DNA of 64,000 bases from Gemmatimonadales bacterium (GTDB lineage Bacteria > Gemmatimonadota > Gemmatimonadetes > Gemmatimonadales > GWC2-71-9): contig DASTUF010000068.1 in the NCBI GenBank assembly GCA_035759745.1, positions 20,935 through 84,934 of the forward strand. The letters run 5' to 3'. Positions 1 to 64,000 of the stretch are shown piece by piece. A program made the translations under genes and the position numbers. The notes below the pieces were generated by a model. It did no database searches. It had not been told where the DNA came from and was given only the letters and a program-made list of their open reading frames with translations. How positions within the stretch are numbered: the stretch's first letter is position 1; each line of letters opens with the position of its first letter.

Positions 1-721
1 GCGCGGTGTCCCAATCCTCCAGCCGCACCACCACCTCGATCCGCTTCTGCTGTCGCACCGAGCGCACCCCGAAGAGCGACGGAATGTCGATGAGTCCGAT
101 GCCGCGAATTTCCATGTGGTGCGCCGCCAGTTCGTGGCCCTGGCCGATCAGCACCTCGGCGCCGCGGCGGGTGACCTGCACCACGTCGTCGGCTACCAGC
201 CGGTGGCCCCGCTCGACCAGGTCCAGCACGCACTCGCTCTTGCCAATGCCGGAGCGCCCCACGAACAGCAGGCCCACGCCGTACACGTCCGCCAGCGATC
301 CATGCAGGGTCTCGCGCGGAGCAAACGCCTCCTCGAGCAGCGGCTTGACCTGGCGATAAAACTCGGCGGTCTTGAGCTGGGTGCGGATCACCGGGATCCC
401 CCGGCTCCGCGCCAGCGCGAGCATGTCTTCCGGCACGTCCTGTCCCTTGGTGACGAACACCGCCGGCAAGTCGAAGCCGAAGAAGTTCTCCAGGGTACGG
501 CTCCGCTCGCCCTCGGCGAGCGTACCGAGATAGGTGATCTCGGTCTCGCCCAGGACATGGAGGCGCCCCGGCATGAAGCGGCTGGTGAACCCCGCCAGCG
601 CCAGTCCGGGGCTGGCGATCTCCGCCTCGGGTATCGGCCGGTCGAGCCCGACATCGCCGGTAAGCGACTCGAGCTTGAGGGGATCGCCGCGCCGCTGGAG
701 CAGCTCGCGCAGAGTGAGCAT
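1..721 (-). CDS. hprK: HPr kinase/phosphorylase, 3' end cut by the window edge
   Basis: My translation of the minus strand from the ATG at 719-721 gives MLTLRELLQRRGDPLKLESL...GVGLLFVGRSGIGKSECVLDLVERGHRLVADD...HMEIRGIGLIDI. This shows the HprK P-loop GxSGxGKSE and the signature region. The ATG overlaps the hpf stop (ATGA). This ORF is not in the supplied track because it runs off the edge. Confidence 0.85.
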   Translation of the reverse strand, partial: MLTLRELLQRRGDPLKLESLTGDVGLDRPIPEAEIASPGLALAGFTSRFMPGRLHVLGETEITYLGTLAEGERSRTLENFFGFDLPAVFVTKGQDVPEDMLALARSRGIPVIRTQLKTAEFYRQVKPLLEEAFAPRETLHGSLADVYGVGLLFVGRSGIGKSECVLDLVERGHRLVADDVVQVTRRGAEVLIGQGHELAAHHMEIRGIGLIDIPSLFGVRSVRQQKRIEVVVRLEDWDTA

Positions 722-1041
722 CAGATAGGTGCGGAGTCGGTGTGGCGTCCGGCGCGGAACCTTCCGGAATCGCGGCCCGCCTGCCGCCGGAGCCGTTCTT
801 CAGCGCGATCCAGTGCGGTGCGATGGTCGGGCCCGGTGCCGCTTGCCACCAGTAGCTCGCCGTGGGAAAGGTGCATCCGCAATTCCGCGGTGTAGTCGAT
901 GCCGTCCATTCCAAAGACGACGGCCGCATCCACCGGGCGGGACGCCATGAACCCGACCCGCTCGACGGCGGATGCTGCGCGGGCGCGCAGCTCGGGCGAA
1001 ATCTCGACCCGGCGGGCCGTGATGGTGGTTTCCATGGGCAA
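721..1041 (-). CDS. hpf: Ribosome hibernation promoting factor / sigma-54 modulation protein family (short form)
   Basis: 106-aa ORF MPMETTITARRVEISPELRARAASAVERV...YTAELRMHLSHGELLVASGTGPDHRTALDRAEERLRRQ, the typical RaiA/HPF pattern. It sits directly upstream of hprK. Confidence 0.8.
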   Translation of the reverse strand: MPMETTITARRVEISPELRARAASAVERVGFMASRPVDAAVVFGMDGIDYTAELRMHLSHGELLVASGTGPDHRTALDRAEERLRRQAGRDSGRFRAGRHTDSAPI

Positions 1042-1053
1042 CCTCCTCGCGGC

Positions 1054-2170
1054 TCAGCGGGAGCCGCTGATGATGTCGTTGAGGTGGGCCTCGGTCCGGG
1101 AAGCGGCGGCATCCCAGCTCAATCCTTCCGCGAACGCGCGCCCGCCGTCACCCAGACGGTTCACCAGGGCGACGTCGTCCACGAGTTCGAGCATCCGTGC
1201 CGCCAGCGCCGCCACGTCGCCGTGGGGGACCAGAAACCCGGTTCGGCCATCCTGCACCGAGTCACGGAGGCCCGGGCTGTCGGATGCGAGCGACGGCGTC
1301 CCGCAGGCTGCCGCCTCCACCACCGTAATGCCCCAGCCTTCCTTCGGTGAAGGAAATACGTTTGCCCACGCTGAGCGCAACAGGCGGAGCTTTTCGGCCT
1401 CGCTCACGAAGCCGTGGAATCGGACCGCGTCGGCCAGGCCGAGTTCGCGCGCCAGCACCTCGAGATCGGGGCGCGCGTCGCCATTTCCCGCAATATCGAG
1501 CCGGAGGCCCGAGTGCCGCTCGCGCGCCGTCGCCAGTGCCCTGAGCGCAAGGTCCACGCCCTTGTAGCGCTTCAGGCGACCGACGTACAGGAACGACGGC
1601 GGATCGCTGCGCGACACCGCCGGGTCGGGCCGGAAATGATCGGCGTCCACCCCGGGATGGATAACCCGCACCCGATCCCGCGGTACACCGCGCCGAACGA
1701 GGTCGTCCCGGGTGCTCTCGCTGATGGCATGAAACCCGGCGCGGCGGTAACACCACGGCAGTGGCCGCTCGGCCAGCCACACGGTCGCGGCCATGGGCCA
1801 CGACGCCTCCTGGAACGCGGTCTCGCCGAACAGGTGGGGGATGATGGCGCAGAACGGCAGCCGAGTCAGTGAGGGCAGGAACAGCGGGATCTTGTTGATG
1901 TCCTCGACCACGATGTCGGGTCGTTCCGCCTTGAGCGCGGCGCGCACCGCACCCCTGCCGTGGAGCGCGAAGCCGTTCCGGGTGCTGACGCGGGTGACGT
2001 CGAGCCCCTCCACCACGGCGCGCGGAACGCAGCCGGACCAGCCGGAGCAGACCATCCGCACCCGGTGGCCGCGTTCCACCAGCCGGCGGAAGATCTCGAA
2101 GACGTGGATCTCGGCGCCCCCGGCCTGGGGGTTCTCCCGGTCCAGCCAGTTGACGAGAAGAATGTTCACG
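1054..2170 (-). CDS. Glycosyltransferase, GT4/GT1-type (GT-B fold)
   Basis: Body of track ORF 1054..2415. The likely start is the GTG at 2168-2170 (VNILLVNWLDRENPQAGGAEIHVFEI...), just after the nusB stop. The C-terminal EGWGITVVEAAACGTPSLASDSPGLRDSV motif is typical of the family. Confidence 0.8.
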
Positions 2171-2179
2171 GCTGGAAGG

Positions 2180-2593
2180 TCAGAGCCGCCCGAGGTCGCG
2201 CGCCACCCGGTCCAGCACACCGTTGATGAACCCCGGCGCGCGCCGGTCGCCGAACCAGTGGGCCAGCTGCACCGCCTCGTCCAGCACCACCCGCGGCGGG
2301 GTGTGGTTCTCGACCAGCTCCTGGATCGCAAGGCGGAGAATGTTGCGTTCGACCACACCGATGCGGTCCAGCCGCCAGTTCTCGGCAGCGGCAGCGGCGT
2401 GGCGATCGAGTGCACTTCGGTTGGCCACCACGCGCGCGGCGAGGCCTTCAGCGAAATCCAGCACCGCCGGCTCGGGGCCGGTCAGCCGGGCGAGCCCGCT
2501 GGCCACACGGTCCACCGGCAGCCCGGAGCTCATCTCGATGGCGTAGAGCAGTTGCAGGGCCCGCGCGCGGCCCCGGCTTTCGAGTCTACGCAT
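2180..2593 (-). CDS. nusB: Transcription antitermination factor NusB
   Basis: 137 aa. RARALQLLYAIE...ERNILRLAIQEL...PPRVVLDEAVQLA...GFINGVLDRV is the canonical NusB pattern. It follows ribH, as in many bacteria. Confidence 0.9.
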   Translation of the reverse strand: MRRLESRGRARALQLLYAIEMSSGLPVDRVASGLARLTGPEPAVLDFAEGLAARVVANRSALDRHAAAAAENWRLDRIGVVERNILRLAIQELVENHTPPRVVLDEAVQLAHWFGDRRAPGFINGVLDRVARDLGRL

Positions 2594-3059
2594 TTCCGGC
2601 CCGCAGTCGGTTCAGCACGTCGGTGGCGCGAATGGCGGCCTCTGCCGCCTCACGCCCCTTGTTGCCTGCGGCTCCGCCCGCCCGCTCGAGCGCCTGCTCC
2701 ATGGTGTCCACCGTGAGCACGCCGAACGCCACCGGCAGGGCGTAGCGTACCGAAATCTGCATGAGCCCACGCGCGCACTCGCCGGCCACGAACTCGAAGT
2801 GGGGAGTGTCGCCCCGGATCACCGCACCCAGCGCGATCAGCGCCGCATACCGGCCCGACTGGGCCATGGCGCTCGCCACGGCCGGAAGGTCGAAGGCACC
2901 GTCGACCCAGTTGATCTCGAGCTCGGCCTCGGGCGTGCCGGCTTCGCGGCACGCTTCCCGCGCACCATCCAGCAGCCGGCGGGTGATGAGCTCGTTGTAG
3001 CGGCTCACCACCACCCCGATGCGCCCCACATGGAGCAGCTGCCCCTCGCGTTCGATCAC
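2586..3059 (-). CDS. ribH: 6,7-dimethyl-8-ribityllumazine synthase
   Basis: 157 aa. Motifs: IGVVVSRYNELIT, VDGAFDLP, ALGAVIRGDTPHFEFVA, GVLTVDT. Confidence 0.95.
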   Translation of the reverse strand: MIEREGQLLHVGRIGVVVSRYNELITRRLLDGAREACREAGTPEAELEINWVDGAFDLPAVASAMAQSGRYAALIALGAVIRGDTPHFEFVAGECARGLMQISVRYALPVAFGVLTVDTMEQALERAGGAAGNKGREAAEAAIRATDVLNRLRAGNA

Positions 3060-3063
3060 GATA

Positions 3064-4269
3064 TCAGAACGTCAGCAAGTGGCCGAGCTTGTCGCGCTTG
3101 GCGTCGAGGTACAGGCGATTTTCGGCGGTTGGACTGGCGATCAGCGGCACCCGCTCCACGATCTCGAGCCCGTAGCCATCGAGGCCCACGAGCTTGCGCG
3201 GGTTGTTGGTCATGACCCGAATGGTGGAGAGCCCCACATCGCGAAGGATCTGGGCGCCGATGCCGTAATTGCGGAGGTCGGGTGCAAAACCGAGCCGCTG
3301 GTTGGCTTGCACCGTATCGTCGCCCGAGTCCTGAAGTGAATAGGCCTTCAGCTTGTTGAGCAGGCCAATGCCGCGGCCTTCCTGGTCGAGATAGACGATC
3401 ACGCCCGCGCCTGCCTCGCCGATCTTCTCCATGGCCGCGTGCAGCTGGAAGCCGCAGTCGCACCGTTGCGACCCGAACACGTCGCCGGTGAGGCACTTCG
3501 AATGCATCCGGACCAGCACGTCGGGCTTGCCGCGGACATCGCCCATGACCAGCGCCACGTGCTCCGCGCGGTCAACGTCGTTGCGATACCCGAGGACCCT
3601 GAACTCGCCGTAGGGAGTGGGAAGCCTGGCCTCGGCCACCCGATGCACCAGCTGCTCGGTGGCCAGCCGGTGCGCCACCAGCTGGGCCACCGTCACGAAC
3701 GTCAGGCCGTGCCGCTCGGCGAACGCATGCAACTCGGGCACCCGGGCCATCGTGCCATCAGCGTTGAGGATCTCGCAGATCACGCCGGCCGGGTACAGCC
3801 CCGCCATTCGAGCGAGGTCCACTGCCGCCTCCGTGTGCCCTACCCGCTGCAGCACCCCACCGGCGCGCGCGCGCAGCGGCGGGATGTGCCCCGGCCGGCG
3901 CAGGTCGCCCGGACGCGTCTCAGGGTTGATGGCAACATGGATGGTGGACGCGCGATCGCCAGCCGAGATGCCCGTCGTCACCCCGAACCGCCGGTCGGCG
4001 TCGATGGTGATGGTGAAGGCGGTGCCGTGCTCCTCTGTATTGCGTTCCACCTGCTGCGGCAGTCCCAGTTCGTCGCAGCGCTCGGCGGTGAGCGCCAGGC
4101 ACACCAGCCCGCGTCCCTCGGTGGCCATGAAGTTGACCATCTCGGGCGTGACCAGCTCGGCCGCGCAAATGAGGTCACCCTCGTTCTCGCGGTCCTCGTC
4201 GTCCGCCACGACGATCATCCTGCCGTTCCGCAGGTCCTCGATGGCCTGCGTGATGCTGCCGAGCGCCAT
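3064..4269 (-). CDS. ribBA: Bifunctional 3,4-dihydroxy-2-butanone-4-phosphate synthase / GTP cyclohydrolase II
   Basis: 401 aa. RibB-type motifs [16 protein letters not shown] and [14 protein letters not shown], then RibA-type motifs [21 protein letters not shown] and [11 protein letters not shown]. Confidence 0.95.
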
Positions 4270-4295
4270 TCAGTCCGTCCGTTGTTCGCGCCGTG

Positions 4296-4901
4296 TCAGG
4301 CCGGTGTGGCGCCGGGCGTCCGGCGCAGCATGGCCTGCACATACTTGCCGACAAGATCCGCTTCCAGGTGCACCACGTCGCCGGCCTTGCGATCTCCGAG
4401 CGTGGTGTGCTCAAAGGTAAAGGGTATCAGCGATACCTGGACTACACCGGGCGACGGGATGGCATTGACCGTCAGGCTCACGCCGTCCACGGTGATGCTG
4501 CCGAGTGGGACCGTCACGTCCGCCACCGCGTCAGGCACCCGAATGTCGAACAGCCGGGTGTCGTCGCGCTGCGAAGTTCCGACAATCGTGCCGACACCGT
4601 CCACATGCCCCTGCACCAGGTGGCCCCCCAGGGCTTCACCCGCTCGCAGCGCGCGCTCGAGATTGACCCGGTCGCCTGGCGTGAGACTCCCCAGCGTTGT
4701 GCGCTCGAGCGAGGTCTGCACCACGTGCACCTGGAAGCCGCCGGAAATCACCTGCTCCACCGTGAGGCAGGCGCCGTTTACTGCGATGCTCTCGCCCCGC
4801 TCGATGCCGGACCACGGCACCGCAACCCCCAGGTCGCGTCCGCCACCGCGCTCGCCAACCTGCATCACGGTGCCGACAGCACTCACCAATCCGGTGAACA
4901 T
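4296..4901 (-). CDS. ribE: Riboflavin synthase (alpha chain)
   Basis: Internal ATG at 4899-4901 of track ORF 4296..5285 gives [12 protein letters not shown]...NGACLTVE...[12 protein letters not shown]...DGVSLTVN (201 aa). This ATG overlaps the ribD stop. The upstream extension in the track has no homology signal. Confidence 0.9.
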
Positions 4902-5974
4902 CAGGTGCGATCCAGTACCAGGAGAGTGTCCTGACCCAGCGGAGCGCGCTGCACCACGTGCCACCTCGGGGAAGCCTGGAGCGACACGGCGGGCAGGCTC
5001 CATGCAGCGAGCGCGTCCGCGCCAAGGAACAACGGGCTCTGGATCCAGTAGTACCGATCCACCAGGTCGTCGGTTGCCAGGGACGTGGCCAGTCCAGCCC
5101 CCCCTTCCACCAGCAGCGAACGCAGGCCCAGGCTGTGGAGTTCCTTCAACCCCTCCGCGGTGGACCCGGCGTAAACCACGCTGGCTCCGGCGGCCGTCAG
5201 CTCGGCCGCCTTGCTGGTTCCTTCCTGCTCCGGCGCGGCGACAACGATGACCGGCACCTGCTGCGCGCTCTCCACCAGGGCGCAATCGAGAGGCAGCCGA
5301 AGCTTGCGGTCAAAGACTACCCGACGCGGGGCGATGCGGGGAGCGAGCGGCCCACGCACAGTGAGAGACGGGTCATCCCGGAGCGCGGTCGTGCTCCCGA
5401 CCGCGATGGCGTCGAAGCCGGCGCGCAACCAGTGGGCCCACGCGCGGGCCTCGGCGCCGGACACCCACCGGGAGGCACCGCTGCCGTCGGCGATGGCGCC
5501 ATCGACACTGGTGGCCAGCTTCACGGCGATCCAGGGTCGCTGTGCGCCGCTCGCAGCATGCAGGAACGCGGCGTTGAGCCGAGCAGCCTCGGTCTCGAGC
5601 AATCCGGTCGAGACATCCACTCCAGCCGCGCGCAGGCGAACGATCCCGCCCGCCGCAACCGGATTCGGATCGTGAATCGCCGCGACCACCCGGCGCACGC
5701 CCGCACTGATGATCGCGTCGGTGCACGGCGGCTGCCTGCCCTGATGGTTGCACGGCTCCAGCGTCACCACCAGCGTTGCACCACGCACCGCATCAGCGGC
5801 GGCCTCCAGCGCTGCGGGCTCGGCGTGCCGCTCACCGAATTCCGCGTGCCACCCCTCGCCCACGACTCGCTCGCCCTGCAGCACTACGGCGCCGACCATG
5901 GGATTGGGGTGCACCCGGCCCCAGCCTCGTCGGGCCAGTTCCAGTGCCCGCTCCATAGCGCCGCGTTCGTCCAC
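4901..5974 (-). CDS. ribD: Bifunctional diaminohydroxyphosphoribosylaminopyrimidine deaminase / 5-amino-6-(5-phosphoribosylamino)uracil reductase
   Basis: 357 aa. Deaminase zinc motif HAEPAAL...TLEPCNHQGRQPPC, followed by a reductase domain. Confidence 0.95.
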   Translation of the reverse strand: MDERGAMERALELARRGWGRVHPNPMVGAVVLQGERVVGEGWHAEFGERHAEPAALEAAADAVRGATLVVTLEPCNHQGRQPPCTDAIISAGVRRVVAAIHDPNPVAAGGIVRLRAAGVDVSTGLLETEAARLNAAFLHAASGAQRPWIAVKLATSVDGAIADGSGASRWVSGAEARAWAHWLRAGFDAIAVGSTTALRDDPSLTVRGPLAPRIAPRRVVFDRKLRLPLDCALVESAQQVPVIVVAAPEQEGTSKAAELTAAGASVVYAGSTAEGLKELHSLGLRSLLVEGGAGLATSLATDDLVDRYYWIQSPLFLGADALAAWSLPAVSLQASPRWHVVQRAPLGQDTLLVLDRT

Positions 5975-5992
5975 CCGCCGCTCCCGATGGGC

Positions 5993-7024
5993 TCAGGGAC
6001 CGAACGTGACGGCCCGCTCACCGGCGCGGACGTCGCCCATGACCCACGTGTCGACGCCCTGCTTCGAGGCGGCCACCTGGGCTCCCGCTACCGCATCGGC
6101 CGGAAGCACCGCGATGAGGCCGACGCCGAGGTTGAACACCTCGCGCATCTCGGCATCGTCCACCCTACCGGCCTGCTGCAGCAGCTCGAAGAGCGGCGGC
6201 AGTTCCCAGGAGTGCGGGTCGATGAACGCCTGGACTCCTTCGGGCAGCACCCGGACCAGGTTGCCACCGATGCCGCCGCCGGTGATGTGGGCCAGGCCGT
6301 GAATGCTGCCGAGCACGGGAAAGACCGACGCGGCGTAGCTGCGATGCACCGCGAGCAATGCATCGGCGGTCTGCATGCCGGTATCGCCCAGCAGACCCTC
6401 GAGGCTCAGGTGCATCCGATCGAACAGAATGCTCCGCGCCAGCGTGTAGCCATTGGTGTGAAGACCGGTCGAGGCGTAGGCCAGCAGCGCGTCGCCGGCC
6501 ACGATCCTGTCGCCATGGATGGCTTCGCCCTCCTCGACCACGCCAATGATGGTCCCGGCAAGGTCGAAATGGCCCTGCTGGTACAGGCCCGGCATCTGGG
6601 CGGTCTCGCCGCCGGCAAGCGCCATGTCATGGGCACGGCAAGCCCGCGCCACTCCCTCGACGATCCCGGCGACCTCGTCGATGCCGAGCCCGGCGCCGGC
6701 GATGTAGTCCATGAACGCAATGCCGCGCGCACCATGCACCAGGATGTCGTTGACGCTGTGATTGACGAGATCCTCGCCCACGGTGTCGAAGCGCCCGGCC
6801 TGCTGCGCCAGCAGCACCTTGGTGCCCACCCCATCGGTACTCATGACCAGCACCGGCTGCTTCATCCCAGCGGGCACCCGCACCATCCCGCCGAACGCGC
6901 CCACCTCGCCCAGCGACAGCGACGTGCGGGTGCCGGACACCGCAGCGCCAATGCGGGCCTTGGCGGCTTCCGCGCCGGCCAGGTCGACGCCCGCCGACGC
7001 GTACTGGCTGGCGGGCTTGTTCAT
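5993..7024 (-). CDS. purM: Phosphoribosylformylglycinamidine cyclo-ligase (AIR synthetase)
   Basis: 343 aa. Motifs YASAGVDL, STDGVGTK, DLVNHSVNDI and AHITGGG. Confidence 0.95.
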   Translation of the reverse strand: MNKPASQYASAGVDLAGAEAAKARIGAAVSGTRTSLSLGEVGAFGGMVRVPAGMKQPVLVMSTDGVGTKVLLAQQAGRFDTVGEDLVNHSVNDILVHGARGIAFMDYIAGAGLGIDEVAGIVEGVARACRAHDMALAGGETAQMPGLYQQGHFDLAGTIIGVVEEGEAIHGDRIVAGDALLAYASTGLHTNGYTLARSILFDRMHLSLEGLLGDTGMQTADALLAVHRSYAASVFPVLGSIHGLAHITGGGIGGNLVRVLPEGVQAFIDPHSWELPPLFELLQQAGRVDDAEMREVFNLGVGLIAVLPADAVAGAQVAASKQGVDTWVMGDVRAGERAVTFGP

Positions 7025-7941
7025 GTGAGCCGCTCCGCCATGTCCACCTGGGTCAGTTCCCGGAAGGCACGGGCACGGTCCTCGACGTCCGACAGCGTGA
7101 GCGACTCGAAACCGCGGATGCCGAACTGGCTGACCGCGAAGGAACCCATGGTGGCGCCGTAGATCATCGCCCGCCGAAGTTCGACATTCTCGGTGGATCC
7201 GGCTCGCGCGAGATAGGCCATGAAGCCGCCCGCAAACGCGTCGCCGGCGCCGGTCGGGTCGAAGACTTCCTCCAGAGGGTAGGCCGGGACGTAGAAAGTG
7301 TTCTCGTGGTCCATGAGCAGCGCACCGTACTCACCCTGCTTGATGACCACGCGGTCGGGGCCGTGGCGCAGGATCCAGCGCCCCGCGCGGTGGATGTTCC
7401 AGTCACCGGAGAGCTCGCGCGCCTCGCCATCGTTGACCATCAGGACATCCACCTGCTCCAGCAGCCGCATCAGCGACGGCTTCTTGCCCTGGATCCAGTA
7501 ATTCATTGTGTCGCAGGCCACCAGCTTCGGCTGATGCACCTGCTCCAGGACGCGAAGTTGCAGCTCGGGGTCGATGTTTCCCAGGAACACATACTCGGCG
7601 TCGCGAGTGGCCGGCGGCAGCTTGGGCTGGAAGTCGGCGAACACGCCGAGGCGGGTCTCGAGGGTCTCCCGGCTCTGCAGGTCGTAGGAGTACTTCCCCT
7701 TCCAGCGGAAGCTTTCGCCCTTCGCTCGCTCCACCCCGCTCCAGTCGATGCCCCGCGGTGCCAGCTTCTCGAGCAATGGCATCGGATAGTCCTGGCCCAC
7801 GACGCCCACCACGGTCACCGGGTGGAGCAGCGCGCCAGCCACGCTGAAGTACACGGCCGAGCCACCCAGCGCATCAGCCGTCTCGCCGAACGGGGTAAAG
7901 ATCGAATCCAGTGCCACACTGCCAACCACGAGCAGGCTCAT
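7021..7941 (-). CDS. PfkB-family carbohydrate/nucleoside kinase
   Basis: Internal ATG (MSLLVVGSVALDSI...) of track ORF 7021..8055, lying 4 nt after the argS stop. PfkB C-terminal signature DPTGAGDAFAGGF. Substrate unknown. Confidence 0.8.
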   Translation of the reverse strand: MSLLVVGSVALDSIFTPFGETADALGGSAVYFSVAGALLHPVTVVGVVGQDYPMPLLEKLAPRGIDWSGVERAKGESFRWKGKYSYDLQSRETLETRLGVFADFQPKLPPATRDAEYVFLGNIDPELQLRVLEQVHQPKLVACDTMNYWIQGKKPSLMRLLEQVDVLMVNDGEARELSGDWNIHRAGRWILRHGPDRVVIKQGEYGALLMDHENTFYVPAYPLEEVFDPTGAGDAFAGGFMAYLARAGSTENVELRRAMIYGATMGSFAVSQFGIRGFESLTLSDVEDRARAFRELTQVDMAERLT

Positions 7942-7945
7942 CGGG

Positions 7946-9583
7946 TCACATCCGGTCAGGAGCGGAAAGGCCAAGGATGCCGAGCCCGTTGGCGAGCACG
8001 GTACGCGCAGCCCGGGCCAGGAGGAGGCGGTTCTGTTCGATGGGCGCGGCCTCACCCACGGTGCGGGTGTGGTGGTACCAGCCGTGCACCGTGGTGGCGA
8101 GCTCCTCGAGATAGACGCAGACCCGGTGCGGCTCCGACTCGCGCGCCGCCCGCGACACCAGCCCGGGAAACGCCGTGAGCTTCTTGAGCAGCTCGAGGTC
8201 CTGCGGCGCCGGCAGCCCCGCGAGGTCGGGCGTGCCGGTGGCGGCGGATGGATCCATCCCGGCGGTGCGGAAGATGCCCGACAGCCGCGCGTGCGCCATC
8301 TGGACGTAGAACACCGGATTCTCGTCGGTCTGCCGGGTGGCGAGCTCGACGTCGAAGACCAGGTGGCTGTCCGCCTTGCGCATCAGGAAGAAGTATCGCG
8401 CCGCGTCGGTGCCGGTCTCCGTAAAGAGGTCACGCAGGGTGATGAAGGTCCCGGCACGCTTCGACATCTTCACCTCTTCCCCGCTGCGCACCACCTTCAC
8501 CAGCTGGACCATCGCGATCTCGAACTGCCGCTCGTCATGCCCCAGCGCCCGCATGGCGGCGCGCATCCGGGGGATGTAGCCGTGATGGTCGGCACCCCAG
8601 ACGTCGATCAGCCGCTGAAAGCCGCGGCTGAACTTGTCGATGTGATAGGCGATGTCGGGGAGGAAGTAGGTGTAGGTCCCGTCGCTCTTGCGGAGCACCC
8701 GATCCTGGTCGTCGCCAAAGTCGGTGGTGCGGAACCAGAGCGCCCCGTCCTTCTCGAACGTCAGTCCCTTGGCATCGAGTTCGTCCAGGGCGGCCGCCAC
8801 CGCGCCGCGGTCGTACACCGCCTGCTCACTGGAGAAGACATCGAAACGCACCCCGAAGTCGGCGAGGTCGCGGTCCTGCTCCGAGCGCTGCAACGCGATG
8901 CCCCGCGCCCGCGCCCGCGCCATGCCCGCCTCGGGGGCGAGGTCGGCGAAGGTGGCGCCCTCGTCGGCCAGCAGCGTGGCGGCGTTCTCCCGCAGGTACT
9001 CGCCGTGGTACCCGCCCTCGGGCACCTGGCCCTCGCGTCCCACCGCCTCCTGCACCCGGGCCCAGAGGCTCTCGCCCAGGCGGTCGATCTGGGCACCGGC
9101 GTCGTTGACGTAGAACTCGCGCGTCACTTCGTGCCCGGTCCACTCCAGCAGCGAGCTGATCGCGTCACCCAGGGCCGCGCCCCGGCCGTGGCCCACGTGC
9201 AAGGGGCCGGTGGGATTGGCCGAGACGAACTCGACGTTGACCGTGATGCCGCGGCCCTCATCGCTGCGCCCGTACGCGGGGCCGGCGGCGATGATCGAGG
9301 CGAGCGCATCGGTGAGGTGGCTCTCGGAGAGCCAGAAGTTGATAAAGCCGGGACCCGCGACCTCGGTGCGGGCAATGAGGCCGGCCGGCGCGGCGAGGAC
9401 CTTGAGAAGCTCCGCGGCGATCGCGCGCGGATTGGCCCGGCGGGCTTTGGCGACGACCAGCGCGAGGTTGGTGGCGAGGTCCCCGTGGGTGGGGTCGCGG
9501 GGGCGCTCCACAACGAAGTCGGCGCCGGGATGTCCCAGCGCCGCTGCCGCGTCCTCCAGCGCCGAGCGGAGGAGGTCGCTCAC
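7946..9583 (-). CDS. argS: Arginine--tRNA ligase
   Basis: 545 aa. Class I HIGH-type motif PTGPLHVGHGRGA and an MSKRAG (KMSKS-like) motif. C-terminal anticodon-binding region, ending in DRM. Confidence 0.95.
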   Translation of the reverse strand: MSDLLRSALEDAAAALGHPGADFVVERPRDPTHGDLATNLALVVAKARRANPRAIAAELLKVLAAPAGLIARTEVAGPGFINFWLSESHLTDALASIIAAGPAYGRSDEGRGITVNVEFVSANPTGPLHVGHGRGAALGDAISSLLEWTGHEVTREFYVNDAGAQIDRLGESLWARVQEAVGREGQVPEGGYHGEYLRENAATLLADEGATFADLAPEAGMARARARGIALQRSEQDRDLADFGVRFDVFSSEQAVYDRGAVAAALDELDAKGLTFEKDGALWFRTTDFGDDQDRVLRKSDGTYTYFLPDIAYHIDKFSRGFQRLIDVWGADHHGYIPRMRAAMRALGHDERQFEIAMVQLVKVVRSGEEVKMSKRAGTFITLRDLFTETGTDAARYFFLMRKADSHLVFDVELATRQTDENPVFYVQMAHARLSGIFRTAGMDPSAATGTPDLAGLPAPQDLELLKKLTAFPGLVSRAARESEPHRVCVYLEELATTVHGWYHHTRTVGEAAPIEQNRLLLARAARTVLANGLGILGLSAPDRM

Positions 9584-9879
9584 TCGGCGGCCTTCTTCGC
9601 GGGTGGCTTGGTGTCAGGCTTGGTGGACTTGGACTCGCTCTTGGAGTCGGGCTTGCTGTCCGAGCTGGACTCGACCGGTGCCTTGCGCGGGCCCTTGCCG
9701 TCCTTGCCGTAGTCGGTGATGTAGAAACCGGTGCCCTTGAAGACCAGCCCCGCTCCCCCCGAAATCTGCCGGACCGCCGCGCGCTTGCAGACCGGGCACC
9801 GGGCCCCAGGGCGAGCGGACATCTTCTGGAACTTCTCAAACTCGTGCCCCGCCGGGCAGACGTACTCGTAAGTCGGCAT
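9580..9879 (-). CDS. FmdB-family zinc-ribbon protein (CxxC...CxxC) with a Ser/Lys/Pro-rich tail
   Basis: 99 aa. MPTYEYVCPAGHEFEKFQKMS....CPVCK is the FmdB/CxxC_CxxC_SSSS pattern. Overlaps the argS start by 4 nt. Confidence 0.8.
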   Translation of the reverse strand: MPTYEYVCPAGHEFEKFQKMSARPGARCPVCKRAAVRQISGGAGLVFKGTGFYITDYGKDGKGPRKAPVESSSDSKPDSKSESKSTKPDTKPPAKKAAE

Positions 9880-9963
9880 GGATCCTTGAGATGGCTAACC
9901 GTCGATAACACGTAAAGTTAGCCGCTTCCGAAGCGGTCTTCAAGCTGTGCCGGTTTGGAATTC

Positions 9964-9990
9964 AACCACAGAGCCACAGAGATCACAGAG
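9964..9990. repeat. Left arm of the inverted repeat flanking the GxxExxY gene: three CACAGAG units (aaCCACAGAGCCACAGAGATCACAGAG)
   Basis: Read directly. 9964-9981 (aaccacagagccacagag) matches the reverse complement of 10391-10408 at 17 of 18 positions. The gene's stop codon (9983-9985) lies inside this arm. Confidence 0.8.
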
Positions 9991-10411
9991 GCAAAGCGCT
10001 TCGATCATACCCGTTAATCACCCGCTTCAGGCCACCCACCAGCACTGGAACGTTGAAATTGAGGATGAGGCCTACCCGAAGGTTCGCCACCCGAAGATAG
10101 GTGAGAACCTGGGCGAGATGAACACGCTCAAGTCTTTCTACCGCTTTGACTTCAACCAACACGCGGTTATCCACTACCAGGTCGGCACGGAAGCCACAAC
10201 CGACTGGCAAGCCGCGATAGTTGAGCGGCATCGCGACTTGGCGCTGCACCGTGCGGTGACGAAGCTCGAGCTCGATCGCCAAACACCTCTCGTAAATAGA
10301 CTCGAGCAGTCCCGGTCCCAACTCACGATGCACCCGAATCGCCGCGCCGATGATGCACTCGGTCAGCCTCTTCTCGTGAGCCTCCGTGCGCTCTGTGTCT
10401 CTGTGGTTCAT
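9983..10411 (-). CDS. GxxExxY protein (PD-(D/E)XK nuclease-like small protein family)
   Basis: 142 aa. ...IIGAAIRVHRELGPGLLESIYERCLAIEL...GFRADLVVDNRVLVEVKAV...QVLTYLR...GLILNF contains the G-x-x-E-x-x-Y signature (GLLESIY) and a D...E-x-K core (DLVV...VEVK). GC content is visibly lower than in the flanks. Confidence 0.8.
   Translation of the reverse strand: MNHRDTERTEAHEKRLTECIIGAAIRVHRELGPGLLESIYERCLAIELELRHRTVQRQVAMPLNYRGLPVGCGFRADLVVDNRVLVEVKAVERLERVHLAQVLTYLRVANLRVGLILNFNVPVLVGGLKRVINGYDRSALPL
10391..10408. repeat. Right arm of the inverted repeat flanking the GxxExxY gene (ctctgtgtctctgtggtt)
   Basis: Its reverse complement aaccacagagacacagag pairs with 9964-9981. It lies inside the first codons of the gene, encoding the N-terminal NHRDTERTE. 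Confidence 0.8.
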
Positions 10412-10474
10412 GTAACCAAACTACGAAGCACAACGAGCCAGCCAGGTATCGCCCGAGCGCGGTGGGGGGTGAGG

Positions 10475-11974
10475 TTATGCGGAGTAGGTGCCCCACGCGG
10501 TGCGGAAAGTGTCGCTGATCTCGCCCACGGTGGCGCGGGCCCGGACGGCGTCCAGGATCAGCGGCATGAGCGCAGCTTCGCCCGCTGCCGCCTCGCCCAG
10601 CGCCGAGAGCGCGGACTGCACCGCCCGGTCGTTGCGACTCGCGCGCGCCTGTGCCAGCCGCTCCCGCTGCCGCTGCTCCAGCGCCGAGTAGTCGGGCATC
10701 GGCATGATCGGCGGCGGCGCCTCGTCAGTGAACTTGTTGACGCCCACCACCACCTGCTCGCCCGACTCCAGCGCCTGCTGCTGCCGCCAGGCACTGTCGG
10801 CGATCGCCTCCTGGAAGAAGCCTCGCTCGACCGCCGCCGCCGACCCGCCCAGCGCGTCGACCTGCTCCACCAGTTCCCGCGCCTCGGCCTCGAGCCGGTC
10901 GGTGAGCGATTCCACATAGAAGCTCCCGGCGAGCGGATCGACCGCGTCGGCCATCCCGCTCTCGTACGCGAGGACCTGCTGGGTGCGCAGCGCGAGTATC
11001 GCACTCTCGCTCGACGGCAACGCCAAAGCTTCGTCGTAGCCGTTGGTATGAAGTGACTGGGTGCCACCCAGCACCGCCGCCAGCGCCTGCACCGTCACCC
11101 GCACCACGTTGTTGAGCGGCTGCCGGGCCTGCAGCGTCACGCCGCCGGTCTGGGTGTGGAACCGCAGCCGGCAGGCGTTGTCGTCGGCGCCATGCCGCTC
11201 GCGCAGCAACCGGGCCCAGAGCCGCCTTGCCGCGCGGAACTTGGCCACTTCCTCGAAGAGGTTGTTGTGGCTGGCGAAGAAGAATGACAACCTCGGCCCC
11301 AGCAGGTTGACCGGCACCCCGGCTGTCTCCGCAAGGCGCACATACTCGAGCCCGTTGGACAGGGTGAAGCCGATCTCCTGCGCGGCGGTCGCGCCGGCTT
11401 CCCGCATGTGATAGCCGCTGATGGAGATCGGATTGAAGTTCATCCCCTCGTCCGCGACATACCGGAACACCTCTGCCACCAGCCGCAATGACGGCCGCGC
11501 CGGGTAGATGTACGTGCCGCGGGCGATGAACTCCTTGAGCACATCGTTCTGCACCGTGCCGGTGAGCGCCGTGTGCGCAACTCCCTGCTCTTCACCTGCC
11601 ACGACGTACATTGCCAGCAGCACCGCGGCCGTGGCGTTGATGGTCATCGAGGTGCTGACCTGGTCGAGCGGGATGTCGCGAAAGAGGAGCTTGAGGTCGT
11701 CCACCGTGTCGATCGCCACGCCCACGCGGCCAACTTCTCCACGGGCCATGGCGTGGTCCGAGTCGTATCCCATCTGGGTGGGAAGGTCGAATGCGGTGGA
11801 GAGCCCGGTCTGCCCTCGGGCCAGCAGCTGGCGGAACCGGGTGTTGGTTTCCTCAGCGGTGCCGAAGCCGGCGTACTGGCGCATGGTCCAGAGCCGGCTG
11901 GTGTACATCGACGGGTGGATACCGCGGGTGAAGGGCCACGCCCCCGGCTCACCGAGGTCTTGCGGGCCGCTCAC
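10475..11974 (-). CDS. Methylmalonyl-CoA mutase family protein, catalytic (N-terminal TIM-barrel) subunit only
   Basis: 499 aa. Motifs [45 protein letters not shown] and [12 protein letters not shown]. There is no C-terminal B12-binding domain in this ORF. Confidence 0.9.
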
Positions 11975-13017
11975 AGCACCGGGGCCTTCAGCGGCTCGGC
12001 CGGGCGGGCCGGCACCATCTGGCGCCGAAGTGTATCGGCCACGTAGCCCACATCGTTGCGCGAGCCGATCACCAATGGGGTGCGCTGGTGCAGCCCGGTC
12101 GGCTCGATGTCGAGAATACGATTGACGCCATCCGTGGCGGAGCCCTCCGCCTGTTCGGCAATGAACGCCATCGGCGCTGCCTCGTACAGCAGCCGCAGCT
12201 TGCCCCGGGGATTCTTGGTGTCCGCCGGGTAGAGGAACACACCACCCGCGATCAGGTTGCGGTGGAAATCGGCCACCAGCGACCCGATGTAGCGCGAGTT
12301 CTTGCCGGTGATGTCGTCCGGCCGGTCACCGTGCAGCCCCCGCACCACGTGCTGCATCGGGCGGTCCCAGCGGGCGAAGTTGCTCTCGTTGACGCTGTAG
12401 TACTTGCCCACCCGGGGCGTGATGATCCGCGGATGGCTGAGCAGGAATTCTCCGATGGTCGGGTCGAGCGTGAACCCATGTACGCCCTGGCCGGTGGTGT
12501 ACACCATCATCGTGCTGGAGCCGTACATCACGTAGCCGGCCGCGACCTGCTTGCAGCCGGGCTGCAGGATGTCGGCCATGGTGCCGCGGCCCTCGAGCGA
12601 GACCCGGCGGTAGATGCTGAAGATGGTGCCAACGGCGCTGTTGACATCGATGTTGGACGAGCCGTCCAGCGGGTCGAACAGCACCGCGTACTTGCCGGCC
12701 TCGTACTGCTCCGGCACCGGGATGATCTCGTTCTCCTCCTCGGAGCAGAGCACGCAGACCCGTCCGGTGTGGCTGAGCGAGTTCTTGATGATGTCGTTGG
12801 CGAGGACGTCGAGCTTCTGCTGCTCCTCGCCCTGGACATTGTCGGTGCCGTTGCTGCCCAGCACATCCACCAGCCCGGCGCGGCGGATGGCGGCGGCGAT
12901 CATCTTGGTGCCCAGGGCCAGGTCGTACAGCAGGTTGGACAGCTCGCCCGTGGCCTCGGGATAGCGGTCCTCCTGGTCCATGATGAACCGCTCGATGGTG
13001 GTGACCGATGTATTCAC
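11971..13017 (-). CDS. fbp: Fructose-1,6-bisphosphatase class 1
   Basis: 348 aa. Motifs [24 protein letters not shown], and [15 protein letters not shown] near the C-terminus. Confidence 0.95.
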
Positions 13018-15323
13018 GGCGTGCTCTCCTCGAGGTCAACCCGCAGGATCCGGTCGCGGTCTCGGCCGCGCAGATGCATCGTGCTGCCGTCCGTCGTCAC
13101 GGTGATGGTGCCGTCATGGTCCGTGCGCCAGACATCGCTGCCGGCTTCCGCCAGCCGCTCCAGCGCCTCGCGCGAGGGATGGCCGTACCGGTTACGGCCC
13201 ACGCTGATCACCGCAACCGTCGGCTCCAGCTCCGCCAGCCACGACGTGCCGCTCGCGGTGGCGCTCCCATGGTGGCCGACCTTCAGCAGGTCCACCCGGC
13301 CCACCGAGCCCAGCATCCGGCGCTCGGCGTCCCAGCCGGCATCGCCGGGGAAGAGCGCGCGAAACTCGCGGTACTCCACCAGCAGCACCGCGGAGTCCTC
13401 GTTGAGATCGAGCCCCCACTCGGCCCAGGCCGTGTCCGGGTGAATCACCCGAAACGACACGCTATCCACGGCAAATGCTGCACCCGCGCGAATCGGCACC
13501 CACCGCGCGCCGCTGGCCGCCACGGCTCCCAGGAACCCGTCGTACGACGGCTCCGCCACCGCGTCGCCCGGTTCGAGCACGGCATCCACCGGAAACCGCT
13601 GGAGGACGGCATCGACACCGCCCAGGTGATCGAGGTGCGCGTGCGACACCACCACCGCGTCGAGCCGGCGCGCACCGGCGCGCGCCAGGAACGGAGCCAC
13701 CACCCGACGGCCTGCGTCGAACCGTTCGTCCCTCGGGCCGGCATCAATCAGGACCCAGTGCCCACCCGGGGTGCGAATCGCGGCGGCATCGCCCTGCCCT
13801 ACATCGAGAAAATGTAACGTGAGCAGGCTTTCATCGCGGCTTCGCACCGGCAACGCCTGCCCCAGCGTGAGGCAGCTGGCGATCAGCGTTGCGACTGCCA
13901 GGCGCCGCGCGGCGGCAATGCGGGTGTTGCGGGGACCGATGGCCCAGAGCCCCACGGCCAGCAGCACCAGCCACGGAACGGCCGACCGCAGTTCGGCCGG
14001 CACCTCACCGTGTCCCAGCGGGAGCGCTGCTCCCCAGCGGGCGCACCACTCCAGCCCATGAAGCGCCAGCCCGGAACCCGCGGCCAGCGCCGAGGCCAGA
14101 AATGGAACCAGTGACGCCAGGACCAGACTGGCCGCTACACCGGGCACCGCCACTGCGGCGAGCGGGATCGCCGCGATGTTCATGAGAACACCGGCCAGGG
14201 CCACGGTGCCGATACCGGCTGCGGTGATCGGTGCGGTGGCCAGCGTGGCGCCAATGGACGAACCCAGTGTGCGCGGCAGAAAACCCGGCCCGAACGCGCG
14301 GTCGGTCCAGCGCGTGGCGGTGGTGGCGCCCCACAGCGCCGAGACCGAGAGCCACCCGCCCAGATCTACCACCGCCCACGGATCGACCAGCATCACCGCC
14401 AGCGCCGTTGCGGCCAGCAGCGATCCGCTGTCGGTATGCCGCTGCCGCTTGAGGCACAGCGCCAGCACGCAGCAGAGCGCCGCGGCACGGCCGGCCGGGG
14501 CCGGCCAGCCCAGGAAGACGACGTAAGCGGCACCGGCCAACGCGCCGATACCCATGGCACGCTGGCGCGGGAACCCCATCGCGGCCACCGCGAGCACAAC
14601 CCACGCGGAAAGCAGGCCAACGTGAAACCCGCTGATCGAGAGCAGGTGCACCAGGCCCGACCGGGCGAAGTCATCCTTCAGCTCGCGATCCATCCCGCCA
14701 CGCGTACCCAGCACCAACGCATCGACCAGCGGCGATCGCTCGCCATAGAGCTTCAGGCTGGCCGACACGGTGGCATTGCGGAGCCGTTCCGCCGAACCTG
14801 GCGCGACGCCAGTGAGCTCGACGCGGGTGATCAGCAGAGTGCCCCCGCGCCGCCCGAACGCACGCGTCCGGGGCAGCCATCGGCCTTCCACCCGGGCCTC
14901 GGTTCCCGCGCGCACTGGCAGGACGCGCTCAGGCCAGCGCACGTCGATGGTTCCGCGACAGGCTACGTCCGGCAGCGCTGCCCGGGCCGCCGCCGGAAAG
15001 CGCACCGGATCCACCGCGTGCACCGCGAGCTCGAGCTTCCCCGGCGGAAGGCGCGCGGCGCAGCGGCGGCTCTCGCCGGCTTCGGCGAGCCACCCGTGTG
15101 CCAGTGCCGCCACCAGTACGAGAACTCGCACCCGCTGGCGACCCGACACGAGCAGTGTGGCGAGGACCGCGGCGACGAGTGCCGGAGCCCGAAAATGCGA
15201 AAGGCCGGTCGCGAGACCGGCCCCGAACAGCACTGCCACCTGCACCCCGAAACGCGGGGCTCGCACCCTACCCCCTGAACGGCCCGGACGATGGCTTGCG
15301 GCCGCAGCGCGGCGCGAGGTCAA
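13014..15323 (-). CDS. comEC: DNA internalization-related competence protein ComEC/Rec2 (polytopic membrane domain plus C-terminal metallo-beta-lactamase domain)
   Basis: 769 aa. Many TM segments, then [13 protein letters not shown]...[12 protein letters not shown]...KVGHHGS, the MBL-fold motifs. The start is uncertain: a GTG at 15264-15266 would remove the 56-nt overlap with comFB. Confidence 0.85.
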
Positions 15324-15557
15324 CCTTCCTGAGCCCTTCCATGACCAGCACCTCGATCTGGGCGCGGCTCTGGTCCTTCTCCAGGTTGAGTTCGGTCATC
15401 ACGCTTCCGGCCAGGGTGTTGACGTATCGCGCCTGCACCCGGTTGAGGGCGTAGATCAGCACATCACCCCGGCACATGTCGCAGCCACAGAACTGCGGAA
15501 ACGAGGGACGCAGCCGGTCGTACGCGGCAAACACGTGCTCCTCGGAAAGATTCTTGA

Positions 15558-15561
<4 letters not shown>
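15268..15561 (-). CDS. ComFB-family (late competence development protein ComFB-like) small protein
   Basis: 97 aa. NLSEEHVFAAYDRL....FCGCDMCRGDVLIYALNRV.ARY fits the ComFB Cys-cluster pattern as I remember it. Immediately upstream of comEC. Confidence 0.7.
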
Positions 15562-16874
<1,313 letters not shown>

Positions 16875-16905
16875 GCCGGAAGATGCCTTGGTGGGCGATT
16901 GCCTG

Positions 16906-18066
16906 TCAGGGGCGAACACTGAATCCTACACCTATGAGCCACGCGCCCTCGCGGTACCCACCGGCGGCGGAGCGCCAGACGCGCGACAGCGAGAGGTCCA
17001 CCTGCGCCCGAGCCATCCCGCTCTGCGGATCGCGGGCGAAGCCCATCGCCGATCCAAGGCTCAGCCCGAACTCCTTCGGCTGGGCCCCTGATTCGACGGG
17101 AAACGGCAGCGTGCGGTAGTGGGCGCCGACCCGCAGGGGTCGGCTCGCCGGCCGCCGGGGATCGCTGAGCCACTCCGCACCGCCACTCCATTCGAAGGTA
17201 TTGCGCGACCCGGTGCCACCCAGCGCCCGCAGGTCGTCATCCGCGCCCGACCAGCTGCGTCGCGTCACCGACGTGGCCAGGTCCAGGCGAGGCGAAGCGC
17301 GCCAGCGGAGCGCACCACCGAACGTGATCGGCAAGTCCACTGTCCCCACTTCGGTGCTGTCGCGATCGATACGGGCGCTGCCATCGAGCCGGATCATGGC
17401 GCTCGCGGCGAGGCCGCCGCCAAGCGAGCGCGCCGCGCCCACGGAGAAGCCGACCCCGCTGTAGGAAATCTCGGCCCGCTGGCTCACCGGGTTGTAAAGC
17501 GAGTCGTCGAACACTCGCTTGAGCGAGACCCGGGTGCCGCCGGTGATCACATGCATGCCGGCACCCAGCGACCACCCCGGCGGCCGGTAGCCCACCGTGA
17601 GCCGCAGGTCGCTCAATCCACCCAGCGAGGCAAGCGTATCCGTGACCCCCACCGGCGAGCCGTTCAGCTGGATGGTGTCGGACGACGCGAGCAGGAAGTC
17701 ACGGTCGGAGTAATTCGAAAAGTAGGCGCCGAGCGCGAGGCGGCTGCGCGGCACCGCGCCGCCCGCCATGAACTGGGGGAACCGGGTATCGCGGCCCGAC
17801 GCCTCGGCGGAAGGATTGCTGGAGTTGCGGTAGCTGCCAACCATGGCAAACCCGGCGGTCAGCTGCGTCAGCTCATTCACCGATGCAGGATTGAGGCTCG
17901 ACAGCGGATCGAAAAACCCGAACGCGCCGCCGGCACCTGCCGCGCGGATCGAGAGCCCCCGCCCGGGAATGCCCAGTCCGTTGATGCCGAACTGGGATGA
18001 CTGCCCCCATGCCGGGACAGCAGCCAGCACGCCCAGCGCGGCCAGGACGATCAGGGAACGGCGCAC
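16906..18066 (-). CDS. Putative outer-membrane beta-barrel protein (unknown family; FadL/porin-like pattern)
   Basis: 386 aa. Signal peptide MRRSLIVLAALGVLAAVPAWGQ, then alternating hydrophobic/Gly-rich strands throughout. Family not recognised with certainty. Confidence 0.55.
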   Translation of the reverse strand: MRRSLIVLAALGVLAAVPAWGQSSQFGINGLGIPGRGLSIRAAGAGGAFGFFDPLSSLNPASVNELTQLTAGFAMVGSYRNSSNPSAEASGRDTRFPQFMAGGAVPRSRLALGAYFSNYSDRDFLLASSDTIQLNGSPVGVTDTLASLGGLSDLRLTVGYRPPGWSLGAGMHVITGGTRVSLKRVFDDSLYNPVSQRAEISYSGVGFSVGAARSLGGGLAASAMIRLDGSARIDRDSTEVGTVDLPITFGGALRWRASPRLDLATSVTRRSWSGADDDLRALGGTGSRNTFEWSGGAEWLSDPRRPASRPLRVGAHYRTLPFPVESGAQPKEFGLSLGSAMGFARDPQSGMARAQVDLSLSRVWRSAAGGYREGAWLIGVGFSVRP

Positions 18067-18067
18067 G

Positions 18068-19273
18068 TTACTGGACCTCGAACGGATAGGGCATGGCGTA
18101 GGTCAGCCGGAGTCGGGGCTCGAGACCCGGCATCCGGCTCGAGCCGAAGCGGGCAGTCCCGAACGTCGCGGCCTCGGGTGCAATGGTCACCATCAGCACC
18201 GGTGGCACGCCCGAGTTACCGTTCCAGAGCGTGGCAATTCGGGACACTTCAATCGGCACGGGCGCTGTCGACCCGTTGGTGAGGATCCTGGTGTGAATCA
18301 GCGCGCCACCGTTGCCCGAGATCCGGGGCGACTTGGGCCCCAGGTCCGAGAACACCCCACGCACGTCAAGGCGAACGGTATCGCCCGGAAGTGCGGCGAT
18401 CGGCTCGGTCGGGGTGAGCTCGAGCGTTGCGCGAATGATCCGGGCCGTGTCCCGCAGCATGGGCGAGAGTTCGAACCGAAGGATGGCCCGGCGCGACGGC
18501 CATCCACCCAGCGGCAATTCGTCAGGCGACGGAGCGTCCGCCGGCGCGCTGCTGACGAAACTGCCGTACTGTATGGTTCGCGGAATGGTCCGCGAGATGG
18601 TCGTGTCCGGCAGTACCACTCGCATGTACGACACGAAGCCGGGCGCCGTGGCTCCTCCCGCTTGCGAGGCGATGCCGATACCGGTGGGAGTCGGCCCCTG
18701 CAGTCGATACGCCAGCCGCAGCACCTTGTCGTCCTCGGGGGCGAACGCCAGCCGCTCGAGATCGGCTCCAGCCAGGACCACGCCGACTTCGCCGTTGGTG
18801 AGCGTGTCCGGCAGCGGCACCGAGGCGACCAGGCGTTCCGGCACCAGGGCGGCGGCGACTTCGGCATGGGTGGTGCCGGAGTCCGTGGTGACCGCCGGGG
18901 GGAGCTTGTAGAAGTCGAGCGCCAGTCCGGTGGCGGCGGGATCCCTCAGCGTCACCGTCACGAAGAGCAGGACCGAATCGACGATGGCGGGCCGCAGGGT
19001 GTCTTCGATGGTGATTGAATCGACAGCCCGCGCAAACCGGATGATCGGAATCAGGTCGAGACCCGCGTGGCCATTGGCCGCCAGCAGCCTGGAGCCACCG
19101 CCAGCCGGTACGAAGCCGACGTAACCGCTGTCCCGGGTGGCGGTGATCACGGTGTCGCGCACTTCGAGATTGTCGGAGGGGCAGAGGCCGGGACATTCCC
19201 CCGGCGCGGTGAGTTTCTCGGTGCAGGCGCCCAGCAGCAGTGTCGCTGCGAGCAGGCAGAGCACGCGCGTCAT
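18068..19273 (-). CDS. Putative lipoprotein, unknown function
   Basis: Internal ATG at 19271-19273 overlaps the cdd stop and gives [17 protein letters not shown]..., a lipobox (LLGAC). 401 aa. The upstream 89-aa extension in track ORF 18068..19540 is Arg/Gly-rich noise. Confidence 0.6.
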
Positions 19274-19668
19274 GCCAGCGACCCCGGGCCGAACGCGTCC
19301 GGCAGCAGCTGGCCCAGCCGCCACGACCGACGGCCGCTCTTGCCCACCGACTCCACCTGGAGATCGGTGCCGAATTCGGCCAGTACCTGGCGGCACGCGC
19401 CGCACGGCGCCGCCGGTGGCTCGCTGTCGGTCACCACAACCACGCGCCGAAACCGGCGGGCGCCCGCGGTCACCGCGGACGCCAGCGCGGCCCGCTCGGC
19501 GCAGATCGTAAGTCCGTATGAGGCATTCTCCACGTTGCACCCCGTGAACACCGTGCCATCCTCGGCCTCGAGTGCCGCGCCTACCCGGAAATGCGAGTAG
19601 GGGGCCCAGGCCTGCTGCTGCGCTGTCCGCGCCGCCGCTTCGAGGGAATCAGTCAATCCACACCTCAC
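19270..19668 (-). CDS. cdd: Cytidine deaminase
   Basis: 132 aa. Motifs [18 protein letters not shown] and PCGACRQVL (zinc ligands). Confidence 0.9.
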
Positions 19669-20821
19669 GCAGAAACGAAATTCCGCTCGCCAACGGCTCC
19701 ACCCCCAGGAACTCCGCGATCGTCTGGCCCACGTCGGCGAATGTCTGTCGCTGGCCCAGGGCCGCAGGGCGCACCCGGGGACCGGTTACCAGCACCGGCA
19801 CCTGCTCACGGGAATGATCGGTGGAGGGTGTGGTCGGATCGTTGCCGTGGTCCGCGGTAAAGATAACGAGGTCCTCTGGGCGGAGCCCGGCGAGCATCCG
19901 GGGCATCGCCGCGTCGAGTTCGCGCAGGCCCCGGACGAAGCCGGCAACGTCGTTGCGGTGGCCCCAGGACTGGTCGAACTCGATCACATTGGCAAAGAGC
20001 AGCCCCCGCTGCATCGCGCCGAGCGCGGTGCCGATCATGCCGTACGCGATGGCATTGGTGGCGGTGTGCTCCGCCGAGAGATTTCGGCCGGCGAAGAGAT
20101 CGTCCACCTTGCCGACGCCCACCCGCGGTATGTGATGGGCTGCCAGCCGGTCGATGAGCGTGTCACCCGGCGGAGCCAGGCTGAAGTCCTTGCGCCGAGG
20201 GGTCCGCGTCCAGTTGCCGGGCTTCCCGGTGAACGGCCGGGCGATCACCCGCGACACTCCATGCTCGCCGGTGAGCAGCTCACGGGCGACGGTGCATGCC
20301 CGATACAGTTCACCCAGCGGCACCACGTCCTCGTGCGCCGCCACCTGGAAGACGCTGTCGGCCGAGGTGTACACGATCCACGCGCCGCTTGCCATATGCT
20401 CGGCGCCGAGCCGGTCCAGGATGGCTGTGCCGGAGGAGGCGACGTTTCCGATCACCTCCCGACCGGTGCGGCGCGCGAACTCGGTGACGAGTTCGTCCGG
20501 AAAGCCACCGGGGTAGGTAGGAAACGCCTGGGCCAGCCTCAGTCCGCACAACTCCCAGTGGCCGGTGGTGCTGTCCTTGCCGGGGCTCGCCGGAATGGCG
20601 ACGCCATACGCCGCCTCGGGCGCGTCCACCCGCTGAATGCCCGCGAGATCCGCGCAGCAGCCCAGGCCCAGCCGCTCGAGATTCGGGAGCGCCACCCCAC
20701 CCACCGCGCGGGTGACATTGCCCAGCGTGTCGCTGCCGGCATCGCCCCAGTCGGCGGCGTCGGGCGCGGCCCCGATGCCGAGGCCATCGAGTACGATGAG
20801 CGCGGCACGGCGCCGATTCAT
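19649..20821 (-). CDS. deoB: Phosphopentomutase
   Basis: 390 aa. Motifs [34 protein letters not shown]. Confidence 0.95.
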
Positions 20822-21933
20822 GCCGTTCCCTGGTAACGGCGCTCCACCCGGCGGCCGATACTGGTCAGCAGCTGATAGGAGATAGTCCTGCCGCGTTCGG
20901 CCTGCGCATCCAGCGCGAGCGGCCCACCGAAGATCGTCGCGACATCGCCCGGCATCACGTCGTCGGGCACCTCGATCATGGTCATGTCCATGGTGACCCT
21001 CCCCCGTACCGGGACTGCATGGCCGCGGACTGCCATCTGTCCGGCAGTCGCAAACGCGAGCGGCACGCCATCAGCGTAACCGGCCGCGACGGTGGCGATC
21101 CTCGTGGTGCTGTTCGCGCGCCAGGTGGCGGCGTAACTCACCGAATCACCGGCCGGAATCGTCCTGACGCTCACCACGGCCGCCTGAACGTGTGCGACTG
21201 GCGCAGGATCGGCGCCGCCGCTCCCCGCCTGCCCGCCGTACAGGTAGATGCCTGGCCGCACCAGGTCGGCGCCATACCGGGGCCCCAGCAGCGCGGCGGC
21301 GCTATTGGCCGCGTGCACCAGCGGCGGCCGCGGCCCCAGGGCATCTACCGCCTGCTGGAAGGCCCACCACTGCTGGTCCACCGAGCTCGCATCGGCGTCG
21401 GCCGAGTGGAAATGGGTGCAGACGCCCTCGTAGCCCTTCGCAGCACTGAGCCGTTCCCGCAGCGCCAGCAGCAGCTCCGGGTCGGTCACTGATGCCCCGG
21501 CCCGATTCATCCCGGTGTCGAGCCCGATGTGAAATCGCAGGTCGCGGCCCAACGAGATCCATGCGTCCAACGACTCGACCGCCCCGATGACCGGGGTCAG
21601 CTGTGCTGCAGCCATGACCGGCGCCCACGCCGGCAGGAACGGGGTGAACACCACGATCGGCAACGTGATCCCCGCATCGCGCAGCTCGCGCCCTTCGGCG
21701 AGGGTGGCGACGCCGAAGCCCCATGGGTCGGCGGCGGCGAGCGCGCGCGCTACGGGAATGGCGCCGAGGCCGTAGGCGTTAGCTTTGACCATCGGCAGCA
21801 GCCGGCTCACGGAGACCTGCGCCACACGTCGCGCATTGGCGACTATGGCGTCGAGATCCACATCGACCCAGGCGTGCGAGGCGGCGGCAGTATCAGTCAC
21901 GGCGGCGCGAATGATAGGGGTTCCGAAAGTCAT
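20818..21933 (-). CDS. alr: Alanine racemase
   Basis: 371 aa. PLP-lysine motif MVKANAYGLG and a C-terminal beta domain. An alternative GTG start lies at 21898-21900. Confidence 0.9.
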   Translation of the reverse strand: MTFGTPIIRAAVTDTAAASHAWVDVDLDAIVANARRVAQVSVSRLLPMVKANAYGLGAIPVARALAAADPWGFGVATLAEGRELRDAGITLPIVVFTPFLPAWAPVMAAAQLTPVIGAVESLDAWISLGRDLRFHIGLDTGMNRAGASVTDPELLLALRERLSAAKGYEGVCTHFHSADADASSVDQQWWAFQQAVDALGPRPPLVHAANSAAALLGPRYGADLVRPGIYLYGGQAGSGGADPAPVAHVQAAVVSVRTIPAGDSVSYAATWRANSTTRIATVAAGYADGVPLAFATAGQMAVRGHAVPVRGRVTMDMTMIEVPDDVMPGDVATIFGGPLALDAQAERGRTISYQLLTSIGRRVERRYQGTA

Positions 21934-22669
21934 GAAGCAAGACGATGCACCGCTGGAACGGGTGATGGCGCTGGTGCGCGACCTGCGGGTCCGCTGCAGC
22001 TGGGACCGGGTGCAGACCCGCGAGACGCTGCGACCCTACCTGGTGGAGGAAGTGCTCGAGCTGGACCATGCCATCGCCGAGGCGGACCGCGACGCGATGC
22101 CGGACGAACTGGGCGACATGCTGCTTCACCTGGCCTGGCAGCTGGTGCTGGCGGAGGAGGATGGGCTGGGCACGCCGGATGCCCTGGCCGACCGGGTTGT
22201 CCGCAAGATGCAGCGGCGGCATCCCCACCTCTTCGACCTGGGGCCCCCTGAACCCTGGGAAGTGCTCAAGCGGAGGGAACGCACCGGCGGGACGCTGGAT
22301 GGATTGCCGCGCGAGCTCCCCGCCCTGCGCGCGGCCATGCGGCTGCAGGAGCGCGCGGCGTCGGTGGGCTTCGACTGGCCTGACGTGAACGGGCCGCAGG
22401 AAAAGGTGCGCGAAGAAGCCGACGAAGTCACCGAGGCCCTCACCGGCGGCGAGATAGAAGCAATACAGGAAGAGGTGGGCGACCTGCTGTTCGCGGCGGT
22501 GAACCTCGCGCGGAAAGCGAGTGTGGACCCGACCGCCGCGCTCGAGGGCGCCAACCGGAAGTTCACCGAGCGATTCCGTGAGATGGAGGCGCTGGCCGCC
22601 GAGCGCGGCATCGTGCTCCACGAAGCCGGCCTGGAAGCGCTGGACCGGCTGTGGGACGAGATCAAGTAG
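21932..22669 (+). CDS. mazG: Nucleoside triphosphate pyrophosphohydrolase MazG
   Basis: Internal ATG (MKQDDAPLERVMALVRDLRVRCSWDRVQTRETLRPYLVEEVLEL...) of track ORF 21785..22669. Tandem MazG domains with EExGDLLF-type motifs (DELGDMLLHL, EEVGDLLFAAVNL). Confidence 0.85.
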   Translation: MKQDDAPLERVMALVRDLRVRCSWDRVQTRETLRPYLVEEVLELDHAIAEADRDAMPDELGDMLLHLAWQLVLAEEDGLGTPDALADRVVRKMQRRHPHLFDLGPPEPWEVLKRRERTGGTLDGLPRELPALRAAMRLQERAASVGFDWPDVNGPQEKVREEADEVTEALTGGEIEAIQEEVGDLLFAAVNLARKASVDPTAALEGANRKFTERFREMEALAAERGIVLHEAGLEALDRLWDEIK

Positions 22670-22673
22670 GAAA

Positions 22674-22692
22674 GGGCGGACCGCGTCCGCCC
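22674..22692. terminator. GC-rich hairpin between the convergent mazG and asnS genes (possible bidirectional terminator)
   Basis: gggcgga-ccgcg-tccgccc is a 7-bp perfect stem with a 5-nt loop. It is flanked by aaa on the left and att on the right, and sits 4 nt after the mazG stop and 1 nt before the asnS stop. Confidence 0.5.
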
Positions 22693-22693
22693 A

Positions 22694-23989
22694 TTACGGC
22701 GTGAGGCGATGAATCTGCCGCGGAAAGGCGATCGCCTCGCGGATGTGGGGGAGGCCGCAGATCCAGGCCACGGTGCGCTCGATCCCCAGCCCGAATCCCG
22801 AGTGGACGAAAGTGCCGTACTTCCGGAGGTCGAGATACCATCCATAGGCGGCGGGGTCGAGCCCCTGCTCCTTGATCCGCGCCAGCAGCCGGTCGTGGTC
22901 GTCCTCGCGCTGTGAGCCGCCGATGATCTCGCCATACCCTTCGGGCGCGAGGCAGTCGTTGTTGAGCACGGTCCGCGCATCGTCAGGGTTTTCCTTCATG
23001 TAGAACGCCTTGACCTCGCGCGGATAGTTGTAGACAAATACCGGGCGGTCGAATTCCTTCGCCAGCAGCGTTTCGTCGTCACCACCCAGGTCCTTGCCCC
23101 AGGTAATGTCGGAGCCCAGCTGGTTGAGCCGGGCCACTGCATCGGTGTAGGAAATCCGGGGGAACGGCCCCGTGACCCGTTCCAGCGGCGCCGTGTCGCG
23201 CTCCAGCTCGGCGAGTTCCGCCTTGCGTTCGGTGAGGGCTCGTCCCACGACGTAGCTTACGAACTCCTCCTGCAACTGCATGTTGGCGTCGGAGTCATTG
23301 AAGGCCACCTCCGGCTCCACCATCCAGAACTCGGTCAGGTGGCGCCGGGTCTTCGACTTCTCGGCCCGGAAAGTCGGCCCGAAGCAGTACACCTGGCCCA
23401 GTGCCGCGGCCGCTGCTTCGACGTATAGCTGCCCGGTCTGGGCCAGGTAGGCAGTGCCCAGATCGAAGTACTCGGTGGCAAAGAGATTGCCCGCTTCCTC
23501 GCCTATCGCTCCGGTCAGGATCGGGGTGTCCACCAGGGTGAAGTCGCGCGAAAAGAAGAAGTCGCGGATCGCCTGCACGACCTCATTCCGCACCTTGGCG
23601 ATGGCCACCTGGCGGCGGCTCCGGAGCCAGAGGTGTCTATGCTCGAAGAGGAAGGACGTCCCATGTTCCTTGGGGGAGATAGGGAACTCGGCACTGGCCC
23701 CCAGGATCACCAGGTCCCGGATTCCGAGCTCGACGCCGCCGGGCGAACGGGCATCGGCCCGCACCTCGCCGGTCAACTCGACGCTGGTCTCCTGGGTGAT
23801 ACCGCCGAAGCGCTCCCACACTTCCGGCGCCACTTCCTTCTGCGAGACGACACCCTGCAGATAGCCCGAGCCGTCGCGGATGACAATGAACGCCACCTTT
23901 CCGCTGGAACGGGTGGTGACTGCCCAGCCGCGCACCGTGACCACCTGCCCCACTCGGCCGCCCAGCTCGCCGATCCTCGCATGCGTCAT
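22694..23989 (-). CDS. asnS: Asparagine--tRNA ligase
   Basis: 431 aa. Class II motifs; FRAEKSKTRRHLTEFWMVEPE and GFGLGIERTV are typical of AsnRS. Confidence 0.95.
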   Translation of the reverse strand: MTHARIGELGGRVGQVVTVRGWAVTTRSSGKVAFIVIRDGSGYLQGVVSQKEVAPEVWERFGGITQETSVELTGEVRADARSPGGVELGIRDLVILGASAEFPISPKEHGTSFLFEHRHLWLRSRRQVAIAKVRNEVVQAIRDFFFSRDFTLVDTPILTGAIGEEAGNLFATEYFDLGTAYLAQTGQLYVEAAAAALGQVYCFGPTFRAEKSKTRRHLTEFWMVEPEVAFNDSDANMQLQEEFVSYVVGRALTERKAELAELERDTAPLERVTGPFPRISYTDAVARLNQLGSDITWGKDLGGDDETLLAKEFDRPVFVYNYPREVKAFYMKENPDDARTVLNNDCLAPEGYGEIIGGSQREDDHDRLLARIKEQGLDPAAYGWYLDLRKYGTFVHSGFGLGIERTVAWICGLPHIREAIAFPRQIHRLTP

Positions 23990-23998
23990 GCTACATCC

Positions 23999-25081
23999 AT
24001 GGTGCTGAAGGGTTTGCGCTACGGAGGGTGGAGTCTAGCGGTGCTCGCCATGAGCGTCAACGCGAGCTGCATCAATTTCAGCCCGCCTCCACCGCCGGTG
24101 AGCGAGGAGTACTCCGCCGGGGCACCGGCCGAACAGTGGATGCTGCGAACCGGTCGCGGCATCACCGGCCCGATCGCGGCCACTGGCTCGATGGCGCTGG
24201 TGGCCTCCGCCAACCGCAACCTCGAGGCGGTGAGCCTCGCCACCGGCGAGTCGCTCTGGAACCGGCGCCTGCCGGGTGCGCTGATGGGCGGCGTGCTGGT
24301 GCGCAACTCGATGCTCTACGCCGGCACCGGCCGGCCCGACGGCCGGGTGGATGCGATCGACTTTCGGGGCCGCCGGATCTGGCGCGCCCGTTCGGGTGAG
24401 GTCACCGCCCCGCTCGCGGCTGCGGCCGACATGATCATCGCGCTCAACCGGGACGGATACGCGGTGGCGCTCAACGCCGCTACCGGGAAGATCCGGTGGC
24501 GGCGAGCAGTTGGCCGGGCCCGGGCTCCGGCCATCGAAAGCGAAGGCGCCATCGTGGTCACCACCCTGGACTCGCTCTTCCAGCTCGATTTCGAGGCCGG
24601 GCGGGTGCTGGCCCGGCGGCCGGCACCCGGTGTCGTCCTGGGCGGATGGATCCCGGCCGGCGGAATGCTGGTGGCAGGGATGGCCGATACCGGCGTGGTG
24701 GCGATCGATCCACGCACGCTGGAGACGCTGTGGAGGGTGCGGACCGACGCGCCGGTCATCGGCGACCTGGCCGCCGAAGGCGACACCATCTGGGCCGCGT
24801 CACGCATCGGGACCATCTACCGGCTGGTGCTGGGAGAAGGAGCACCCAACGTTACGACGGTGGCCAGGCTGGAGCGTTCGCTCACGTCCGGCGTCTCGCG
24901 AATGGGCAACTTGCTGCTGGTGGGTAGTGCCGACGGCCGTATTCACGCGCTGGCCGATAACGGCGAGGAGCGCTGGCGGCTCCGGGTGTGGCCCCCGGCC
25001 GACGTCACGCCGGTGGCGGTCGAGGGCGGGGTGCTGGCGGCGGGCGGCGATGGCGATGTCCACTTCTTTCGCGGCGAGTGA
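23999..25081 (+). CDS. PQQ-like beta-propeller repeat protein (BamB-like fold), probably exported
   Basis: Start taken at the ATG at 23999 (MVLKGLRYGGWSLAVLAMSVNASC...). Repeated ...A.DA.TG...W... blades (ATGESLWNRRL, ATGKIRWRR, RTLETLWRV, GEERWRLRV). The upstream part of track ORF 23633..25081 is antisense to asnS. Confidence 0.7.
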   Translation: MVLKGLRYGGWSLAVLAMSVNASCINFSPPPPPVSEEYSAGAPAEQWMLRTGRGITGPIAATGSMALVASANRNLEAVSLATGESLWNRRLPGALMGGVLVRNSMLYAGTGRPDGRVDAIDFRGRRIWRARSGEVTAPLAAAADMIIALNRDGYAVALNAATGKIRWRRAVGRARAPAIESEGAIVVTTLDSLFQLDFEAGRVLARRPAPGVVLGGWIPAGGMLVAGMADTGVVAIDPRTLETLWRVRTDAPVIGDLAAEGDTIWAASRIGTIYRLVLGEGAPNVTTVARLERSLTSGVSRMGNLLLVGSADGRIHALADNGEERWRLRVWPPADVTPVAVEGGVLAAGGDGDVHFFRGE

Positions 25082-25085
25082 GCCG

Positions 25086-25553
25086 ATGCGCGCACTGCTT
25101 CTCTGCATCATGCTGGCGCTCGTGGCCCAGCCGCTCGCGACCAAGCCCCTCGCCGCGCAGCGGAGCAGCCCGGCGCCGATCAAGTTCGGCAAGTGGGCGC
25201 TGCTGGCGGGGGCGATCGGGCTCAACTTTGCGGCGTCGCGCGAGCACGAGCGGGCTGACTCGGTGTTCGGCGACCTGACGGCGCGCTGCGTGCCGGACCC
25301 GACGCTGTGCGACGTGGGAGACGACGGCTCGTATCTGGACGCCGAGAGCGAGTTCCTCTACCAGACCTCGCTGGCGTACGACCGCCGCGCCCGCAACTTC
25401 CTCTTCGGAGGGCAGGGCGCGCTGCTGGGTGCGGCGGTGCTGTTCGTCTGGGAGTTCAGCCGGCCCAAGGACGACCCGGAGAACATTCCCTTCGAGCCGA
25501 CGGTGAACTTTCTGCCGCACTCGACGGAGATTGGGGTGCGGGTGGCGTGGTAA
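25086..25553 (+). CDS. Hypothetical exported/membrane protein
   Basis: In-frame ATG inside track ORF 24510..25553 gives MRALLLCIMLALVAQPLATKPLAAQ... (signal peptide) plus a C-proximal hydrophobic segment GALLGAAVLFVW. 155 aa. No family recognised. Confidence 0.5.
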   Translation: MRALLLCIMLALVAQPLATKPLAAQRSSPAPIKFGKWALLAGAIGLNFAASREHERADSVFGDLTARCVPDPTLCDVGDDGSYLDAESEFLYQTSLAYDRRARNFLFGGQGALLGAAVLFVWEFSRPKDDPENIPFEPTVNFLPHSTEIGVRVAW

Positions 25554-25555
25554 CT

Positions 25556-25627
25556 AGTGGGGAGTGGGAAGGAAGTGGGAAGTGGAACGGCCCCTCACCA
25601 CTTCCCACTTCCAACTTGCTACTTGCG
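25556..25627. repeat. G-rich GGGAAGTGG-type intergenic repeat, copy 1, containing a perfect 15-bp hairpin
   Basis: agtggggagtgggaaggaagtgggaagtgg aacggcccctca ccacttcccacttcc aacttgc. The stem 25571-25585 / 25598-25612 is perfectly complementary, with a 12-nt loop. It lies between two convergent genes. Confidence 0.75.
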
Positions 25628-25987
25628 ATGCCCTATCGCCCCGCCCGCCAGCCCGGCGATCACCGACGCGATCGTCGCCACGCCGATGGTCGGACCCGGG
25701 ACGTCGCCCATGATGGCGCTGAGGCCCGAGCCGAGGAAGCCGCTCACCCCGCCGGCGATGGCGCCGCCGCTGGCCGACGCCATCCGGGCCGGCCGCATCG
25801 CTCCCTTGCTGAACATGAGCCCGGTGAACGCCGCGATCAGTGATCCCACGATCGGGTAGCTGCTCTGGATCGCGGGCATGAAGTGCCCCAGCACCACCAT
25901 CGCCACCTGCAACAGCGTACCAACCAGCGTCGCCTTCGTGAGCGCGCCCTGCCCAAGGGCGCTCTGACCTGCCATTCGGCTCTCCAT
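25619..25987 (-). CDS. Small Gly/Ala-rich integral membrane protein, unknown function
   Basis: Start taken at MESRMAGQSALGQGALTKATLVGTLLQVAMVVLGHF...; three or four hydrophobic segments. The first 21 codons of track ORF 25619..26050 are encoded by the G-rich repeat and are probably not translated. Confidence 0.5.
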   Translation of the reverse strand: MESRMAGQSALGQGALTKATLVGTLLQVAMVVLGHFMPAIQSSYPIVGSLIAAFTGLMFSKGAMRPARMASASGGAIAGGVSGFLGSGLSAIMGDVPGPTIGVATIASVIAGLAGGAIGHRK

Positions 25988-26010
25988 GGATCTCTCCGCG
26001 GTGAAAGATG

Positions 26011-26043
26011 ATCCCCACTCCCCACTTCCCACTCCCCACTTGG
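26011..26043. repeat. G-rich repeat, copy 2 (single arm; G-rich on the minus strand)
   Basis: The plus strand reads tccccactccccacttcccactccccacttgg. The minus strand therefore reads CCAAGTGGGGAGTGGGAAGTGGGGAGTGGGGA, with four G3-4 tracts. Coordinates are +/-2 nt (see the rejected notes). Confidence 0.65.
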
Positions 26044-26046
26044 CTG

Positions 26047-28116
26047 TCATCCGGTCCTGAAGAAATCCACCGCCCGCGGGTATCGCGCAAGGACCCGGGC
26101 CCGGAGCGGCTGGTTGGCGCTGCGCTGCAACGCGCTATCGCCCGCCAGGATCCGCTCCGCCTGTACCCGGGCTTCGGCCAGCAGGTCCTCGTCGTCCGGA
26201 AGCCGAGCCTGGCGCAACTCGAAGCCTCCTGACTGACGGGCCCCGATGAGGTCGCCCATCCCGCGCTCCCGCAGGTCCAGCTCCGCGATCTCGAAACCGT
26301 CATCGGTGGCGGCGAAGGCGCGCAGCCGCTCCGCCGGACGGTCGCCGGTCATCAGGATGCAGAAGCTCTCGTTGCCGCCTCGCCCCACTCGGCCTCGCAG
26401 CTGGTGCAGCTGCGCCAGCCCGAAGCGCTCGGGATGCTCGATCAGCATGACGGTGGCATTGGGCACGTCGATGCCCACTTCGATGACCGTCGTCGCCACC
26501 AGCACGTGGACCCCGCCCTCGCGGAACGCACGCATGGTGCGGTCGCGCTCATCGGTCTTGAGCCTGCCGTGCACCAGCCCCACCGTGAGCCCGGGCCAGC
26601 GCTGCGCCAGTTCCTCGGCCATGGTCGTGGCCGCCCGCAGATCCGCCCGCTCCGACTCCTCGATGACTGGCAGCACCACGTACGCCTGCCGTCCCGTCTC
26701 GCATTGCTCCCGCATGAAGTCGAGCACCCGCTCGCGCTGCGCCGCGGTCCGGAGCGCGGTGCGGACGCTGCCCCGTCCGGGAGGCCGCTGGCGCAGCACC
26801 GAAACATCGAGGTCGCCGTAGCGGGTGAGCGCGAGCGACCGCGGAATCGGCGTGGCGCTGAGCAGCAGGACGTCGGGCGCTGCTCCCTTCCCCACCAGCG
26901 CCGAGCGCTGCTCCACACCGAAGCGGTGCTGCTCATCGATGATCACCAGGCCCAGCCTCCGGAACTCGACGCTCTCCTGCACCAGCGCATGGGTACCGAC
27001 CACGATGCGTGCGGCACCCTCGCGAATGCGCCGACGGGCGGCGCTCTTGGAGGAAGCGGTGAGCTTGCCCAGCAGCACCTCGGGCTTGATGCGGAGCGGC
27101 TGGAGCAACCGCTCCACGGTGCGCGCGTGTTGCTCCGACAGCAGCTCGGTGGGCGCCATGAGCGCCGCCTGATGATCGTTCTCCAGTGCCAGCAGCATGG
27201 CGAAGAGCGCGACCACGGTCTTGCCGGTGCCCACGTCGCCCATCAGCAGGCGATGCATCCGCCGCTCGGACGTCATGTCGCCCACGATCTCGTTGAGGGC
27301 GGTGCGCTGGTCACGGGTGAGCGTCCAGGGCAGCGACGCGCCCAGTGCGGTCGTGAGCTCCCCCGGCGGCTGATACAAGATGCCGCCGGAACGGGTGCGG
27401 CGGGCCAGCGCCCGGGCTCGCGACAGGGTGAGCTGAAGATCGAAGAGCTCGTCGAAGGCGAGTCGCCGCCGGCCATGCTCCGCCTCTTCCTGCGTGGCCG
27501 GCCGATGCACCAGGCGGTACGCCTCGGCCAGTCCCGGAAGGCGCAGTGATTGCCGAACAGATGCAGGCAGCTCGTCAGTCACCAGCGCGAGCGCCTGGTC
27601 GAGGTGGCGATCCACCAGCCCTCGAATCGCGCGGTGGCTCAGTCCCTCGGTGGCGGGATACACCGGCAGCACCCGGCCCGGCTCCAGCGGTGCCTCGGCG
27701 CCCGCGTCCGACAGGATCACATATTCGCGCGGCGCCATCTGCTTGCCGTGGTAGTGGCGGATCGGCCCCGACACCAGCAGCGTCTGTCCCACCGCGATGC
27801 TGCGGTCGAGAAACGCCTGACCCGGCCAGACGCACTCGAGCGCCCCGCTGGCGTCGCGGATCACTGCGCTGAAGATGCGAAGGCCCTTGCGGGTGGGCGT
27901 CACCGCCTTGGTGATGACGATGCCGGCGCAAGCAACCTCATCGCCCACCCGCACCCGTGCGAGTGGGGTGACGCTGGAGGCATCGACGTAGCGGTGCGGG
28001 ATGTGGCGGAGCAGATCGCCGGCGGTGTGCACACCCAGCCGGGAGAAGGCGTCAGCTCGGCGCTCGCCCACGCCCTTGAGGAACTTGACCGGGGTATCCA
28101 GCCGGAGCGGCGGCAT
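26047..28116 (-). CDS. recG: ATP-dependent DNA helicase RecG
   Basis: Start taken at MPPLRLDTPVKFLKGVGERRADAFSRLGV... (internal ATG of track ORF 26047..28257). Wedge domain, helicase motif I GDVGTGKT, DEQHRFGV, and a C-terminal TRG-type region. Confidence 0.95.
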   Translation of the reverse strand: MPPLRLDTPVKFLKGVGERRADAFSRLGVHTAGDLLRHIPHRYVDASSVTPLARVRVGDEVACAGIVITKAVTPTRKGLRIFSAVIRDASGALECVWPGQAFLDRSIAVGQTLLVSGPIRHYHGKQMAPREYVILSDAGAEAPLEPGRVLPVYPATEGLSHRAIRGLVDRHLDQALALVTDELPASVRQSLRLPGLAEAYRLVHRPATQEEAEHGRRRLAFDELFDLQLTLSRARALARRTRSGGILYQPPGELTTALGASLPWTLTRDQRTALNEIVGDMTSERRMHRLLMGDVGTGKTVVALFAMLLALENDHQAALMAPTELLSEQHARTVERLLQPLRIKPEVLLGKLTASSKSAARRRIREGAARIVVGTHALVQESVEFRRLGLVIIDEQHRFGVEQRSALVGKGAAPDVLLLSATPIPRSLALTRYGDLDVSVLRQRPPGRGSVRTALRTAAQRERVLDFMREQCETGRQAYVVLPVIEESERADLRAATTMAEELAQRWPGLTVGLVHGRLKTDERDRTMRAFREGGVHVLVATTVIEVGIDVPNATVMLIEHPERFGLAQLHQLRGRVGRGGNESFCILMTGDRPAERLRAFAATDDGFEIAELDLRERGMGDLIGARQSGGFELRQARLPDDEDLLAEARVQAERILAGDSALQRSANQPLRARVLARYPRAVDFFRTG

Positions 28117-28129
28117 GGTCCGGCGTCGC

Positions 28130-29056
28130 TCAGGCGCCGTCGAGGAGTTGTTCGGCGTAGCGGGCGGCGTCGAAGGGCGCCAGGTCGTCGAGCGACTCGC
28201 CGGTGCCGACGAAGCGAATGGGAAGTCCCAGTTCGGTGCGGAGTGCCGCCACTGCACCGCCTCGCGCGCTGCCGTCGAGCTTGGTGACGATCACGCCGGT
28301 GGGGGAGACCGCCGCCTGGAAGAGCCGACCCTGCTGCACCGCGTTCTGGCCCACCGTGCCGTCGAGCACCAGCAGCGTCTCCTGCGGTGCGCCGGGGAGC
28401 CGGCGAGCGATGACGCGCACCACCTTGCGGAGCTCGTCCATCAGCCCTTCCTGGGTGTGGAGCCGCCCGGCGGTGTCGATCAGCACCGTATCGACGCCCC
28501 GTGCCACCGCGGCGTCGATGGCGTCGAACGCCACCGCTGCCGGGTCGCCGCCCGGTGCACCTGCCACCGCGGGCACGCCGAGCCGTTCGGCCCAGATCTC
28601 CAGCTGGCGAATGGCGCCTGCGCGATAGGTGTCGGCCGCCGCCAGCAGCACCGTGCGTCCCTCCTGCTGCTGGAGCCGCCGGGCCAGCTTGGCCACCGTG
28701 GTGGTCTTGCCCACACCGTTCACGCCCACGATCAGGTACACACTCGGCCCCGACTCGGCGCGCTCCAGTCCGCCAGGGTTGCCGGGCGATGACAGGAGGT
28801 CGCTGAGCCGAGTCACCAGGGCGGCGCGGAGGTCGACATCGGTCTTGACCTTGCCGTCACGGATCGCATTCTCGAGCGCCTGCACCAGCGCCATCGTGGC
28901 GGGCACGCCGAAATCGGCCTCCAGCAGCAGACGCTCGATCTCCTCGAGCTCATCGCCCTTGAGCCCGCGCACCAGCGCACCCACATCGGTGAGCGCAAAG
29001 CGCTTGATGCGCTGCCAGACGGAGAGCTGCTCGGAAGTGATTCTGAAAGAGGTCAC
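28130..29056 (-). CDS. ftsY: Signal recognition particle receptor FtsY (short N-terminus, NG domain)
   Basis: Motifs GVNGVGKTTTVAKLA, DTAGRLH and TKLDGSARGG. Start uncertain: the GTG at 29054-29056 (VTSFRITSEQLSVWQRIKRF...) is preferred. An ATG at 29120-29122 lies in the loop of the upstream palindrome and would add a repeat-encoded HFPLPTSHFPLPT peptide. Confidence 0.85.
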   Translation of the reverse strand: MTSFRITSEQLSVWQRIKRFALTDVGALVRGLKGDELEEIERLLLEADFGVPATMALVQALENAIRDGKVKTDVDLRAALVTRLSDLLSSPGNPGGLERAESGPSVYLIVGVNGVGKTTTVAKLARRLQQQEGRTVLLAAADTYRAGAIRQLEIWAERLGVPAVAGAPGGDPAAVAFDAIDAAVARGVDTVLIDTAGRLHTQEGLMDELRKVVRVIARRLPGAPQETLLVLDGTVGQNAVQQGRLFQAAVSPTGVIVTKLDGSARGGAVAALRTELGLPIRFVGTGESLDDLAPFDAARYAEQLLDGA

Positions 29057-29063
29057 GACATCA

Positions 29064-29154
29064 GTGGGGAGAGGGAAGTGGGAAGTGGGGAGTGGGAAGT
29101 GGGTGGAAGAATATAATTCCATCCACTCCCCACTCCCCACTTTCCACTTCCCAC
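29064..29154. repeat. G-rich repeat, copy 3: a ~90-bp imperfect palindrome (two ~40-nt arms around an AT-rich centre)
   Basis: gtggggagagggaagtgggaagtggggagtgggaagtgggtggaa GAATATAA ttccatccactccccactccccactttccacttcccac. The inner 22 nt of the arms pair at 20 of 22 positions. It fills the whole gap between the upstream gene's stop (29155) and ftsY. Confidence 0.8.
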
Positions 29155-30957
29155 TCAGCGAAGCCCCATCCTACGCCGCCACCACCATTCCACCGCAAGG
29201 GCGGCGAGCGCCAGGCCGAAGAGCCAGAACTGCTCCCGCACCGATTCGCGAGGCGATGGCCTCGGCGCGCGGGCGGCGCGAGCGGCGATGGTGACCGGCC
29301 GCGGCAGGTACTCGCTGGAAAACGTCTCGACCGCCACCACCCCGGTGCCGCCCTCGCCCAGGCGATAGCGGTACTCCCCCGGCGGGAGCAGCACCTCGGC
29401 GCGGCCGGCGCCGTCGAAGCGCAGGGTGTCGGCTCGGCTCGAGTCTCCAAAGCTCCAGACCAGCGGCGCATCGCGCGGACTACCCTGCCCGGCCCACTCG
29501 AACACCAGCGGCCGGCCGCGCTCCACCACCGGTCTCGGCACGCGGGCGACGCCCCGCACCGAGTCAGTGCCGGCCAGCAGCCAGGTGGTGGTTGCCGCCA
29601 CCCACGCGCGATACGCGTCCTCGCTGGCACCTCCGCGAAAGGCCCAGCGCCAGAACCCGTCCGCCGCGACCAGCGCACGCCGACGCCGGCCGTCGTCGCG
29701 AACAGTAACCACCGGGCGTTCCGCGCCACGCCGCCGCTCCTGGCCCTGCAGCACCACCACGTCTCCCTCGACGGGCTGGATCGGGGTGATCCTGGTGGCA
29801 GGCGGAAATGAGTCGAGCGGAAGACCCAGGAAGGCGGACGCGACCGGCGACACTTCGGCTGCGCCCAGGTACCAGTCGCCCGGCAGCAGCGCCTCGCCGT
29901 TCTCGCCACTGGGCCAGAGCCAGAGTCCGCGGGCACTGCTGCCTTCTGCCCAGCTGCCCTGCCGTCCCTTGAGCACCAGCAGGTCAGCGCCGCGCGCACT
30001 TCGCCGAACGGCTGCCTCGTCCACCGGCGCCAGCGATTCCATGGACCGCCACTGGTTGCGCTCCAGCTGCACGTATCCGCGCACCGGCAACTGCGCCACG
30101 TCGCGCAGGGCACGATAGAGTGTGCGCGCGTCCCAGTCGCCGGGAGAGGCGATGAGCACCACGCCAGGCGATTCCGTGACGATTACGCGATGGAGGCGCA
30201 CGTCGGTGGCCGGCTCCGCGTCCGCCGCACCGGTGCGCCGCAGCGTGAGGACATGCTCTCCCGCCGAGAGGGCGCCCGAAGCCAGCGCAATCCGCGCGCG
30301 GCCGGAGCCACCCTGGTCCACGGCGGCGCGGCCGCGGGCGAGCACCCGTTCGCCCAGGGCCGCTTCGATCGGGATGCTGGTGGTATCGCCGCTGTGAAAT
30401 CGCCGGACATCGATCTCCAGCACGATCGAGTCGCCGGCGGTTACGCGATCGGGGCCCGAGACCAGGGTCAGCGCGTCGTCGGCAACGCTGTCGCGGGGAA
30501 AGACGCGAACAGTGACGCGATCGACCAGGTCGGCGGGAAGGTCTCGCGCGTCCTCGAGCTCGCCATCGGTGAGCACCTCCACCGGTCGGTCGGACGCCGC
30601 CACGGCAACCAGCGCAGGACGCAGCAGCGAGCGGCCGAGGGTAGGCACCGAATCGCCCGGCTGGGCGCCGCCGTCGCCGAAGAACATCACTTCGCCAGTG
30701 GCGGCCGCGGAGTCCCGGGCCGTGGCCCACTGCCCGCCGGCGGCCTGCATCGAGAGCGAGCCGTCGAGCAGCACCAGCGGCGTCAGCCGTTCAGCCGGCG
30801 TGGGACAGGAGATGTTGAAGACGAGGAGAAGGAGCAGGGCCCACGCGAGCGCGCGGGCGATGAGCGGAACGCCGGCTCGGGGGCCGGCGCGCTCGAAGTA
30901 GAGATACGTGACTGCCGCGAGCGCGAGCCCGAGCAGTGCCGCCAGCAGGATCAGCAT
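29155..30957 (-). CDS. Hypothetical membrane protein (N-terminal double-TM region, large extracytoplasmic part, C-terminal TM anchor)
   Basis: 600 aa. MLILLAALLGLALAAVTYLYF...ALAWALLLLLVFNI at the N-terminus and WLFGLALAALAVEWWWRRR at the C-terminus. This is reminiscent of BatA-like N-terminal domains, but the family is not established. Confidence 0.55.
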   Translation of the reverse strand: MLILLAALLGLALAAVTYLYFERAGPRAGVPLIARALAWALLLLLVFNISCPTPAERLTPLVLLDGSLSMQAAGGQWATARDSAAATGEVMFFGDGGAQPGDSVPTLGRSLLRPALVAVAASDRPVEVLTDGELEDARDLPADLVDRVTVRVFPRDSVADDALTLVSGPDRVTAGDSIVLEIDVRRFHSGDTTSIPIEAALGERVLARGRAAVDQGGSGRARIALASGALSAGEHVLTLRRTGAADAEPATDVRLHRVIVTESPGVVLIASPGDWDARTLYRALRDVAQLPVRGYVQLERNQWRSMESLAPVDEAAVRRSARGADLLVLKGRQGSWAEGSSARGLWLWPSGENGEALLPGDWYLGAAEVSPVASAFLGLPLDSFPPATRITPIQPVEGDVVVLQGQERRRGAERPVVTVRDDGRRRRALVAADGFWRWAFRGGASEDAYRAWVAATTTWLLAGTDSVRGVARVPRPVVERGRPLVFEWAGQGSPRDAPLVWSFGDSSRADTLRFDGAGRAEVLLPPGEYRYRLGEGGTGVVAVETFSSEYLPRPVTIAARAARAPRPSPRESVREQFWLFGLALAALAVEWWWRRRMGLR

Positions 30958-30989
30958 GCTCTTGAGCTACGGCCTCGCTGCCAGGCGTT

Positions 30990-32252
30990 TCAGGTCCGGC
31001 TCGCCGCCTGTGCCACGAGGGCGGGCTGGGCAGTGTCCGGCGCCGGCGACCCATCCAGCAGCCGCTGCAGCACCTCGCGCTCGGCCTCGAACGCGCCCCG
31101 CTTCGACTTCTCGACCGGAGCGCCGTTGCCGAGGTCCACCCGGCGCGAATCCTTGGCCACACCATTGACCCGGAACTCGTAGTGGAGGTGCGGCCCGCTG
31201 GCTAGGCCCGTGGATCCTACTTTGCCTATCTGCTGCCCCTGGGTCACCCGCGCGCCGACCCGGGTCTGGATCCGGCTCAGGTGGGCGTAGCGGGTGGTGA
31301 TGCCATTGCGGTGGCGGATTTCCACCATGTTGCCGTAGCCGCCGTTGCGGCCAGCGCGGATCACGGTGCCGTCGCCCGCGGCCATCACCGGCGTGCCGGT
31401 GTTGGCGGCGTAATCGGTGCCCTCGTGCTTCCGGGTCCGGCCCAGCACCGGGTGGAACCGCGCCCGGGAGAAGTTGGACGAGATCCGGCGGAACTCCACG
31501 GGCGCACGCAGGAACGCGCGCTTCAGGGAATTGCCCTCGTCATCGAAGAAGTGGCCGTCAAAGCGGTAGGCCGGCAGGTCGCGCCCGTTGATGCTCAGCT
31601 CGCTGGCCAGCACCCGGCCGAACCGCACATCGCCTTCCTCCGACACCAGCCGCTCCATCACGACGTTGAAATGGTCGCCCGTGCGAGTGTCGCGAGTGAA
31701 GTCCACGGCCCACTGGTATACCTCGGCCAGGGCCCACGCGAGGTGTTCGCGCGCGCCGCCGCCCAGGATCGAATCGCCGACCTGGCGATCGAGAGCCTCA
31801 TAGAGCGAGTGGTTGATAGTGCCCGAGACGGTGAACACCTGGGGCTCCCAGGCGATGGTCTCGACTTCAGTGTCCCATCCGCTCGCTGCCCGCACCATCA
31901 GCACCCGCTGTTCCGGGCTGGTCCGCACCGTCATGCGGTCGGGGATGGAGTCGGCGATGGGCTTCCGGAAATTGAACACCAGCCCTGCCCGGAGCCGCCG
32001 GGGGTCGAGCGCATCGGCGAGGCCGCTGAGATCAGCGGCGATGATGCCATTGCGTCCCAGCAATTCCGAGAGCGTCTCGCCGCGATGCAGCGTATCGGCT
32101 GATTCCACGTGGGTTGGCGGCGGAGGCGGCGGAGCCTCGGCGACGTGCACTACTTCGCGCACGCGCGGCCATGGCCAATTGCCCGACAATGAGAACATCG
32201 CGGCAGCGGCAACGACGGCCCCCGCCACCAGGATCCGGACCCGTGGCATCAA
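30990..32252 (-). CDS. M23-family peptidoglycan metalloendopeptidase
   Basis: 420 aa. Signal/TM segment, then HEGTDYAA...GYGNMVEIRH...HLS...GSTGLASGPHLHYE, the M23 zinc motifs. Overlaps the ftsZ stop by 4 nt. Confidence 0.85.
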   Translation of the reverse strand: MMPRVRILVAGAVVAAAAMFSLSGNWPWPRVREVVHVAEAPPPPPPTHVESADTLHRGETLSELLGRNGIIAADLSGLADALDPRRLRAGLVFNFRKPIADSIPDRMTVRTSPEQRVLMVRAASGWDTEVETIAWEPQVFTVSGTINHSLYEALDRQVGDSILGGGAREHLAWALAEVYQWAVDFTRDTRTGDHFNVVMERLVSEEGDVRFGRVLASELSINGRDLPAYRFDGHFFDDEGNSLKRAFLRAPVEFRRISSNFSRARFHPVLGRTRKHEGTDYAANTGTPVMAAGDGTVIRAGRNGGYGNMVEIRHRNGITTRYAHLSRIQTRVGARVTQGQQIGKVGSTGLASGPHLHYEFRVNGVAKDSRRVDLGNGAPVEKSKRGAFEAEREVLQRLLDGSPAPDTAQPALVAQAASRT

Positions 32253-33445
32253 TCCATCTGCCTGCGGATGAAGGTGGGAATTTCCATCTCGGGCATCTCG
32301 TGCGAAGTCGTGGAAGGAGTTACGCCGCCAGCCGGTGTGGACATCGGTGGGGCCTGCCGGGCCACGTTGCGCGCCGGAACTGGCGTCGGCGTGGTGATCA
32401 CCGGCTGCGAAGCACGCTTCGTGCCAGGGAACGGCAGAACACTGGAGCCCGACGGACGCATCTGCGGCGTGTCGCTGCCGGTGACGATGCGGTCGAATCC
32501 GGTGGCGATGACAGTGACCCGTACCTCGCCGTGCATGGCGGGGTCGCGGCCGGCGCCGAAGATGATCTCGGCCTCATCGCCCACGGCGTCGTGGATGATG
32601 TCATTGATCTGGGTGACCTCGCCCAGGGTGAGGTCGTCACCGCCGATGATGTTGATCAGCACGCCGGTGGCGCCGGTGATCGAGACGTTGTCGAGCAGCG
32701 GGCTCGAGATGGCCTGCTGGGCCGCCTCCAGCGCGCGGGTCTCGCCCCGGCCGATGCCGGTGCCCATCAGCGCCGCGCCGCCGTTCTGCATGACGGTCCG
32801 CACGTCGGCGAAGTCGACGTTGATGATGCCGGTGGCGGTGATCAGGCTGGCAATGCCCTGAGTGGCGTGCAGCAGCACTTCATCGGCCTTCTTGAGCGCA
32901 TCCTGGAAGGGGATGCCCTTCCCAACCACCGCGAGCAGCCGCTCGTTGGGCACCACGATCATGGTGTCCACGCTCTTCCGCAGCTCGCTGATGCCGGTCT
33001 CGGCCTGGCGCATCCGCTTCCGTCCCTCGAACAGGAACGGCTTGGTGACGATGCCCACGGTGAGGGCCCCGGCCTCGCGCGCCATCTGGGCGATGATCGG
33101 CGCCGCACCGGTGCCAGTGCCGCCGCCCATGCCGCAGGTCACGAACACCATGTCGGCGCCGGTGATGTGCGGCAGGACCTCATCCCGGTTCTCGTCGATC
33201 GCCTGGCGGCCGATCTCGGGCCGGGCCCCTGCGCCCAGGCCGCGGGTCAGCTTCTTGCCGATCTGGACCTTCACGTCGGAGCGGGACGTGACCAGGGCCT
33301 GGGAGTCGGTGTTCACCGAGATGAACTCGACCCCGGTGAGCCCGTCCTCGATCATGCGATTCACTGCGTTGCCGCCGCCGCCGCCGACGCCGACGACCTT
33401 CATCCGCGCGGTCTGCGCGCCACTTTCTTCGAGCTCAAATATCAT
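32249..33445 (-). CDS. ftsZ: Cell division GTPase FtsZ
   Basis: 398 aa. Tubulin signature GGGTGTGAAPIIA, plus NTDSQAL and the C-terminal peptide EIPTFIRRQMD. Confidence 0.97.
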   Translation of the reverse strand: MIFELEESGAQTARMKVVGVGGGGGNAVNRMIEDGLTGVEFISVNTDSQALVTSRSDVKVQIGKKLTRGLGAGARPEIGRQAIDENRDEVLPHITGADMVFVTCGMGGGTGTGAAPIIAQMAREAGALTVGIVTKPFLFEGRKRMRQAETGISELRKSVDTMIVVPNERLLAVVGKGIPFQDALKKADEVLLHATQGIASLITATGIINVDFADVRTVMQNGGAALMGTGIGRGETRALEAAQQAISSPLLDNVSITGATGVLINIIGGDDLTLGEVTQINDIIHDAVGDEAEIIFGAGRDPAMHGEVRVTVIATGFDRIVTGSDTPQMRPSGSSVLPFPGTKRASQPVITTPTPVPARNVARQAPPMSTPAGGVTPSTTSHEMPEMEIPTFIRRQMD

Positions 33446-33467
33446 TGGGTTCCCCCTCCTGCCACGA

Positions 33468-34718
33468 TCAGAAGAAGTCCTGAAGCCAGCGTTTCACGGG
33501 CGCTATGTATTTGTCCACGCCGAGGCCGCGACGGCTCCCGACGCCAAAGCCACTGGTCCTGACCTGCCGAGCCCCGTAGAGCACCAGCCCCACGGGCACC
33601 GCGAACAGGGGTGATTCGACGCTGTCGGCCAGCCCCCGGAGGTGCTCGCCCGGGACGCCGGTCCGGGCCGGCATCGCGAAAACATCCCGGGCCAGCTCGA
33701 CGATTCCGGGGGCCTGAGCGCCTCCCCCGGTCAGGACCACACCTGCCGGCAATTGCTGCCCGTAACCGGCCCGGGTGATCTCATCCAGCGCATACTCGAG
33801 GATTTCCTGCATGCGCATATGCATGATATGCGAAAGTACCCGACGATGCGCGTTGCGGGGTCCCTGGCCCGGTGTACTCGGGAGATCGATGAGGTCGGTA
33901 TCGGGCACCAGCGGCTCGTAGGCGCTGCCGTAGCGCTCCTTGAGCCGCTCCGCCTCGATCTGGGTGACCTGGAGCCCGTGGACCAGGTCGCCGGTGACAT
34001 GACCGCCGGCGCAGAGCAGCGAGGCGGTGTGACGGATCTTGCCGGCCTGGAACACCGAGACGTTGGTGGAGCCCCCGCCCAGCTCCACGATGGCGCAGCC
34101 CAGCTCGCGCTCGTCGGGCGTGAGTACCGCGAGCGACGCCGCCAGCGGCTCCAGCACGAACTCGCCCACATGGAAGCCGGCCCGCTCAACGCACTTGCGG
34201 AGGTTCTGTACCGCGCTGGTGAGGACGGTGACCAGGTACACCTCGGCCTCGAGCCGGGAGCCGGTCATGCCGATCGGATCGCTGATGCCGGCCTGCTGGT
34301 CGATCAGGTAGTCCTGGGGAATGGCGTGCAGCAGCTCGTGATCGCGGCCGAACGAGATGTTGCTGGCCATGTCGTTGACCCGGGCCACATCGCTGGTGCG
34401 GATCTCGTCGCCGGTGACGCTGACCATGCCATGCGAGCTGCGCCCCGCCACGTGCTCGCCCGCGATGCCGCAGTACACGGTGCCGACCTCGACGCCCGCC
34501 ATCCGCTGGGCATCGCGCATCGCCTTGGCGATGGCGCGCGTGGTCTCCTCGATGTCGCGCACCACGCCCCGCCGGACGCCAGTGCTGCGCTCCAGGCCGA
34601 CACCGAGGATCTTGGCGGCGGGATTGCGGGAGTCACCGGTCACTTCCGCGATGAGGGCGACGACCTTGCCCGAGCCGATGTCGAGCGCGGCAACGAGATT
34701 GTCAGGCGAAACGCTCAT
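33468..34718 (-). CDS. ftsA: Cell division protein FtsA
   Basis: 416 aa. Actin-fold motifs ALDIGSGKV, VELGGGSTNVSV and VLTGGGAQ. Confidence 0.95.
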   Translation of the reverse strand: MSVSPDNLVAALDIGSGKVVALIAEVTGDSRNPAAKILGVGLERSTGVRRGVVRDIEETTRAIAKAMRDAQRMAGVEVGTVYCGIAGEHVAGRSSHGMVSVTGDEIRTSDVARVNDMASNISFGRDHELLHAIPQDYLIDQQAGISDPIGMTGSRLEAEVYLVTVLTSAVQNLRKCVERAGFHVGEFVLEPLAASLAVLTPDERELGCAIVELGGGSTNVSVFQAGKIRHTASLLCAGGHVTGDLVHGLQVTQIEAERLKERYGSAYEPLVPDTDLIDLPSTPGQGPRNAHRRVLSHIMHMRMQEILEYALDEITRAGYGQQLPAGVVLTGGGAQAPGIVELARDVFAMPARTGVPGEHLRGLADSVESPLFAVPVGLVLYGARQVRTSGFGVGSRRGLGVDKYIAPVKRWLQDFF

Positions 34719-35389
34719 GCGTCCATCCCCCGCACCACCACGGTGCCGGGAAAACGGCCGTCCAGCTCGCTGAAATGCGCGCCCTTGCGCACGAGATCCG
34801 CCGCGACCGCTTGCACCGCTCGCATATCCTCCAGAGTGGCATCTGGCCGGAAGAGATACCGGCGTCCTCCCACGATGAGCATCACGTCCCCGTCCACCGC
34901 ACGCGCCTCGGTGATGGCCCCGAACAGTCCCGGTGCGAATCGCTGCACCCGTCCCAGCAACCGGCCGGTGCCCGGATCGGCCGAGTCGGCGACCGGAAGA
35001 TCGGCCGCGGCCCGTGATGGATCATACGGCAGCACCCGGCCCGCCGAATCCATGTATGCCAGCCGCCCTCGCACCGGCACCACAGCCACCGGCAGGCGTT
35101 CGGTCACATGCAGCACCAGCGTGCCCGGCAACCGCCGTTCCGCCCGGGCCGCAGTCACGCCGGGGATGCGGAGCGCCCGCTCGGCGATAGGGTCCAGCTC
35201 ATCGAACACCGTGAACCGCTCGGGCAGGTGCAGCGAATCGAGCGCTGGGCCCGGGGCGCCGTACCGGAGCCCGACAAACTCGACTCGCCGCACCTGGAAG
35301 AACTCGATCCGCCGCCCCAGGGCCGGGAGGCCGAACCAGAGCGCTGCGCCGACCGCGACTGCCGCCGGCACCTGCCAGCGCCGCTTCAT
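34715..35389 (-). CDS. ftsQ: Cell division protein FtsQ (POTRA-containing)
   Basis: 224 aa. N-terminal TM segment (WQVPAAVAVGAALWFGL), then a POTRA-like VRRVEFVGLRY. Its position between murC and ftsA supports the call. Confidence 0.8.
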   Translation of the reverse strand: MKRRWQVPAAVAVGAALWFGLPALGRRIEFFQVRRVEFVGLRYGAPGPALDSLHLPERFTVFDELDPIAERALRIPGVTAARAERRLPGTLVLHVTERLPVAVVPVRGRLAYMDSAGRVLPYDPSRAAADLPVADSADPGTGRLLGRVQRFAPGLFGAITEARAVDGDVMLIVGGRRYLFRPDATLEDMRAVQAVAADLVRKGAHFSELDGRFPGTVVVRGMDA

Positions 35390-36762
35390 CGTTCCGCCAG
35401 GCTCTGCAGCAGCTCCGGACCGACTCGGGTGACATCGCCGGCGCCCAGGGTGATCACCACATCGCCCGGCTCGAGCAGCGAGGCCACGCGGCCGGTGAGA
35501 TCGGCCCGCTCGGGGACGTAGTACACCAGCGACCGGCCGCCTGCGGCGGCATCCGCCACCAGCTTGCCGGTGACGCCCGCCACCGGCGACTCCCGCGCGG
35601 CATAGACATCCGTGACCACCACGATGTCGGCTGCCGCCAGGGCTTCACCCATGGCCGCTCCATGTTGTGCCGTGCGCGAATACAGATGCGGTTGAAAGAC
35701 CGCCACCAGCCGACGCCCCGGGTACGCCTGCCGTGCCGCCGCCAAGGTGGCGACGAGTTCGGAGGGATGATGGGCGTAGTCGTCCACGATCGCCACGCCT
35801 CCGGCCTGACCCAGCCGCTCGAACCGCCGGCCGACGCCAGTGAACTGGTCCAGCGCGTCGAGCGCCCGCTCGACGGACCCACCCAGCGCCACCACCGCTC
35901 CAAGTGCGCCGGTGGCGTTGAGCACGTTGTGGCGACCCGGCACCCGAAGGCGCAGCGTCACCTGGCGGCCATCCGGCAGCGCGAGTTCTGCGCGACTGCC
36001 ATCGGCATCGCCGTCAAACCGGCTCAGGCGCAGGTCGGCATCGTCGGCAAACCCGAACCGCCAGACCCGCGTGCTGCCCAGCCGGGACGCCAACTGCCGG
36101 GCGCCGGCGTCGTCCACCCCCACGAGAGCGGTCTCGGCCCGGCCGGCAAACTCCGCAAAGGCTGCTTCGAGGTTGGTGACCGACCCGTAGCACTCCAGGT
36201 GATCGGCCTCGACATTGTTGACGATGGCGACTGTCGGCTCGAGCGTCAGGAAGGCCTTGTCGTACTCGTCGGCCTCAACCACGAACAGCGCGTCGCCGTC
36301 CAGGCGGGCATTGCCGCCCCAGAGCCCCACCCTGCCGCCGGCCAGTCCTGTCGGTGCCAGCCCGGCGCCCGCCAGCGCCTGGGTGGCCATGACCGTTGTG
36401 GTGGTCTTGCCGTGGGTTCCGGCGGCGGCCACGACCGTGCGGCCATTGACCAGCGCCGCGAGCGCGTCCTTGCGCGGAATGACTGGAATGCCCAGCCGTC
36501 GCGCGTCTGCCAGTTCGGGATGGTCCGGCTTGATGGCCGCCGTGACCACCACTGCCCTGGCGCCCTGCACGTGGGCCGGGTCGTGACCCGCTACCACCAG
36601 CCCGCCGGCGGTTGCCACGTCGACCGTGCCGGCGAGATCGGTGTCGCATCCTGTGACAGCGACGCCACGCCTCAACGCCAGCAGCGCCAGCGCGCTCATG
36701 CCCGCGCCACCGACGCCCATGAAGTGGATCGGTCTCGGGTCGGCGGCTGTGAGAAAGTCCAT
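35386..36762 (-). CDS. murC: UDP-N-acetylmuramate--L-alanine ligase
   Basis: 458 aa. Motifs HFMGVGGAGMSALA, GTHGKTTTT, DDYAHHP. Confidence 0.95.
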   Translation of the reverse strand: MDFLTAADPRPIHFMGVGGAGMSALALLALRRGVAVTGCDTDLAGTVDVATAGGLVVAGHDPAHVQGARAVVVTAAIKPDHPELADARRLGIPVIPRKDALAALVNGRTVVAAAGTHGKTTTTVMATQALAGAGLAPTGLAGGRVGLWGGNARLDGDALFVVEADEYDKAFLTLEPTVAIVNNVEADHLECYGSVTNLEAAFAEFAGRAETALVGVDDAGARQLASRLGSTRVWRFGFADDADLRLSRFDGDADGSRAELALPDGRQVTLRLRVPGRHNVLNATGALGAVVALGGSVERALDALDQFTGVGRRFERLGQAGGVAIVDDYAHHPSELVATLAAARQAYPGRRLVAVFQPHLYSRTAQHGAAMGEALAAADIVVVTDVYAARESPVAGVTGKLVADAAAGGRSLVYYVPERADLTGRVASLLEPGDVVITLGAGDVTRVGPELLQSLAER

Positions 36763-36805
36763 CGGGCTCGGCTAATGTAAATAATTGCTTGGTGTTGGAA
36801 AAGCC
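36763..36805 (-). promoter_or_regulatory. AT-rich spacer between murG and murC; candidate internal promoter of the distal dcw genes
   Basis: This is the only real gap inside the dcw cluster. The core taatgtaaataattgcttggtgttggaaaa is strikingly AT-rich for this genome. On the minus strand it reads TTTTCCAACACCAAGCAATTATTTACATTAGCC, with a weak TTTTCC-N17-TACATT arrangement. No experimental support. Confidence 0.3.
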
Positions 36806-37966
36806 TCAGCGATCCGGAAGCAGGGTCAGGAGGCGTTCCACGATGCTGTCCACGGCATCGGGCCGCCCCCGGCTCAAGGCGGCCGACGCCAGTCGCTGGC
36901 GCTGGCCGCCGTCAAGCATCAAGGGACCCAGGCTGGGGGCCAATCCATCGGTCACCAGCACCGATTGGGGCAGCATCCGGGCAGCGCCGGCCCGCTCCAT
37001 CACCCTGGCGTTCCCGGTCTGGTGGTCGGCCGCGGCTGTGGGCAACGGCACCAGCACGCTGGGCAGGCCCCAGGCGCATATCTCGGCTACGGTCATCATC
37101 CCGGCGCGCGACACCACCAATTCGGCCACCGCATAACCGTCGGCCATCGGATCGAGGAAGTCGAGAACCTGAACGTGGGGCGGACGGTGCCGCCCGACAA
37201 ACTCGCGATGGCTGCCCCGCCCCGTCACCCACAGCACCGTCCACCCCGAGGCACCACCGCCATCGAGCCACGCAGCCACCGCCCGGTTGAGCGCCAGCGA
37301 GCCCTGGCTGCCTCCGGTCACCAGCAGCACTCGTTCGGCTCCGTCGAGCCCGAACCGCGCCTGCGCCGCGATCCGACGTTCGGGATCGGGCCGCACTATC
37401 GGATTGCCGGTGTCGAAGACTTGGGTCTGGCGACCAGGGCGGAGACGTCCTGCCGCTTCCGGCACGCCGAGGTAGATGTGGCGCACGCGTCCGGCGAGCA
37501 ACCGACTGGCAAGCCCGGGAAAGGCATTCTGCTCCTGGATCGCGCCGGGTAGCCCGCGTCGCACTCCCGCCCACACCACTGGTCCCGAGGCGTAGCCGCC
37601 GGTGCCGAGCACGGCCACCGGAGACTCCCGCTGGAAGAGCCGGTGGAGTTCCCGGAGCAGGCGCACGCCAACCACCGGCCAGCGGGCGTTGCGCCACCAC
37701 TGTCGGCGGTAGATCGGCTCGCTGGGCAGGAGGTGGAAGCGAAAGTCCCGCGTGGGAAGCAGCCGCGCCTCGACGCCGCGCGCTGCACCAACCATGACCG
37801 GCTCCACGTCCGGCGCAGCGCGCCGGAGCGCGTCGGCGATGGCCAGCGCTGGCATGAGGTGCCCGCCGGTGCCGCCGCCGGCGATGAGCACGCGCCTCGG
37901 GCGCGTGGTCGCAGGGGTACGGTGCAAGGCGGATTGGGTTGCCGGCGCTGCCACCGGAGCGCTCAT
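36806..37966 (-). CDS. murG: UDP-N-acetylglucosamine--N-acetylmuramyl-(pentapeptide) pyrophosphoryl-undecaprenol GlcNAc transferase
   Basis: Internal ATG at 37964-37966 (MSAPVAAP...RRVLIAGGGTGGHLMPALAIA...) overlaps the ftsW stop. The 112-aa upstream extension in the track is antisense noise. Confidence 0.9.
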   Translation of the reverse strand: MSAPVAAPATQSALHRTPATTRPRRVLIAGGGTGGHLMPALAIADALRRAAPDVEPVMVGAARGVEARLLPTRDFRFHLLPSEPIYRRQWWRNARWPVVGVRLLRELHRLFQRESPVAVLGTGGYASGPVVWAGVRRGLPGAIQEQNAFPGLASRLLAGRVRHIYLGVPEAAGRLRPGRQTQVFDTGNPIVRPDPERRIAAQARFGLDGAERVLLVTGGSQGSLALNRAVAAWLDGGGASGWTVLWVTGRGSHREFVGRHRPPHVQVLDFLDPMADGYAVAELVVSRAGMMTVAEICAWGLPSVLVPLPTAAADHQTGNARVMERAGAARMLPQSVLVTDGLAPSLGPLMLDGGQRQRLASAALSRGRPDAVDSIVERLLTLLPDR

Positions 37967-39141
37967 GCCGATGCCCTGCGCGACCGGGGCTGCTGCCGGG
38001 TGGACGGCACCGCACGAGGACGCCCCCGCATCCGCCCGATATTGATGAGGATCCCGGCGGCGAGCATGGCGATGACCTGGCTGGAGCGGCCCCACGACAC
38101 GAAGGGAAGCGTGATGCCGGTGGTCGGCATCAGCTTGGTGTTCACCGCCATGTGGAGCACCGCCGACACCCCCACCAGCGCGGTAATCCCCACCGCGAGG
38201 TATTGGCCGAACGGCTCGGCGGCGGTCCGCGCGATCCTGAACCCCAGCCAGCAGAAGACGGCAAAGAGGGCCACGATGAAGCAGACGCCGATGAACCCCC
38301 ACTCTTCGCCTATATGGCTGAACAGGAAGTCGGAGTAGGCGTAGGGCGTAAATCCCATCTTCTGCGAACCCTCACCCAGTCCCACCCCCACCAGCTGGCC
38401 CGAGCCGAAGCCGATCATCGCGTTGGTGATCTGCCAGGCGGCTTCGGACTGGTCGCCCCCGTTGAGGAAGGTGGTGAGCCGCGCCAGCCGGTAGGGCGCG
38501 CTCTGAATGAGCGTGAGCCCCAGCAGCAACCCGGCGCCGGTGAGCAGCACGAAGTGGCCCAGCTTGGCGCCAGCCACGAACAGCACGATCCCCCCCAGCA
38601 TCACGAGCAGCACGGCCATCGACATGTTGGGCTCGAGCAGGACCAGCAGGAACACCAGCCCCAGGACCACGATGAACGGCATCACGCCCTTCTTGAACCC
38701 GCGTACCAGCTCACCCTTCTTGCTGGCCAGCATGGCGCACCACACCACCACCGACAGCCGCGCCAGTTCCGACGGCTGGAAATTGACCGGTCCCAGGTCG
38801 ATCCACCGGCGGGCGCCGTTCCTGGTTGGAGCGATCGCTTCGGTGCCCGGCAGGACCGTGATGAGCAGCAGGACGAGCGTGCCCAGCAGCAGTGGCCACG
38901 CCATCTTGCGCCAGAGGTAGTAGTCCACCCGCGACGCGATAATGAGGAAGATGCCGCCGATGGCCGCCCCGGAGACCTGGGTGAGCGCGAAGGCGTAGTC
39001 CACATAGCGCCCATCCTTCGTGAGCATGCTGGACGCGCCGTACACCGCCACGATGCCGAACACCGCCAGCACCGCCACGATCATCAGCAGGAGGCGGGTT
39101 TCCCAGCGCATCTCGCCGGGATGGCGAATCGGTGGCGGCAT
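37963..39141 (-). CDS. ftsW: Peptidoglycan glycosyltransferase FtsW (SEDS family)
   Basis: 392 aa, about 10 TM segments. Motifs RWIDLGPVNFQPSELA, and LPFVSWGRSS near the C-terminus. Confidence 0.9.
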   Translation of the reverse strand: MPPPIRHPGEMRWETRLLLMIVAVLAVFGIVAVYGASSMLTKDGRYVDYAFALTQVSGAAIGGIFLIIASRVDYYLWRKMAWPLLLGTLVLLLITVLPGTEAIAPTRNGARRWIDLGPVNFQPSELARLSVVVWCAMLASKKGELVRGFKKGVMPFIVVLGLVFLLVLLEPNMSMAVLLVMLGGIVLFVAGAKLGHFVLLTGAGLLLGLTLIQSAPYRLARLTTFLNGGDQSEAAWQITNAMIGFGSGQLVGVGLGEGSQKMGFTPYAYSDFLFSHIGEEWGFIGVCFIVALFAVFCWLGFRIARTAAEPFGQYLAVGITALVGVSAVLHMAVNTKLMPTTGITLPFVSWGRSSQVIAMLAAGILINIGRMRGRPRAVPSTRQQPRSRRASA

Positions 39142-40490
39142 TACATCTCCTCCACCAGCTGGCGGAAAGTGGTGCCCCGCTCTTCGTAGTTGTTGAACAT
39201 GTCGTAGCTGGAGCAGGCGGGTGACAGCAGCACCGCATCGCCCGGCTGGGCCTCCCGCCTGGCCGCCGCGATCACATCCGTGAAGGTGTCGGCCCCGACC
39301 AGGCGGACCTGGCCATCGAGATCCTGCTCGATGATCGAGCGCGCCTCGCCGTACGCCACCACCGCGCGACAGCGATCCCTGAGCAGCGGCGCCAGCCTGC
39401 TGTACGGCTCACCCTTGTGCCGCCCGCCCAGCAGCAGCACGTAGGGCCGGTCGATGGCGGCGAGCGCCACCTCGGTCGAGGTGATGTTGGTGGACTTGGA
39501 GTCGTTGATCCAGAGCACGCCGCCCACTTCCCGGATCGGTTCGACCCGGTGCGGGATCGCCTCGAAGCTCGCCATCCCTCCGGCGACGGCGTCGAGGTCC
39601 ACCCCCAGGGTGTCGGCCACGAGCAACACGGTCAGCGCATTGGCGACGTTGTGGTCGCCCAGCAGCGGCAGGTCATCCCGCGCGAGGATCGCGCGGTCTC
39701 CCAGCATCAGTCGGCCACCCAGCCGGTCGAACCAGGCGTCGGCGCGCCGCTGCAGCGAAAACCTGAGCACGCGCCCGGGCACCTCGGCGGCCAGCGCCAG
39801 CAACGGTTCGTCATCGCCATTCAGCACCGTGACCGAATCCGCACCGGCATTGCGCAGGAGCAGCATCTTGTCGCCGTAGTATTCGGCGAGACTGGCGTAC
39901 CGGTCGAGGTGATTGGGCGCGAGGTTGGTGATGACGCCCACCGCCGGGCGCACCCGCGGCATGTCATGCAGCTGGAAACTCGAGAGCTCCAGCGCCAGCC
40001 ACGCGGGGGCGCGCTCCGCCAGGGCAACGTCACAGACGGGCACTCCGATGTTGCCGGCCGGCTGGATATCGAGCCCTGCGTGCGCCAGCGCGCGCGCGGC
40101 AAGCGAGGTCGTGGTGGTCTTGCCATTGGTGCCGGTGATCGCGACGTACTCCGTGTGGGGCAGCTCGGTCAGTCCGAGTTCGGCCTCGGCGACAATCTCC
40201 CTGCCGCTGGTGCGGGCGTGCGCGAGCGGCGGCACGTCCGGCGGCACGCCTGGCGCCACCACCACGGCGGTGGCAGCACCGATGCGGGAAAGATCATGCC
40301 CGCCGAGCATCACGTCCGCGCCCGCCGCGCGCGCCGTCGAGGCCCACCGCTGGTGGGCGTCGGAGGTGCCGGTGTCCGAGACGTACACCGCAAGGCCACG
40401 GGCGCGGAGCAGGCGCGCGGCACTGACGCCGCTCCGGCCCAGGCCCACCACTGCGATTTCGCCTCCCCGGGCCCGCCACTCGCCGATCAT
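39141..40490 (-). CDS. murD: UDP-N-acetylmuramoylalanine--D-glutamate ligase
   Basis: 449 aa. Motifs VVGLGRSGVSAARLL, GTNGKTTTT, NDSKSTN. Confidence 0.95.
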   Translation of the reverse strand: MIGEWRARGGEIAVVGLGRSGVSAARLLRARGLAVYVSDTGTSDAHQRWASTARAAGADVMLGGHDLSRIGAATAVVVAPGVPPDVPPLAHARTSGREIVAEAELGLTELPHTEYVAITGTNGKTTTTSLAARALAHAGLDIQPAGNIGVPVCDVALAERAPAWLALELSSFQLHDMPRVRPAVGVITNLAPNHLDRYASLAEYYGDKMLLLRNAGADSVTVLNGDDEPLLALAAEVPGRVLRFSLQRRADAWFDRLGGRLMLGDRAILARDDLPLLGDHNVANALTVLLVADTLGVDLDAVAGGMASFEAIPHRVEPIREVGGVLWINDSKSTNITSTEVALAAIDRPYVLLLGGRHKGEPYSRLAPLLRDRCRAVVAYGEARSIIEQDLDGQVRLVGADTFTDVIAAARREAQPGDAVLLSPACSSYDMFNNYEERGTTFRQLVEEM

Positions 40491-41618
40491 TCAGCGCACC
40501 TTGAGTGTCGCGAATGCGACCAGCGCGCAGAGGATCCCGATGATGTAGAATCGGGTCACGACCGTCGTCTCGGCCCAGCCGAGCTTCTCGAAGTGGTGAT
40601 GCAGTGGCGCCATCCGGAAGACCCGGTGCGCATCGGCGTATTCCTTGCCGCGGGTACGCTTGCGCCACCGGTACACCGACGTCTGCATCATCACCGACGT
40701 CGCCTCCGCCGCGAAGACGCCGCCGATGATCAGCAGCAGGAACTCCGCCTTGAGCACGATCGCCACTGTGCCGAGCGCGCCGCCGATGGCCAGGCTCCCC
40801 GTGTCACCCATGAAGACCTGGGCCGGATGGGCGTTGAACCAGAGGAAACCCAGACATGCCCCCATGAGCGCGGCACAGAAGATCGACAACTCTCCGGCGC
40901 CGGGCAGGTGAAACAGGAACAGGTATTCGGTCAGGTCCACCCGGCCCAGCAGGTAGGCAAACACCGCGAAGGCCAGCGCCGCGACGGCAGCCAGTCCGGC
41001 GGCGAGCCCGTCCAGTCCGTCGGTGAGGTTCACGGCGTTGCTGCTGCCGGTGATCACCAGCGTCACGAAGAGCACGAACAGCCACGGCGCGAAGTTGACC
41101 ACGAGGTACTTGAAGAATGGCAGGGTCGTCGCCGTCGCCGGAAGGATCGTCTCCGGCGCCACTGGCCGGGCCAGCAGCAGCAGGCCGAGGCACAGGCCGA
41201 AGCCGCACTGCCCCGCCAGCTTCCACTTCGCGACCAGTCCGCGCGACTTGCCCTGCACGATCTTGAGATAATCGTCCAGAAAACCGATCGCTCCCATCCA
41301 CAGGAGCGCCAGCAGCGCCACCAGCACGAAGCGGTTGTCGAGCTGGGCCCAGAGCAACGTCGGAATGACGGTGGCGAGCAGGATGATCAGCCCGCCCATG
41401 GTGGGCGTGCCCCGCTTGGCCTGGTGGCTGGCCGGTCCCTCGGCGCGAATCACCTGTCCCACCTTGTGCGCCCGCAGCCGGCGGATGACGCCCGGTCCCG
41501 CGATGAACGCGATCAGCAACGCCGTCACCACCGCGCCGGCCGCACGGAAGCTGATGTAGTTGAACAGATTGAAGAAGATGTGATTCTTGCCGAGCGGGGC
41601 GAGCAGGTAATAGAACAT
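40491..41618 (-). CDS. mraY: Phospho-N-acetylmuramoyl-pentapeptide transferase
   Basis: 375 aa. Motifs KRGTPTMGGL, NAVNLTDGLDGLA, HHHFE. Confidence 0.97.
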   Translation of the reverse strand: MFYYLLAPLGKNHIFFNLFNYISFRAAGAVVTALLIAFIAGPGVIRRLRAHKVGQVIRAEGPASHQAKRGTPTMGGLIILLATVIPTLLWAQLDNRFVLVALLALLWMGAIGFLDDYLKIVQGKSRGLVAKWKLAGQCGFGLCLGLLLLARPVAPETILPATATTLPFFKYLVVNFAPWLFVLFVTLVITGSSNAVNLTDGLDGLAAGLAAVAALAFAVFAYLLGRVDLTEYLFLFHLPGAGELSIFCAALMGACLGFLWFNAHPAQVFMGDTGSLAIGGALGTVAIVLKAEFLLLIIGGVFAAEATSVMMQTSVYRWRKRTRGKEYADAHRVFRMAPLHHHFEKLGWAETTVVTRFYIIGILCALVAFATLKVR

Positions 41619-42973
41619 CAGGCCTCGGCGGCTGGGAGCGCGCGGTCGCGAAGGAGCGGAAGTATACGTTCGAGCGCCACGCCACGGGATGCCTTGAGCA
41701 CGATCAGTTCGTCACCCGCGAGGTGGGGCGTGAGCACCGGCCCAAGTGCCGGCGGATCAGCGGCGGTGAGAAGCTCGCCGGTCAGCGCCTCGCGGCGGGC
41801 CTCGAGCGGTGCCACGAACGCGCCCACCGCCGCCAGCAGGTCCGGCTTGAGCGCGATCAGCTGCTCCGCCACCTCGGCATGGAGCACCGCGGACTCGTCG
41901 CCCAGTTCCCGCATCGTGCCGGCCACGAAGACCAGCCGGCGCCCCTCACGCATCGCTTTCGCGGTGGCGATGGCCGACGCGAACGATTGCGGGTTGGCGT
42001 TGTAGCAGTCATTGAGCACGGTCATCAGGCCCAGCTGGGTCAGCTCGGTCCGCCCAGGGGGCAGTTCGACCGCGCCCAGCGCGCGCGCAGCAGCATGCAG
42101 GTCGAGTCCGAGCTCCTCCGCCACCGCCCACGCCAGCATCGCGTTGGCGGCAAGGTGGCGGCCAGGATAGGGCAGCTGGACTGCCTCGTTGCCGGCCATG
42201 AAGCTGGCCCGCCCCCGCTGGTCGAGCGTGAGATCGCGCGCCTTGCGCTCGGCGGCGGAGATTCCGGCGGTGAGTACCCGGCGGGCCAGCTGGCGGGCGC
42301 CGTCCGCCAGCGCGGGCGGATCGGTCCCCACAATGGCGAGCGGCACGTCGCGCGCCAGTGCCAGCTTCTCCTGCAGCACGCCTTCGAGCGAACCGAATCC
42401 TTCGAGATGCCCGGCTCCGGCGTTGGTGATGACGGTGATGTCGGGCGCGATGATCTCGCGGTAACGCGCCACTTCGCCCGGCAGGTTGGCGCCGGCCTCG
42501 ACCACGAGCGCCTCGGTGTCGGCCGGTGCCGACAGGATGGTGTACGGCACCCCCACCAGGTTGTTGAGATTGGCGTGAGTGGCGTGCACCTGGAACCGGG
42601 TCGCGAGCACCGCGCGGAGCATCTCCTTGGTGCTGGTCTTGCCGTTGGTGCCGGTGACCGCAACCACCGGCCCGCTGATCTCCTTGCGTCGAGCATGCGC
42701 CAGCGCACCATACGCCTCGAGCGGGGCCCCTACTTCGAACGTTGCCAGTCCGGGAATGGTCGGCGTTCCCCGCCGCACGAGCGCGGCGGCCGCACCGCGC
42801 GCCCGGGCGTCGGCCAGGTGATCGTGGCCGTCAAAGCGGTCGCCTGCCAGGGCGACGAACAGCGCCCCCGGCTGGAGCGTGCGGGTGTCGGTGGAGATCG
42901 ACGTGAAGTCCTTGCCCTCAGGCAGCGCAATCCCAAGGGCATCCCGCACGAAGGGGCGGCTCCAGTGCCTCAT
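41618..42973 (-). CDS. murF: UDP-N-acetylmuramoyl-tripeptide--D-alanyl-D-alanine ligase
   Basis: 451 aa. Motifs GTNGKTSTKEM, NDCYNANP. Confidence 0.9.
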   Translation of the reverse strand: MRHWSRPFVRDALGIALPEGKDFTSISTDTRTLQPGALFVALAGDRFDGHDHLADARARGAAAALVRRGTPTIPGLATFEVGAPLEAYGALAHARRKEISGPVVAVTGTNGKTSTKEMLRAVLATRFQVHATHANLNNLVGVPYTILSAPADTEALVVEAGANLPGEVARYREIIAPDITVITNAGAGHLEGFGSLEGVLQEKLALARDVPLAIVGTDPPALADGARQLARRVLTAGISAAERKARDLTLDQRGRASFMAGNEAVQLPYPGRHLAANAMLAWAVAEELGLDLHAAARALGAVELPPGRTELTQLGLMTVLNDCYNANPQSFASAIATAKAMREGRRLVFVAGTMRELGDESAVLHAEVAEQLIALKPDLLAAVGAFVAPLEARREALTGELLTAADPPALGPVLTPHLAGDELIVLKASRGVALERILPLLRDRALPAAEA

Positions 42974-44424
42974 TCGGCACCCGCCGCGCGGACGATCTCG
43001 CGCTCGTCGAACGGCTGCCTCTCGGTGCCGATGACCTGGTACGTCTCATGGCCCTTGCCGGCCAGGAGAATGGTGTCGCCCTCTCGTGCCTCTCCCAGCG
43101 CGCGCTCGATCGCCTCGCGCCGATCCACGATCGCAACCCGCGGCGCCGAGCCCATGCCCGCCTCGATGTCGGCGATGATCTGCGCCGGGTCCTCGGTGCG
43201 GGGATTGTCGCTGGTCACGATGGCGACGTCGGCATGCTCGGCGGCCACCCGCCCCATGATGGGCCGCTTGCCGCGATCCCGGTCTCCGCCGCAGCCGAAC
43301 ACCACGATCAGCCGGCGCGAGGTAAGCGGGTCGAGCGTGAGCAGCGCACGCTCCAGAGCGTCGGGTGTGTGGGCATAGTCGCGCAGGACCACGCATGGCC
43401 GCGTGGCGATGCGCTCCATGCGGCCCGGAACCTGGGGCGACTCGGAGAGCCGTGCGGCGATGGTGGACAGCGGAAGGTCGAGTGCCAGGCCCGCGCCGGC
43501 GGCCGCCAGCGCGTTGGCCACGTTGAAGTCGCCGAGCAGCGGCAGCGCTACCTCTGCGTTGCCGAAGCGCCCCGCGAGGCGGAATCTGCTTCCGCCGGCC
43601 TCGAGGCTGAGGTCGGCCGCACGCAGGTCGGCCGCGGCGGTGATGCCGAAGGTGATCGTCCGCGGTGCTCCCGCGCGGCTCCAGGCGGGATCGTCGGCGT
43701 TCAGCACGGCGGTGCCGCGAAGCCCGAGATAGTCGACCAGCCGCAGCTTCGCGTCACGGTAGCGGTCCATGGTCTCGTGATAGTCGAGGTGGTCGCGCGT
43801 GAGGTTGGTGAAGACGCCGGCTGCGAAGGTCAGGCCGTCCAGCCGGCGCTGGTCCAGCGAGTGCGAAGAGGCTTCCATCGCCACGTGGGTCGTGCCACGG
43901 TGCCGCAGCTCTGCCAGGGTCGCCATGAGGTCCACCGGGCCCGGTGTGGTGAGCGACCCGGCGGTCGAGGCCACGGCCGCGCCGGTGCCATCGAAGGCGC
44001 CCAGCGTTCCCAGACTGGCTGCGGTTCCGGACTGGTTCAGGATGTGCCGCACCAGGCCGGTCGTCGTGGTCTTGCCGTTGGTGCCCGTGATCCCGACCAG
44101 CACCAGGCTGGCGGCCGGGTTGCCGAACCACTCGCGTGCGAGCGTGACGGCAGCGCGAAAGCCGTCACGCACGATGAGTTCCGGCGCTCCCGACTCCATG
44201 GCGGTCTCGCCTGCGACCAGCACCGCACCGCGCTGGACTGCATCTGCGGCGAAGCGGTGCCCATCGAACTGGGTGCCACGCACCGCGATGTACAGGTCGC
44301 CCGGACGCACCATGCGGCTGTCCGTGCTGATGCCGCGGGGTTCGGGGCGCTGGTCCGGTGCACTGGCCAGCAGGTCCGCACGGGCGAGCGCTGCCAGCAG
44401 CTGATTGAGGGAAGGCGTGGACAT
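42970..44424 (-). CDS. murE: UDP-N-acetylmuramoyl-L-alanyl-D-glutamate--2,6-diaminopimelate ligase
   Basis: Internal ATG at 44422-44424 (MSTPSLNQLL...ISTDSRMVRPGDLYIAVRG) abuts the ftsI stop. Motifs GTNGKTTTT and DYAHTPDAL, plus a DNPR motif (SDNPRTEDP) suggesting meso-DAP specificity. Confidence 0.9.
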   Translation of the reverse strand: MSTPSLNQLLAALARADLLASAPDQRPEPRGISTDSRMVRPGDLYIAVRGTQFDGHRFAADAVQRGAVLVAGETAMESGAPELIVRDGFRAAVTLAREWFGNPAASLVLVGITGTNGKTTTTGLVRHILNQSGTAASLGTLGAFDGTGAAVASTAGSLTTPGPVDLMATLAELRHRGTTHVAMEASSHSLDQRRLDGLTFAAGVFTNLTRDHLDYHETMDRYRDAKLRLVDYLGLRGTAVLNADDPAWSRAGAPRTITFGITAAADLRAADLSLEAGGSRFRLAGRFGNAEVALPLLGDFNVANALAAAGAGLALDLPLSTIAARLSESPQVPGRMERIATRPCVVLRDYAHTPDALERALLTLDPLTSRRLIVVFGCGGDRDRGKRPIMGRVAAEHADVAIVTSDNPRTEDPAQIIADIEAGMGSAPRVAIVDRREAIERALGEAREGDTILLAGKGHETYQVIGTERQPFDEREIVRAAGAE

Positions 44425-46394
44425 CAGTCGTCGGCGTTGCCGAGGAGAAGCTCGACTGTGCTGCCCCGCGCTACCTGTCGGCCCGCTTCCGGTGACGTGC
44501 GAAGCGCCGATCCACCCCTGCCGCGCAGCCGTACCCGCAAGCCGTTCTGATGCAGCAACGCGACAGCCGCACGCACGCCCCTGCCGCCAACCTCGGGCAC
44601 GACCGGACGCGACGGAGTGCTGTCGGTGGCGCGCTGCGGCCACGGAAGACCGACAATCACCGGCGGCTCGGGCGGCGGCGCCGGTGGATCCGGCAGCCGC
44701 ACCACACCAGTGGATGCCAGCCGGTTCAGCTGCAGGGCATCATTGCGGGAGGCGAGCGCCTCTTCCAGGATCTCGCGGGTCAGCGGTGCCGCCGTCAGCC
44801 CGCCGAAGTAGCTGCCTTCACTGGGATTGTCGATCTTCACCACCGCCACCAGTTGGGGATCGTCGGCCGGCCAGATCGAGGCGAACGAGGCGGTATACTC
44901 GCCCGGCACGTAGCTGCCGCCCCGCGCTACCTGGGCCGTGCCGGTCTTGCCGATCAGTTCGTAGTTCTGGATCTGTCCCAGCTCGCCGGTGCCAGCCTCA
45001 CCCACCGCGCCGCGCAGGTAGCGCCGCAGCGTCTGCGCCACCTCCACCGGGATGACGCGGCGCACCGGCTCGGGGTCGTGGCGGTACACCACCCGCCCGC
45101 CGGGCGCCTCGATCCGCTTCACCAGCGTCGGTGCGTACAGCGTGCCGCCATTGGCGATGACAGCGTACGCCGAGGCCAGCTGGACCGCGGTCACTGAAAA
45201 GCTATAGCCCCGCGACAGGCTCTCGAGGGTCAGCTCGGGCTCCCACGCAGCCGGCATCGGCAAGCTGCCCCGGGACTCCGCACCGGCGGGCACCACGCCG
45301 GTGTAGGTGCCGAAGCCGAAGTCCCGGAGCGCGGCGTACAGCTCCCTGGGCTCGAGTCGCCTGGCAAACTTGGCCATCCCGATATTGCTCGAGACTTCCA
45401 CCGCGTGCGCCAGTGTGAGCGGCTCTTCCGACACGTGTTCGTCGGTGATGGTGTACGGCACCGCCAAGGGCGGGTCGATCCGCCACGTGCCGTTCTCGGC
45501 CGAGACGGTATCGGTGCTGTCCACCCTGTCCTCCCGAAGCAGCGCCGCGGCGGTGAAGAGCTTCACGGTGGAGCCTGGCTCGAACGGCGCGCTGAACGCG
45601 GCCGAACTGGGGCGCTCGCCCTCCTGCCGCGATGCCACCGCGAGCAGCTCGCCGCTGTTGGGGTCGAGAAAGACTATGTCGCCTGCCCTGGCATCCATCT
45701 GCACCAGCGCCTCGTCGAGCGCCCGCTCGGCAATCTCCTGCAGCCGTGCATCAATGGTGAGGTACACGTCGTGGCCGGGCACCGGATGACTGACCAGGCG
45801 CGAAGGCGACTCGAACCGCTGACCCCCGATGTCGCGCAGCACCACGGCCTCGCCCGGCGTTCCCCGGAGCAGCGAATCGAGTGCGCTCTCTATACCGGAC
45901 TTGCCGATCTCCGCCTCGGGGTCGAAGACGCCCAGCATCGGCGCGGCGAAGTCGCCACCATAGCGCAGCCGCCGCTGCAGCGGCTCGAGATGCACGCCCG
46001 CGACGTCGCGCAAGGGCTGCACCTGCGATGCCGTGTACGGGCCGTGGCGATATACCGAGAGCCGTCCCGACGCGAGTTCGCGGGCGAGCCCCGCGGGCGC
46101 CTCCCCCAGTGCGCGGCCCACCACGCGCGCCGTGGCACGCGGGTCACGCACCTGTTCCGGCGCGATGGAGAGATGATACTGCTCCTGCGATACCACCAGC
46201 GGCTCGCCCGACCGGTCGTAGATGGTGCCGCGGCGGGCAGGCATGACCACGGTGGTGGTGCGCTGGCGTGCCGCGCGCTCGGCGAACTCGTCCCCGCGCA
46301 CCAGCTGCAGCTGCGCGGCCCGGGCGAGGATGCTGAGCATGCCGAGACCGAGGCAGAACTGGATGAATCCGGTGCGAACGGCAGGCTTGGCCAT
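44424..46394 (-). CDS. ftsI: Peptidoglycan D,D-transpeptidase FtsI (class B PBP) with a C-terminal PASTA domain
   Basis: 656 aa. N-terminal TM segment, SxxK (GSTVK), SxN and KTG (GKTGTA). The last ~59 aa (VVPEVGGRGVRAAVALLHQNGLRVRLRGRG...GSTVELLLG) fit the PASTA pattern. Confidence 0.9.
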   Translation of the reverse strand: MAKPAVRTGFIQFCLGLGMLSILARAAQLQLVRGDEFAERAARQRTTTVVMPARRGTIYDRSGEPLVVSQEQYHLSIAPEQVRDPRATARVVGRALGEAPAGLARELASGRLSVYRHGPYTASQVQPLRDVAGVHLEPLQRRLRYGGDFAAPMLGVFDPEAEIGKSGIESALDSLLRGTPGEAVVLRDIGGQRFESPSRLVSHPVPGHDVYLTIDARLQEIAERALDEALVQMDARAGDIVFLDPNSGELLAVASRQEGERPSSAAFSAPFEPGSTVKLFTAAALLREDRVDSTDTVSAENGTWRIDPPLAVPYTITDEHVSEEPLTLAHAVEVSSNIGMAKFARRLEPRELYAALRDFGFGTYTGVVPAGAESRGSLPMPAAWEPELTLESLSRGYSFSVTAVQLASAYAVIANGGTLYAPTLVKRIEAPGGRVVYRHDPEPVRRVIPVEVAQTLRRYLRGAVGEAGTGELGQIQNYELIGKTGTAQVARGGSYVPGEYTASFASIWPADDPQLVAVVKIDNPSEGSYFGGLTAAPLTREILEEALASRNDALQLNRLASTGVVRLPDPPAPPPEPPVIVGLPWPQRATDSTPSRPVVPEVGGRGVRAAVALLHQNGLRVRLRGRGGSALRTSPEAGRQVARGSTVELLLGNADD

Positions 46395-46690
46395 CAGCGG
46401 GGCCGCGTGGTGTCGGGAGCGGGCAGTGGCAGGAAGGTTATCTCGGCGCCAGTGGCCGGGCGGAGCCCCAGGCGTTCGGCGGCACGGCCGATGGCCGCGC
46501 GCCCCGCAGCTTCGTTGATGCCACGCTGCAGGTCGGCGGCCACCGCCTCGAGCGCCTCACGGTCGCTCCGGGCGTTGTCGAGCTCGCGGGCGAGCTGATA
46601 CGACCTGGTGCCGCGCGACAGGATGATCGTCGCGACCGCGAGGAACGCGAAGAGCCACAGCACCAGCCAGTGTCTACCCCTGATCTGCAT
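46394..46690 (-). CDS. ftsL: Cell division protein FtsL-like (single TM plus coiled coil)
   Basis: MQIRGRHWLVLWLFAFLAVATIILSRG..., then a coiled-coil-like region. Its position between rsmH and ftsI supports the call. The start could also be the GTG at 46720. Confidence 0.6.
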   Translation of the reverse strand: MQIRGRHWLVLWLFAFLAVATIILSRGTRSYQLARELDNARSDREALEAVAADLQRGINEAAGRAAIGRAAERLGLRPATGAEITFLPLPAPDTTRPR

Positions 46691-47591
46691 CGGCTTTCCT
46701 GAAGATCCGAAGCCGGGCACTGCGCGCCCGGGGGTTGGCCGCGATCTCGTCGTCGCCCGCGGTGATGGCCTTGTGGGGTCGAGCCCGGCCCAGCGGCTTC
46801 CGGCCGCAGGTGCAGACCGGCTGGCGCGGGGGACAGATGCAACCCCGCTCCCATTCGCGGAAAAGTGTCTTGACGAGGCGGTCCTCGCCTGAATGATAGC
46901 TGATCACGGCCAGAGAACCGCCTGGCACAAGCGCCTCGAACATCGCTGGAAGCGCCCGGGCCAGGCCACCCAGCTCGTCGTTGACTGCGATGCGGAGAGC
47001 CTGGAACAGGCGGGCGAAATCACCGGGGCCCGATCGCGGCCCCAGCACGGCACGGATCGCATTCACGAAGTCGTCGCTGATCCGGTACTCGCCTCGCGCC
47101 CGGCGGCGTACCACTTCTCGGGCGAGACGGCGCGCGCGCCGTTCGTCGCCGTACTCCCGGAACACCCGCTCCAGCTCCGGCTCAGGAGCCGCGTTGAGCA
47201 GCTCGGCTGCGGTCTCGCCGGCCCGGCTCATGCGCATGTCGAGCATGGCACCGGGCCGGAAGGTGAAGCCGCGATCCTCCTGGTCCAGCTGTGCGCTGCT
47301 GACACCGAGGTCGAGCAGGACCAAGTCGGGACGGAAGTCAGCGATGGCCTCGAGCGCGCGGTCGGCGGCGTACGGCGATTCGAGGAAGGTCACGTTGCCG
47401 CCGCCCAGCCTGGCGCCGGCACGCTGCAGTGCCGACGGGTCGCGATCAATGGCCAGCAGCGTCACTCCGCGACCGAGCAGCGCCTCGGCGTGGCCGCCGT
47501 CGCCCACGGTGGCGTCCACTACGCGCGTGGCCCCCTGCGCTGCCGCGAGGACGGCGTCGAGCAGCACCGGGACGTGATAGGCGAGGGTCAT
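46674..47591 (-). CDS. rsmH: 16S rRNA (cytosine1402-N4)-methyltransferase
   Basis: Start taken at the ATG at 47589-47591 (MTLAYHVPVLLDAVL...DATVGDGGHAEALL). Motifs DLGVSSAQLD and SYHSGEDRLVK. Confidence 0.95.
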   Translation of the reverse strand: MTLAYHVPVLLDAVLAAAQGATRVVDATVGDGGHAEALLGRGVTLLAIDRDPSALQRAGARLGGGNVTFLESPYAADRALEAIADFRPDLVLLDLGVSSAQLDQEDRGFTFRPGAMLDMRMSRAGETAAELLNAAPEPELERVFREYGDERRARRLAREVVRRRARGEYRISDDFVNAIRAVLGPRSGPGDFARLFQALRIAVNDELGGLARALPAMFEALVPGGSLAVISYHSGEDRLVKTLFREWERGCICPPRQPVCTCGRKPLGRARPHKAITAGDDEIAANPRARSARLRIFRKADADQG

Positions 47592-47608
47592 GGCAGGTCC
47601 GGGATGCT

Positions 47609-47643
47609 GGAAACACAACACCCCGTCCGGCAGGGACGGGGTG
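47609..47643 (-). terminator. Intrinsic-terminator-like hairpin downstream of tRNA-Asp, immediately upstream of rsmH
   Basis: The minus strand reads CACCCCGTCC-CTGCC-GGACGGGGTG followed by TTGTGTTTCC. This is a 10-bp perfect GC-rich stem with a 5-nt loop and a U-rich tail. Confidence 0.6.
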
Positions 47644-47662
47644 AGGCGTTCATCGAGATGAA

Positions 47663-47737
47663 CGGGGCTGACGGGGCTCGAACCCGCGACCTCCGCAGTG
47701 ACAGTGCGGCACTCTAACCAAGCTGAGCTACAGCCCC
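47663..47737 (-). tRNA. tRNA-Asp (anticodon GTC)
   Basis: Hand-folded: acceptor GGGGCTG/CAGCCCC, D arm GCTC..GAGT, anticodon stem CCGCA/TGCGG with loop CTGTCAC, T arm GCGGG-TTCGAGC-CCCGT, discriminator G. 75 nt. No encoded CCA. Confidence 0.93.
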
Positions 47738-47799
47738 AGCAAACAGGCGCGCAATGTAACTGCCGGGCGCGGGGGGCGGTAGCCCCCGCACCCCGGCGT

Positions 47800-49545
47800 T
47801 CAACCGCAGAAGGACGTAACCAGGGCCGTCGTGCGTTCCTTGTACTGGACGATGCTTCCTTCCAGCCTGCCCGCCTCCTCGGGACGCCCGGTCTTGGCCT
47901 TCTGAATGGACGGACCGGCCTCGGTCATCAGCGCGTCCATGCGGCGTGCAGTCTCGCACGACTTGCCGGCCACCGCCTGGTCATCCAGTTGCGCCGTCAG
48001 TTGCAGGTTTGCCACCGCGAGCAGGTACGCCATCGTCGGCGAGAACGGAGCGTCAGGCGCCAGCTCGACTCCCTTGCGGAGCATCTCGCCTGCCAGCTCG
48101 AAGTTGGCCGTGTCGCCCACGGCAGTGTCGGGCTGGATGTACTTCAGCGCCCCATTGGTCAGAATGCCGGCGGCCTGCGGCTTGGAAAAGTCGTCGCCGT
48201 TCCGGCTCACCACGTCGATGAACGGCATGGCTTCCTCGCCACGCCGGGCATTCACCAGCGCCTGGGCCGCCGACAGCGCGGCCGTGACGTTGGTGGAGTC
48301 GATGGCCAGCAACCGCTGCGCGGCGGCCAGCGTGCTGTCGGCCTGCCCGGTGTAGGTGTACCCCTTGATCACGTTGGCCAGCATCGTCGGGTTGTTGGGA
48401 AACTTCTGCGCCCCGATGGCCGCCCACTTGGCGAAGGTCGCTGTGTCAGCTGCCGTCGGCGCCGGCATCGTGTCCGAGAGCCGCTGCTCGGCTGCCGCCG
48501 CGATCTTGGCGAAGAACAGCGTGTCGGCGCGGAGCGAATCGACCGCGTACGCCTGTTCCAGCGCCTGCACCGCGCACTGGTAGTTGCCGGCGAAGAGACA
48601 CGCGCTGCTCTTCAAGTCGTAGAGCTCGGCGTTGGTGGGATCGAGGCGCAGGCCCTCGTCCGCAACCTGAACGGCGGCATCGGACCGGCCGGCCGAGAGG
48701 AAGTAGCGGAACGCGCTCTGGCGCAGCTCCTGGTCGGTGGGCGCCGCCCGCAGCATGCTCTGCAGCATCGCCACCGCCTGCGTGGTGTCACCCTGCACCT
48801 CATGGATCGAGGCCAGCTGCCGCATGGCGATGACGCTGAGCGAATCGCCGGCGACCGCCGCCGAGAGATGCTCAACCTTCTGGGCGGTGTCGGTGGCAAG
48901 CTGGGCCAGGCAATAGTGCGCCAGGCCATTGGTCGGCATCCCCTTGAGAACCGATTCGGCCTTCTTGCGGGCATCAGCGGGCTTCTGGGCGCGAAGATTC
49001 ATGCATTCGCGGGCGTCGGCCAGGTTCTCCAGGGCCGGCCTCAGCGCATCCGCTGCGGCCTCACCCATCGCCTGCGGCGTGCCGCTCTGCTGAATGCGCA
49101 CCGTCACGCCGGCGTCATCGTTGGTGCCAGTCAGACGGGCCACCATGCTCCACTGGCCACTGGCCGGCTTCGACATCTGCGAGGTAACCAGCACCCGCCC
49201 GGCGATCTGCTGTGCCAGGGCGCGAGACAGCGCCGGCGTCAGCAACTGGTGCGGGTCATAGCCAAACTGCTCCAGCGCGGCGCTCATCATCGAGTCGCTG
49301 ATGACGGAATAGGTGTTTCGGGGCGCAACCCGGGCCACACGATCACGCATGGCCTGGCCCACACCCACCGCCAGCGCACTGTCGGCGGTGGTGAAGACGT
49401 AGGGGGTCGCCACCATGATCCGGGTCAACGGTGTGGCGGATCGTCCGCCCCCGATGCGGGCACCCGAAGGGATGCCCTGCGCTACGACCGGCGCCGCGCC
49501 CAGCACCATCAGCATCGAAGCCAGTCCGAATTGGCGAATCTTCAT
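47800..49545 (-). CDS. Exported TPR-repeat protein
   Basis: Start taken at the ATG at 49543-49545 (MKIRQFGLASMLMVLGAAPVVAQG...), because the track start at 49599 would overlap tRNA-Val. There are multiple A/L/Y-rich helical repeats of TPR type and a C-terminal Cys (SFCG). Confidence 0.7.
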   Translation of the reverse strand: MKIRQFGLASMLMVLGAAPVVAQGIPSGARIGGGRSATPLTRIMVATPYVFTTADSALAVGVGQAMRDRVARVAPRNTYSVISDSMMSAALEQFGYDPHQLLTPALSRALAQQIAGRVLVTSQMSKPASGQWSMVARLTGTNDDAGVTVRIQQSGTPQAMGEAAADALRPALENLADARECMNLRAQKPADARKKAESVLKGMPTNGLAHYCLAQLATDTAQKVEHLSAAVAGDSLSVIAMRQLASIHEVQGDTTQAVAMLQSMLRAAPTDQELRQSAFRYFLSAGRSDAAVQVADEGLRLDPTNAELYDLKSSACLFAGNYQCAVQALEQAYAVDSLRADTLFFAKIAAAAEQRLSDTMPAPTAADTATFAKWAAIGAQKFPNNPTMLANVIKGYTYTGQADSTLAAAQRLLAIDSTNVTAALSAAQALVNARRGEEAMPFIDVVSRNGDDFSKPQAAGILTNGALKYIQPDTAVGDTANFELAGEMLRKGVELAPDAPFSPTMAYLLAVANLQLTAQLDDQAVAGKSCETARRMDALMTEAGPSIQKAKTGRPEEAGRLEGSIVQYKERTTALVTSFCG

Positions 49546-49598
49546 TCCCTGTCCTCCAAGGCGTGGAGGGCCGAACCCGGCCCGATTGACTCGCTGCA

Positions 49599-49673
49599 TG
49601 GGCGAAGAGGGATTCGAACCCCCGACATCCTGCGTGTAAGGCAGGCGCTCTGAACCAGCTGAGCTATTCGCCC
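49599..49673 (-). tRNA. tRNA-Val (anticodon TAC)
   Basis: Hand-folded: acceptor GGGCGAA/TTCGCCC, anticodon stem CCTGC/GCAGG with loop CTTACAC, T arm GGGGG-TTCGAAT-CCCTC, discriminator A. 75 nt. No encoded CCA. Confidence 0.93.
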
Positions 49674-49742
49674 GTCTGGCGCCTCATCCTCACTGAAATT
49701 ACCCCAGGATGCAGGCTCCGTGCCGTGGTCCGTATCACGCTG

Positions 49743-49934
49743 TTACAATGCGATGGCCAACGGAAATAGCACGCAGTAGCCCACAACCAGCAGGACCGCC
49801 GCAGCCGACGGATGGCCCGCATTGAGGACGGCGTAACCCGCCACCAGCGTCAACGTGGCGATGGCCAGCAGCACGAGATTGCGGCGCCCGAAGAGCGCCG
49901 AGCGGCCCCGCGTAGTCACAGATGTACCTGTCAT
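49743..49934 (-). CDS. Small two-TM membrane protein, unknown function
   Basis: 63 aa. FGRRNLVLLAIATLTLVAGYAVL...AAAVLLVVGYCVLFPLAIAL. It is the last ORF of the long minus-strand gene run. Family not established. Confidence 0.45.
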   Translation of the reverse strand: MTGTSVTTRGRSALFGRRNLVLLAIATLTLVAGYAVLNAGHPSAAAVLLVVGYCVLFPLAIAL

Positions 49935-49946
49935 AAGGGCATCACG

Positions 49947-50951
49947 CTACTCACTCGGCGGGACTCGGTCAAGTTCTGCAAGGGCTTCCGGGGACGGTAT
50001 TTCCCAGCCCTCGTCGAGCGCCTCCCGGCGCGGAAGGTCCTGGCGCCGCCGGAACCAGGCTGCTGCCATCACGGCTGCCGCCATCACCACCCAGAAGCCG
50101 CCGGCCACCATCCAGGTAAGCAGCCCATAGCGTCGGCGCACGTCTCGCCGCCAGGCTGCCGCAAACTGGCCCGGGTTGAGCCCGGTGCTGCGCCGGACAG
50201 CATCGCGCCAAGGTACACCCTGCCGCAACAGCTCCAGCAGTGGAGCCAGCGACCCCGTCGGGTGCCGTCGCGCCAGGTCGAGTACGGCGCTGGTCGCCAG
50301 TGCGTACGACGCCTCGGCAGCAGCGGGCCCGGCGCGGAGCGTGGAATCAAGCTGGTCGAGCTCGGGGACTGCGCCACGGAGTACCGAGACGTTGAGCGCG
50401 AGCCCGTCGAGGCGGGACCACTCTCCCGCCGCGTACGAGGCGTATCCCTCCTCGAACCAGCGAGGCATCCGGGTGCGGACCGCACGCCGGAGCGCAAGGT
50501 GGGCCAGTTCGTGGCGCAGGGTACCCGCGGGATCGCCGGCGTCGGTGCGGATGACTATCGTCCTGCTCCCCGGCAGGGCGACGCCCGCGCCCCATGCTGG
50601 CGCCCGGCCCCCGGTCATCCGCTGCAGCGCGTCTACATCCGGCACCACGATCAGCCGAATCGGGCCCGGGTCCTGGCGCCCCAGGCCGGGCCAGGTGGCG
50701 GGCATATCCGCGATTTCGCCGAGGGTGGTGGCCAGGCTCATTTGTTCGGGCCAGGCCACCACCGTTACCTGTCCTACGATGGCAACGTCCGGCCGGCCAG
50801 GATCGGTTCCCTGCAAGCCCAGCAGGAACAGGAGTAGGGTCAGGCGGACTGACGTCGCGGTATGTCCCCTCCGCTGGCGACCAGATCCAGCATCTCCTTG
50901 CAGCGCTTGCCATGGGGGCTGAGCCGGTTGGCCCGCCAGCCCTCGCCCCAC
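49947..50951 (-). CDS. Putative zinc metallopeptidase (HExxH) with a C-terminal TM segment
   Basis: 334 aa. HELAHLAL followed 17 residues later by EEGYASY (a gluzincin-like third ligand). Hydrophobic LTLLLFLLGL near the N-terminus, and WMVAGGFWVVMAAAVMAAAW near the C-terminus. The only in-frame start upstream of the first hydrophobic segment is the GTG at 50951, which overlaps the upstream gene by 112 nt. Confidence 0.6.
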   Translation of the reverse strand: MGRGLAGQPAQPPWQALQGDAGSGRQRRGHTATSVRLTLLLFLLGLQGTDPGRPDVAIVGQVTVVAWPEQMSLATTLGEIADMPATWPGLGRQDPGPIRLIVVPDVDALQRMTGGRAPAWGAGVALPGSRTIVIRTDAGDPAGTLRHELAHLALRRAVRTRMPRWFEEGYASYAAGEWSRLDGLALNVSVLRGAVPELDQLDSTLRAGPAAAEASYALATSAVLDLARRHPTGSLAPLLELLRQGVPWRDAVRRSTGLNPGQFAAAWRRDVRRRYGLLTWMVAGGFWVVMAAAVMAAAWFRRRQDLPRREALDEGWEIPSPEALAELDRVPPSE

Positions 50952-51712
50952 GACTCGAGCGCTGCATCGCGGTCATCGGCGAGCCACTGGGCTCGCCCCA
51001 GTTCGTACCAGGCCTCGATCATGTTGGGCCCCAGCGCCAGCGTCTTCCGGAAGAAGCTCTGCGCATCGACGTACATCTCGCGCTCCAGATAGACCAGCCC
51101 GAGGTAGAAATGAGCGTATAGTGTGGCCTTGCGGTCGTTGTCCAGGCGGATGGCGCGCGAAAGGTGCTCGATGGCCTCGCCGAAGATCCGCTTCTTGAGG
51201 CAGATGTAGCCAACGTTGATCCGGGCGAGCGCGTTGGACGGCTCGCGCATGAGGACGCGGGAGAAGGTGGAGAGTGCCTCGTCGTACTGCTCCGCGTGCA
51301 TCTGGGCCCAGCCAAGGAGCGATTGGGCCTCGGTTGCGTCGGGAGAGAGCGCCAGCGCCTTCTCCAGCACCTGGATGGCCGAGGCGTACTCGCCCAGCGA
51401 AATCAGGCTCCAGCCCTTCTCGATGAAGGTGGAGGCCCCGATATGGTCGGCATGCACCGCTGGAGCCGAGCCCGGGAGTCGCGGGCCGGCGTCGGCATCC
51501 GCGGCCGCCATGGTCTGCTTGTACCCGTCCACCAGCGTTCGGATGCTCTCCTTGATCTCGCCCATCTCGACCAGCGTCGCATCCACGTCCTTGAACAGGG
51601 CGATGATGTCGCGCTTCACCGCTTCGCGATCGGCCGCGCTCGCCGTCGCGGCCAGCCGGGTCTCGATGTCGGCGTAGCGCCGGCGGAAGTCGGCTGCGGC
51701 AGGCTCGGTCAT
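50840..51712 (-). CDS. TPR-repeat protein with an N-terminal coiled-coil region
   Basis: 290 aa. TPR-like units (EYASAIQVLEKALALSPDATEAQSLLGWAQMHAEQYDEALSTFSRVLMREPSN...). Overlaps the cheW stop by 4 nt. Confidence 0.7.
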   Translation of the reverse strand: MTEPAAADFRRRYADIETRLAATASAADREAVKRDIIALFKDVDATLVEMGEIKESIRTLVDGYKQTMAAADADAGPRLPGSAPAVHADHIGASTFIEKGWSLISLGEYASAIQVLEKALALSPDATEAQSLLGWAQMHAEQYDEALSTFSRVLMREPSNALARINVGYICLKKRIFGEAIEHLSRAIRLDNDRKATLYAHFYLGLVYLEREMYVDAQSFFRKTLALGPNMIEAWYELGRAQWLADDRDAALESWGEGWRANRLSPHGKRCKEMLDLVASGGDIPRRQSA

Positions 51713-52173
51713 CGGGCCAGCCGCTCCAGCTCGACCCGCTCGGTCGAGTTGAACAATCGGCGGGCGTTGAGCAGCAGCAGCACCCGCTCGCCCACGGTGG
51801 CAATTCCGGTGATGAACTCCGCCGCCAGGCCCCTCACCATCTCTGGCGGTGCGGCGATGACGCCGGCATCCACGCGCATCACCTCGCGCACTTCGTCCAC
51901 GACGACCCCCACGCCTTCCCCACCCATGGTGATGACGACGATCCGGGTGTCGTCATCCACGGTGGCCGGCAGGCCGAGGCGCTTGCGGAGGTCCACCACC
52001 GGCAGGGCGGATCCATCGTGCTGGACCATCCCCTCGAGGAAGCCGGGAGCACCGGGCAGCGCCGACGGCTGCTGCCACCGGAGGATGCGCTCCACCTGCA
52101 GGATATCGAACGCGAACTCCTGGGTGCCGGTGCGGAACGCGACCAGCTGCACATCATCGCCCGTCATCGTCAC
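51709..52173 (-). CDS. cheW: Chemotaxis coupling protein CheW
   Basis: 154 aa. QLVAFRTGTQEFAFDILQVERIL...PGAPGFLEGMVQHDGSALPVVDLRKRLG...GVVVDEVREV, the canonical CheW pattern. Confidence 0.9.
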   Translation of the reverse strand: MTMTGDDVQLVAFRTGTQEFAFDILQVERILRWQQPSALPGAPGFLEGMVQHDGSALPVVDLRKRLGLPATVDDDTRIVVITMGGEGVGVVVDEVREVMRVDAGVIAAPPEMVRGLAAEFITGIATVGERVLLLLNARRLFNSTERVELERLAR

Positions 52174-52592
52174 AGCATTCCCTCCTCGGCCAGCCTGGCG
52201 CCGAGCAGTGAGAGGTCCAGCAGGGGGATGAGTGAGTCCTCGTACCGCAGCACCGCTCGCGACCAGGGCACTGCCCGGTCAACCGGCACCGCCATCGGGT
52301 CGCCCTCGATCACCAGGTCGGCGTGATCCACCTCGAGGCAGATTCGGCGGCCGTCGGCGTTCAGCACCACGGCCATGGGCGCCGTCGCGGGTTCGGCTCC
52401 GCCGGGCGCCAGCATCCGGGCGAGCGACAACACCGGCACCAACTGGCCCCGGAAGGTCGCGACGCCGACCAGCGACGCCTCTCGGGCCGGGACCGGCGCG
52501 ACGCTGCCGGCGTCCGCCACCAGCTCGAGCTCGCGCACGGGAAGCCCGAAGGCACGGCCACCCGCATGGACCAGGAGGAACGATTCACTCAC
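52170..52592 (-). CDS. CheW-like domain protein (second, divergent)
   Basis: 140 aa. [21 protein letters not shown]...[27 protein letters not shown]... Confidence 0.75.
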
Positions 52593-53668
52593 GCGGCCGC
52601 CATGCGGCTGAGCCGCTCGGCGAGAAACTCGCCGATCCCGGTGATCGACAACTGCACGTCAGCGCCGCCGGCGACCCGGGCGGCGTTGGGCATGCCGTAC
52701 ACTACCGACGTCTCGCGGTCCTGGGCCACGCCAAGTCCGCCCGCTTCACGGACGGCGCGCATGCCTTCCGCACCATCCTTGCCGATTCCGGTCAGCACCA
52801 CCGCGATGGCGTGCCGTCCATAGCTGGCGGCGACACTGCGGAACAGCGGATCCGCTGCGGGGCGCACTCCCCAGACCGGCGCCGAGCGGTCGAGCAGGAG
52901 CGCCGGGCCGTCGCTCCGGCGCGCCACCGTCATATGGTAGTCACCAGGCGCCACGTATGCCGTGTCCTCCAGCAGCGGGGTCGCGTGCTCGGCTTCCACC
53001 ACCCGAACCATGCTCTGCGCGGCGAGCCGCTCGGCGAGGGTGCGGGTGAACCGGGGTGGCATGTGCTGCACGATGAGCACCGCGGCGCCCAGGCCCGTGG
53101 GCAGCCGAGGCACCACCTCCATAAGGGCGCGGGGCCCGCCGGTAGAGGCAGCGATCGCTACCACCCGGCGAGCGCGGTCCGGCAGGACGCCAAAACCGCC
53201 CGACTGCATCGGCGGCCGATGGGGGCGCGCGAGCGGGGCCAGGCGGAAGAGTTCGGCATGCTGGGCCGCGCGCAGCGCCGTGAGCACCCGCTGCCCCAGC
53301 CGCTCGACATTCTCCCGGCTCCGTCCCTCATCCTTGGCGACGAGGTCAACGGCACCGAGTTCAAGCGCCCGAATGGCACCGGCGGTGCCCGGCCCCGCGT
53401 ACGCGCTGACCACCACCACCGGCCGGGGGGCTTCGGACATGATGTACCCGATGGCAGCGAGCCCGTCGAGCTCCGGCATCTCGAGGTCCATCAGCACCAG
53501 GTCCGGCGCGAGCGCGTGCACCTTCTCGATCGCGTCCTGGCCGTTCCGCGCGGTGCCCGCGACGGTGAAGTCGCCCGACTGCTGCACCGCCTCCGCCAGC
53601 AGCCGGCGAAAGAACGGGCTGTCGTCGACGATCAGGACCGTGCGGGGGCTAGAGTTCGCGGTTGCCAT
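52589..53668 (-). CDS. cheB: Chemotaxis response regulator protein-glutamate methylesterase CheB
   Basis: 359 aa. Receiver domain ([14 protein letters not shown]...[14 protein letters not shown]), then the methylesterase domain ([26 protein letters not shown]). Confidence 0.95.
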
Positions 53669-54134
53669 GCGCCACCGAAGAGACTATCACGCTCCCGTCC
53701 GCAATGGTGAATGTTACCGTCCGGCCGAAGTCACCGCCTACCGCCTCGCCCATGATCGGAATCTCGTGCTGCAGCAGCACGGTGCGGGTAGCGACCAGAT
53801 TGCGCTCGCCCATCTGGATGGTCCCGGGTGACGCCAGGTTGGCGAACATGCTCGCCCCACCGGCGAGCCGGGCCTGGATCCGGCGGCGGTCGGCGCCGAG
53901 CTCGGTCATCGCGGCGAGCATCGCCGGGATCGCGGTCTGCGGCACCCGCGCCGGGCGATGCGTGGTGGATCGTGCCAGCGCCGGCGTCGGGAGCAGCACA
54001 TGCGCCAGGCCGCCCACGCGCGACACCGCATCGTGCAGCACGATGGCCACGCAGCTCCCCAGGCCGACCGTGACCAGCGTGGTGCCGGCGGTCGCGGCGC
54101 GAAGTTCGGCCACGCGCACGAAGAGCTTGCTCAC
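53649..54134 (-). CDS. cheD: Chemoreceptor glutamine deamidase CheD
   Basis: 161 aa. [14 protein letters not shown]...GLAHVLLP...KLAGGASMF-type pattern ([10 protein letters not shown] here). Confidence 0.9.
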
Positions 54135-54949
54135 GCGGCCCGCCGGTAGATGCGCTCGCGGGTGTCGATCAGGGTGAGCCGTTCGCGGGCGCTGCCGAGC
54201 AGGGTTTCCACTTTCCCCAGTACCAGCAGTCCCCCGGGCGAGAGGTGACCGGCAAAGGTCTCGAACAGACGCTCCTGCATCGGCCGATCGAAATAGATGA
54301 CGACATTGCGGCAGCAGATGAGATCGTACACCGGCCGCAGCGGCTGCTCGCGGGCGAGGTCAAGCCGGGTCACATGCACCAGCCGCCGAAGTTCGGCTCG
54401 GACCTGTCGGCCGGTCGGTGTCTCGACGGTCCACCGCGTCACGAAGGCAGGTGGCGTCTCCTGGAATGCCTCGGCCCGGTACTCACCAGCTGCGGCGCGC
54501 TCCAGCGACGCGCGGTCGACATCGGTGGCGTCAATCTCCAGCCGCCCCAGCCAGTCGGCGTGCCCCGCGTTCGCCGCCAGCTCGGCGACGATCATCGCGA
54601 TGGTGTATGGCTCTTCCCCCGATGCGCAGCCCGCGCTCCACACCCGCAGGGCGCCCTCGCGCCCCGACCACAATGCCGGCAGCGGACCGGTGCGAAGTGC
54701 GTCCCAGGTCTCCGGGTTCCGGTAGAAGCGGGTGACATTGATGGTGAGGGCATCCTGCAACCGGTGCAGCTCGTCCGCGTTCCGGTCCAGGAAGTCGAGA
54801 TACTCGTCGTAGCTGGCCGCACCGCAGGCGCGCATCCGCACGGCGATGCGCCGGCGGAGGCACTTGTCCTTGTACACCTCGAGGGACATGCCCGACGCGG
54901 CGGAGAGGCGGCGGGTGAGCCGCTCGAACTCGACATCGCGGTCGGTCAC
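54131..54949 (-). CDS. cheR: Chemotaxis protein-glutamate O-methyltransferase CheR
   Basis: 272 aa. Motifs TINVTRFYRNPETWDAL, RVWSAGCASGEEPYTIAM and LICCRNVVIYFD. Confidence 0.95.
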   Translation of the reverse strand: MTDRDVEFERLTRRLSAASGMSLEVYKDKCLRRRIAVRMRACGAASYDEYLDFLDRNADELHRLQDALTINVTRFYRNPETWDALRTGPLPALWSGREGALRVWSAGCASGEEPYTIAMIVAELAANAGHADWLGRLEIDATDVDRASLERAAAGEYRAEAFQETPPAFVTRWTVETPTGRQVRAELRRLVHVTRLDLAREQPLRPVYDLICCRNVVIYFDRPMQERLFETFAGHLSPGGLLVLGKVETLLGSARERLTLIDTRERIYRRAA

Positions 54950-56565
54950 GAGGCAGCATCCAGCAGGTCGAGATTGGCACGGGCCAGCTGATGGGCCGGG
55001 TTGAGTTCGGTGGCCCGGAGCCAGCGTTCGCGGGCGCGCACCGTCTCGCGCCGCTTGAAGGCGATGTTGCCCAGCTTGAAGTAGACGTCGTCGCCCAGGT
55101 CCGGCGCGAGCTTCAGCGCCCGCTCGTACGCGTCGGACGCCTCATCGTAGCGGCCCGAGCGATAGCAGATGTCGGCGAGGTTCTTCCACAGCTGCGGCAA
55201 GGCTGGCTCATCCTCGAGCGCGGCGCGCAGCAGGCGTTCCGCCTCCTCGACATGGCCGCCGGCCTCCAGCAATACAGCCAGCGCGTTCCTGAGGATGGCA
55301 CTGCCCGGATGGGCCTCGACTCCGGCGCGGGCGGTCTCGCGTGCGGCGTCGGACCGGTCCGCAACCGCATGCGCCAACGAGGCGGCCCAGAACCAGACGG
55401 CCGGCACCGGGCGCTGTCCCAGGAGCTCCCGGGCGCGCTGCAGCCGCTCCAGCGCCTGGGCATGGTCACCGCGCTTGAGGGCAATGATGCCCCAGCCCAG
55501 CTGGATGCGCGGCTCGTCCCGGGCCCGGGCCGCCGCATCGGCATAGGCGGCCTCGGCCTCCTCCAGCCGGTCGAGACGTTCGAGCGCGTAGGCCAGGTTG
55601 TGAAGCGCCGCGGGCCGGGGGCCTCCCTTCTCGATCACCTCGCGCAGGATGTCGACCGCATCGGTCCAGCGCGCCTGGCACAGCGCGATCAGCCCCAGGT
55701 GAAAGGGCGCAGCGGCCTCAGAGGGGCGCAGGTCGGCCACCCGCCGGAACTCGCGTTCGGCTTCGTCCAGCATTCCGGTGCGGAAGAAGGCCACGCCGAG
55801 GTTGCGGTGCTCTTCGACCCTCGCATCGGTGGCACGCGGCGCGGACGACGCGGTCGATGAGCCGACCCGGTGCGCGAAGCCGGCGGTGATGAGGCCGTAC
55901 AGGGCCTTGCCGGTCTCGAACTCCACCAGGCCCGACTCCTCCATGACCTGCCGGACATCGCGGGTGCCATCGAGCAGCGGCAGTATCTGGCTCTGCGCGG
56001 CGCTCAACGTGACATCCGACTCGGCCATCCGGTCGGGCTCGACCCGGAACTGCAAGTCAAAGGACGGAATCTTCCGCGTGATCAGTTCCCACTCGTCCAC
56101 CCGTCGGGCTCCTTCGAGCAGCAGGCTCTCCGGGTTGATGGACACGAGGAAGTCCTCGCGTTCGGGCCGCACGCCGGCTTCGAAGTTGAAGGTCCCGCTG
56201 TTCCAGGTGAAGAGGAAATACACCGCCTCCTCGATCTGGACCCGCATGTAGTCCTCGAGCTCCTGGCGAGTGAGCGCGCCTGCTTCCACCAGCAGCTCGC
56301 CGATCTTCTGCTCCGGGGACTGCGCCTGCGCGTCCACGGCCCGCTGCAGCACCTCCGGCGCGAGCCGGCCGCTTCGCACCAGCAGGTCACCCAGGCGGTC
56401 GCGCCGGTTGACGATCGAGGCGTAGATCAGCCGGCCCTCATCGAAGTAGATGTAGCCGAAGTTCTGGCGATCGGCGATCGACAGGCATCCCGAGCGGCGC
56501 CCCAGCGTGAGCAGCTGGATGACGTCCGGCAAGCTGGCTTCCTTGAGGCTGCCCTTGATGGCCAT
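54946..56565 (-). CDS. PATAN/DUF4388-domain protein with a helical insert and a C-terminal TPR array
   Basis: Start at the ATG at 56563-56565 ([50 protein letters not shown]...), abutting the upstream stop. The G.L...SL.DV.QLL...SG.L...G.IYF..G pattern is the DUF4388 signature as I recall it. The C-terminal ~300 aa are TPR repeats. Confidence 0.75.
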   Translation of the reverse strand: MAIKGSLKEASLPDVIQLLTLGRRSGCLSIADRQNFGYIYFDEGRLIYASIVNRRDRLGDLLVRSGRLAPEVLQRAVDAQAQSPEQKIGELLVEAGALTRQELEDYMRVQIEEAVYFLFTWNSGTFNFEAGVRPEREDFLVSINPESLLLEGARRVDEWELITRKIPSFDLQFRVEPDRMAESDVTLSAAQSQILPLLDGTRDVRQVMEESGLVEFETGKALYGLITAGFAHRVGSSTASSAPRATDARVEEHRNLGVAFFRTGMLDEAEREFRRVADLRPSEAAAPFHLGLIALCQARWTDAVDILREVIEKGGPRPAALHNLAYALERLDRLEEAEAAYADAAARARDEPRIQLGWGIIALKRGDHAQALERLQRARELLGQRPVPAVWFWAASLAHAVADRSDAARETARAGVEAHPGSAILRNALAVLLEAGGHVEEAERLLRAALEDEPALPQLWKNLADICYRSGRYDEASDAYERALKLAPDLGDDVYFKLGNIAFKRRETVRARERWLRATELNPAHQLARANLDLLDAAS

Positions 56566-58550
56566 CAGCGCCACTCCTCGATCAGGCGCGCCGGCACCTC
56601 GGGCCACTCCCAGACCATCTTCTCCCGGCTGCGTATGCCACCGGCCACCAGCGGCGTGACGCCATTGGTGCGGGGCTGCACCGTGCGACGGGCGGCGCCG
56701 GTGGAGGAGCCATCGAGCACCTCACGCGCCAGCACCGCGCTCGCTGCCACACCCTTCGCCTCGGCTGCCTGAAGTACGCGCTGGACCGTGCCAAGCGCCG
56801 CGCGGAACGACTCGGCCGGGCGGCTGCCGATAACCCCCGGCAGCTCGGGGTCCACCTGCTCGAGCCGGGCCGACAGGTGTCGCTCGGCAACGCGCTGGCG
56901 CAGGTCGCGGTCCGGCTGCGGCAACTCGACCACCAGGCCCCCCTCGAACCGGGTCAGCAGCCGAGGCGCCATGCCGGACAGCTCGGCCAGCGGCACGCCG
57001 GTGGTGAACACCATCTGCCGGCCGTGGTCATGGAACTCGTTGAACAGCAGGAAGAGTTCCTCCTGCGAGCGTTCCTTGTCCGCGAGCAGGTGGACATCGT
57101 CGATCAGCAGCGCATCGGCCCGGCGCCAGCGCGCCCGCCAGCGGGGGACCGCGTCCTGGTCGATCGCCGCGATCAGCTCCTCCACGAATTCGTGCGCCCC
57201 AACGCACGCGACCGTTAATCCCGCGGCCGCAAGCGCGTTGCCCACGCCATGCAGGACATGGGTCTTGCCATTGCCGCTGGCGGCGCTGATCAGCAGCGGG
57301 TTGTAGCGGGTGCCGGGCTCGGCCGCGACCGCGCGTGCGGCGCGCACCGCCACACGATTGGCCGGGCTTTCGAGCAGATCATCGAGCAGCCAGTGGGGTG
57401 ACGGCGGCGAGGGCGGTTCGAGGCCCTCGCGCGCACGCTCCAGCAGGGAGGCGGCGGCCTCGACCCGGTCCGGGTCCCGCAGCGCCTGATCGCCAGCGAG
57501 GTCGGGTGCCACCCGCTCGAGGTCCTCCGCGATCTGCTGCAGCCGCCTCACGTCCGTCGCGAATGCGGCGAGCGCTCCGTCCGGATCCTGCGGCAGCGCG
57601 CCATTGTCCAGCAGTTTCTCGAGCCGGGTGGTGCGGAAGCCTTCGCCGCTCCAGCGCAGCACCGCTTCGGCCACGCGCGACCGCCACGACTCGACCTGCT
57701 GCGTCACCGTGCTCGCGATCTCCTGCAGGAAGTCGGTGAACTCATCCGTCCCGCCTTCCGCATCGTCGGCCGGCGCGCCTCCGCCCGCCGTGCCCTCGAT
57801 AGCCTCGCCGGCCCGGCTCGCAGCGACATCCGCGATGCCCGCGAGCTCGGCCCGCGCCTCCGCCACCGAGAGCGGCCGGCCCGCGGCGGCCTGGGCGGCG
57901 CTGACCCGGTTCAAGGCGCCGAGCAGCTCGCGCACATTGTCGAGCGGGATCTCCGCAGCGGCCTCGAGCACGCCCGGCGCGAGCTCAAGGCCGCGCGCCT
58001 CGGCCTTGCGGCGGAGGATGGCTACGCGGGTTTCGTAGTCCGGCGCGCCGACGTCCACCACCAGCCCGCCACCGAAGCGGCGCAGCAGCCGGTCGTCCAG
58101 CGCCTCGATGTCGGCCGGGGGACGGTCGCTGGCGAGCACGATCTGGCCGCCCGAGGCCTGCATCGCATCCACCACGCGCAGCAACTCGCTCTGCATTTCG
58201 CGGCGACGCGCCAGTGCCTGGACGTCGTCCAGCAGCAGCAGGCCAAGCTCGGAGTAGCGACGGCGGTAGGCATCACCCTGCCCTGCGGTGATGGCCGCAT
58301 GGAAAGCCTCGACGAAGTCGTCGAGTGTCAGGTAGCCGACGGCGAGGCCGGGATTGATGGCGAGTGCCGAGTGGCCGATGGCCGTGAGCAGGTGCGTCTT
58401 GCCCAGCCCCGGTGTGGCATAAATGAAGAGGGGGTTGTAGACCGCACCGGGAGACTCCGCCACGGCACGGGCAGCGGTGGCCGCCAGGCGGTTGCCGGAG
58501 CCGACCACGAACTCCTCGAAGCGGAGCCCCGGATGCAGCTTCTGGTTCAC
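56565..58550 (-). CDS. Tandem DnaA-type AAA+ ATPase (two DnaA domain-III-like modules; no DnaA domains I, II or IV)
   Basis: 661 aa with a GTG start overlapping the mglA stop (GTGA).
- Module 1: [81 protein letters not shown].
- Module 2: [61 protein letters not shown].
No DNA-binding HTH region was seen. Confidence 0.8.
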
Positions 58551-59146
58551 GCCGGCGCCCCTGCCGCGAGGCGACGAAGCACCGACTCGGAGATGCCCTT
58601 CAGCGTCTCGAAGACGCCGCTCCCGTGCAGGGCATCGGCGCCGAAGCTTTGCACGCCGCGGAAGTTCAGCGCCTCATCGAGCGCGTCGCTGGAGAGCACC
58701 AGGTCGGCCGGCAGGTCCTGCTTGTTGTACTGCAGCACGACCGGGAGGTCACGCACATCGACGCCCTGTTCCAGCAGGTTTTCCTGGAGATTCTGGAGGC
58801 TCTCGAGATTGTCGTCGAAGCGGCGGGCCTGGCTGTCGGCCACGAACACCACCCCGTCGGCTCCCTGGAGCACCAGCTTCCGGGTGGCGTTGTAGTAGCT
58901 CTGGCCCGGCACGGTGTACAGCTGGAACCTGGTGGTGAACCCCGAGATCGAGCCGAGGTCGAGGGGCAGGAAATCGAAGAAGAGCGTGCGGTCGCCGTGG
59001 GTCGCGAGCGAGACCATGCGGCCACGCCGGTTCTCCGGCACCCGCCCGAAGATGTACTGCAAGTTGGTCGTCTTGCCGGACCTGCCCGGGCCGTAATAGA
59101 CGATCTTGCAGGTGATCTCGCGGGTGGTGAAGTTGACGAGCGACAT
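58547..59146 (-). CDS. mglA: MglA-family small Ras-like GTPase
   Basis: ATG at 59144-59146 gives [33 protein letters not shown]...[11 protein letters not shown]...[10 protein letters not shown]...VLQYNKQDL. This is near-collinear with Myxococcus MglA as I remember it (P-loop, intrinsic Arg in [13 protein letters not shown], NKxD). Confidence 0.9.
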
Positions 59147-59147
59147 G

Positions 59148-59609
59148 TCAGCGTCCAAAGAGCGCGTGGAGGCTGGCGTTCAGCTCCCGCTCGAAGTTCT
59201 CGGCCAGCACCGGCGCCTGGGTGGTCTCGGGCGGCGCGACGGCCACAAGTTCGCGCACCAGTTCGTCCCAGAAGAGCTGCACCAGCCCGACGCTGGTCTC
59301 GCTGCCGAATACGACCAGGCCGACCCACCGGCCACGTGGCGTGTCGAATCCCGACAGCAGCATGCCCTGCTCACTGCCCTGGTGCACCAGCGCACCGAAA
59401 CCCCGCTGGTCCATGAGCCGGGCCACCTCGGTGGTCGAGGCGACGATGCCAGCACCGAGCGCCGCCGCCGCCATCACGTCCAGCGAGCGGGTGAATCCGT
59501 GCTGGGCCACCACCTGCCCCGCCGACGTCATCAACAGCACCACACGGGCTTCGCTCTCCGCGAGGAAGTGTTCCAGCGGCGGACCCACCCAGGGCTCGAG
59601 GGTGCGCAT
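59148..59609 (-). CDS. mglB: Roadblock/LC7-domain protein, MglB-like (putative GAP of MglA)
   Basis: Internal ATG at 59607-59609 of track ORF 59148..60209 gives 153 aa: [39 protein letters not shown]...[12 protein letters not shown]..., a Roadblock fold pattern. It sits directly upstream of mglA, as in the mglBA operon. Confidence 0.75.
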
Positions 59610-59959
59610 CAGCCGAGCCCCTGCGCGACGTCGAGCATTTCCAGCCGGGCCAGGCCCAGGTTGGCATCGGCCTGGGTCACTGCGACCACCAGCAGTTCTG
59701 CGGCGGCGGCAGGCACGGCGAGCAGGTTGCCGCGCTCCGCATGCAGGTGCAGCACCCGTGGTGCCTCCAGCCCGGCTTCGGCGGTGGTGCGCGCCAGTCG
59801 ACCCGCAAGACTCGCCGCCAGCGCTGCGACTGCCCGGCCATCCACGCCATCCATCAGCGACTCGGCCACAACCAGTCCGTCGGCCATGGAGACGAGCATC
59901 GCGCCCCGCACGCCGCGCACCGCGCTGATACGCCCAAGTTCGGTTTCGTAGCGACTCAC
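59609..59959 (-). CDS. Roadblock/LC7-domain protein (second paralog)
   Basis: GTG at 59957-59959 overlaps the upstream stop (GTGA). 116 aa: VSRYETELGRISAVRGVRGAMLVSMADGLVVAESL...AALAASLAGRL...NLLAVPAAAAELLVVAVTQADANLG. Confidence 0.7.
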   Translation of the reverse strand: MSRYETELGRISAVRGVRGAMLVSMADGLVVAESLMDGVDGRAVAALAASLAGRLARTTAEAGLEAPRVLHLHAERGNLLAVPAAAAELLVVAVTQADANLGLARLEMLDVAQGLG

Positions 59960-60852
59960 GAGGCCCGCTCCAGCCAGCGTCGCGCAGCAGCAGCGGCGCG
60001 ATCGGCGATGACGGCCAGCCGGCCGGCGGTGACGCTCGCATCGCGCGCCGCGAGGAGTACAGTGTCGGGTGATGGCGCCGCGAGGTGCAGGTTGCCAGGC
60101 CCGCACTCGGCCGACAATCGCTGCCAGTTGCCGAGATCCAGCAGGCGCGCGGCCCGCACCGCCTCTCGCGACACACCGGAGAGGTGCGCCGCCACAGCAT
60201 CGGCGACATCGCGACCGTCGCGATCGCGCAGGCCGCCGCCCAACCGCAGCCCGTTCACGTCGAGCAGCAGGAGACCGTCACGGGCGCCCTCGAATCCCTC
60301 GAACAGTTCTGACTCGGCCGGCAAGTCGTCGTCGGCCTCCTCCTCGAGCTCGAACGGCAGCCCTTTGCGCTGCCGGGGCATCGGCGCGCGGGGCTCGCTG
60401 GAGCGGGCGGACACGGGCGCCGGCGTCTCCTCGGCGCCCGTGGGGGCCGCACCATCCAGCGTGGCGCGCACGGTGGCGATTGCCCGGGCGAGTCCCGGCT
60501 CGTCGCTGCGTGCGCGGGCCATCTCCAGGTGACGCAGCGCGCGGGGCAGGTCACCCGCACGGTAGTAGAGGAATCCGAGGCCCTTGTGGGCGCCGAGATG
60601 GCTGGGATCCCGCTGCAACGCATCCATCCACGCATCGAACGCCGCTTCACCGTCGCCGAGGTCGCTATGGATCCTGGCCGCAAGATCGCGGGCATCGGCG
60701 AGTTCGGGATAACGCGCCATGCCGGACTCGGCCACACGCAGTGCGGCCTGGAACTGTCCCCGCCGGCGCAGAGTCTCCCCCAGGTCGAGGAAGACCAGGC
60801 TCGCCGGATCGGCAACCAGTTCCGCGGTCATGGCGCGGATCGATTCACTCAT
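59956..60852 (-). CDS. TPR N-terminal domain fused to a C-terminal Roadblock/LC7-like domain
   Basis: 298 aa. TPR units at the N-terminus, an acidic linker (PFELEEEADDDLPAESELFEGFE), then GLLLLDVNGLRLGGG...VADAVAAHLSGVSREAVRAARLLDLG..., which resembles Roadblock. The Roadblock assignment is by pattern only. Confidence 0.6.
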   Translation of the reverse strand: MSESIRAMTAELVADPASLVFLDLGETLRRRGQFQAALRVAESGMARYPELADARDLAARIHSDLGDGEAAFDAWMDALQRDPSHLGAHKGLGFLYYRAGDLPRALRHLEMARARSDEPGLARAIATVRATLDGAAPTGAEETPAPVSARSSEPRAPMPRQRKGLPFELEEEADDDLPAESELFEGFEGARDGLLLLDVNGLRLGGGLRDRDGRDVADAVAAHLSGVSREAVRAARLLDLGNWQRLSAECGPGNLHLAAPSPDTVLLAARDASVTAGRLAVIADRAAAAARRWLERAS

Positions 60853-61999
60853 GCGCGTTCCTCATGGCTCGGCCCAGCATCCGCGCCGCCGCGCGGAGTT
60901 CGCTGACCCAGCCCCCCTTCGCATCTTCATCGGCAGGCCGCATCGGCAGCCTGCTCCACGCATCCCAACTGTCCACCGCTTCCTCGAAGCGTCCGTCGCC
61001 GGCCAGCGCCATGCCAAGCAGGCGGCGCGAAGTGGCATCGCCGGGCGCCAGCCGAAGCGCCTGCTCGAGGGCCGCCGCGGCATCGGCCGGCCGGCCGGCC
61101 GCGAGCAGCACCCGTCCCAGCATCAGGTACAGCGACGGGTGCTCGCCCACCGACATGGCAGCGGCCTCCTGCACGGCTGCAAGGGCCTGCTGGGTATTGT
61201 CGGCGATCAGGTACGCTTCCGCCCGCGCCAGCAGGTCGGCCACGTCGCCGCTCTCCGCCTCGGGTTCCGGCAGTGCCCTGGGATCGTCGACCGCCACCAC
61301 GCCTGCGGCGGCGAGGCCGAACAGGGTCCGCGCCACCTCGAACTCGGAACGCGCGACGTGCTCGGCCACCGCGCGGATGTTGCGCTCGCCATCCACCGCC
61401 GCGAGCACTTCCCATTCGGCCGGGAGCAGGTCCATCGGTGCGGCATCGTGCTCGTCCGGCGCAATCAGGCGGGGCACCACATCGAGGTGGGGAATGCGGG
61501 CCTCGATCCGGCTCCACTCGTCGATGCGCCGGGCCGCTTCCATCAGCAGCGCCTCGGTGGGAATGCGCACCACCGCCTGCGCCGGCACATCCTCCAACGG
61601 CGCTTCGCTGAATGAGAAGTGGCCTTCGGCCCAGTTCATCAGCTCGAAGATCACTTCCTCCACCTGCCCCCGGACGTGGCGGTCCAGGTCGCGCTGGCTG
61701 ATGGCACCGATGCTCACCAGCACCTCACCCAGCCGGCGCCCGTCGCCGGTGGCCTGCATGTCGCGAGCCCGCGCGAGGTCCGAGTCGGAAACCTTGCCGA
61801 CCCGCAGCAGCAGCGCGCCGAGCGGGTGCGGATTGCTCTCGATCTCGGCGGCGACCACCTTGCCGCCATCGAAGTACACGGTGCCGCCATTCTGTCGCAG
61901 CTCGGAGCGCACCCGCAGGATGCCCGACTTCCGCGCCAGGTCGAGCAGCTGGAACACATCGTGAATGCCGAGCTCGCGAAGCGGTCCCTCGATCGGCAT
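60845..61999 (-). CDS. PATAN/DUF4388-domain protein with a helical insert and a C-terminal TPR region (second paralog)
   Basis: 384 aa. MPIEGPLRELGIHDVFQLLDLARKSGILRVRSELRQNGGTVYFDGGKVVAAE..., then a winged-helix-like region and TPR-like helices. Confidence 0.75.
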   Translation of the reverse strand: MPIEGPLRELGIHDVFQLLDLARKSGILRVRSELRQNGGTVYFDGGKVVAAEIESNPHPLGALLLRVGKVSDSDLARARDMQATGDGRRLGEVLVSIGAISQRDLDRHVRGQVEEVIFELMNWAEGHFSFSEAPLEDVPAQAVVRIPTEALLMEAARRIDEWSRIEARIPHLDVVPRLIAPDEHDAAPMDLLPAEWEVLAAVDGERNIRAVAEHVARSEFEVARTLFGLAAAGVVAVDDPRALPEPEAESGDVADLLARAEAYLIADNTQQALAAVQEAAAMSVGEHPSLYLMLGRVLLAAGRPADAAAALEQALRLAPGDATSRRLLGMALAGDGRFEEAVDSWDAWSRLPMRPADEDAKGGWVSELRAAARMLGRAMRNAHE

Positions 62000-62002
62000 G
62001 GC

Positions 62003-63934
62003 TCAGGCCTCCCGATCAGCGAGGATGTGCTCGAGGTCGCGGGCTGAACGCGCACGCGAGCGCGCCTCGCCCGCCAGTGCCCCGCCCGGCTCCAGCTGGA
62101 TCACGCGGTCCCAGGCTTCGACCGCCGCACGAAACTGGCGCACCCGGGCCAGCGCCGCCGCGCGATGGAAGAGCGCCAGCACATGGTCGGGCACGAAACG
62201 GAGCACCCGATCGAACGCCTCGAGCGCCGGGCCGGTGCGACCGTCGTCGAGCAGCGCGCGCCCCAGCAGCGCGAGGGCGTCGAAGTCGTAGGGATCGGTC
62301 TCGAGCACCGGCACCAGGAATGACACCGCTGCCCTGGGCGACTCGGTGCGGCGCAGCAGGTCGCCCAGCGACAGCTGCGCGGGCGAGTAGGTCGGCAGCA
62401 GCTGCAACGAGCGCTCGTAGGCCGCTCGCGCTGCGGTAAAGTTCTCCCGGGTCTCCTCCAGCCCGCCCAGTTCGCGCCACACCTGCACCAGGCCGGCATC
62501 GATCCGCAACGCCAGCTGGCATGCCTCGAGCGCGGCTTCGGTGTCGCCCATGCGCGCAGCGATGGTGGCCTGCAGCTGATAGAGCTCCGGCCGTCCCGGC
62601 GCCACTTCCAGCGCATGGCGAACCAGCCGAAGCGCGCTTCGCTCGTCATCGACCGCGAGATGCGCCCGGGCGCAGGCCACCAGCGCCTCCGGATCACGCG
62701 GCCGCAGCCGCTCCAGGCGCGCGGCGAGTTCCACGGCCTCCGCTCCCCGATCGAGCGCGGCCAGCGACCGGATCTCACCCAGCAGCGCGTCGCCGTCGTC
62801 GGGAAGGGCCGCCCGTGCATCGCGGAATCGCTCCAGTGCCTCCCCGTGGAGCCCGCGCCGGGCAAAGATGTCGCCCATGAGGGTTGCCACCCGCCCTGGA
62901 TCGGCACCGCGGGCACGCGCGCGCCCAAGTTCTGCCGTCGCCAGCTCGAGCAGTCCCTTGGCGACATAGTCGCGCGCCAGCGCGAGCGGGTCGTCGGCCG
63001 ACACCTCGGCCGATGCGGGCCGGGCCGCGGGCGCGAGGTCAGTGAACAACTCCTCCAGCGCTTCGGGGTCAAACGCAAACTCGCCTGCCAGCTGCTCTCC
63101 CCCGACGTCGCCCGCCAATTCCGGCATCACGCCGATGGTGGGATCCTCGTACTGCAAGTCGAGCGCGAGCGTGTACTTCTGGGCGACATAGAACGGCTCC
63201 AGCTCGAGTGCCCGGCGGGTCTCCCGCAGCGCGCCGTCGTAGTCGCCGACCTGGCTCAGGGTGAAGCTCAGGTTGTAATGCGCGGACGCGAGGTCGCCGT
63301 CCGCCTCGACCGCGCGCTGGAACGCGGTGCGTGCTTCGGCGTAGCGCTGCAGCTCCATGAGCACGAGACCGACGCCGTTCCAGGCCAGGGCATTCGCCGG
63401 CTGGTCGGCCAGCACCCCACGGTAGTGCTCCAGCGCCGCCTGCAGTTCGTGGCGCTGGAGGTGGAGCAACGCGACGTTGAGCCGCACCGCGGGCGGCAGC
63501 CGCCCGGCCTGCAGCGCCCGACGGAAGGTCGCCAGCGCGAGGTCGCCCTCGCCGTGCGCGGCATGCAGCACGGCCAGGTTGTTCCACGCGATGGCATAGC
63601 CGGGATCCAGATCCACCGCGCGCAGGTATGACTCCTCGGCCGCCTCGCGCTGGCCCAGCTGCTGGAGGCAGACGCCGCGCTCGCTCCAGAGCTTGGGGGA
63701 ATCGGGATCCTGGCGCGTCAGTTCGTCGTAGCGCTCCAGGGCGGAGGGCAGTTCGCGCCGGAGCAGCTCGACCTCGGCCATGGCCTGCAGCACCAGACGG
63801 CGGTCCTCGCCCGCGTCCAGCGCGAGCCGATACTCGCGCAGCGCCTCGACCAGGTAGCCCTTCTGGCGGAAGGCGAGCCCGAGGTTGAAGTGCGCGAGTG
63901 CCGCATCCGGCACCGGCAGCGGCGCGTCACCCAC
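62003..63934 (-). CDS. Large TPR-repeat protein (about 14+ TPR units); possibly 5'-incomplete
   Basis: 643 aa from the GTG at 63934. TPR consensus is repeated throughout (AHFNLGLAFRQKGYLVEALREYRLALD..., AWNNLAVLHAAHGE..., AHYNLSFTLSQVGDYDGALRETRRALELEP...). The frame stays open upstream to position 64000, so the true start may lie outside the window. Confidence 0.7.
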   Translation of the reverse strand: MGDAPLPVPDAALAHFNLGLAFRQKGYLVEALREYRLALDAGEDRRLVLQAMAEVELLRRELPSALERYDELTRQDPDSPKLWSERGVCLQQLGQREAAEESYLRAVDLDPGYAIAWNNLAVLHAAHGEGDLALATFRRALQAGRLPPAVRLNVALLHLQRHELQAALEHYRGVLADQPANALAWNGVGLVLMELQRYAEARTAFQRAVEADGDLASAHYNLSFTLSQVGDYDGALRETRRALELEPFYVAQKYTLALDLQYEDPTIGVMPELAGDVGGEQLAGEFAFDPEALEELFTDLAPAARPASAEVSADDPLALARDYVAKGLLELATAELGRARARGADPGRVATLMGDIFARRGLHGEALERFRDARAALPDDGDALLGEIRSLAALDRGAEAVELAARLERLRPRDPEALVACARAHLAVDDERSALRLVRHALEVAPGRPELYQLQATIAARMGDTEAALEACQLALRIDAGLVQVWRELGGLEETRENFTAARAAYERSLQLLPTYSPAQLSLGDLLRRTESPRAAVSFLVPVLETDPYDFDALALLGRALLDDGRTGPALEAFDRVLRFVPDHVLALFHRAAALARVRQFRAAVEAWDRVIQLEPGGALAGEARSRARSARDLEHILADREA

Positions 63935-64000
63935 CGAGTCGCTGTCGTCGCGCGGGTGGGACAGTGAGCCGAGCGACAGGTTGGCTTGCGCACGGCTGAG

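Follow-up and report, generated by a model that had tools for sequence, protein, structure and literature searches.

A doubled DnaA-type AAA+ core without the DNA-recognition domain of the initiator is encoded in an MglA operon of a Gemmatimonadales bacterium, whereas, to our knowledge, such domains have been described for no process other than the initiation of replication and its direct control (DnaA, Hda). The corresponding gene, here called the tandem gene, lies in a stretch of 64,000 nucleotides referred to as the window, and in the window as well as in related Gemmatimonadota loci it is found between mglA and a PATAN-TPR gene and not at dnaA-dnaN. As the DnaA core is doubled, devoid of a DNA-recognition domain and fixed in the MglA operon, it seems that the control of cell polarity or motility has taken over an ATPase of the replication type. 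On balance, we favour the reading that the tandem protein is a non-replicative AAA+ ATPase of the DnaA branch, which would act as an ATP-dependent assembly switch or scaffold in a polarity/motility module of MglA, Roadblock, PATAN-TPR and, usually, Che proteins.

Domain architecture of the tandem protein

The tandem gene starts with GTG, ends with a stop codon at 56565-56567 and has a GC3 of 0.87, similar to the adjoining genes. It encodes the following parts, listed from the N- to the C-terminus:

56565..58550, minus strand: tandem gene, 661-aa tandem DnaA-type AAA+ protein (ORF list; Pfam Bac_DnaA twice)
57813..58550, minus strand: module 1 (aa 1-246), DnaA domain III with complete motif set (TIGR00362, model compared with 8bv3)
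57717..57812, minus strand: disordered acidic/Gly/Ala-rich linker (about aa 247-278; pLDDT, alignment)
57423..57716, minus strand: middle helical domain (aa 279-376; alignments, separate model)
56709..57398, minus strand: module 2 (aa 385-614), more diverged second DnaA domain III (TIGR00362, PF00308)
56631..56708, minus strand: disordered spacer before the tail (about aa 615-640; pLDDT, relatives)
56568..56630, minus strand: conserved C-terminal tail motif (family alignment)

The original prediction of two tandem DnaA-type modules lacking both the DNA-binding domain IV and domain I is borne out by all profile and alignment comparisons. Pfam assigns Bac_DnaA (PF00308) to two stretches of the protein (E 1.8e-88), and Bac_DnaA_C and DnaA_N are both absent from the scan, which is the outcome expected from the profile search that had been proposed as a check. 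Scanned alone, module 1 reaches 164 bits with PF00308 and 251.5 bits with the DnaA model TIGR00362 (profile positions 102-338 of 437), and module 2 reaches 134 and 175.6 bits (positions 106-339), so that positions 340-437 on the domain IV side are unmatched by either module. The C-terminal parts of the protein gave no match to PF08299 (Bac_DnaA_C, the domain IV helix-turn-helix) at E 10, DnaA_N (PF11638, domain I) was not found in the protein, and its N-terminus begins at the domain III lead-in LNP..F..FV. A tblastn search with E. coli DnaA against the whole window returned the two modules as sole matches (E. coli residues 138-363 and 121-363; 42% and 35% identity), with no match in the window for the part beyond residue 363, i.e., domain IV. 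The tandem protein cannot read DnaA boxes in the way of the initiator.

Both modules are closely related to DnaA and to each other (36% identity, E 2e-28). Module 1 is 42–48% identical to domain III of E. coli and B. subtilis DnaA, and its model agrees with B. subtilis DnaA domain III (8bv3) at a target TM-score of 0.94 and an rmsd of 1.6 Å with 44% identity. As in DnaA, each module represents a full domain III, AAA+ base plus lid, with Walker A (K51/T52 in module 1, K429/T430 in module 2), Walker B (D108/D109, D484/D485), the box VII arginines (R154/R158, R530/R534) and the sensor II arginine (R207, R583). In the window protein, module 2 has a degenerate sensor I (SDR changed to TGV); its sensor II, which had been called degenerate, has drifted in the surrounding consensus but retains the arginine R583. 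Unlike DnaA, the protein has no domain I, II or domain IV helix-turn-helix, it contains two modules per chain with a new helical domain between them and a tethered C-terminal motif, and its gene belongs to a polarity/Che operon rather than to dnaA-dnaN. A role as the replication initiator of this genome was rejected on these grounds, the gene not being located at a dnaN/oriC-type site and domains I and IV being absent.

In line with the earlier claim, both modules score as DnaA and not as Hda, IstB or DnaC, TIGR00362 exceeding the models of all three. DnaC, DnaI and IstB belong to the same initiator clade of AAA+ proteins and are ATP-dependent switches which assemble and hand over partners, but they consist of a single module with different N-terminal partner-binding domains; IstB, the IS21 helper, was rejected with 52.6 and 46.7 bits against a cut-off of 200, and DnaC with 20.8 and 13.0 bits against 357. 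The type II AAA+ proteins p97/Cdc48, NSF and ClpB likewise carry two AAA+ modules per chain, and frequently one of the two sites is active and the other degenerate. These differ from the tandem protein in belonging to another AAA+ clade (classical or HCLR) and in forming closed or stacked hexameric rings, and they were rejected because both modules are of the DnaA family and Foldseek aligns p97/Cdc48 with a query TM-score of only 0.25–0.30 at 13–16% identity.

The regions outside the modules differ in part from what had been described. Of the supposed acidic/Ala-rich linker of ~150 residues, about 30 residues are indeed disordered (AlphaFold pLDDT <50 at residues 249-281) and vary in length and sequence across the family alignment, but the rest is a conserved and confidently folded helical domain (aa 279-376). 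Its consensus DEFxxFLxxV...W(R/K)...W..EGYRT.RLE.LL...FRDPD is conserved in two family alignments, and modelled alone it is helical with a pLDDT of 91.9; it has no match in Pfam or NCBIfam and no fold match in the PDB (best Foldseek E-value 3.2). Likewise, the Trp-rich tail is present with its tryptophan, but it is more accurately described as a conserved motif tethered by a flexible spacer whose length varies. This spacer is predicted to be disordered (pLDDT <50 at residues 617-649) and extends to roughly 180–550 aa ahead of the same motif in the relatives P0173, P0185, and P0239. The motif itself reads roughly (E/D)(K/R)xΦxxWP...(D/E)RΦΦE(E/D), with Φ being hydrophobic, includes a short predicted helix at residues 652-660, is nearly invariant at E642, K643, W648, and P649 in the family alignment and occurs in distant branches as well (e.g., P0189, P0270, P0178). 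The AlphaFold model of the complete chain has a pTM of 0.67, giving moderate confidence in the overall arrangement. More than 120 full-length homologue clusters of 650–680 aa exist, and other metagenome contigs carry an identical copy of the protein.

The MglA operon and its conservation

The tandem gene is embedded in a series of genes transcribed in the same direction, given here in the order of transcription:

62003..63934, minus strand: 643-aa TPR protein heading the conserved block (many TPR families match)
60845..61999, minus strand: upstream PATAN (DUF4388) + TPR gene (PF14332, E 4.8e-31; position conserved across loci)
59148..60852, minus strand: three Roadblock/LC7-type genes upstream of mglA (Pfam Robl_LC7; the same three in locus L001)
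59956-60852, minus strand: TPR + Roadblock gene (Robl_LC7)
about 59609-59959, minus strand: small Roadblock gene (Robl_LC7)
about 59148-59609, minus strand: MglB-like Roadblock gene (Robl_LC7)
58547..59158, minus strand: mglA, Ras-like polarity GTPase (Arf/Ras/small_GTP matches; MglA hallmarks including TVPGQ in the translation)
54946..56565, minus strand: downstream PATAN + TPR gene (PF14332, E 3.1e-35, plus TPR matches)
51709..54949, minus strand: cheR, cheD, cheB, cheW, cheW, following the PATAN-TPR gene (ORFs; Pfam families of the L001 orthologues)

The true start of mglA is probably the ATG at 59146. Its stop codon overlaps the GTG of the tandem gene (GTGA), and the stop codon of the tandem gene overlaps the ATG of the PATAN-TPR gene (TGATG). 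The proposal that the tandem gene is an integral part of the MglA operon therefore holds, as its codons overlap both neighbours and the gene order is kept in every sufficiently long Gemmatimonadota locus. This was seen in a synteny comparison of 80 species-level genomes with tandem proteins at 41–65% identity, in which the best 80 species-level loci were all from Gemmatimonadota (80/80). Each locus of this phylum that is long enough carries the block PATAN-TPR, TPR-Roadblock, Roadblock, MglB-like, MglA, tandem gene and PATAN-TPR, with mglA directly upstream and PATAN-TPR directly downstream of the tandem gene in all loci reaching them. Che genes follow the block in most loci and are missing in about nine lineages; the dcw division cluster usually comes after them. 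No pilus genes are present in the window.

Linkage to mglA in other genomes, which the original prediction had proposed to score, is thus found in all Gemmatimonadota loci reaching the gene, but not in a distant branch (L085/L086), where no mglA adjoins the tandem gene. One distant branch has CheW-CheY-CheA-CheC-TPR-PATAN beside it, without mglA, and a homologue of the 643-aa TPR protein adjoins it even in L085 and L086. Across the wider family, the tightest context is formed by TPR, PATAN and Che genes and not by mglA itself. Given the branch without adjacent mglA, the suggestion that the protein acts on the GTPase is reduced to one option among others.

The operon resembles the MglA-MglB-RomR/RomX and Frz systems of Myxococcus xanthus in combining an MglA GTPase, Roadblock-type partners, a Che-like pathway and TPR-rich proteins. 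However, none of the described parts of the M. xanthus module is a DnaA-type ATPase, and in the operon, where neither RomR nor RomX was seen, PATAN-TPR proteins occur together with three Roadblock proteins instead.

DnaA modules were also encountered in Candidatus Fermentibacteria, which belong, like Gemmatimonadota, to the FCB group. Here, genes encoding MshEN together with DnaA modules lie in three loci between pilD and pilB-pilT-pilC, and some of the proteins carry two DnaA modules. These proteins, found in this analysis, are uncharacterised. Like the tandem protein, they have DnaA modules consisting of domain III only, sometimes in tandem, and are encoded with motility/polarity machinery, but neither the middle domain nor the tail motif occurs in them; they have MshEN at the N-terminus, spacers made of long coiled coils, and pilD/pilB/pilT/pilC instead of mglA/PATAN as neighbours. 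We count them in support of the favoured reading as an independent recruitment of domain-III-only DnaA modules.

The genomic context also bears on the idea that the tandem protein regulates replication, either by joining or capping the DnaA AAA+ filament or by stimulating DnaA-ATP hydrolysis through its arginine fingers as Hda does. Both modules are of DnaA type and not of Hda or DnaC type, module 1 with its similarity to DnaA domain III keeps box VII and sensor II, through which DnaA protomers contact one another, and the operon lies directly upstream of rsmH-ftsL-ftsI-murE, the dcw division cluster, in at least 38 loci. This fixed place could point to a role in the cell cycle, although the adjacency may be an inherited gene order with no functional link. 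Moreover, neither dnaA nor dnaN was ever found beside the tandem gene in the loci examined, where polarity and Che genes are the neighbours, and the Fermentibacteria fusions lie in pilus clusters. Hda and HdaA share with the tandem protein the DnaA-derived AAA+ core and the absence of domain IV, and Hda uses an arginine finger on the ATP site of its partner. In contrast, Hda is a single module of about 230 aa with an N-terminal beta-clamp-binding motif of the consensus type QL[SP]LPL. By reading of the sequences, such a motif is present neither in the N-terminus of the tandem protein, which is an ordinary domain III start, nor in the family consensus MxxxLNPxxTF. The Hda model TIGR03420 scores 88.9 (module 1) and 70.6 bits (module 2) against a cut-off of 194.8, and the HdaA models at most 37 bits against cut-offs of about 300, so that both were rejected. 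Taken together, we consider a function in replication control unlikely; if it were true, initiation would be tied to cell polarity and division.

Nucleotide sites and a proposed mechanism

The conservation of the ATP sites was assessed in a motif census of 76 family representatives clustered at 50% identity, some of which are fragments or poorly aligned. In module 1 the Walker A lysine is kept in 75/76 and Walker B in 74–76/76 representatives, compared with 58/76 for the Walker A lysine and 52/76 for the DD pair in module 2. The arginine finger is kept in 54/76 (module 1) and 58/76 (module 2). An intact module 1 P-loop is combined with an intact module 2 finger in 56/76, the reciprocal pair in 32/76. 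Hence, about a quarter of the representatives lack the P-loop of module 2, whereas its arginine finger is mostly kept, and a subclade with a dead module 2 P-loop still has the module 2 RxxxR. This asymmetry comes from the relatives, since the window protein has two intact nucleotide sites and two intact fingers. The conserved ATP site thus seems to reside in module 1, with module 2 as the conserved donor of the arginine finger. The earlier suggestion of an intramolecular Arg-finger/ATP interface fits these counts, which would agree alike with an arrangement in cis or head-to-tail.

The loss of the module 2 P-loop in about a quarter of the representatives that nevertheless keep the protein, together with the degenerate sensor I of module 2 in the window protein, might suggest a catalytically silent scaffold, in which DnaA folds serve as rigid blocks and nucleotide turnover is irrelevant. 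We regard this as very improbable, as the essentially invariant Walker A and B motifs of module 1 and the mostly retained partner finger are the pattern expected of a working ATP site.

A further explanation is that the tandem protein is a nucleic-acid-dependent ATPase acting on ssDNA or the nucleoid, as a positional anchor or DNA sensor for the polarity/pilus machinery, e.g., in DNA uptake. Initiator-clade AAA+ proteins (DnaA, DnaC, IstB, ORC) generally act on DNA, and many bacteria take up DNA by means of type IV pili. At the positions of the ssDNA-binding residues V211, K243, and R245 of E. coli DnaA (H and B motifs), module 2 of the window protein carries I, K, and R, the R245 position being Arg in 46/76 representatives, and both modules of a 1990-aa Fermentibacteria protein keep these residues. 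It is this conservation in module 2 that leaves room for a nucleic-acid-linked role. Module 1, however, has lost them: V211 is replaced by His, and R245 in 44/76 by Glu or Asp; furthermore, a double-strand-binding domain is absent from the protein and the conserved block contains no DNA-processing genes. We therefore judge this explanation to have a low probability.

Under the favoured reading of an assembly switch or scaffold, ATP would be bound and hydrolysed by module 1, with the box VII arginine finger of module 2 completing its nucleotide site, either within one chain or head-to-tail between chains like neighbouring protomers of the DnaA filament. The nucleotide site of module 2 would be slower or purely regulatory, and it would have been lost in some lineages. 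The ATP state would set the conformation or oligomeric state of the protein and thereby control binding by the middle helical domain and the tethered C-terminal WxWP...LIEE peptide. The most plausible partners would be the neighbouring TPR/PATAN proteins or MglA, and the likely output would concern a motility apparatus, e.g., type IV pili, in its activity or its placement at the pole. Precedents exist for parts of this scheme: MglB uses a tethered acidic C-terminal helix to bind an allosteric pocket of MglA (PMC6785124), and PATAN regulators are reported to bind the pilus motor in Synechocystis (bioRxiv 10.1101/2021.06.11.447907).

Annotation and significance

Source annotations often name family members "chromosomal replication initiator protein DnaA", and the whole tandem protein passes the TIGR00362 cut-off (422.6 against 343.9 bits) because the scores of its two modules add up. 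The name is wrong for these tandem proteins. In agreement with the earlier statement that no description was known, none of a tandem DnaA-type protein was found in the literature searched.

A phylum-wide family has kept the DnaA ATPase core at 40–50% identity, dropped its DNA-recognition parts and become fixed in an MglA/Roadblock/PATAN/TPR/Che operon. It is conceivable, though we would advance it tentatively and with some doubt, that the DnaA ATPase core was copied, doubled and rebuilt as a second nucleotide switch beside the MglA GTPase, setting the place and timing of motility or division assembly. Since the protein is still so DnaA-like, it may also report the state of replication or DNA to the polarity system. 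If this holds, the family would, together with the Fermentibacteria MshEN-DnaA fusions, form a branch of the DnaA family that is non-replicative and has so far gone unrecognised.

If the favoured reading is true, the tandem protein would clearly exemplify the reuse of an ATPase from replication in cell polarity or motility. Small-GTPase polarity circuits, which have so far been described with GTPases, GAPs, GEFs, and response regulators, would thereby gain a component that depends on ATP. The tandem gene offers a concrete entry to the cell biology of Gemmatimonadota, a phylum little studied in this respect.

ATPase modules of the tandem protein

The gene under study encodes two DnaA domain-III AAA+ units in one chain, module 1 (aa 1-246) and module 2 (aa 385-614).

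56565-58550, minus strand: tandem gene, 661 aa, GTG start (ORF list)

Its third-position GC of 0.87 is like that of the neighbouring genes, its GTG shares bases with the mglA stop (GTGA overlap) and, at the other end, its stop codon shares bases with the ATG that opens the following gene (TGATG overlap). Pfam detects the DnaA ATPase domain PF00308 twice in the window protein (E 1.8e-88) and finds no match to DnaA_N or Bac_DnaA_C. In a tblastn search of the whole window with E. coli DnaA, both modules were the only matches (E. coli residues 138-363 and 121-363), and domain IV had no counterpart anywhere in the window. The modules share 36% identity (E 2e-28), and each was scanned alone against profiles.

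Table. Profile scores of the separate modules
Profile; module 1; module 2
TIGR00362 (DnaA equivalog); 251.5 bits, profile 102-338 of 437; 175.6 bits, profile 106-339
TIGR03420 (Hda); 88.9 bits; 70.6 bits
IstB; 52.6 bits; 46.7 bits
DnaC; 20.8 bits; 13.0 bits

Positions 102-339 of TIGR00362 are exactly domain III. The whole protein reaches 422.6 bits against this profile and passes the curated cut-off of 343.9 only because the scores of two modules add up; family members are often named 'chromosomal replication initiator protein DnaA' in source annotations, mostly from JGI/IMG. By its ATPase modules the protein belongs to the DnaA family of AAA+ domains, and it is neither a DnaA initiator (domains I and IV are absent and the locus is wrong) nor a member of Hda or of DnaC/IstB. 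An ordinary dnaA is presumably present in Gemmatimonas aurantiaca. Pfam, profile scans, tblastn and gene junctions thus agree with the original prediction of two DnaA-type modules without a DNA-binding domain, encoded between mglA and a PATAN (DUF4388) gene, including its expectation of two PF00308 hits and no Bac_DnaA_C. For the phylogenetic placement it had proposed, profile scores mark the modules as DnaA-type, while two neighbour-joining trees of the modules with DnaA, Hda and DnaC place Hda differently and have an unstable topology, so that the modules are assigned by profile scores and not by tree topology.

Module 1 has the complete motif set (K51/T52, D108/D109, R154, R158 and R207, the three arginines being equivalent to E. 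coli R281, R285 and R334). Module 2 has K429/T430, D484/D485, R530/R534 and R583, with a degenerate sensor I. At the positions of E. coli V211, K243 and R245, the H/B residues of the single-strand-binding motifs, module 2 keeps I, K and R. The presence of these residues would suit a DNA-dependent anchor or sensor, which we nevertheless regard as improbable, given that the H/B residues are lost in module 1 (H84 and E118 replace V211 and R245) and that there is no double-strand-binding domain of any kind.

Proposed composite ATP site, middle domain and tail

The selection acting on the two modules was followed by a residue census on an alignment of both modules from 76 proteins, each representing a cluster at 50% identity.

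Table. Conservation of ATPase motifs among 76 representatives
Motif; module 1; module 2
Walker A lysine; 75/76; 58/76
Walker B; 74-76/76; DD pair 52/76
Arginine finger; 54/76; 58/76

The module-1 P-loop and the module-2 finger are both intact in 56 of the 76 proteins, the reciprocal pair in 32, and one branch (P0173, P0185, P0239, P0161, P0179 and P0193) has a module 2 without Walker A and B that keeps its arginine finger (RxxxR). Within a DnaA filament, each ATP site is completed by an arginine finger from the adjoining protomer, as is established from the Aquifex DnaA structures 2HCB and 3R8F; both structures are also among the fold matches of the window-protein model. From the asymmetric conservation of the pairs and the subclade with a dead module-2 P-loop, the simplest reading is that one composite site, made of module-1 ATP and the module-2 finger of the same or of another chain, would be conserved, and the second site would be dispensable. 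An inert scaffold is very improbable, since the module-1 ATP site is invariant.

In the alignment of 20 diverse full-length relatives, the inter-module region consists of a variable acidic stretch followed by the conserved pattern DEFxxFLxxV...W(R/K)...W..EGYRT.RLE.LL...FRDPD. An AlphaFold2 model of the window protein, built on a 40-sequence alignment, has a mean pLDDT of 85 and a pTM of 0.67, with disorder limited to residues 249-281 and 617-649, and a separate model of the middle segment (aa 279-376) shows a helical domain (pLDDT 91.9). Neither Pfam and NCBIfam profiles nor a fold search of the PDB (best E 3.2) yield a counterpart for this segment. The acidic/Ala-rich linker of the original prediction therefore needs correcting: the variable acidic stretch is only one part of the region, and a conserved, folded helical segment follows it.

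The predicted Trp-rich C-terminal tail is likewise present and proves to be a conserved motif on a variable spacer. Within the C-terminal 21 residues, E642, K643, W648 and P649 are nearly invariant in the 20-sequence alignment. In relatives the spacer before the motif can be as short as about 30 residues or as long as several hundred, and in P0173, P0185 and P0239 it is disordered, often acidic and roughly 180-550 residues long. Because the same motif is kept behind spacers of very different length, the tail may behave as a tethered docking peptide. An MCP-like CheR-binding pentapeptide was set aside, as the motif stops short of the very C-terminal end and is also kept in P0178 (locus L086) and P0270 (locus L085), in whose loci no cheR lies within 10 kb.

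Family spread and genomic context

More than 120 clusters, with 59-92% identity, came out of the first homology search; a single one measures 633 aa and all others 646-680 aa. Those that carry a name are labelled either 'DnaA/Hda family protein' or 'DnaA ATPase domain-containing protein', both from Gemmatimonadales, or else 'chromosomal replication initiator protein DnaA'. In an exhaustive search of representatives, full-length relatives reach down to about 31% identity. Related loci were sought in species-representative genomes with a 5-sequence alignment, and the best 80 are all labelled Gemmatimonadota, except one 'Limnocylindria' bin and two without label. The former (L013, DASURX010000200.1, 'Candidatus Limnocylindria bacterium') carries a Gemmatimonadales-type operon with 63% identity to the window protein, and its label is probably a binning error. 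A gene fusion or assembly artefact was set aside, given that the 650-680-aa architecture recurs across 80 genomes of different species and hundreds of clusters.

Gene order was read by tblastn of the window genes against these best 80 loci. Every locus reaching far enough shows a 643-aa TPR protein (TPR643), PATAN-TPR, TPR-Roadblock, Roadblock, MglB-like, MglA, the tandem gene and PATAN-TPR, followed in most loci by cheR-cheD-cheB-cheW-cheW and a TPR gene; in L001, on a 3.48-Mb contig, cheW-cheY-cheA-cheC also lie upstream. About nine lineages (L043, L046, L047, L051, L060, L061, L066, L071 and L076) keep the block and lack the downstream cheR-cheD-cheB-cheW, so these Che components are evidently not indispensable to the core MglA/tandem-DnaA/PATAN module. 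Further observations concern the surroundings of the gene in the window.

59148-60852: three Roadblock/LC7-type genes before mglA (MglB-like, small Roadblock, TPR+Roadblock fusion)
54946-56565, minus strand: PATAN-TPR gene; the PATAN helical insertion (aa 71-124, 56194-56355) matches NCBIfam NF053729, 'cyclic di-GMP-binding domain, MshE-related' (38.9 bits, cut-off 38)
42970-51712: TPR gene, 599-aa TPR protein and rsmH-ftsL-ftsI-murE, following the whole polarity/Che block; same order in L043, L047, L056, L060, L061, L063 and others
13014-15323, minus strand: ComEC-type competence channel gene (Competence and metallo-beta-lactamase domains), about 40 kb from the tandem gene, with no evidence seen tying the two

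With three different Roadblock-type genes, the window has more of them than the Thermus/Myxococcus paradigm, in which there is a single MglB, and neither RomR nor RomX was seen in its polarity block. Based on the match just above the cut-off, the neighbouring PATAN protein may sense c-di-GMP.

As in the window, rsmH-ftsL-ftsI-murE (dcw cluster) comes directly downstream of the whole block in at least 38 Gemmatimonadota species loci, and no mraZ was noticed between the polarity/Che block and rsmH there. This dcw neighbourhood, together with the high similarity of the modules to DnaA, could suggest a DnaA-directed regulator that ties initiation to polarity or division, yet the clamp-binding motif is missing, Hda profile scores are low and the polarity gene context is constant, which makes such a regulator unlikely.

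A distant low-GC branch has about 28-30% identity. In 'Cloacimonetes bacterium 4572_55', cheW-cheY-cheA-...-cheC-TPR-PATAN adjoin the gene and neither mglA nor mglB is adjacent; in another member, a TPR643 homologue is the sole block companion. Since distant members keep these genes without adjacent mglA, the steady companions in the wider family are TPR, PATAN and Che proteins, and mglA linkage is absolute only within Gemmatimonadota. The linkage to mglA, Roadblock and PATAN genes foreseen in the original prediction thus holds in every far-reaching Gemmatimonadota locus and fails for mglA in the distant branch.

DnaA modules in motility systems and possible function

Weaker homology matches include proteins 1876-1990 aa long that combine two DnaA modules with an MshEN domain at the N-terminus, encoded in type IV pilus clusters at three loci (L091:4309-15923, L094:5800-17268 and L095:5619-17217). 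The gene order is pilin-like, pilD (missing in L095), MshEN+2×DnaA (~980 aa), MshEN (~430 aa), MshEN+DnaA (~420 aa), MshEN+DnaA...DnaA (~1990 aa), a TonB_C-domain gene and pilB; in one locus reaching further, a 330-aa gene, pilT, pilC and pilS follow. Domain IV is absent from all these MshEN-DnaA proteins, and one family member is named Candidatus Fermentibacteria. Given their location in pilus clusters, motility machinery has taken up domain-III-only DnaA modules on at least one further occasion, in a neighbouring lineage. In Synechocystis, PATAN regulators are reported to bind the pilus motor (bioRxiv 10.1101/2021.06.11.447907), and for Myxococcus the factors discussed for pilus polarity include MglA, TPR and PATAN proteins (PMC11580455).

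Other proteins with DnaA modules and without domain IV are P0263 (L092:8001-9689), a 562-aa tandem with a short linker among unrelated metabolic genes, P0296 (839 aa, with zinc ribbons) and P0299 (L093:8001-9845; 614 aa, single module). The gene neighbourhoods of P0263 and P0299 were uninformative.

On balance, sequence and gene context lead us to favour, with some reserve, a role outside replication, in which the protein would serve the polarity/motility module as an ATP-dependent switch or scaffold. The middle domain and tethered tail would then be its partner-binding elements. MglA is a candidate receptor of the tail, by likeness to MglB, in which a tethered acidic C-terminal helix regulates MglA (PMC6785124); alternatively, the TPR proteins abundant in the operon might bind it.

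Type II AAA+ proteins resemble the tandem protein solely in having two modules per chain. In agreement with the original prediction, the literature searched nowhere describes a DnaA-like tandem protein in connection with MglA or PATAN; a survey covering the small GTPases of prokaryotes records PATAN genes next to mglA and never mentions DnaA (PMC4316618). The ATPase fold itself is known; what is new here is its architecture and its conserved, non-replicative context.

Follow-up and report, generated by a model that had tools for sequence, protein, structure and literature searches.

A PATAN-TPR protein of a Gemmatimonadales MglA/Roadblock operon contains a nested MshEN_N-type motif pair predicted to bind c-di-GMP

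The 64 kb stretch of Gemmatimonadales DNA analyzed here (the window) raises the question whether a PATAN-TPR protein, encoded beside genes for an MglA-like GTPase and Roadblock proteins, contains a true relative of the MshEN_N domain, and whether this relative would bind c-di-GMP. MshEN_N, as known from V. cholerae MshE, T. thermophilus PilF GSPII-B/C and PilB (PMC5013675; 5HTL, 8PDK), is a 53-residue, c-di-GMP-binding four-helix bundle. The protein in question, PATAN-TPR protein 2, is organized as a PATAN/DUF4388 domain followed by a winged-helix-like domain and TPR repeats. Its ATG is preceded by a Shine-Dalgarno-like GGGAGG and lies 3 nt after the stop codon of an upstream TPR gene, while its own stop codon overlaps the ATG of the next gene. 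Its features are as follows (AF2, predicted model).

60845-61999, minus strand: coding sequence of PATAN-TPR protein 2 from the ORF list (384 aa plus stop)
61826-61999, minus strand: N-terminal part of the PATAN domain (residues 1-58; strand, helix, three strands)
61754-61825, minus strand: motif 1, PLGALLLRVGKVSDSDLARARDMQ (residues 59-82; helices α1 and α2, 60-66 and 72-83)
61736-61753, minus strand: spacer ATGDGR (residues 83-88; 6 residues)
61664-61735, minus strand: motif 2, RLGEVLVSIGAISQRDLDRHVRGQ (residues 89-112; helices α3 and α4, 90-96 and 102-121)
61490-61663, minus strand: C-terminal part of the PATAN domain (residues 113-170; AF2 helix 102-121, strand 127-132, helix 148-168)
61286-61477, minus strand: winged-helix-like middle domain (residues ~175-238; full-length AF2 model)
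60851-61249, minus strand: C-terminal TPR domain (residues 251-383; seven AF2 helices)

Pfam assigned residues 4-163 to DUF4388/PATAN (PF14332) with 107.8 bits (cutoff 25). This match spans profile positions 1-122, and the ~38 additional residues of the protein thus represent an insertion. The middle domain, modeled with strands 175-178 and 235-238 and helices 193-201, 208-215 and 219-231, gave a sub-threshold match to PF25212 (23.6 vs 27.6 bits), and TPR_16, TPR_2 and related families matched residues 250-350.

Translation of the minus strand of 61664-61825 yielded PLGALLLRVGKVSDSDLARARDMQ-ATGDGR-RLGEVLVSIGAISQRDLDRHVRGQ, residues 59-112 of the 384-aa ORF, while the plus strand of the same region encodes unrelated sequence. 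A sequence-only reading of the window had described this region as a tandem MshEN-like motif pair, and its residue numbers, listed motif matches and 6-residue spacer were all reproduced upon retranslation. We scored both repeats against the consensus RLGxx(L/V/I)(L/V/I)xxG(L/V/I)(L/V/I)xxxxLxxxLxxQ, using a strict pattern that also allows Ala at position 11, the published relaxed pattern and an 8-position core pattern (x-h-G-xx-h-h-xx-G-x-h-xxxx-h-xxxxxx-Q). Motif 2 satisfied the strict and the relaxed pattern at every defined consensus position, with conservative residues at positions 11 (Ala) and 21 (Val), in line with the near-perfect fit attributed to it before. Motif 1 failed both patterns and matched the core pattern only. 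It departs from the consensus at positions 1 (P59) and 21 (R79), as had been noticed, and also at position 11 (K69), which had been overlooked; of these residues, the proline is permitted by the relaxed motif, while the lysine and the arginine are not hydrophobic.

Could such a pair simply be a common amphipathic helical hairpin with a fortuitous fit to a loose motif? The motif consists mostly of Leu, Gly and hydrophobic residues, which occur often in a genome of 70% G+C with many Ala, Leu, Gly and Arg codons. However, the core pattern matched exactly four times in the six frames of the 64 kb, and these matches constitute two tandem pairs in two PATAN proteins, while composition-preserving shuffles produced 0.003 core-pattern matches per window and no tandem pair. 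The second pair resides in a paralog of protein 2:

54946-56565, minus strand: coding sequence of PATAN-TPR protein 1 (paralog 1)
56236-56397, minus strand: motif pair of PATAN-TPR protein 1, RLGDLLVRSGRLAPEVLQRAVDAQ-AQSPEQ-KIGELLVEAGALTRQELEDYMRVQ, from the core pattern scan

Moreover, when the 65-aa insert of protein 2 was compared by phmmer to all PDB sequences, the only significant matches were MshEN-type domains, with PilF (E 2.5e-5) and MshE (5HTL, E 3.3e-4) both in register. A profile search, which the sequence-only reading had proposed as a check, gave the same answer: a profile built from 49 diverse PATAN inserts recovered solved MshEN/GSPII domains as its only significant matches, at E values from 2e-34 to 1e-7 (PilF 2e-34, Geobacter PilB 3e-16, MshE 2e-14). 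An AF2 model of residues 1-179 (pLDDT 88.9) places the four helices of the insert among the PATAN elements, which at the N-terminal side comprise strands 3-6, 26-32, 37-44 and 47-53 and helix 12-21. In Foldseek comparisons of this predicted model with the PDB, the top six matches were c-di-GMP-bound MshE or PilF GSPII-B, with an rmsd of 0.9 Å to 5HTL (55 alignment columns, 38% identity, probability 1.00) and of 1.0 Å to 8PDK. Like MshEN_N, protein 2 thus has two tandem 24-residue motifs modeled as a four-helix bundle (rmsd 0.9-1.0 Å), 34-38% identity over the aligned structure columns, and Gly-3 and Gln-24 in both motifs. The shuffle counts, the PATAN-insert profile and the Foldseek superposition together rule out a chance resemblance, which we regard as exceedingly improbable. 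Sequence comparison and the predicted structure settle that the motif pair is genuine, an MshEN_N-type four-helix bundle nested in a PATAN domain, and the earlier claim of a real, conserved tandem pair stands on the pattern scan, the profiles and the AF2 fold.

Curated family models were less uniform. The NCBIfam model NF053729, named "c-di-GMP_motif" (53 positions, 38-bit cutoff), matched protein 2 over positions 1-48 of 53 with 32.1 bits (E 7.4e-8), which is below the cutoff, and paralog 1 over positions 1-53 of 53 with 38.9 bits, which just passes. In an alignment of 60 sequences (58 orthologs of protein 2 in addition to the query and paralog 1), 35 reached E <= 1e-9 against this model, roughly the 38-bit level. 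Neither PATAN-TPR protein matched Pfam T2SSE_N/MshEN (PF05157) at E <= 1, an absence that is no argument against an MshEN-type motif pair.

The bundle of protein 2 lies between strand 47-53 and strand 127-132, its two hairpin repeats occupying the loop after the third consecutive strand; unlike the MshEN_N of the ATPases, it is not at a free N-terminus. Helix α4 continues into the conserved Q-[IV]-E-E-x-[VI]-[FY]-x-L-x-x-W-x-x-G-x-F-x-F strand and then a long helix, and W123 in this segment is kept in 91 of 94 diverse PATAN domains. Since PATAN strand 127-132 directly follows the bundle and no T2SSE_N1 subdomain intervenes, the insert is of the MshEN_N-only type. Protein 2 also differs from MshE, PilF and PilB in lacking the MshEN_C/T2SSE_N1 subdomain and the ATPase. 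Its spacer also differs in length, with 6 residues instead of the 5 of V. cholerae MshE. Among its orthologs, the spacer comprises 6 residues in 25 genomes and 7 in 55; in diverse PATAN inserts it is mostly 5-8 residues long. This length varies among accepted MshEN domains as well, the aligned Geobacter PilB (PDB 6olj/5tsg) having 7.

The sequence-only reading had taken the presence of the same insert at the same place in both paralogs as an argument for function. The insert is indeed real, conserved and shared with the paralog at 54946-56565, but its shared position is no operon-specific argument, as each of the 101 diverse full-length PATAN domains aligned here carries an α-helical insertion. 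For the same reason, independent insertion into the two paralogs was rejected. The insert is the ancestral PATAN α-helical insertion and no special acquisition of this operon. Among these 101 domains plus the two window proteins, 80 of 103 keep at least 10 of the 12 contact positions, while the remaining 23 have lost several together; this degenerate tail is overestimated, as several of its inserts seem to derive from frame-shifted gene calls in metagenomes.

The homology is not a new discovery, given the 2006 description of PATAN, the Myxococcus PATAN proteins already counted as MshEN and the NCBIfam model. The α-helical insertion was described in 2006 and then linked to the N-terminal repeats of T2SS/T4P ATPases (Makarova 2006, as cited by Han et al., bioRxiv 10.1101/2021.06.11.447907). 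The MshEN paper (Wang et al. 2016, PMC5013675) aligns Myxococcus PATAN proteins, among them MXAN_3211, which is elsewhere named a PATAN protein (PMC11580455). MXAN_1145 and MXAN_4739 in the same alignments look like PATAN proteins, judging by a post-insert F/W-x-x-G-x-Y/F-x-F. Protein 2 shares the strong PF14332 match and the insert loop with PATAN proteins such as PatA, PixG, PixE and M. xanthus MXAN_3211, and its locus shares with theirs a neighborhood of MglA, Roadblock/MglB and Che genes. Unlike PATAN domains partnered with REC, that of protein 2 is joined to the winged-helix-like domain and TPRs.

An MshEN_N module without an ATPase also occurs in Bdellovibrio bacteriovorus Bd2402 (REC - MshEN_N - "UNK"), an experimentally demonstrated c-di-GMP binder for which Supplementary Table 6 lists a KD of 0.04 µM and its footnote one of 0.4 µM (Wang 2016, PMC5013675). 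Like the insert of protein 2, its module lies mid-protein in a signaling protein; in contrast to protein 2, the segment after its insert is without the W and G typical of PATAN. A search with the Bd2402 fragment printed in the supplement, a short query with probable OCR errors, returned no match.

From the observed homology, fold, nesting, conservation and synteny, we infer ligand binding and its consequence as follows. Residues 59-112, with the last helix extended to ~121, form the bundle in the PATAN loop that is homologous to the 53-residue c-di-GMP-binding module of the MshE/PilF/PilB ATPases, and its most likely function would be to bind one monomeric c-di-GMP, as in MshEN. Each guanine would be sandwiched by the position 1 residue of a motif on one side and a hydrophobic triad on the other, its Hoogsteen edge being read by backbone NH groups at the Gly of xLG, and the ribose-phosphate would be held by the two terminal Gln residues. 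The Gua2 pocket of protein 2 is predicted to be canonical (R89, G91, L60, L105, V109, Q112), while the Gua1 pocket would be remodeled, with P59 in place of Arg and R79 in place of Leu. The predicted site is at the junction of the bundle and the PATAN core, so that its occupancy would alter how the PATAN-TPR scaffold engages its partners, putatively those of the surrounding Che/MglA/Roadblock module. Based on homology, we predict that protein 2 binds c-di-GMP, with a probability of about 0.5.

Conservation among orthologs bears on this prediction. The sequence-only reading had made its case depend on the motif positions being kept among orthologs, and the contact positions are. Orthologs of protein 2 were found in all 80 Gemmatimonadota loci of a set of 80 species-level genomes, with G61 and G91 invariant (80/80 each), Q82 in 79 and Q112 in 80, and R89 in 78. 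Contact positions had a mean conservation of 0.96, compared with 0.79 for the rest of the insert and 0.85 for the PATAN core, and 10 of 12 MshE contact positions are canonical or conservative in protein 2. The motif 1 residues that deviate from the MshEN_N consensus (positions 1, 11 and 21) are equally stable: P59 in 80, K69 in 76 and R79 in 79 of the 80 orthologs.

Studies of MshE and PilF indicate what such replacements may cost. Among MshE variants, G11L no longer binds, while binding is weaker by 72-fold in G40I, about 10-fold in Q32A or Q61A, 28-fold in L29A and 4-fold in L29V. R79 of protein 2 occupies the position of MshE L29 and K69 that of I19, and the list of changes in the non-binder XpsE includes equivalents of L29R and I19R. 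Position 1 is more permissive: PilF GSPII-B tolerates R, K or L there (the K167L variant has a KD of 2 nM), and P is within the published relaxed motif. The published account of the MshE complex implies that positions 1 and 21 share a guanine pocket; with P59 and R79 both in the Gua1 pocket, lower affinity or altered specificity compared to paralog 1 is expected. PilF GSPII-A did not bind c-di-GMP even with all six consensus positions restored, as neighboring structure, an N-terminal extension of helix α1, blocks the site; a full consensus is therefore insufficient for binding. Such an extension is unlikely in protein 2, as P57 and P59 argue against it, but the PATAN core could, by analogy, obstruct the nested site in a similar manner.

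[quoted passage not shown] Candidate partners would be a T4P ATPase or platform protein, the MglA/Roadblock proteins or the paralog. Protein 2 falls under the NCBIfam cutoff that paralog 1 exceeds, P59, K69 and R79 are fixed or nearly so in 80 genomes, the XpsE changes include Arg at the L29 and I19 positions, and non-binding MshEN-like domains are common (XpsE, PilF GSPII-A, D. geothermalis PilB_3). In addition, charged residues at the surface of the insert are strongly conserved beyond the contact positions (near-invariant R66, D74, R77, D80, D86, R88, R103, R107 and R110), a pattern compatible with a protein interface and a ligand site alike. PATAN domains of cyanobacteria bind PilB1 and PilC, and the insert has been proposed as a mimic of the PilB N-terminus (Han et al., bioRxiv 10.1101/2021.06.11.447907). 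However, both Gly-3 and both Gln-24 residues, whose loss is most frequent among non-binders, show no or almost no variation, the Gua2 half-site appears fully canonical, and 35 of the 60 aligned sequences reach E <= 1e-9 against the curated motif model.

A further, quite improbable explanation is that one canonical and one remodeled guanine pocket, the latter with an Arg moved from position 1 to position 21, prefer another ligand, such as 3',3'-cGAMP, or another pose of c-di-GMP. Both deviating contact residues appear to lie in the Gua1 pocket, the side chains of the two half-sites of MshE differ only at positions 1 and 21, MshEN_N binds cGAMP weakly, and the P59/R79 pair is nearly invariant. 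On the other hand, altered specificity would be without precedent in the MshEN family, the guanine-specific Hoogsteen-edge readout by the backbone NH groups of G61 and the following residue is kept, and R at position 21 of motif 1 persists in relatives with an otherwise degenerate site, so that R79 may have another role.

Returning to c-di-GMP binding as the preferred reading, the gene neighborhood suggests where it would act. The two PATAN-TPR paralogs flank an MglA/three-Roadblock/tandem-DnaA-ATPase block, an arrangement that sets this Gemmatimonadales locus apart from the PATAN systems compared above (assignments by Pfam and NCBIfam):

56565-60852, minus strand: block between the two PATAN-TPR genes
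59956-60852, minus strand: TPR+Roadblock gene
~59609-59950, minus strand: Roadblock gene
59148-59570, minus strand: MglB-like Roadblock gene
58547-59158, minus strand: MglA-like GTPase gene
56565-58550, minus strand: tandem DnaA-type AAA+ protein gene

The gene order in between is the same in every Gemmatimonadota locus with a long enough contig, and the locus shows the association of PATAN with MglA-like GTPase and Roadblock/MglB genes that is stated in the literature. Among 62 orthologs of paralog 1, each of the ten R/K, L, G, L and Q contact positions is retained in 58 or more, with V/I at position 21 of the first motif and M/I at that of the second. A pattern scan recognized no c-di-GMP turnover genes in the window; a single GGDEF pattern match at +35746 was rejected, as it lies on the strand opposite a Mur ligase gene and carries no Pfam domain. 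In Gemmatimonas, GGDEF, EAL and HD-GYP enzymes are encoded but PilZ domains are absent (Wang 2016, Supplementary Table 5, PMC5013675), and MshEN is listed as the only known type of protein receptor in Gemmatimonadota (Wang 2016, PMC5013675). The two c-di-GMP-responsive nodes proposed for the operon in the sequence-only reading are a prediction. In its fullest form, which we consider unlikely, the paralogs would be a matched pair of nucleotide sensors, with a canonical c-di-GMP site in protein 1 and a half-remodeled site of other affinity or specificity in protein 2, gating a Che-to-MglA polarity module in a phylum without PilZ receptors.

If the nested bundles bind c-di-GMP, PATAN proteins would constitute a large class of c-di-GMP effectors that has mostly gone unrecognized (our search returned 9,504 representative clusters at E <= 0.001), and the messenger would be wired directly to MglA/Roadblock polarity modules and Che-like pathways. 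The present locus adds a clean test case, with two paralogs in one conserved operon that contrast a canonical with a half-remodeled site. If the matched-sensor reading were true, an MshEN_N nested in a PATAN domain would be shown for the first time to switch a small-GTPase system in response to a second messenger.

Translated from the minus strand, nucleotides 61664-61825 of the window read PLGALLLRVGKVSDSDLARARDMQ ATGDGR RLGEVLVSIGAISQRDLDRHVRGQ, and the plus strand of the same segment yields an unrelated sequence. The segment belongs to the following gene:

60845-61999, minus strand: open reading frame of PATAN-TPR protein 2 (protein 2; 384 residues), with the segment as residues 59-112

A GGGAGG site precedes the protein 2 ATG, which lies 3 nt past the stop codon of an upstream TPR gene, and the protein 2 stop codon shares nucleotides with the ATG of the gene that follows; this spacing on both sides indicates one tightly packed operon. 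The upstream TPR reading frame (62003-64000, minus strand; listed at 643 residues) is probably truncated where the window stops; its counterpart on the sister contig L001, which is 98% identical over protein 2, has 956 residues (7128-9998). The residue numbers, motif matches and six-residue spacer given for protein 2 in the sequence-only reading are borne out by the minus-strand translation. The deviations listed there for motif 1, at positions 1 and 21 of the 24-residue motif, are also real, but the list omitted K69 (position 11), which likewise departs from the hydrophobic consensus.

The published motif, RLGxx(L/V/I)(L/V/I)xxG(L/V/I)(L/V/I)xxxxLxxxLxxQ, occurs twice in MshEN domains with a five-residue spacer (Wang et al. 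2016, PMC5013675). When all six frames of the 64-kb window were scanned, an eight-position core of this motif matched four times; the matches form two tandem pairs, one per PATAN protein of the operon (protein 2 and paralog 1), each with a six-residue spacer. With the residues of these frames shuffled, the core matched 0.003 times per window and never as a tandem pair; a chance origin of the motif pair is excluded. Both the strict and the relaxed published patterns matched motif 2 of protein 2 and of paralog 1, and neither matched motif 1 of either protein.

Pfam assigns residues 4-163 of protein 2 to DUF4388, the PATAN domain (107.8 bits), followed by C-terminal TPR repeats. As these 160 residues cover a profile of 122 positions, the domain carries an insertion. 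Searched against every PDB sequence, the 65-residue insert matched only MshEN-type domains significantly (PilF, E 2.5e-5; MshE [5HTL], E 3.3e-4; Geobacter PilB, E 3e-3), with the MshE alignment in register (P59-R9, Q82-Q32, R89-R38, Q112-Q61). The profile search that had been proposed earlier, run with 49 diverse PATAN inserts, likewise recovered these solved domains (PilF, 2e-34; PilB, 3e-16; MshE, 2e-14) and nothing significant besides PilF-, PilB- and MshE-type domains. An AlphaFold2 model of residues 1-179, built from 60 aligned sequences, was confident (pLDDT 88.9, pTM 0.82) and showed a strand, a helix, three strands, helices 60-66, 72-83, 90-96 and 102-121, a strand and a long helix. 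All six top matches from a Foldseek search of the PDB were c-di-GMP-bound MshE or PilF GSPII-B; they share 33-38% identity with the model and superpose on it with an rmsd of 0.9-1.0 Å over 51-55 alignment columns. This search gave no significant solved relative for the PATAN core. The segment thus forms a four-helix bundle of the MshEN_N type, nested within a PATAN-domain loop. The full-length model adds seven TPR helices (residues 251-383) and, before them, one further domain:

61286-61477, minus strand: winged-helix-like domain in the PATAN/TPR interval (residues about 175-238), modeled by AlphaFold2 as a strand, three helices and a strand

Pfam PF25212 (HVO_A0114) scored 23.6 bits on this domain, under its cutoff of 27.6, and is recorded for some orthologs.

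The segment is the long-known PATAN insertion. The 2006 description of the PATAN domain mentions "an alpha-helical insertion", and Han et al. (bioRxiv 10.1101/2021.06.11.447907) credit the 2006 work with describing two "alpha-clip" repeats there, which T2SS and T4P ATPases also carry at their beginning. Han et al. further note that some proteins combine DUF4388 with GspE_N. The supplementary alignments of the MshEN paper (PMC5013675) already hold proteins of Myxococcus and Stigmatella in which MshEN_N begins around residue 50-60; among them, MXAN_1145, MXAN_3211 and MXAN_4739 show the bundle and then the PATAN signature F/W-x-x-G-x-Y/F-x-F, and MXAN_3211 is named explicitly as a PATAN protein (PMC11580455). 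The curated 53-position NCBIfam model NF053729 ([quoted passage not shown]) matches protein 2 and paralog 1; among 49 diverse PATAN inserts, 40 match it with E <= 1e-9. In the open-access literature, we found no paper that explicitly identifies the PATAN insertion as a c-di-GMP site or tests it as one. The link between PATAN and c-di-GMP is implicit in earlier work and not new. The earlier interpretation is supported in part: what stands of it is a conserved MshEN_N bundle in both PATAN-TPR proteins.

Conservation of the protein 2 contact positions in 80 Gemmatimonadota genomes
P59: 80/80
L60: 79/80
G61: 80/80
L75: 77/80
R79: 79/80
Q82: 79/80
R89: 78/80
L90: 76/80
G91: 80/80
L/V105: 80/80
V109: 69/80
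Q112: 80/80

Mean conservation was higher at contact positions (0.96) than in the PATAN core (0.85) and the rest of the insert (0.79), among close orthologs (79% mean pairwise identity). The spacer has six residues in 25 genomes and seven in 55. Paralog 1 carries R-L-G-L-(V/I)-Q and (K/R)-L-G-L-(M/I)-Q, each position kept in at least 58 of 62 genomes, with a six-residue spacer in all 62. Across 94 PATAN domains less than 60% identical to the query, the conserved insert columns were exactly the motif positions, the x positions being variable. Of 103 PATAN domains, 80 kept 10 or more of the 12 contact positions, and the remainder lose several jointly. Position 11 of motif 1 is typically Arg or Lys in PATAN-nested MshEN_N (68 of the 94 diverse domains), a hallmark of the insert, whereas MshEN domains linked to ATPases are hydrophobic at this position. 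Three giant proteins of the representative library (P0140, P0141 and P0147; 1455-1492 residues) have five PATAN stretches each, with degenerate contact sets in their first inserts.

Does protein 2 bind c-di-GMP, or is its bundle a non-binding interaction surface, the main rival? In favor of binding, its Gua2 pocket (one of the two guanine pockets) is canonical, and Gly-3 and Gln-24 are retained in both motifs; MshE loses binding altogether with G11L and binds 72-fold more weakly with G40I and about 10-fold more weakly with Q32A/Q61A. Moreover, position 1 of PilF GSPII-B tolerates K or L (the K167L variant has a KD of 2 nM), and the relaxed motif admits Pro there (PMC5013675). Against binding, protein 2 scores 32.1 bits where the curated NF053729 cutoff is 38 (paralog 1 barely passes, at 38.9), and its R79 occupies the place of MshE L29, where L29A costs 28-fold and L29V 4-fold; the changes listed for XpsE, which does not bind, include L29R and I19R. 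Structural context also matters: PilF GSPII-A did not regain binding with its full consensus restored, and the protein 2 bundle abuts the PATAN core. From the published text on the MshE complex, R9 and L29 both appear to line the Gua1 pocket, and positions 1 and 21 are the only side chains differing between the two MshE half-sites. One half-site of protein 2 is therefore canonical and the other remodelled, an arrangement kept throughout the order, with the pocket assignment inferred from that text. We put c-di-GMP binding by protein 2 at about even odds (roughly 0.5), and by paralog 1 somewhat higher.

The window belongs to a Gemmatimonadales bacterium, and its protein 2 is 98% identical to the counterpart on MAG contig JAICQR010000006. 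In 80 species-level Gemmatimonadota genomes, gene order was constant wherever the contig was long enough: large TPR, PATAN-TPR 2, TPR+Roadblock, Roadblock, MglB-like Roadblock, MglA, tandem DnaA-type ATPase, PATAN-TPR 1, CheR, CheD and CheB. The main neighbors are:

50840-54949, minus strand (L001 4828-9998, plus strand): chemotaxis-like operon around the PATAN/MglA block, with Che genes on both sides
56565-58550, minus strand: tandem DnaA-type AAA+ protein (661 residues), between mglA and PATAN-TPR 1
58547-59158, minus strand: MglA, listed from a TTG at 59158
59148-60852, minus strand: three consecutive Roadblock/LC7-domain genes upstream of mglA, the first fused to TPR repeats

In the window, a pair of CheW genes and another TPR gene come after CheB; in L001, CheA and CheC/CheX lie ahead of the cluster. 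No MCP gene was seen in the annotated stretches of either. Within a Che operon, the two bundle-bearing PATAN-TPR proteins thus bracket the MglA/three-Roadblock/tandem-DnaA-ATPase block; that PATAN genes associate with genes for MglA and MglB has been documented before (PMC4316618).

Only the third Roadblock gene is MglB-like (NF052242, E 6.5e-7, far under cutoff). With the listed start, MglA would share 11 nt with the Roadblock gene before it; translation more likely begins at an in-frame ATG (MSLVNF...) four codons further downstream. PF00308 matches the 661-residue protein twice and TIGR00362 does so in two stretches (E 2e-126), with no match to the DnaA C-terminal DNA-binding domain. Its position is unchanged in all 71 Gemmatimonadota loci where mglA was also found, and we came across no published function for DnaA-like ATPases in MglA modules. 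Elsewhere in the window lie cell-wall/division genes:

35386-36762 and about 44424-47621, minus strand: Mur ligase, penicillin-binding transpeptidase-like protein and RsmH-like methyltransferase

The Mur ligase is Pfam-supported, the other two were judged from their translations, and a GGDEF pattern antisense to the Mur ligase gene is spurious.

Gemmatimonas encodes GGDEF, EAL and HD-GYP enzymes and lacks the PilZ domain (Wang 2016). We suggest that c-di-GMP would bind the end of the bundle facing the PATAN core and that binding may alter how the PATAN-TPR scaffold engages its partners, which would couple the messenger level to the GTPase module. The locus offers a natural pair, with canonical and half-remodelled sites, for testing PATAN insertions as c-di-GMP receptors.
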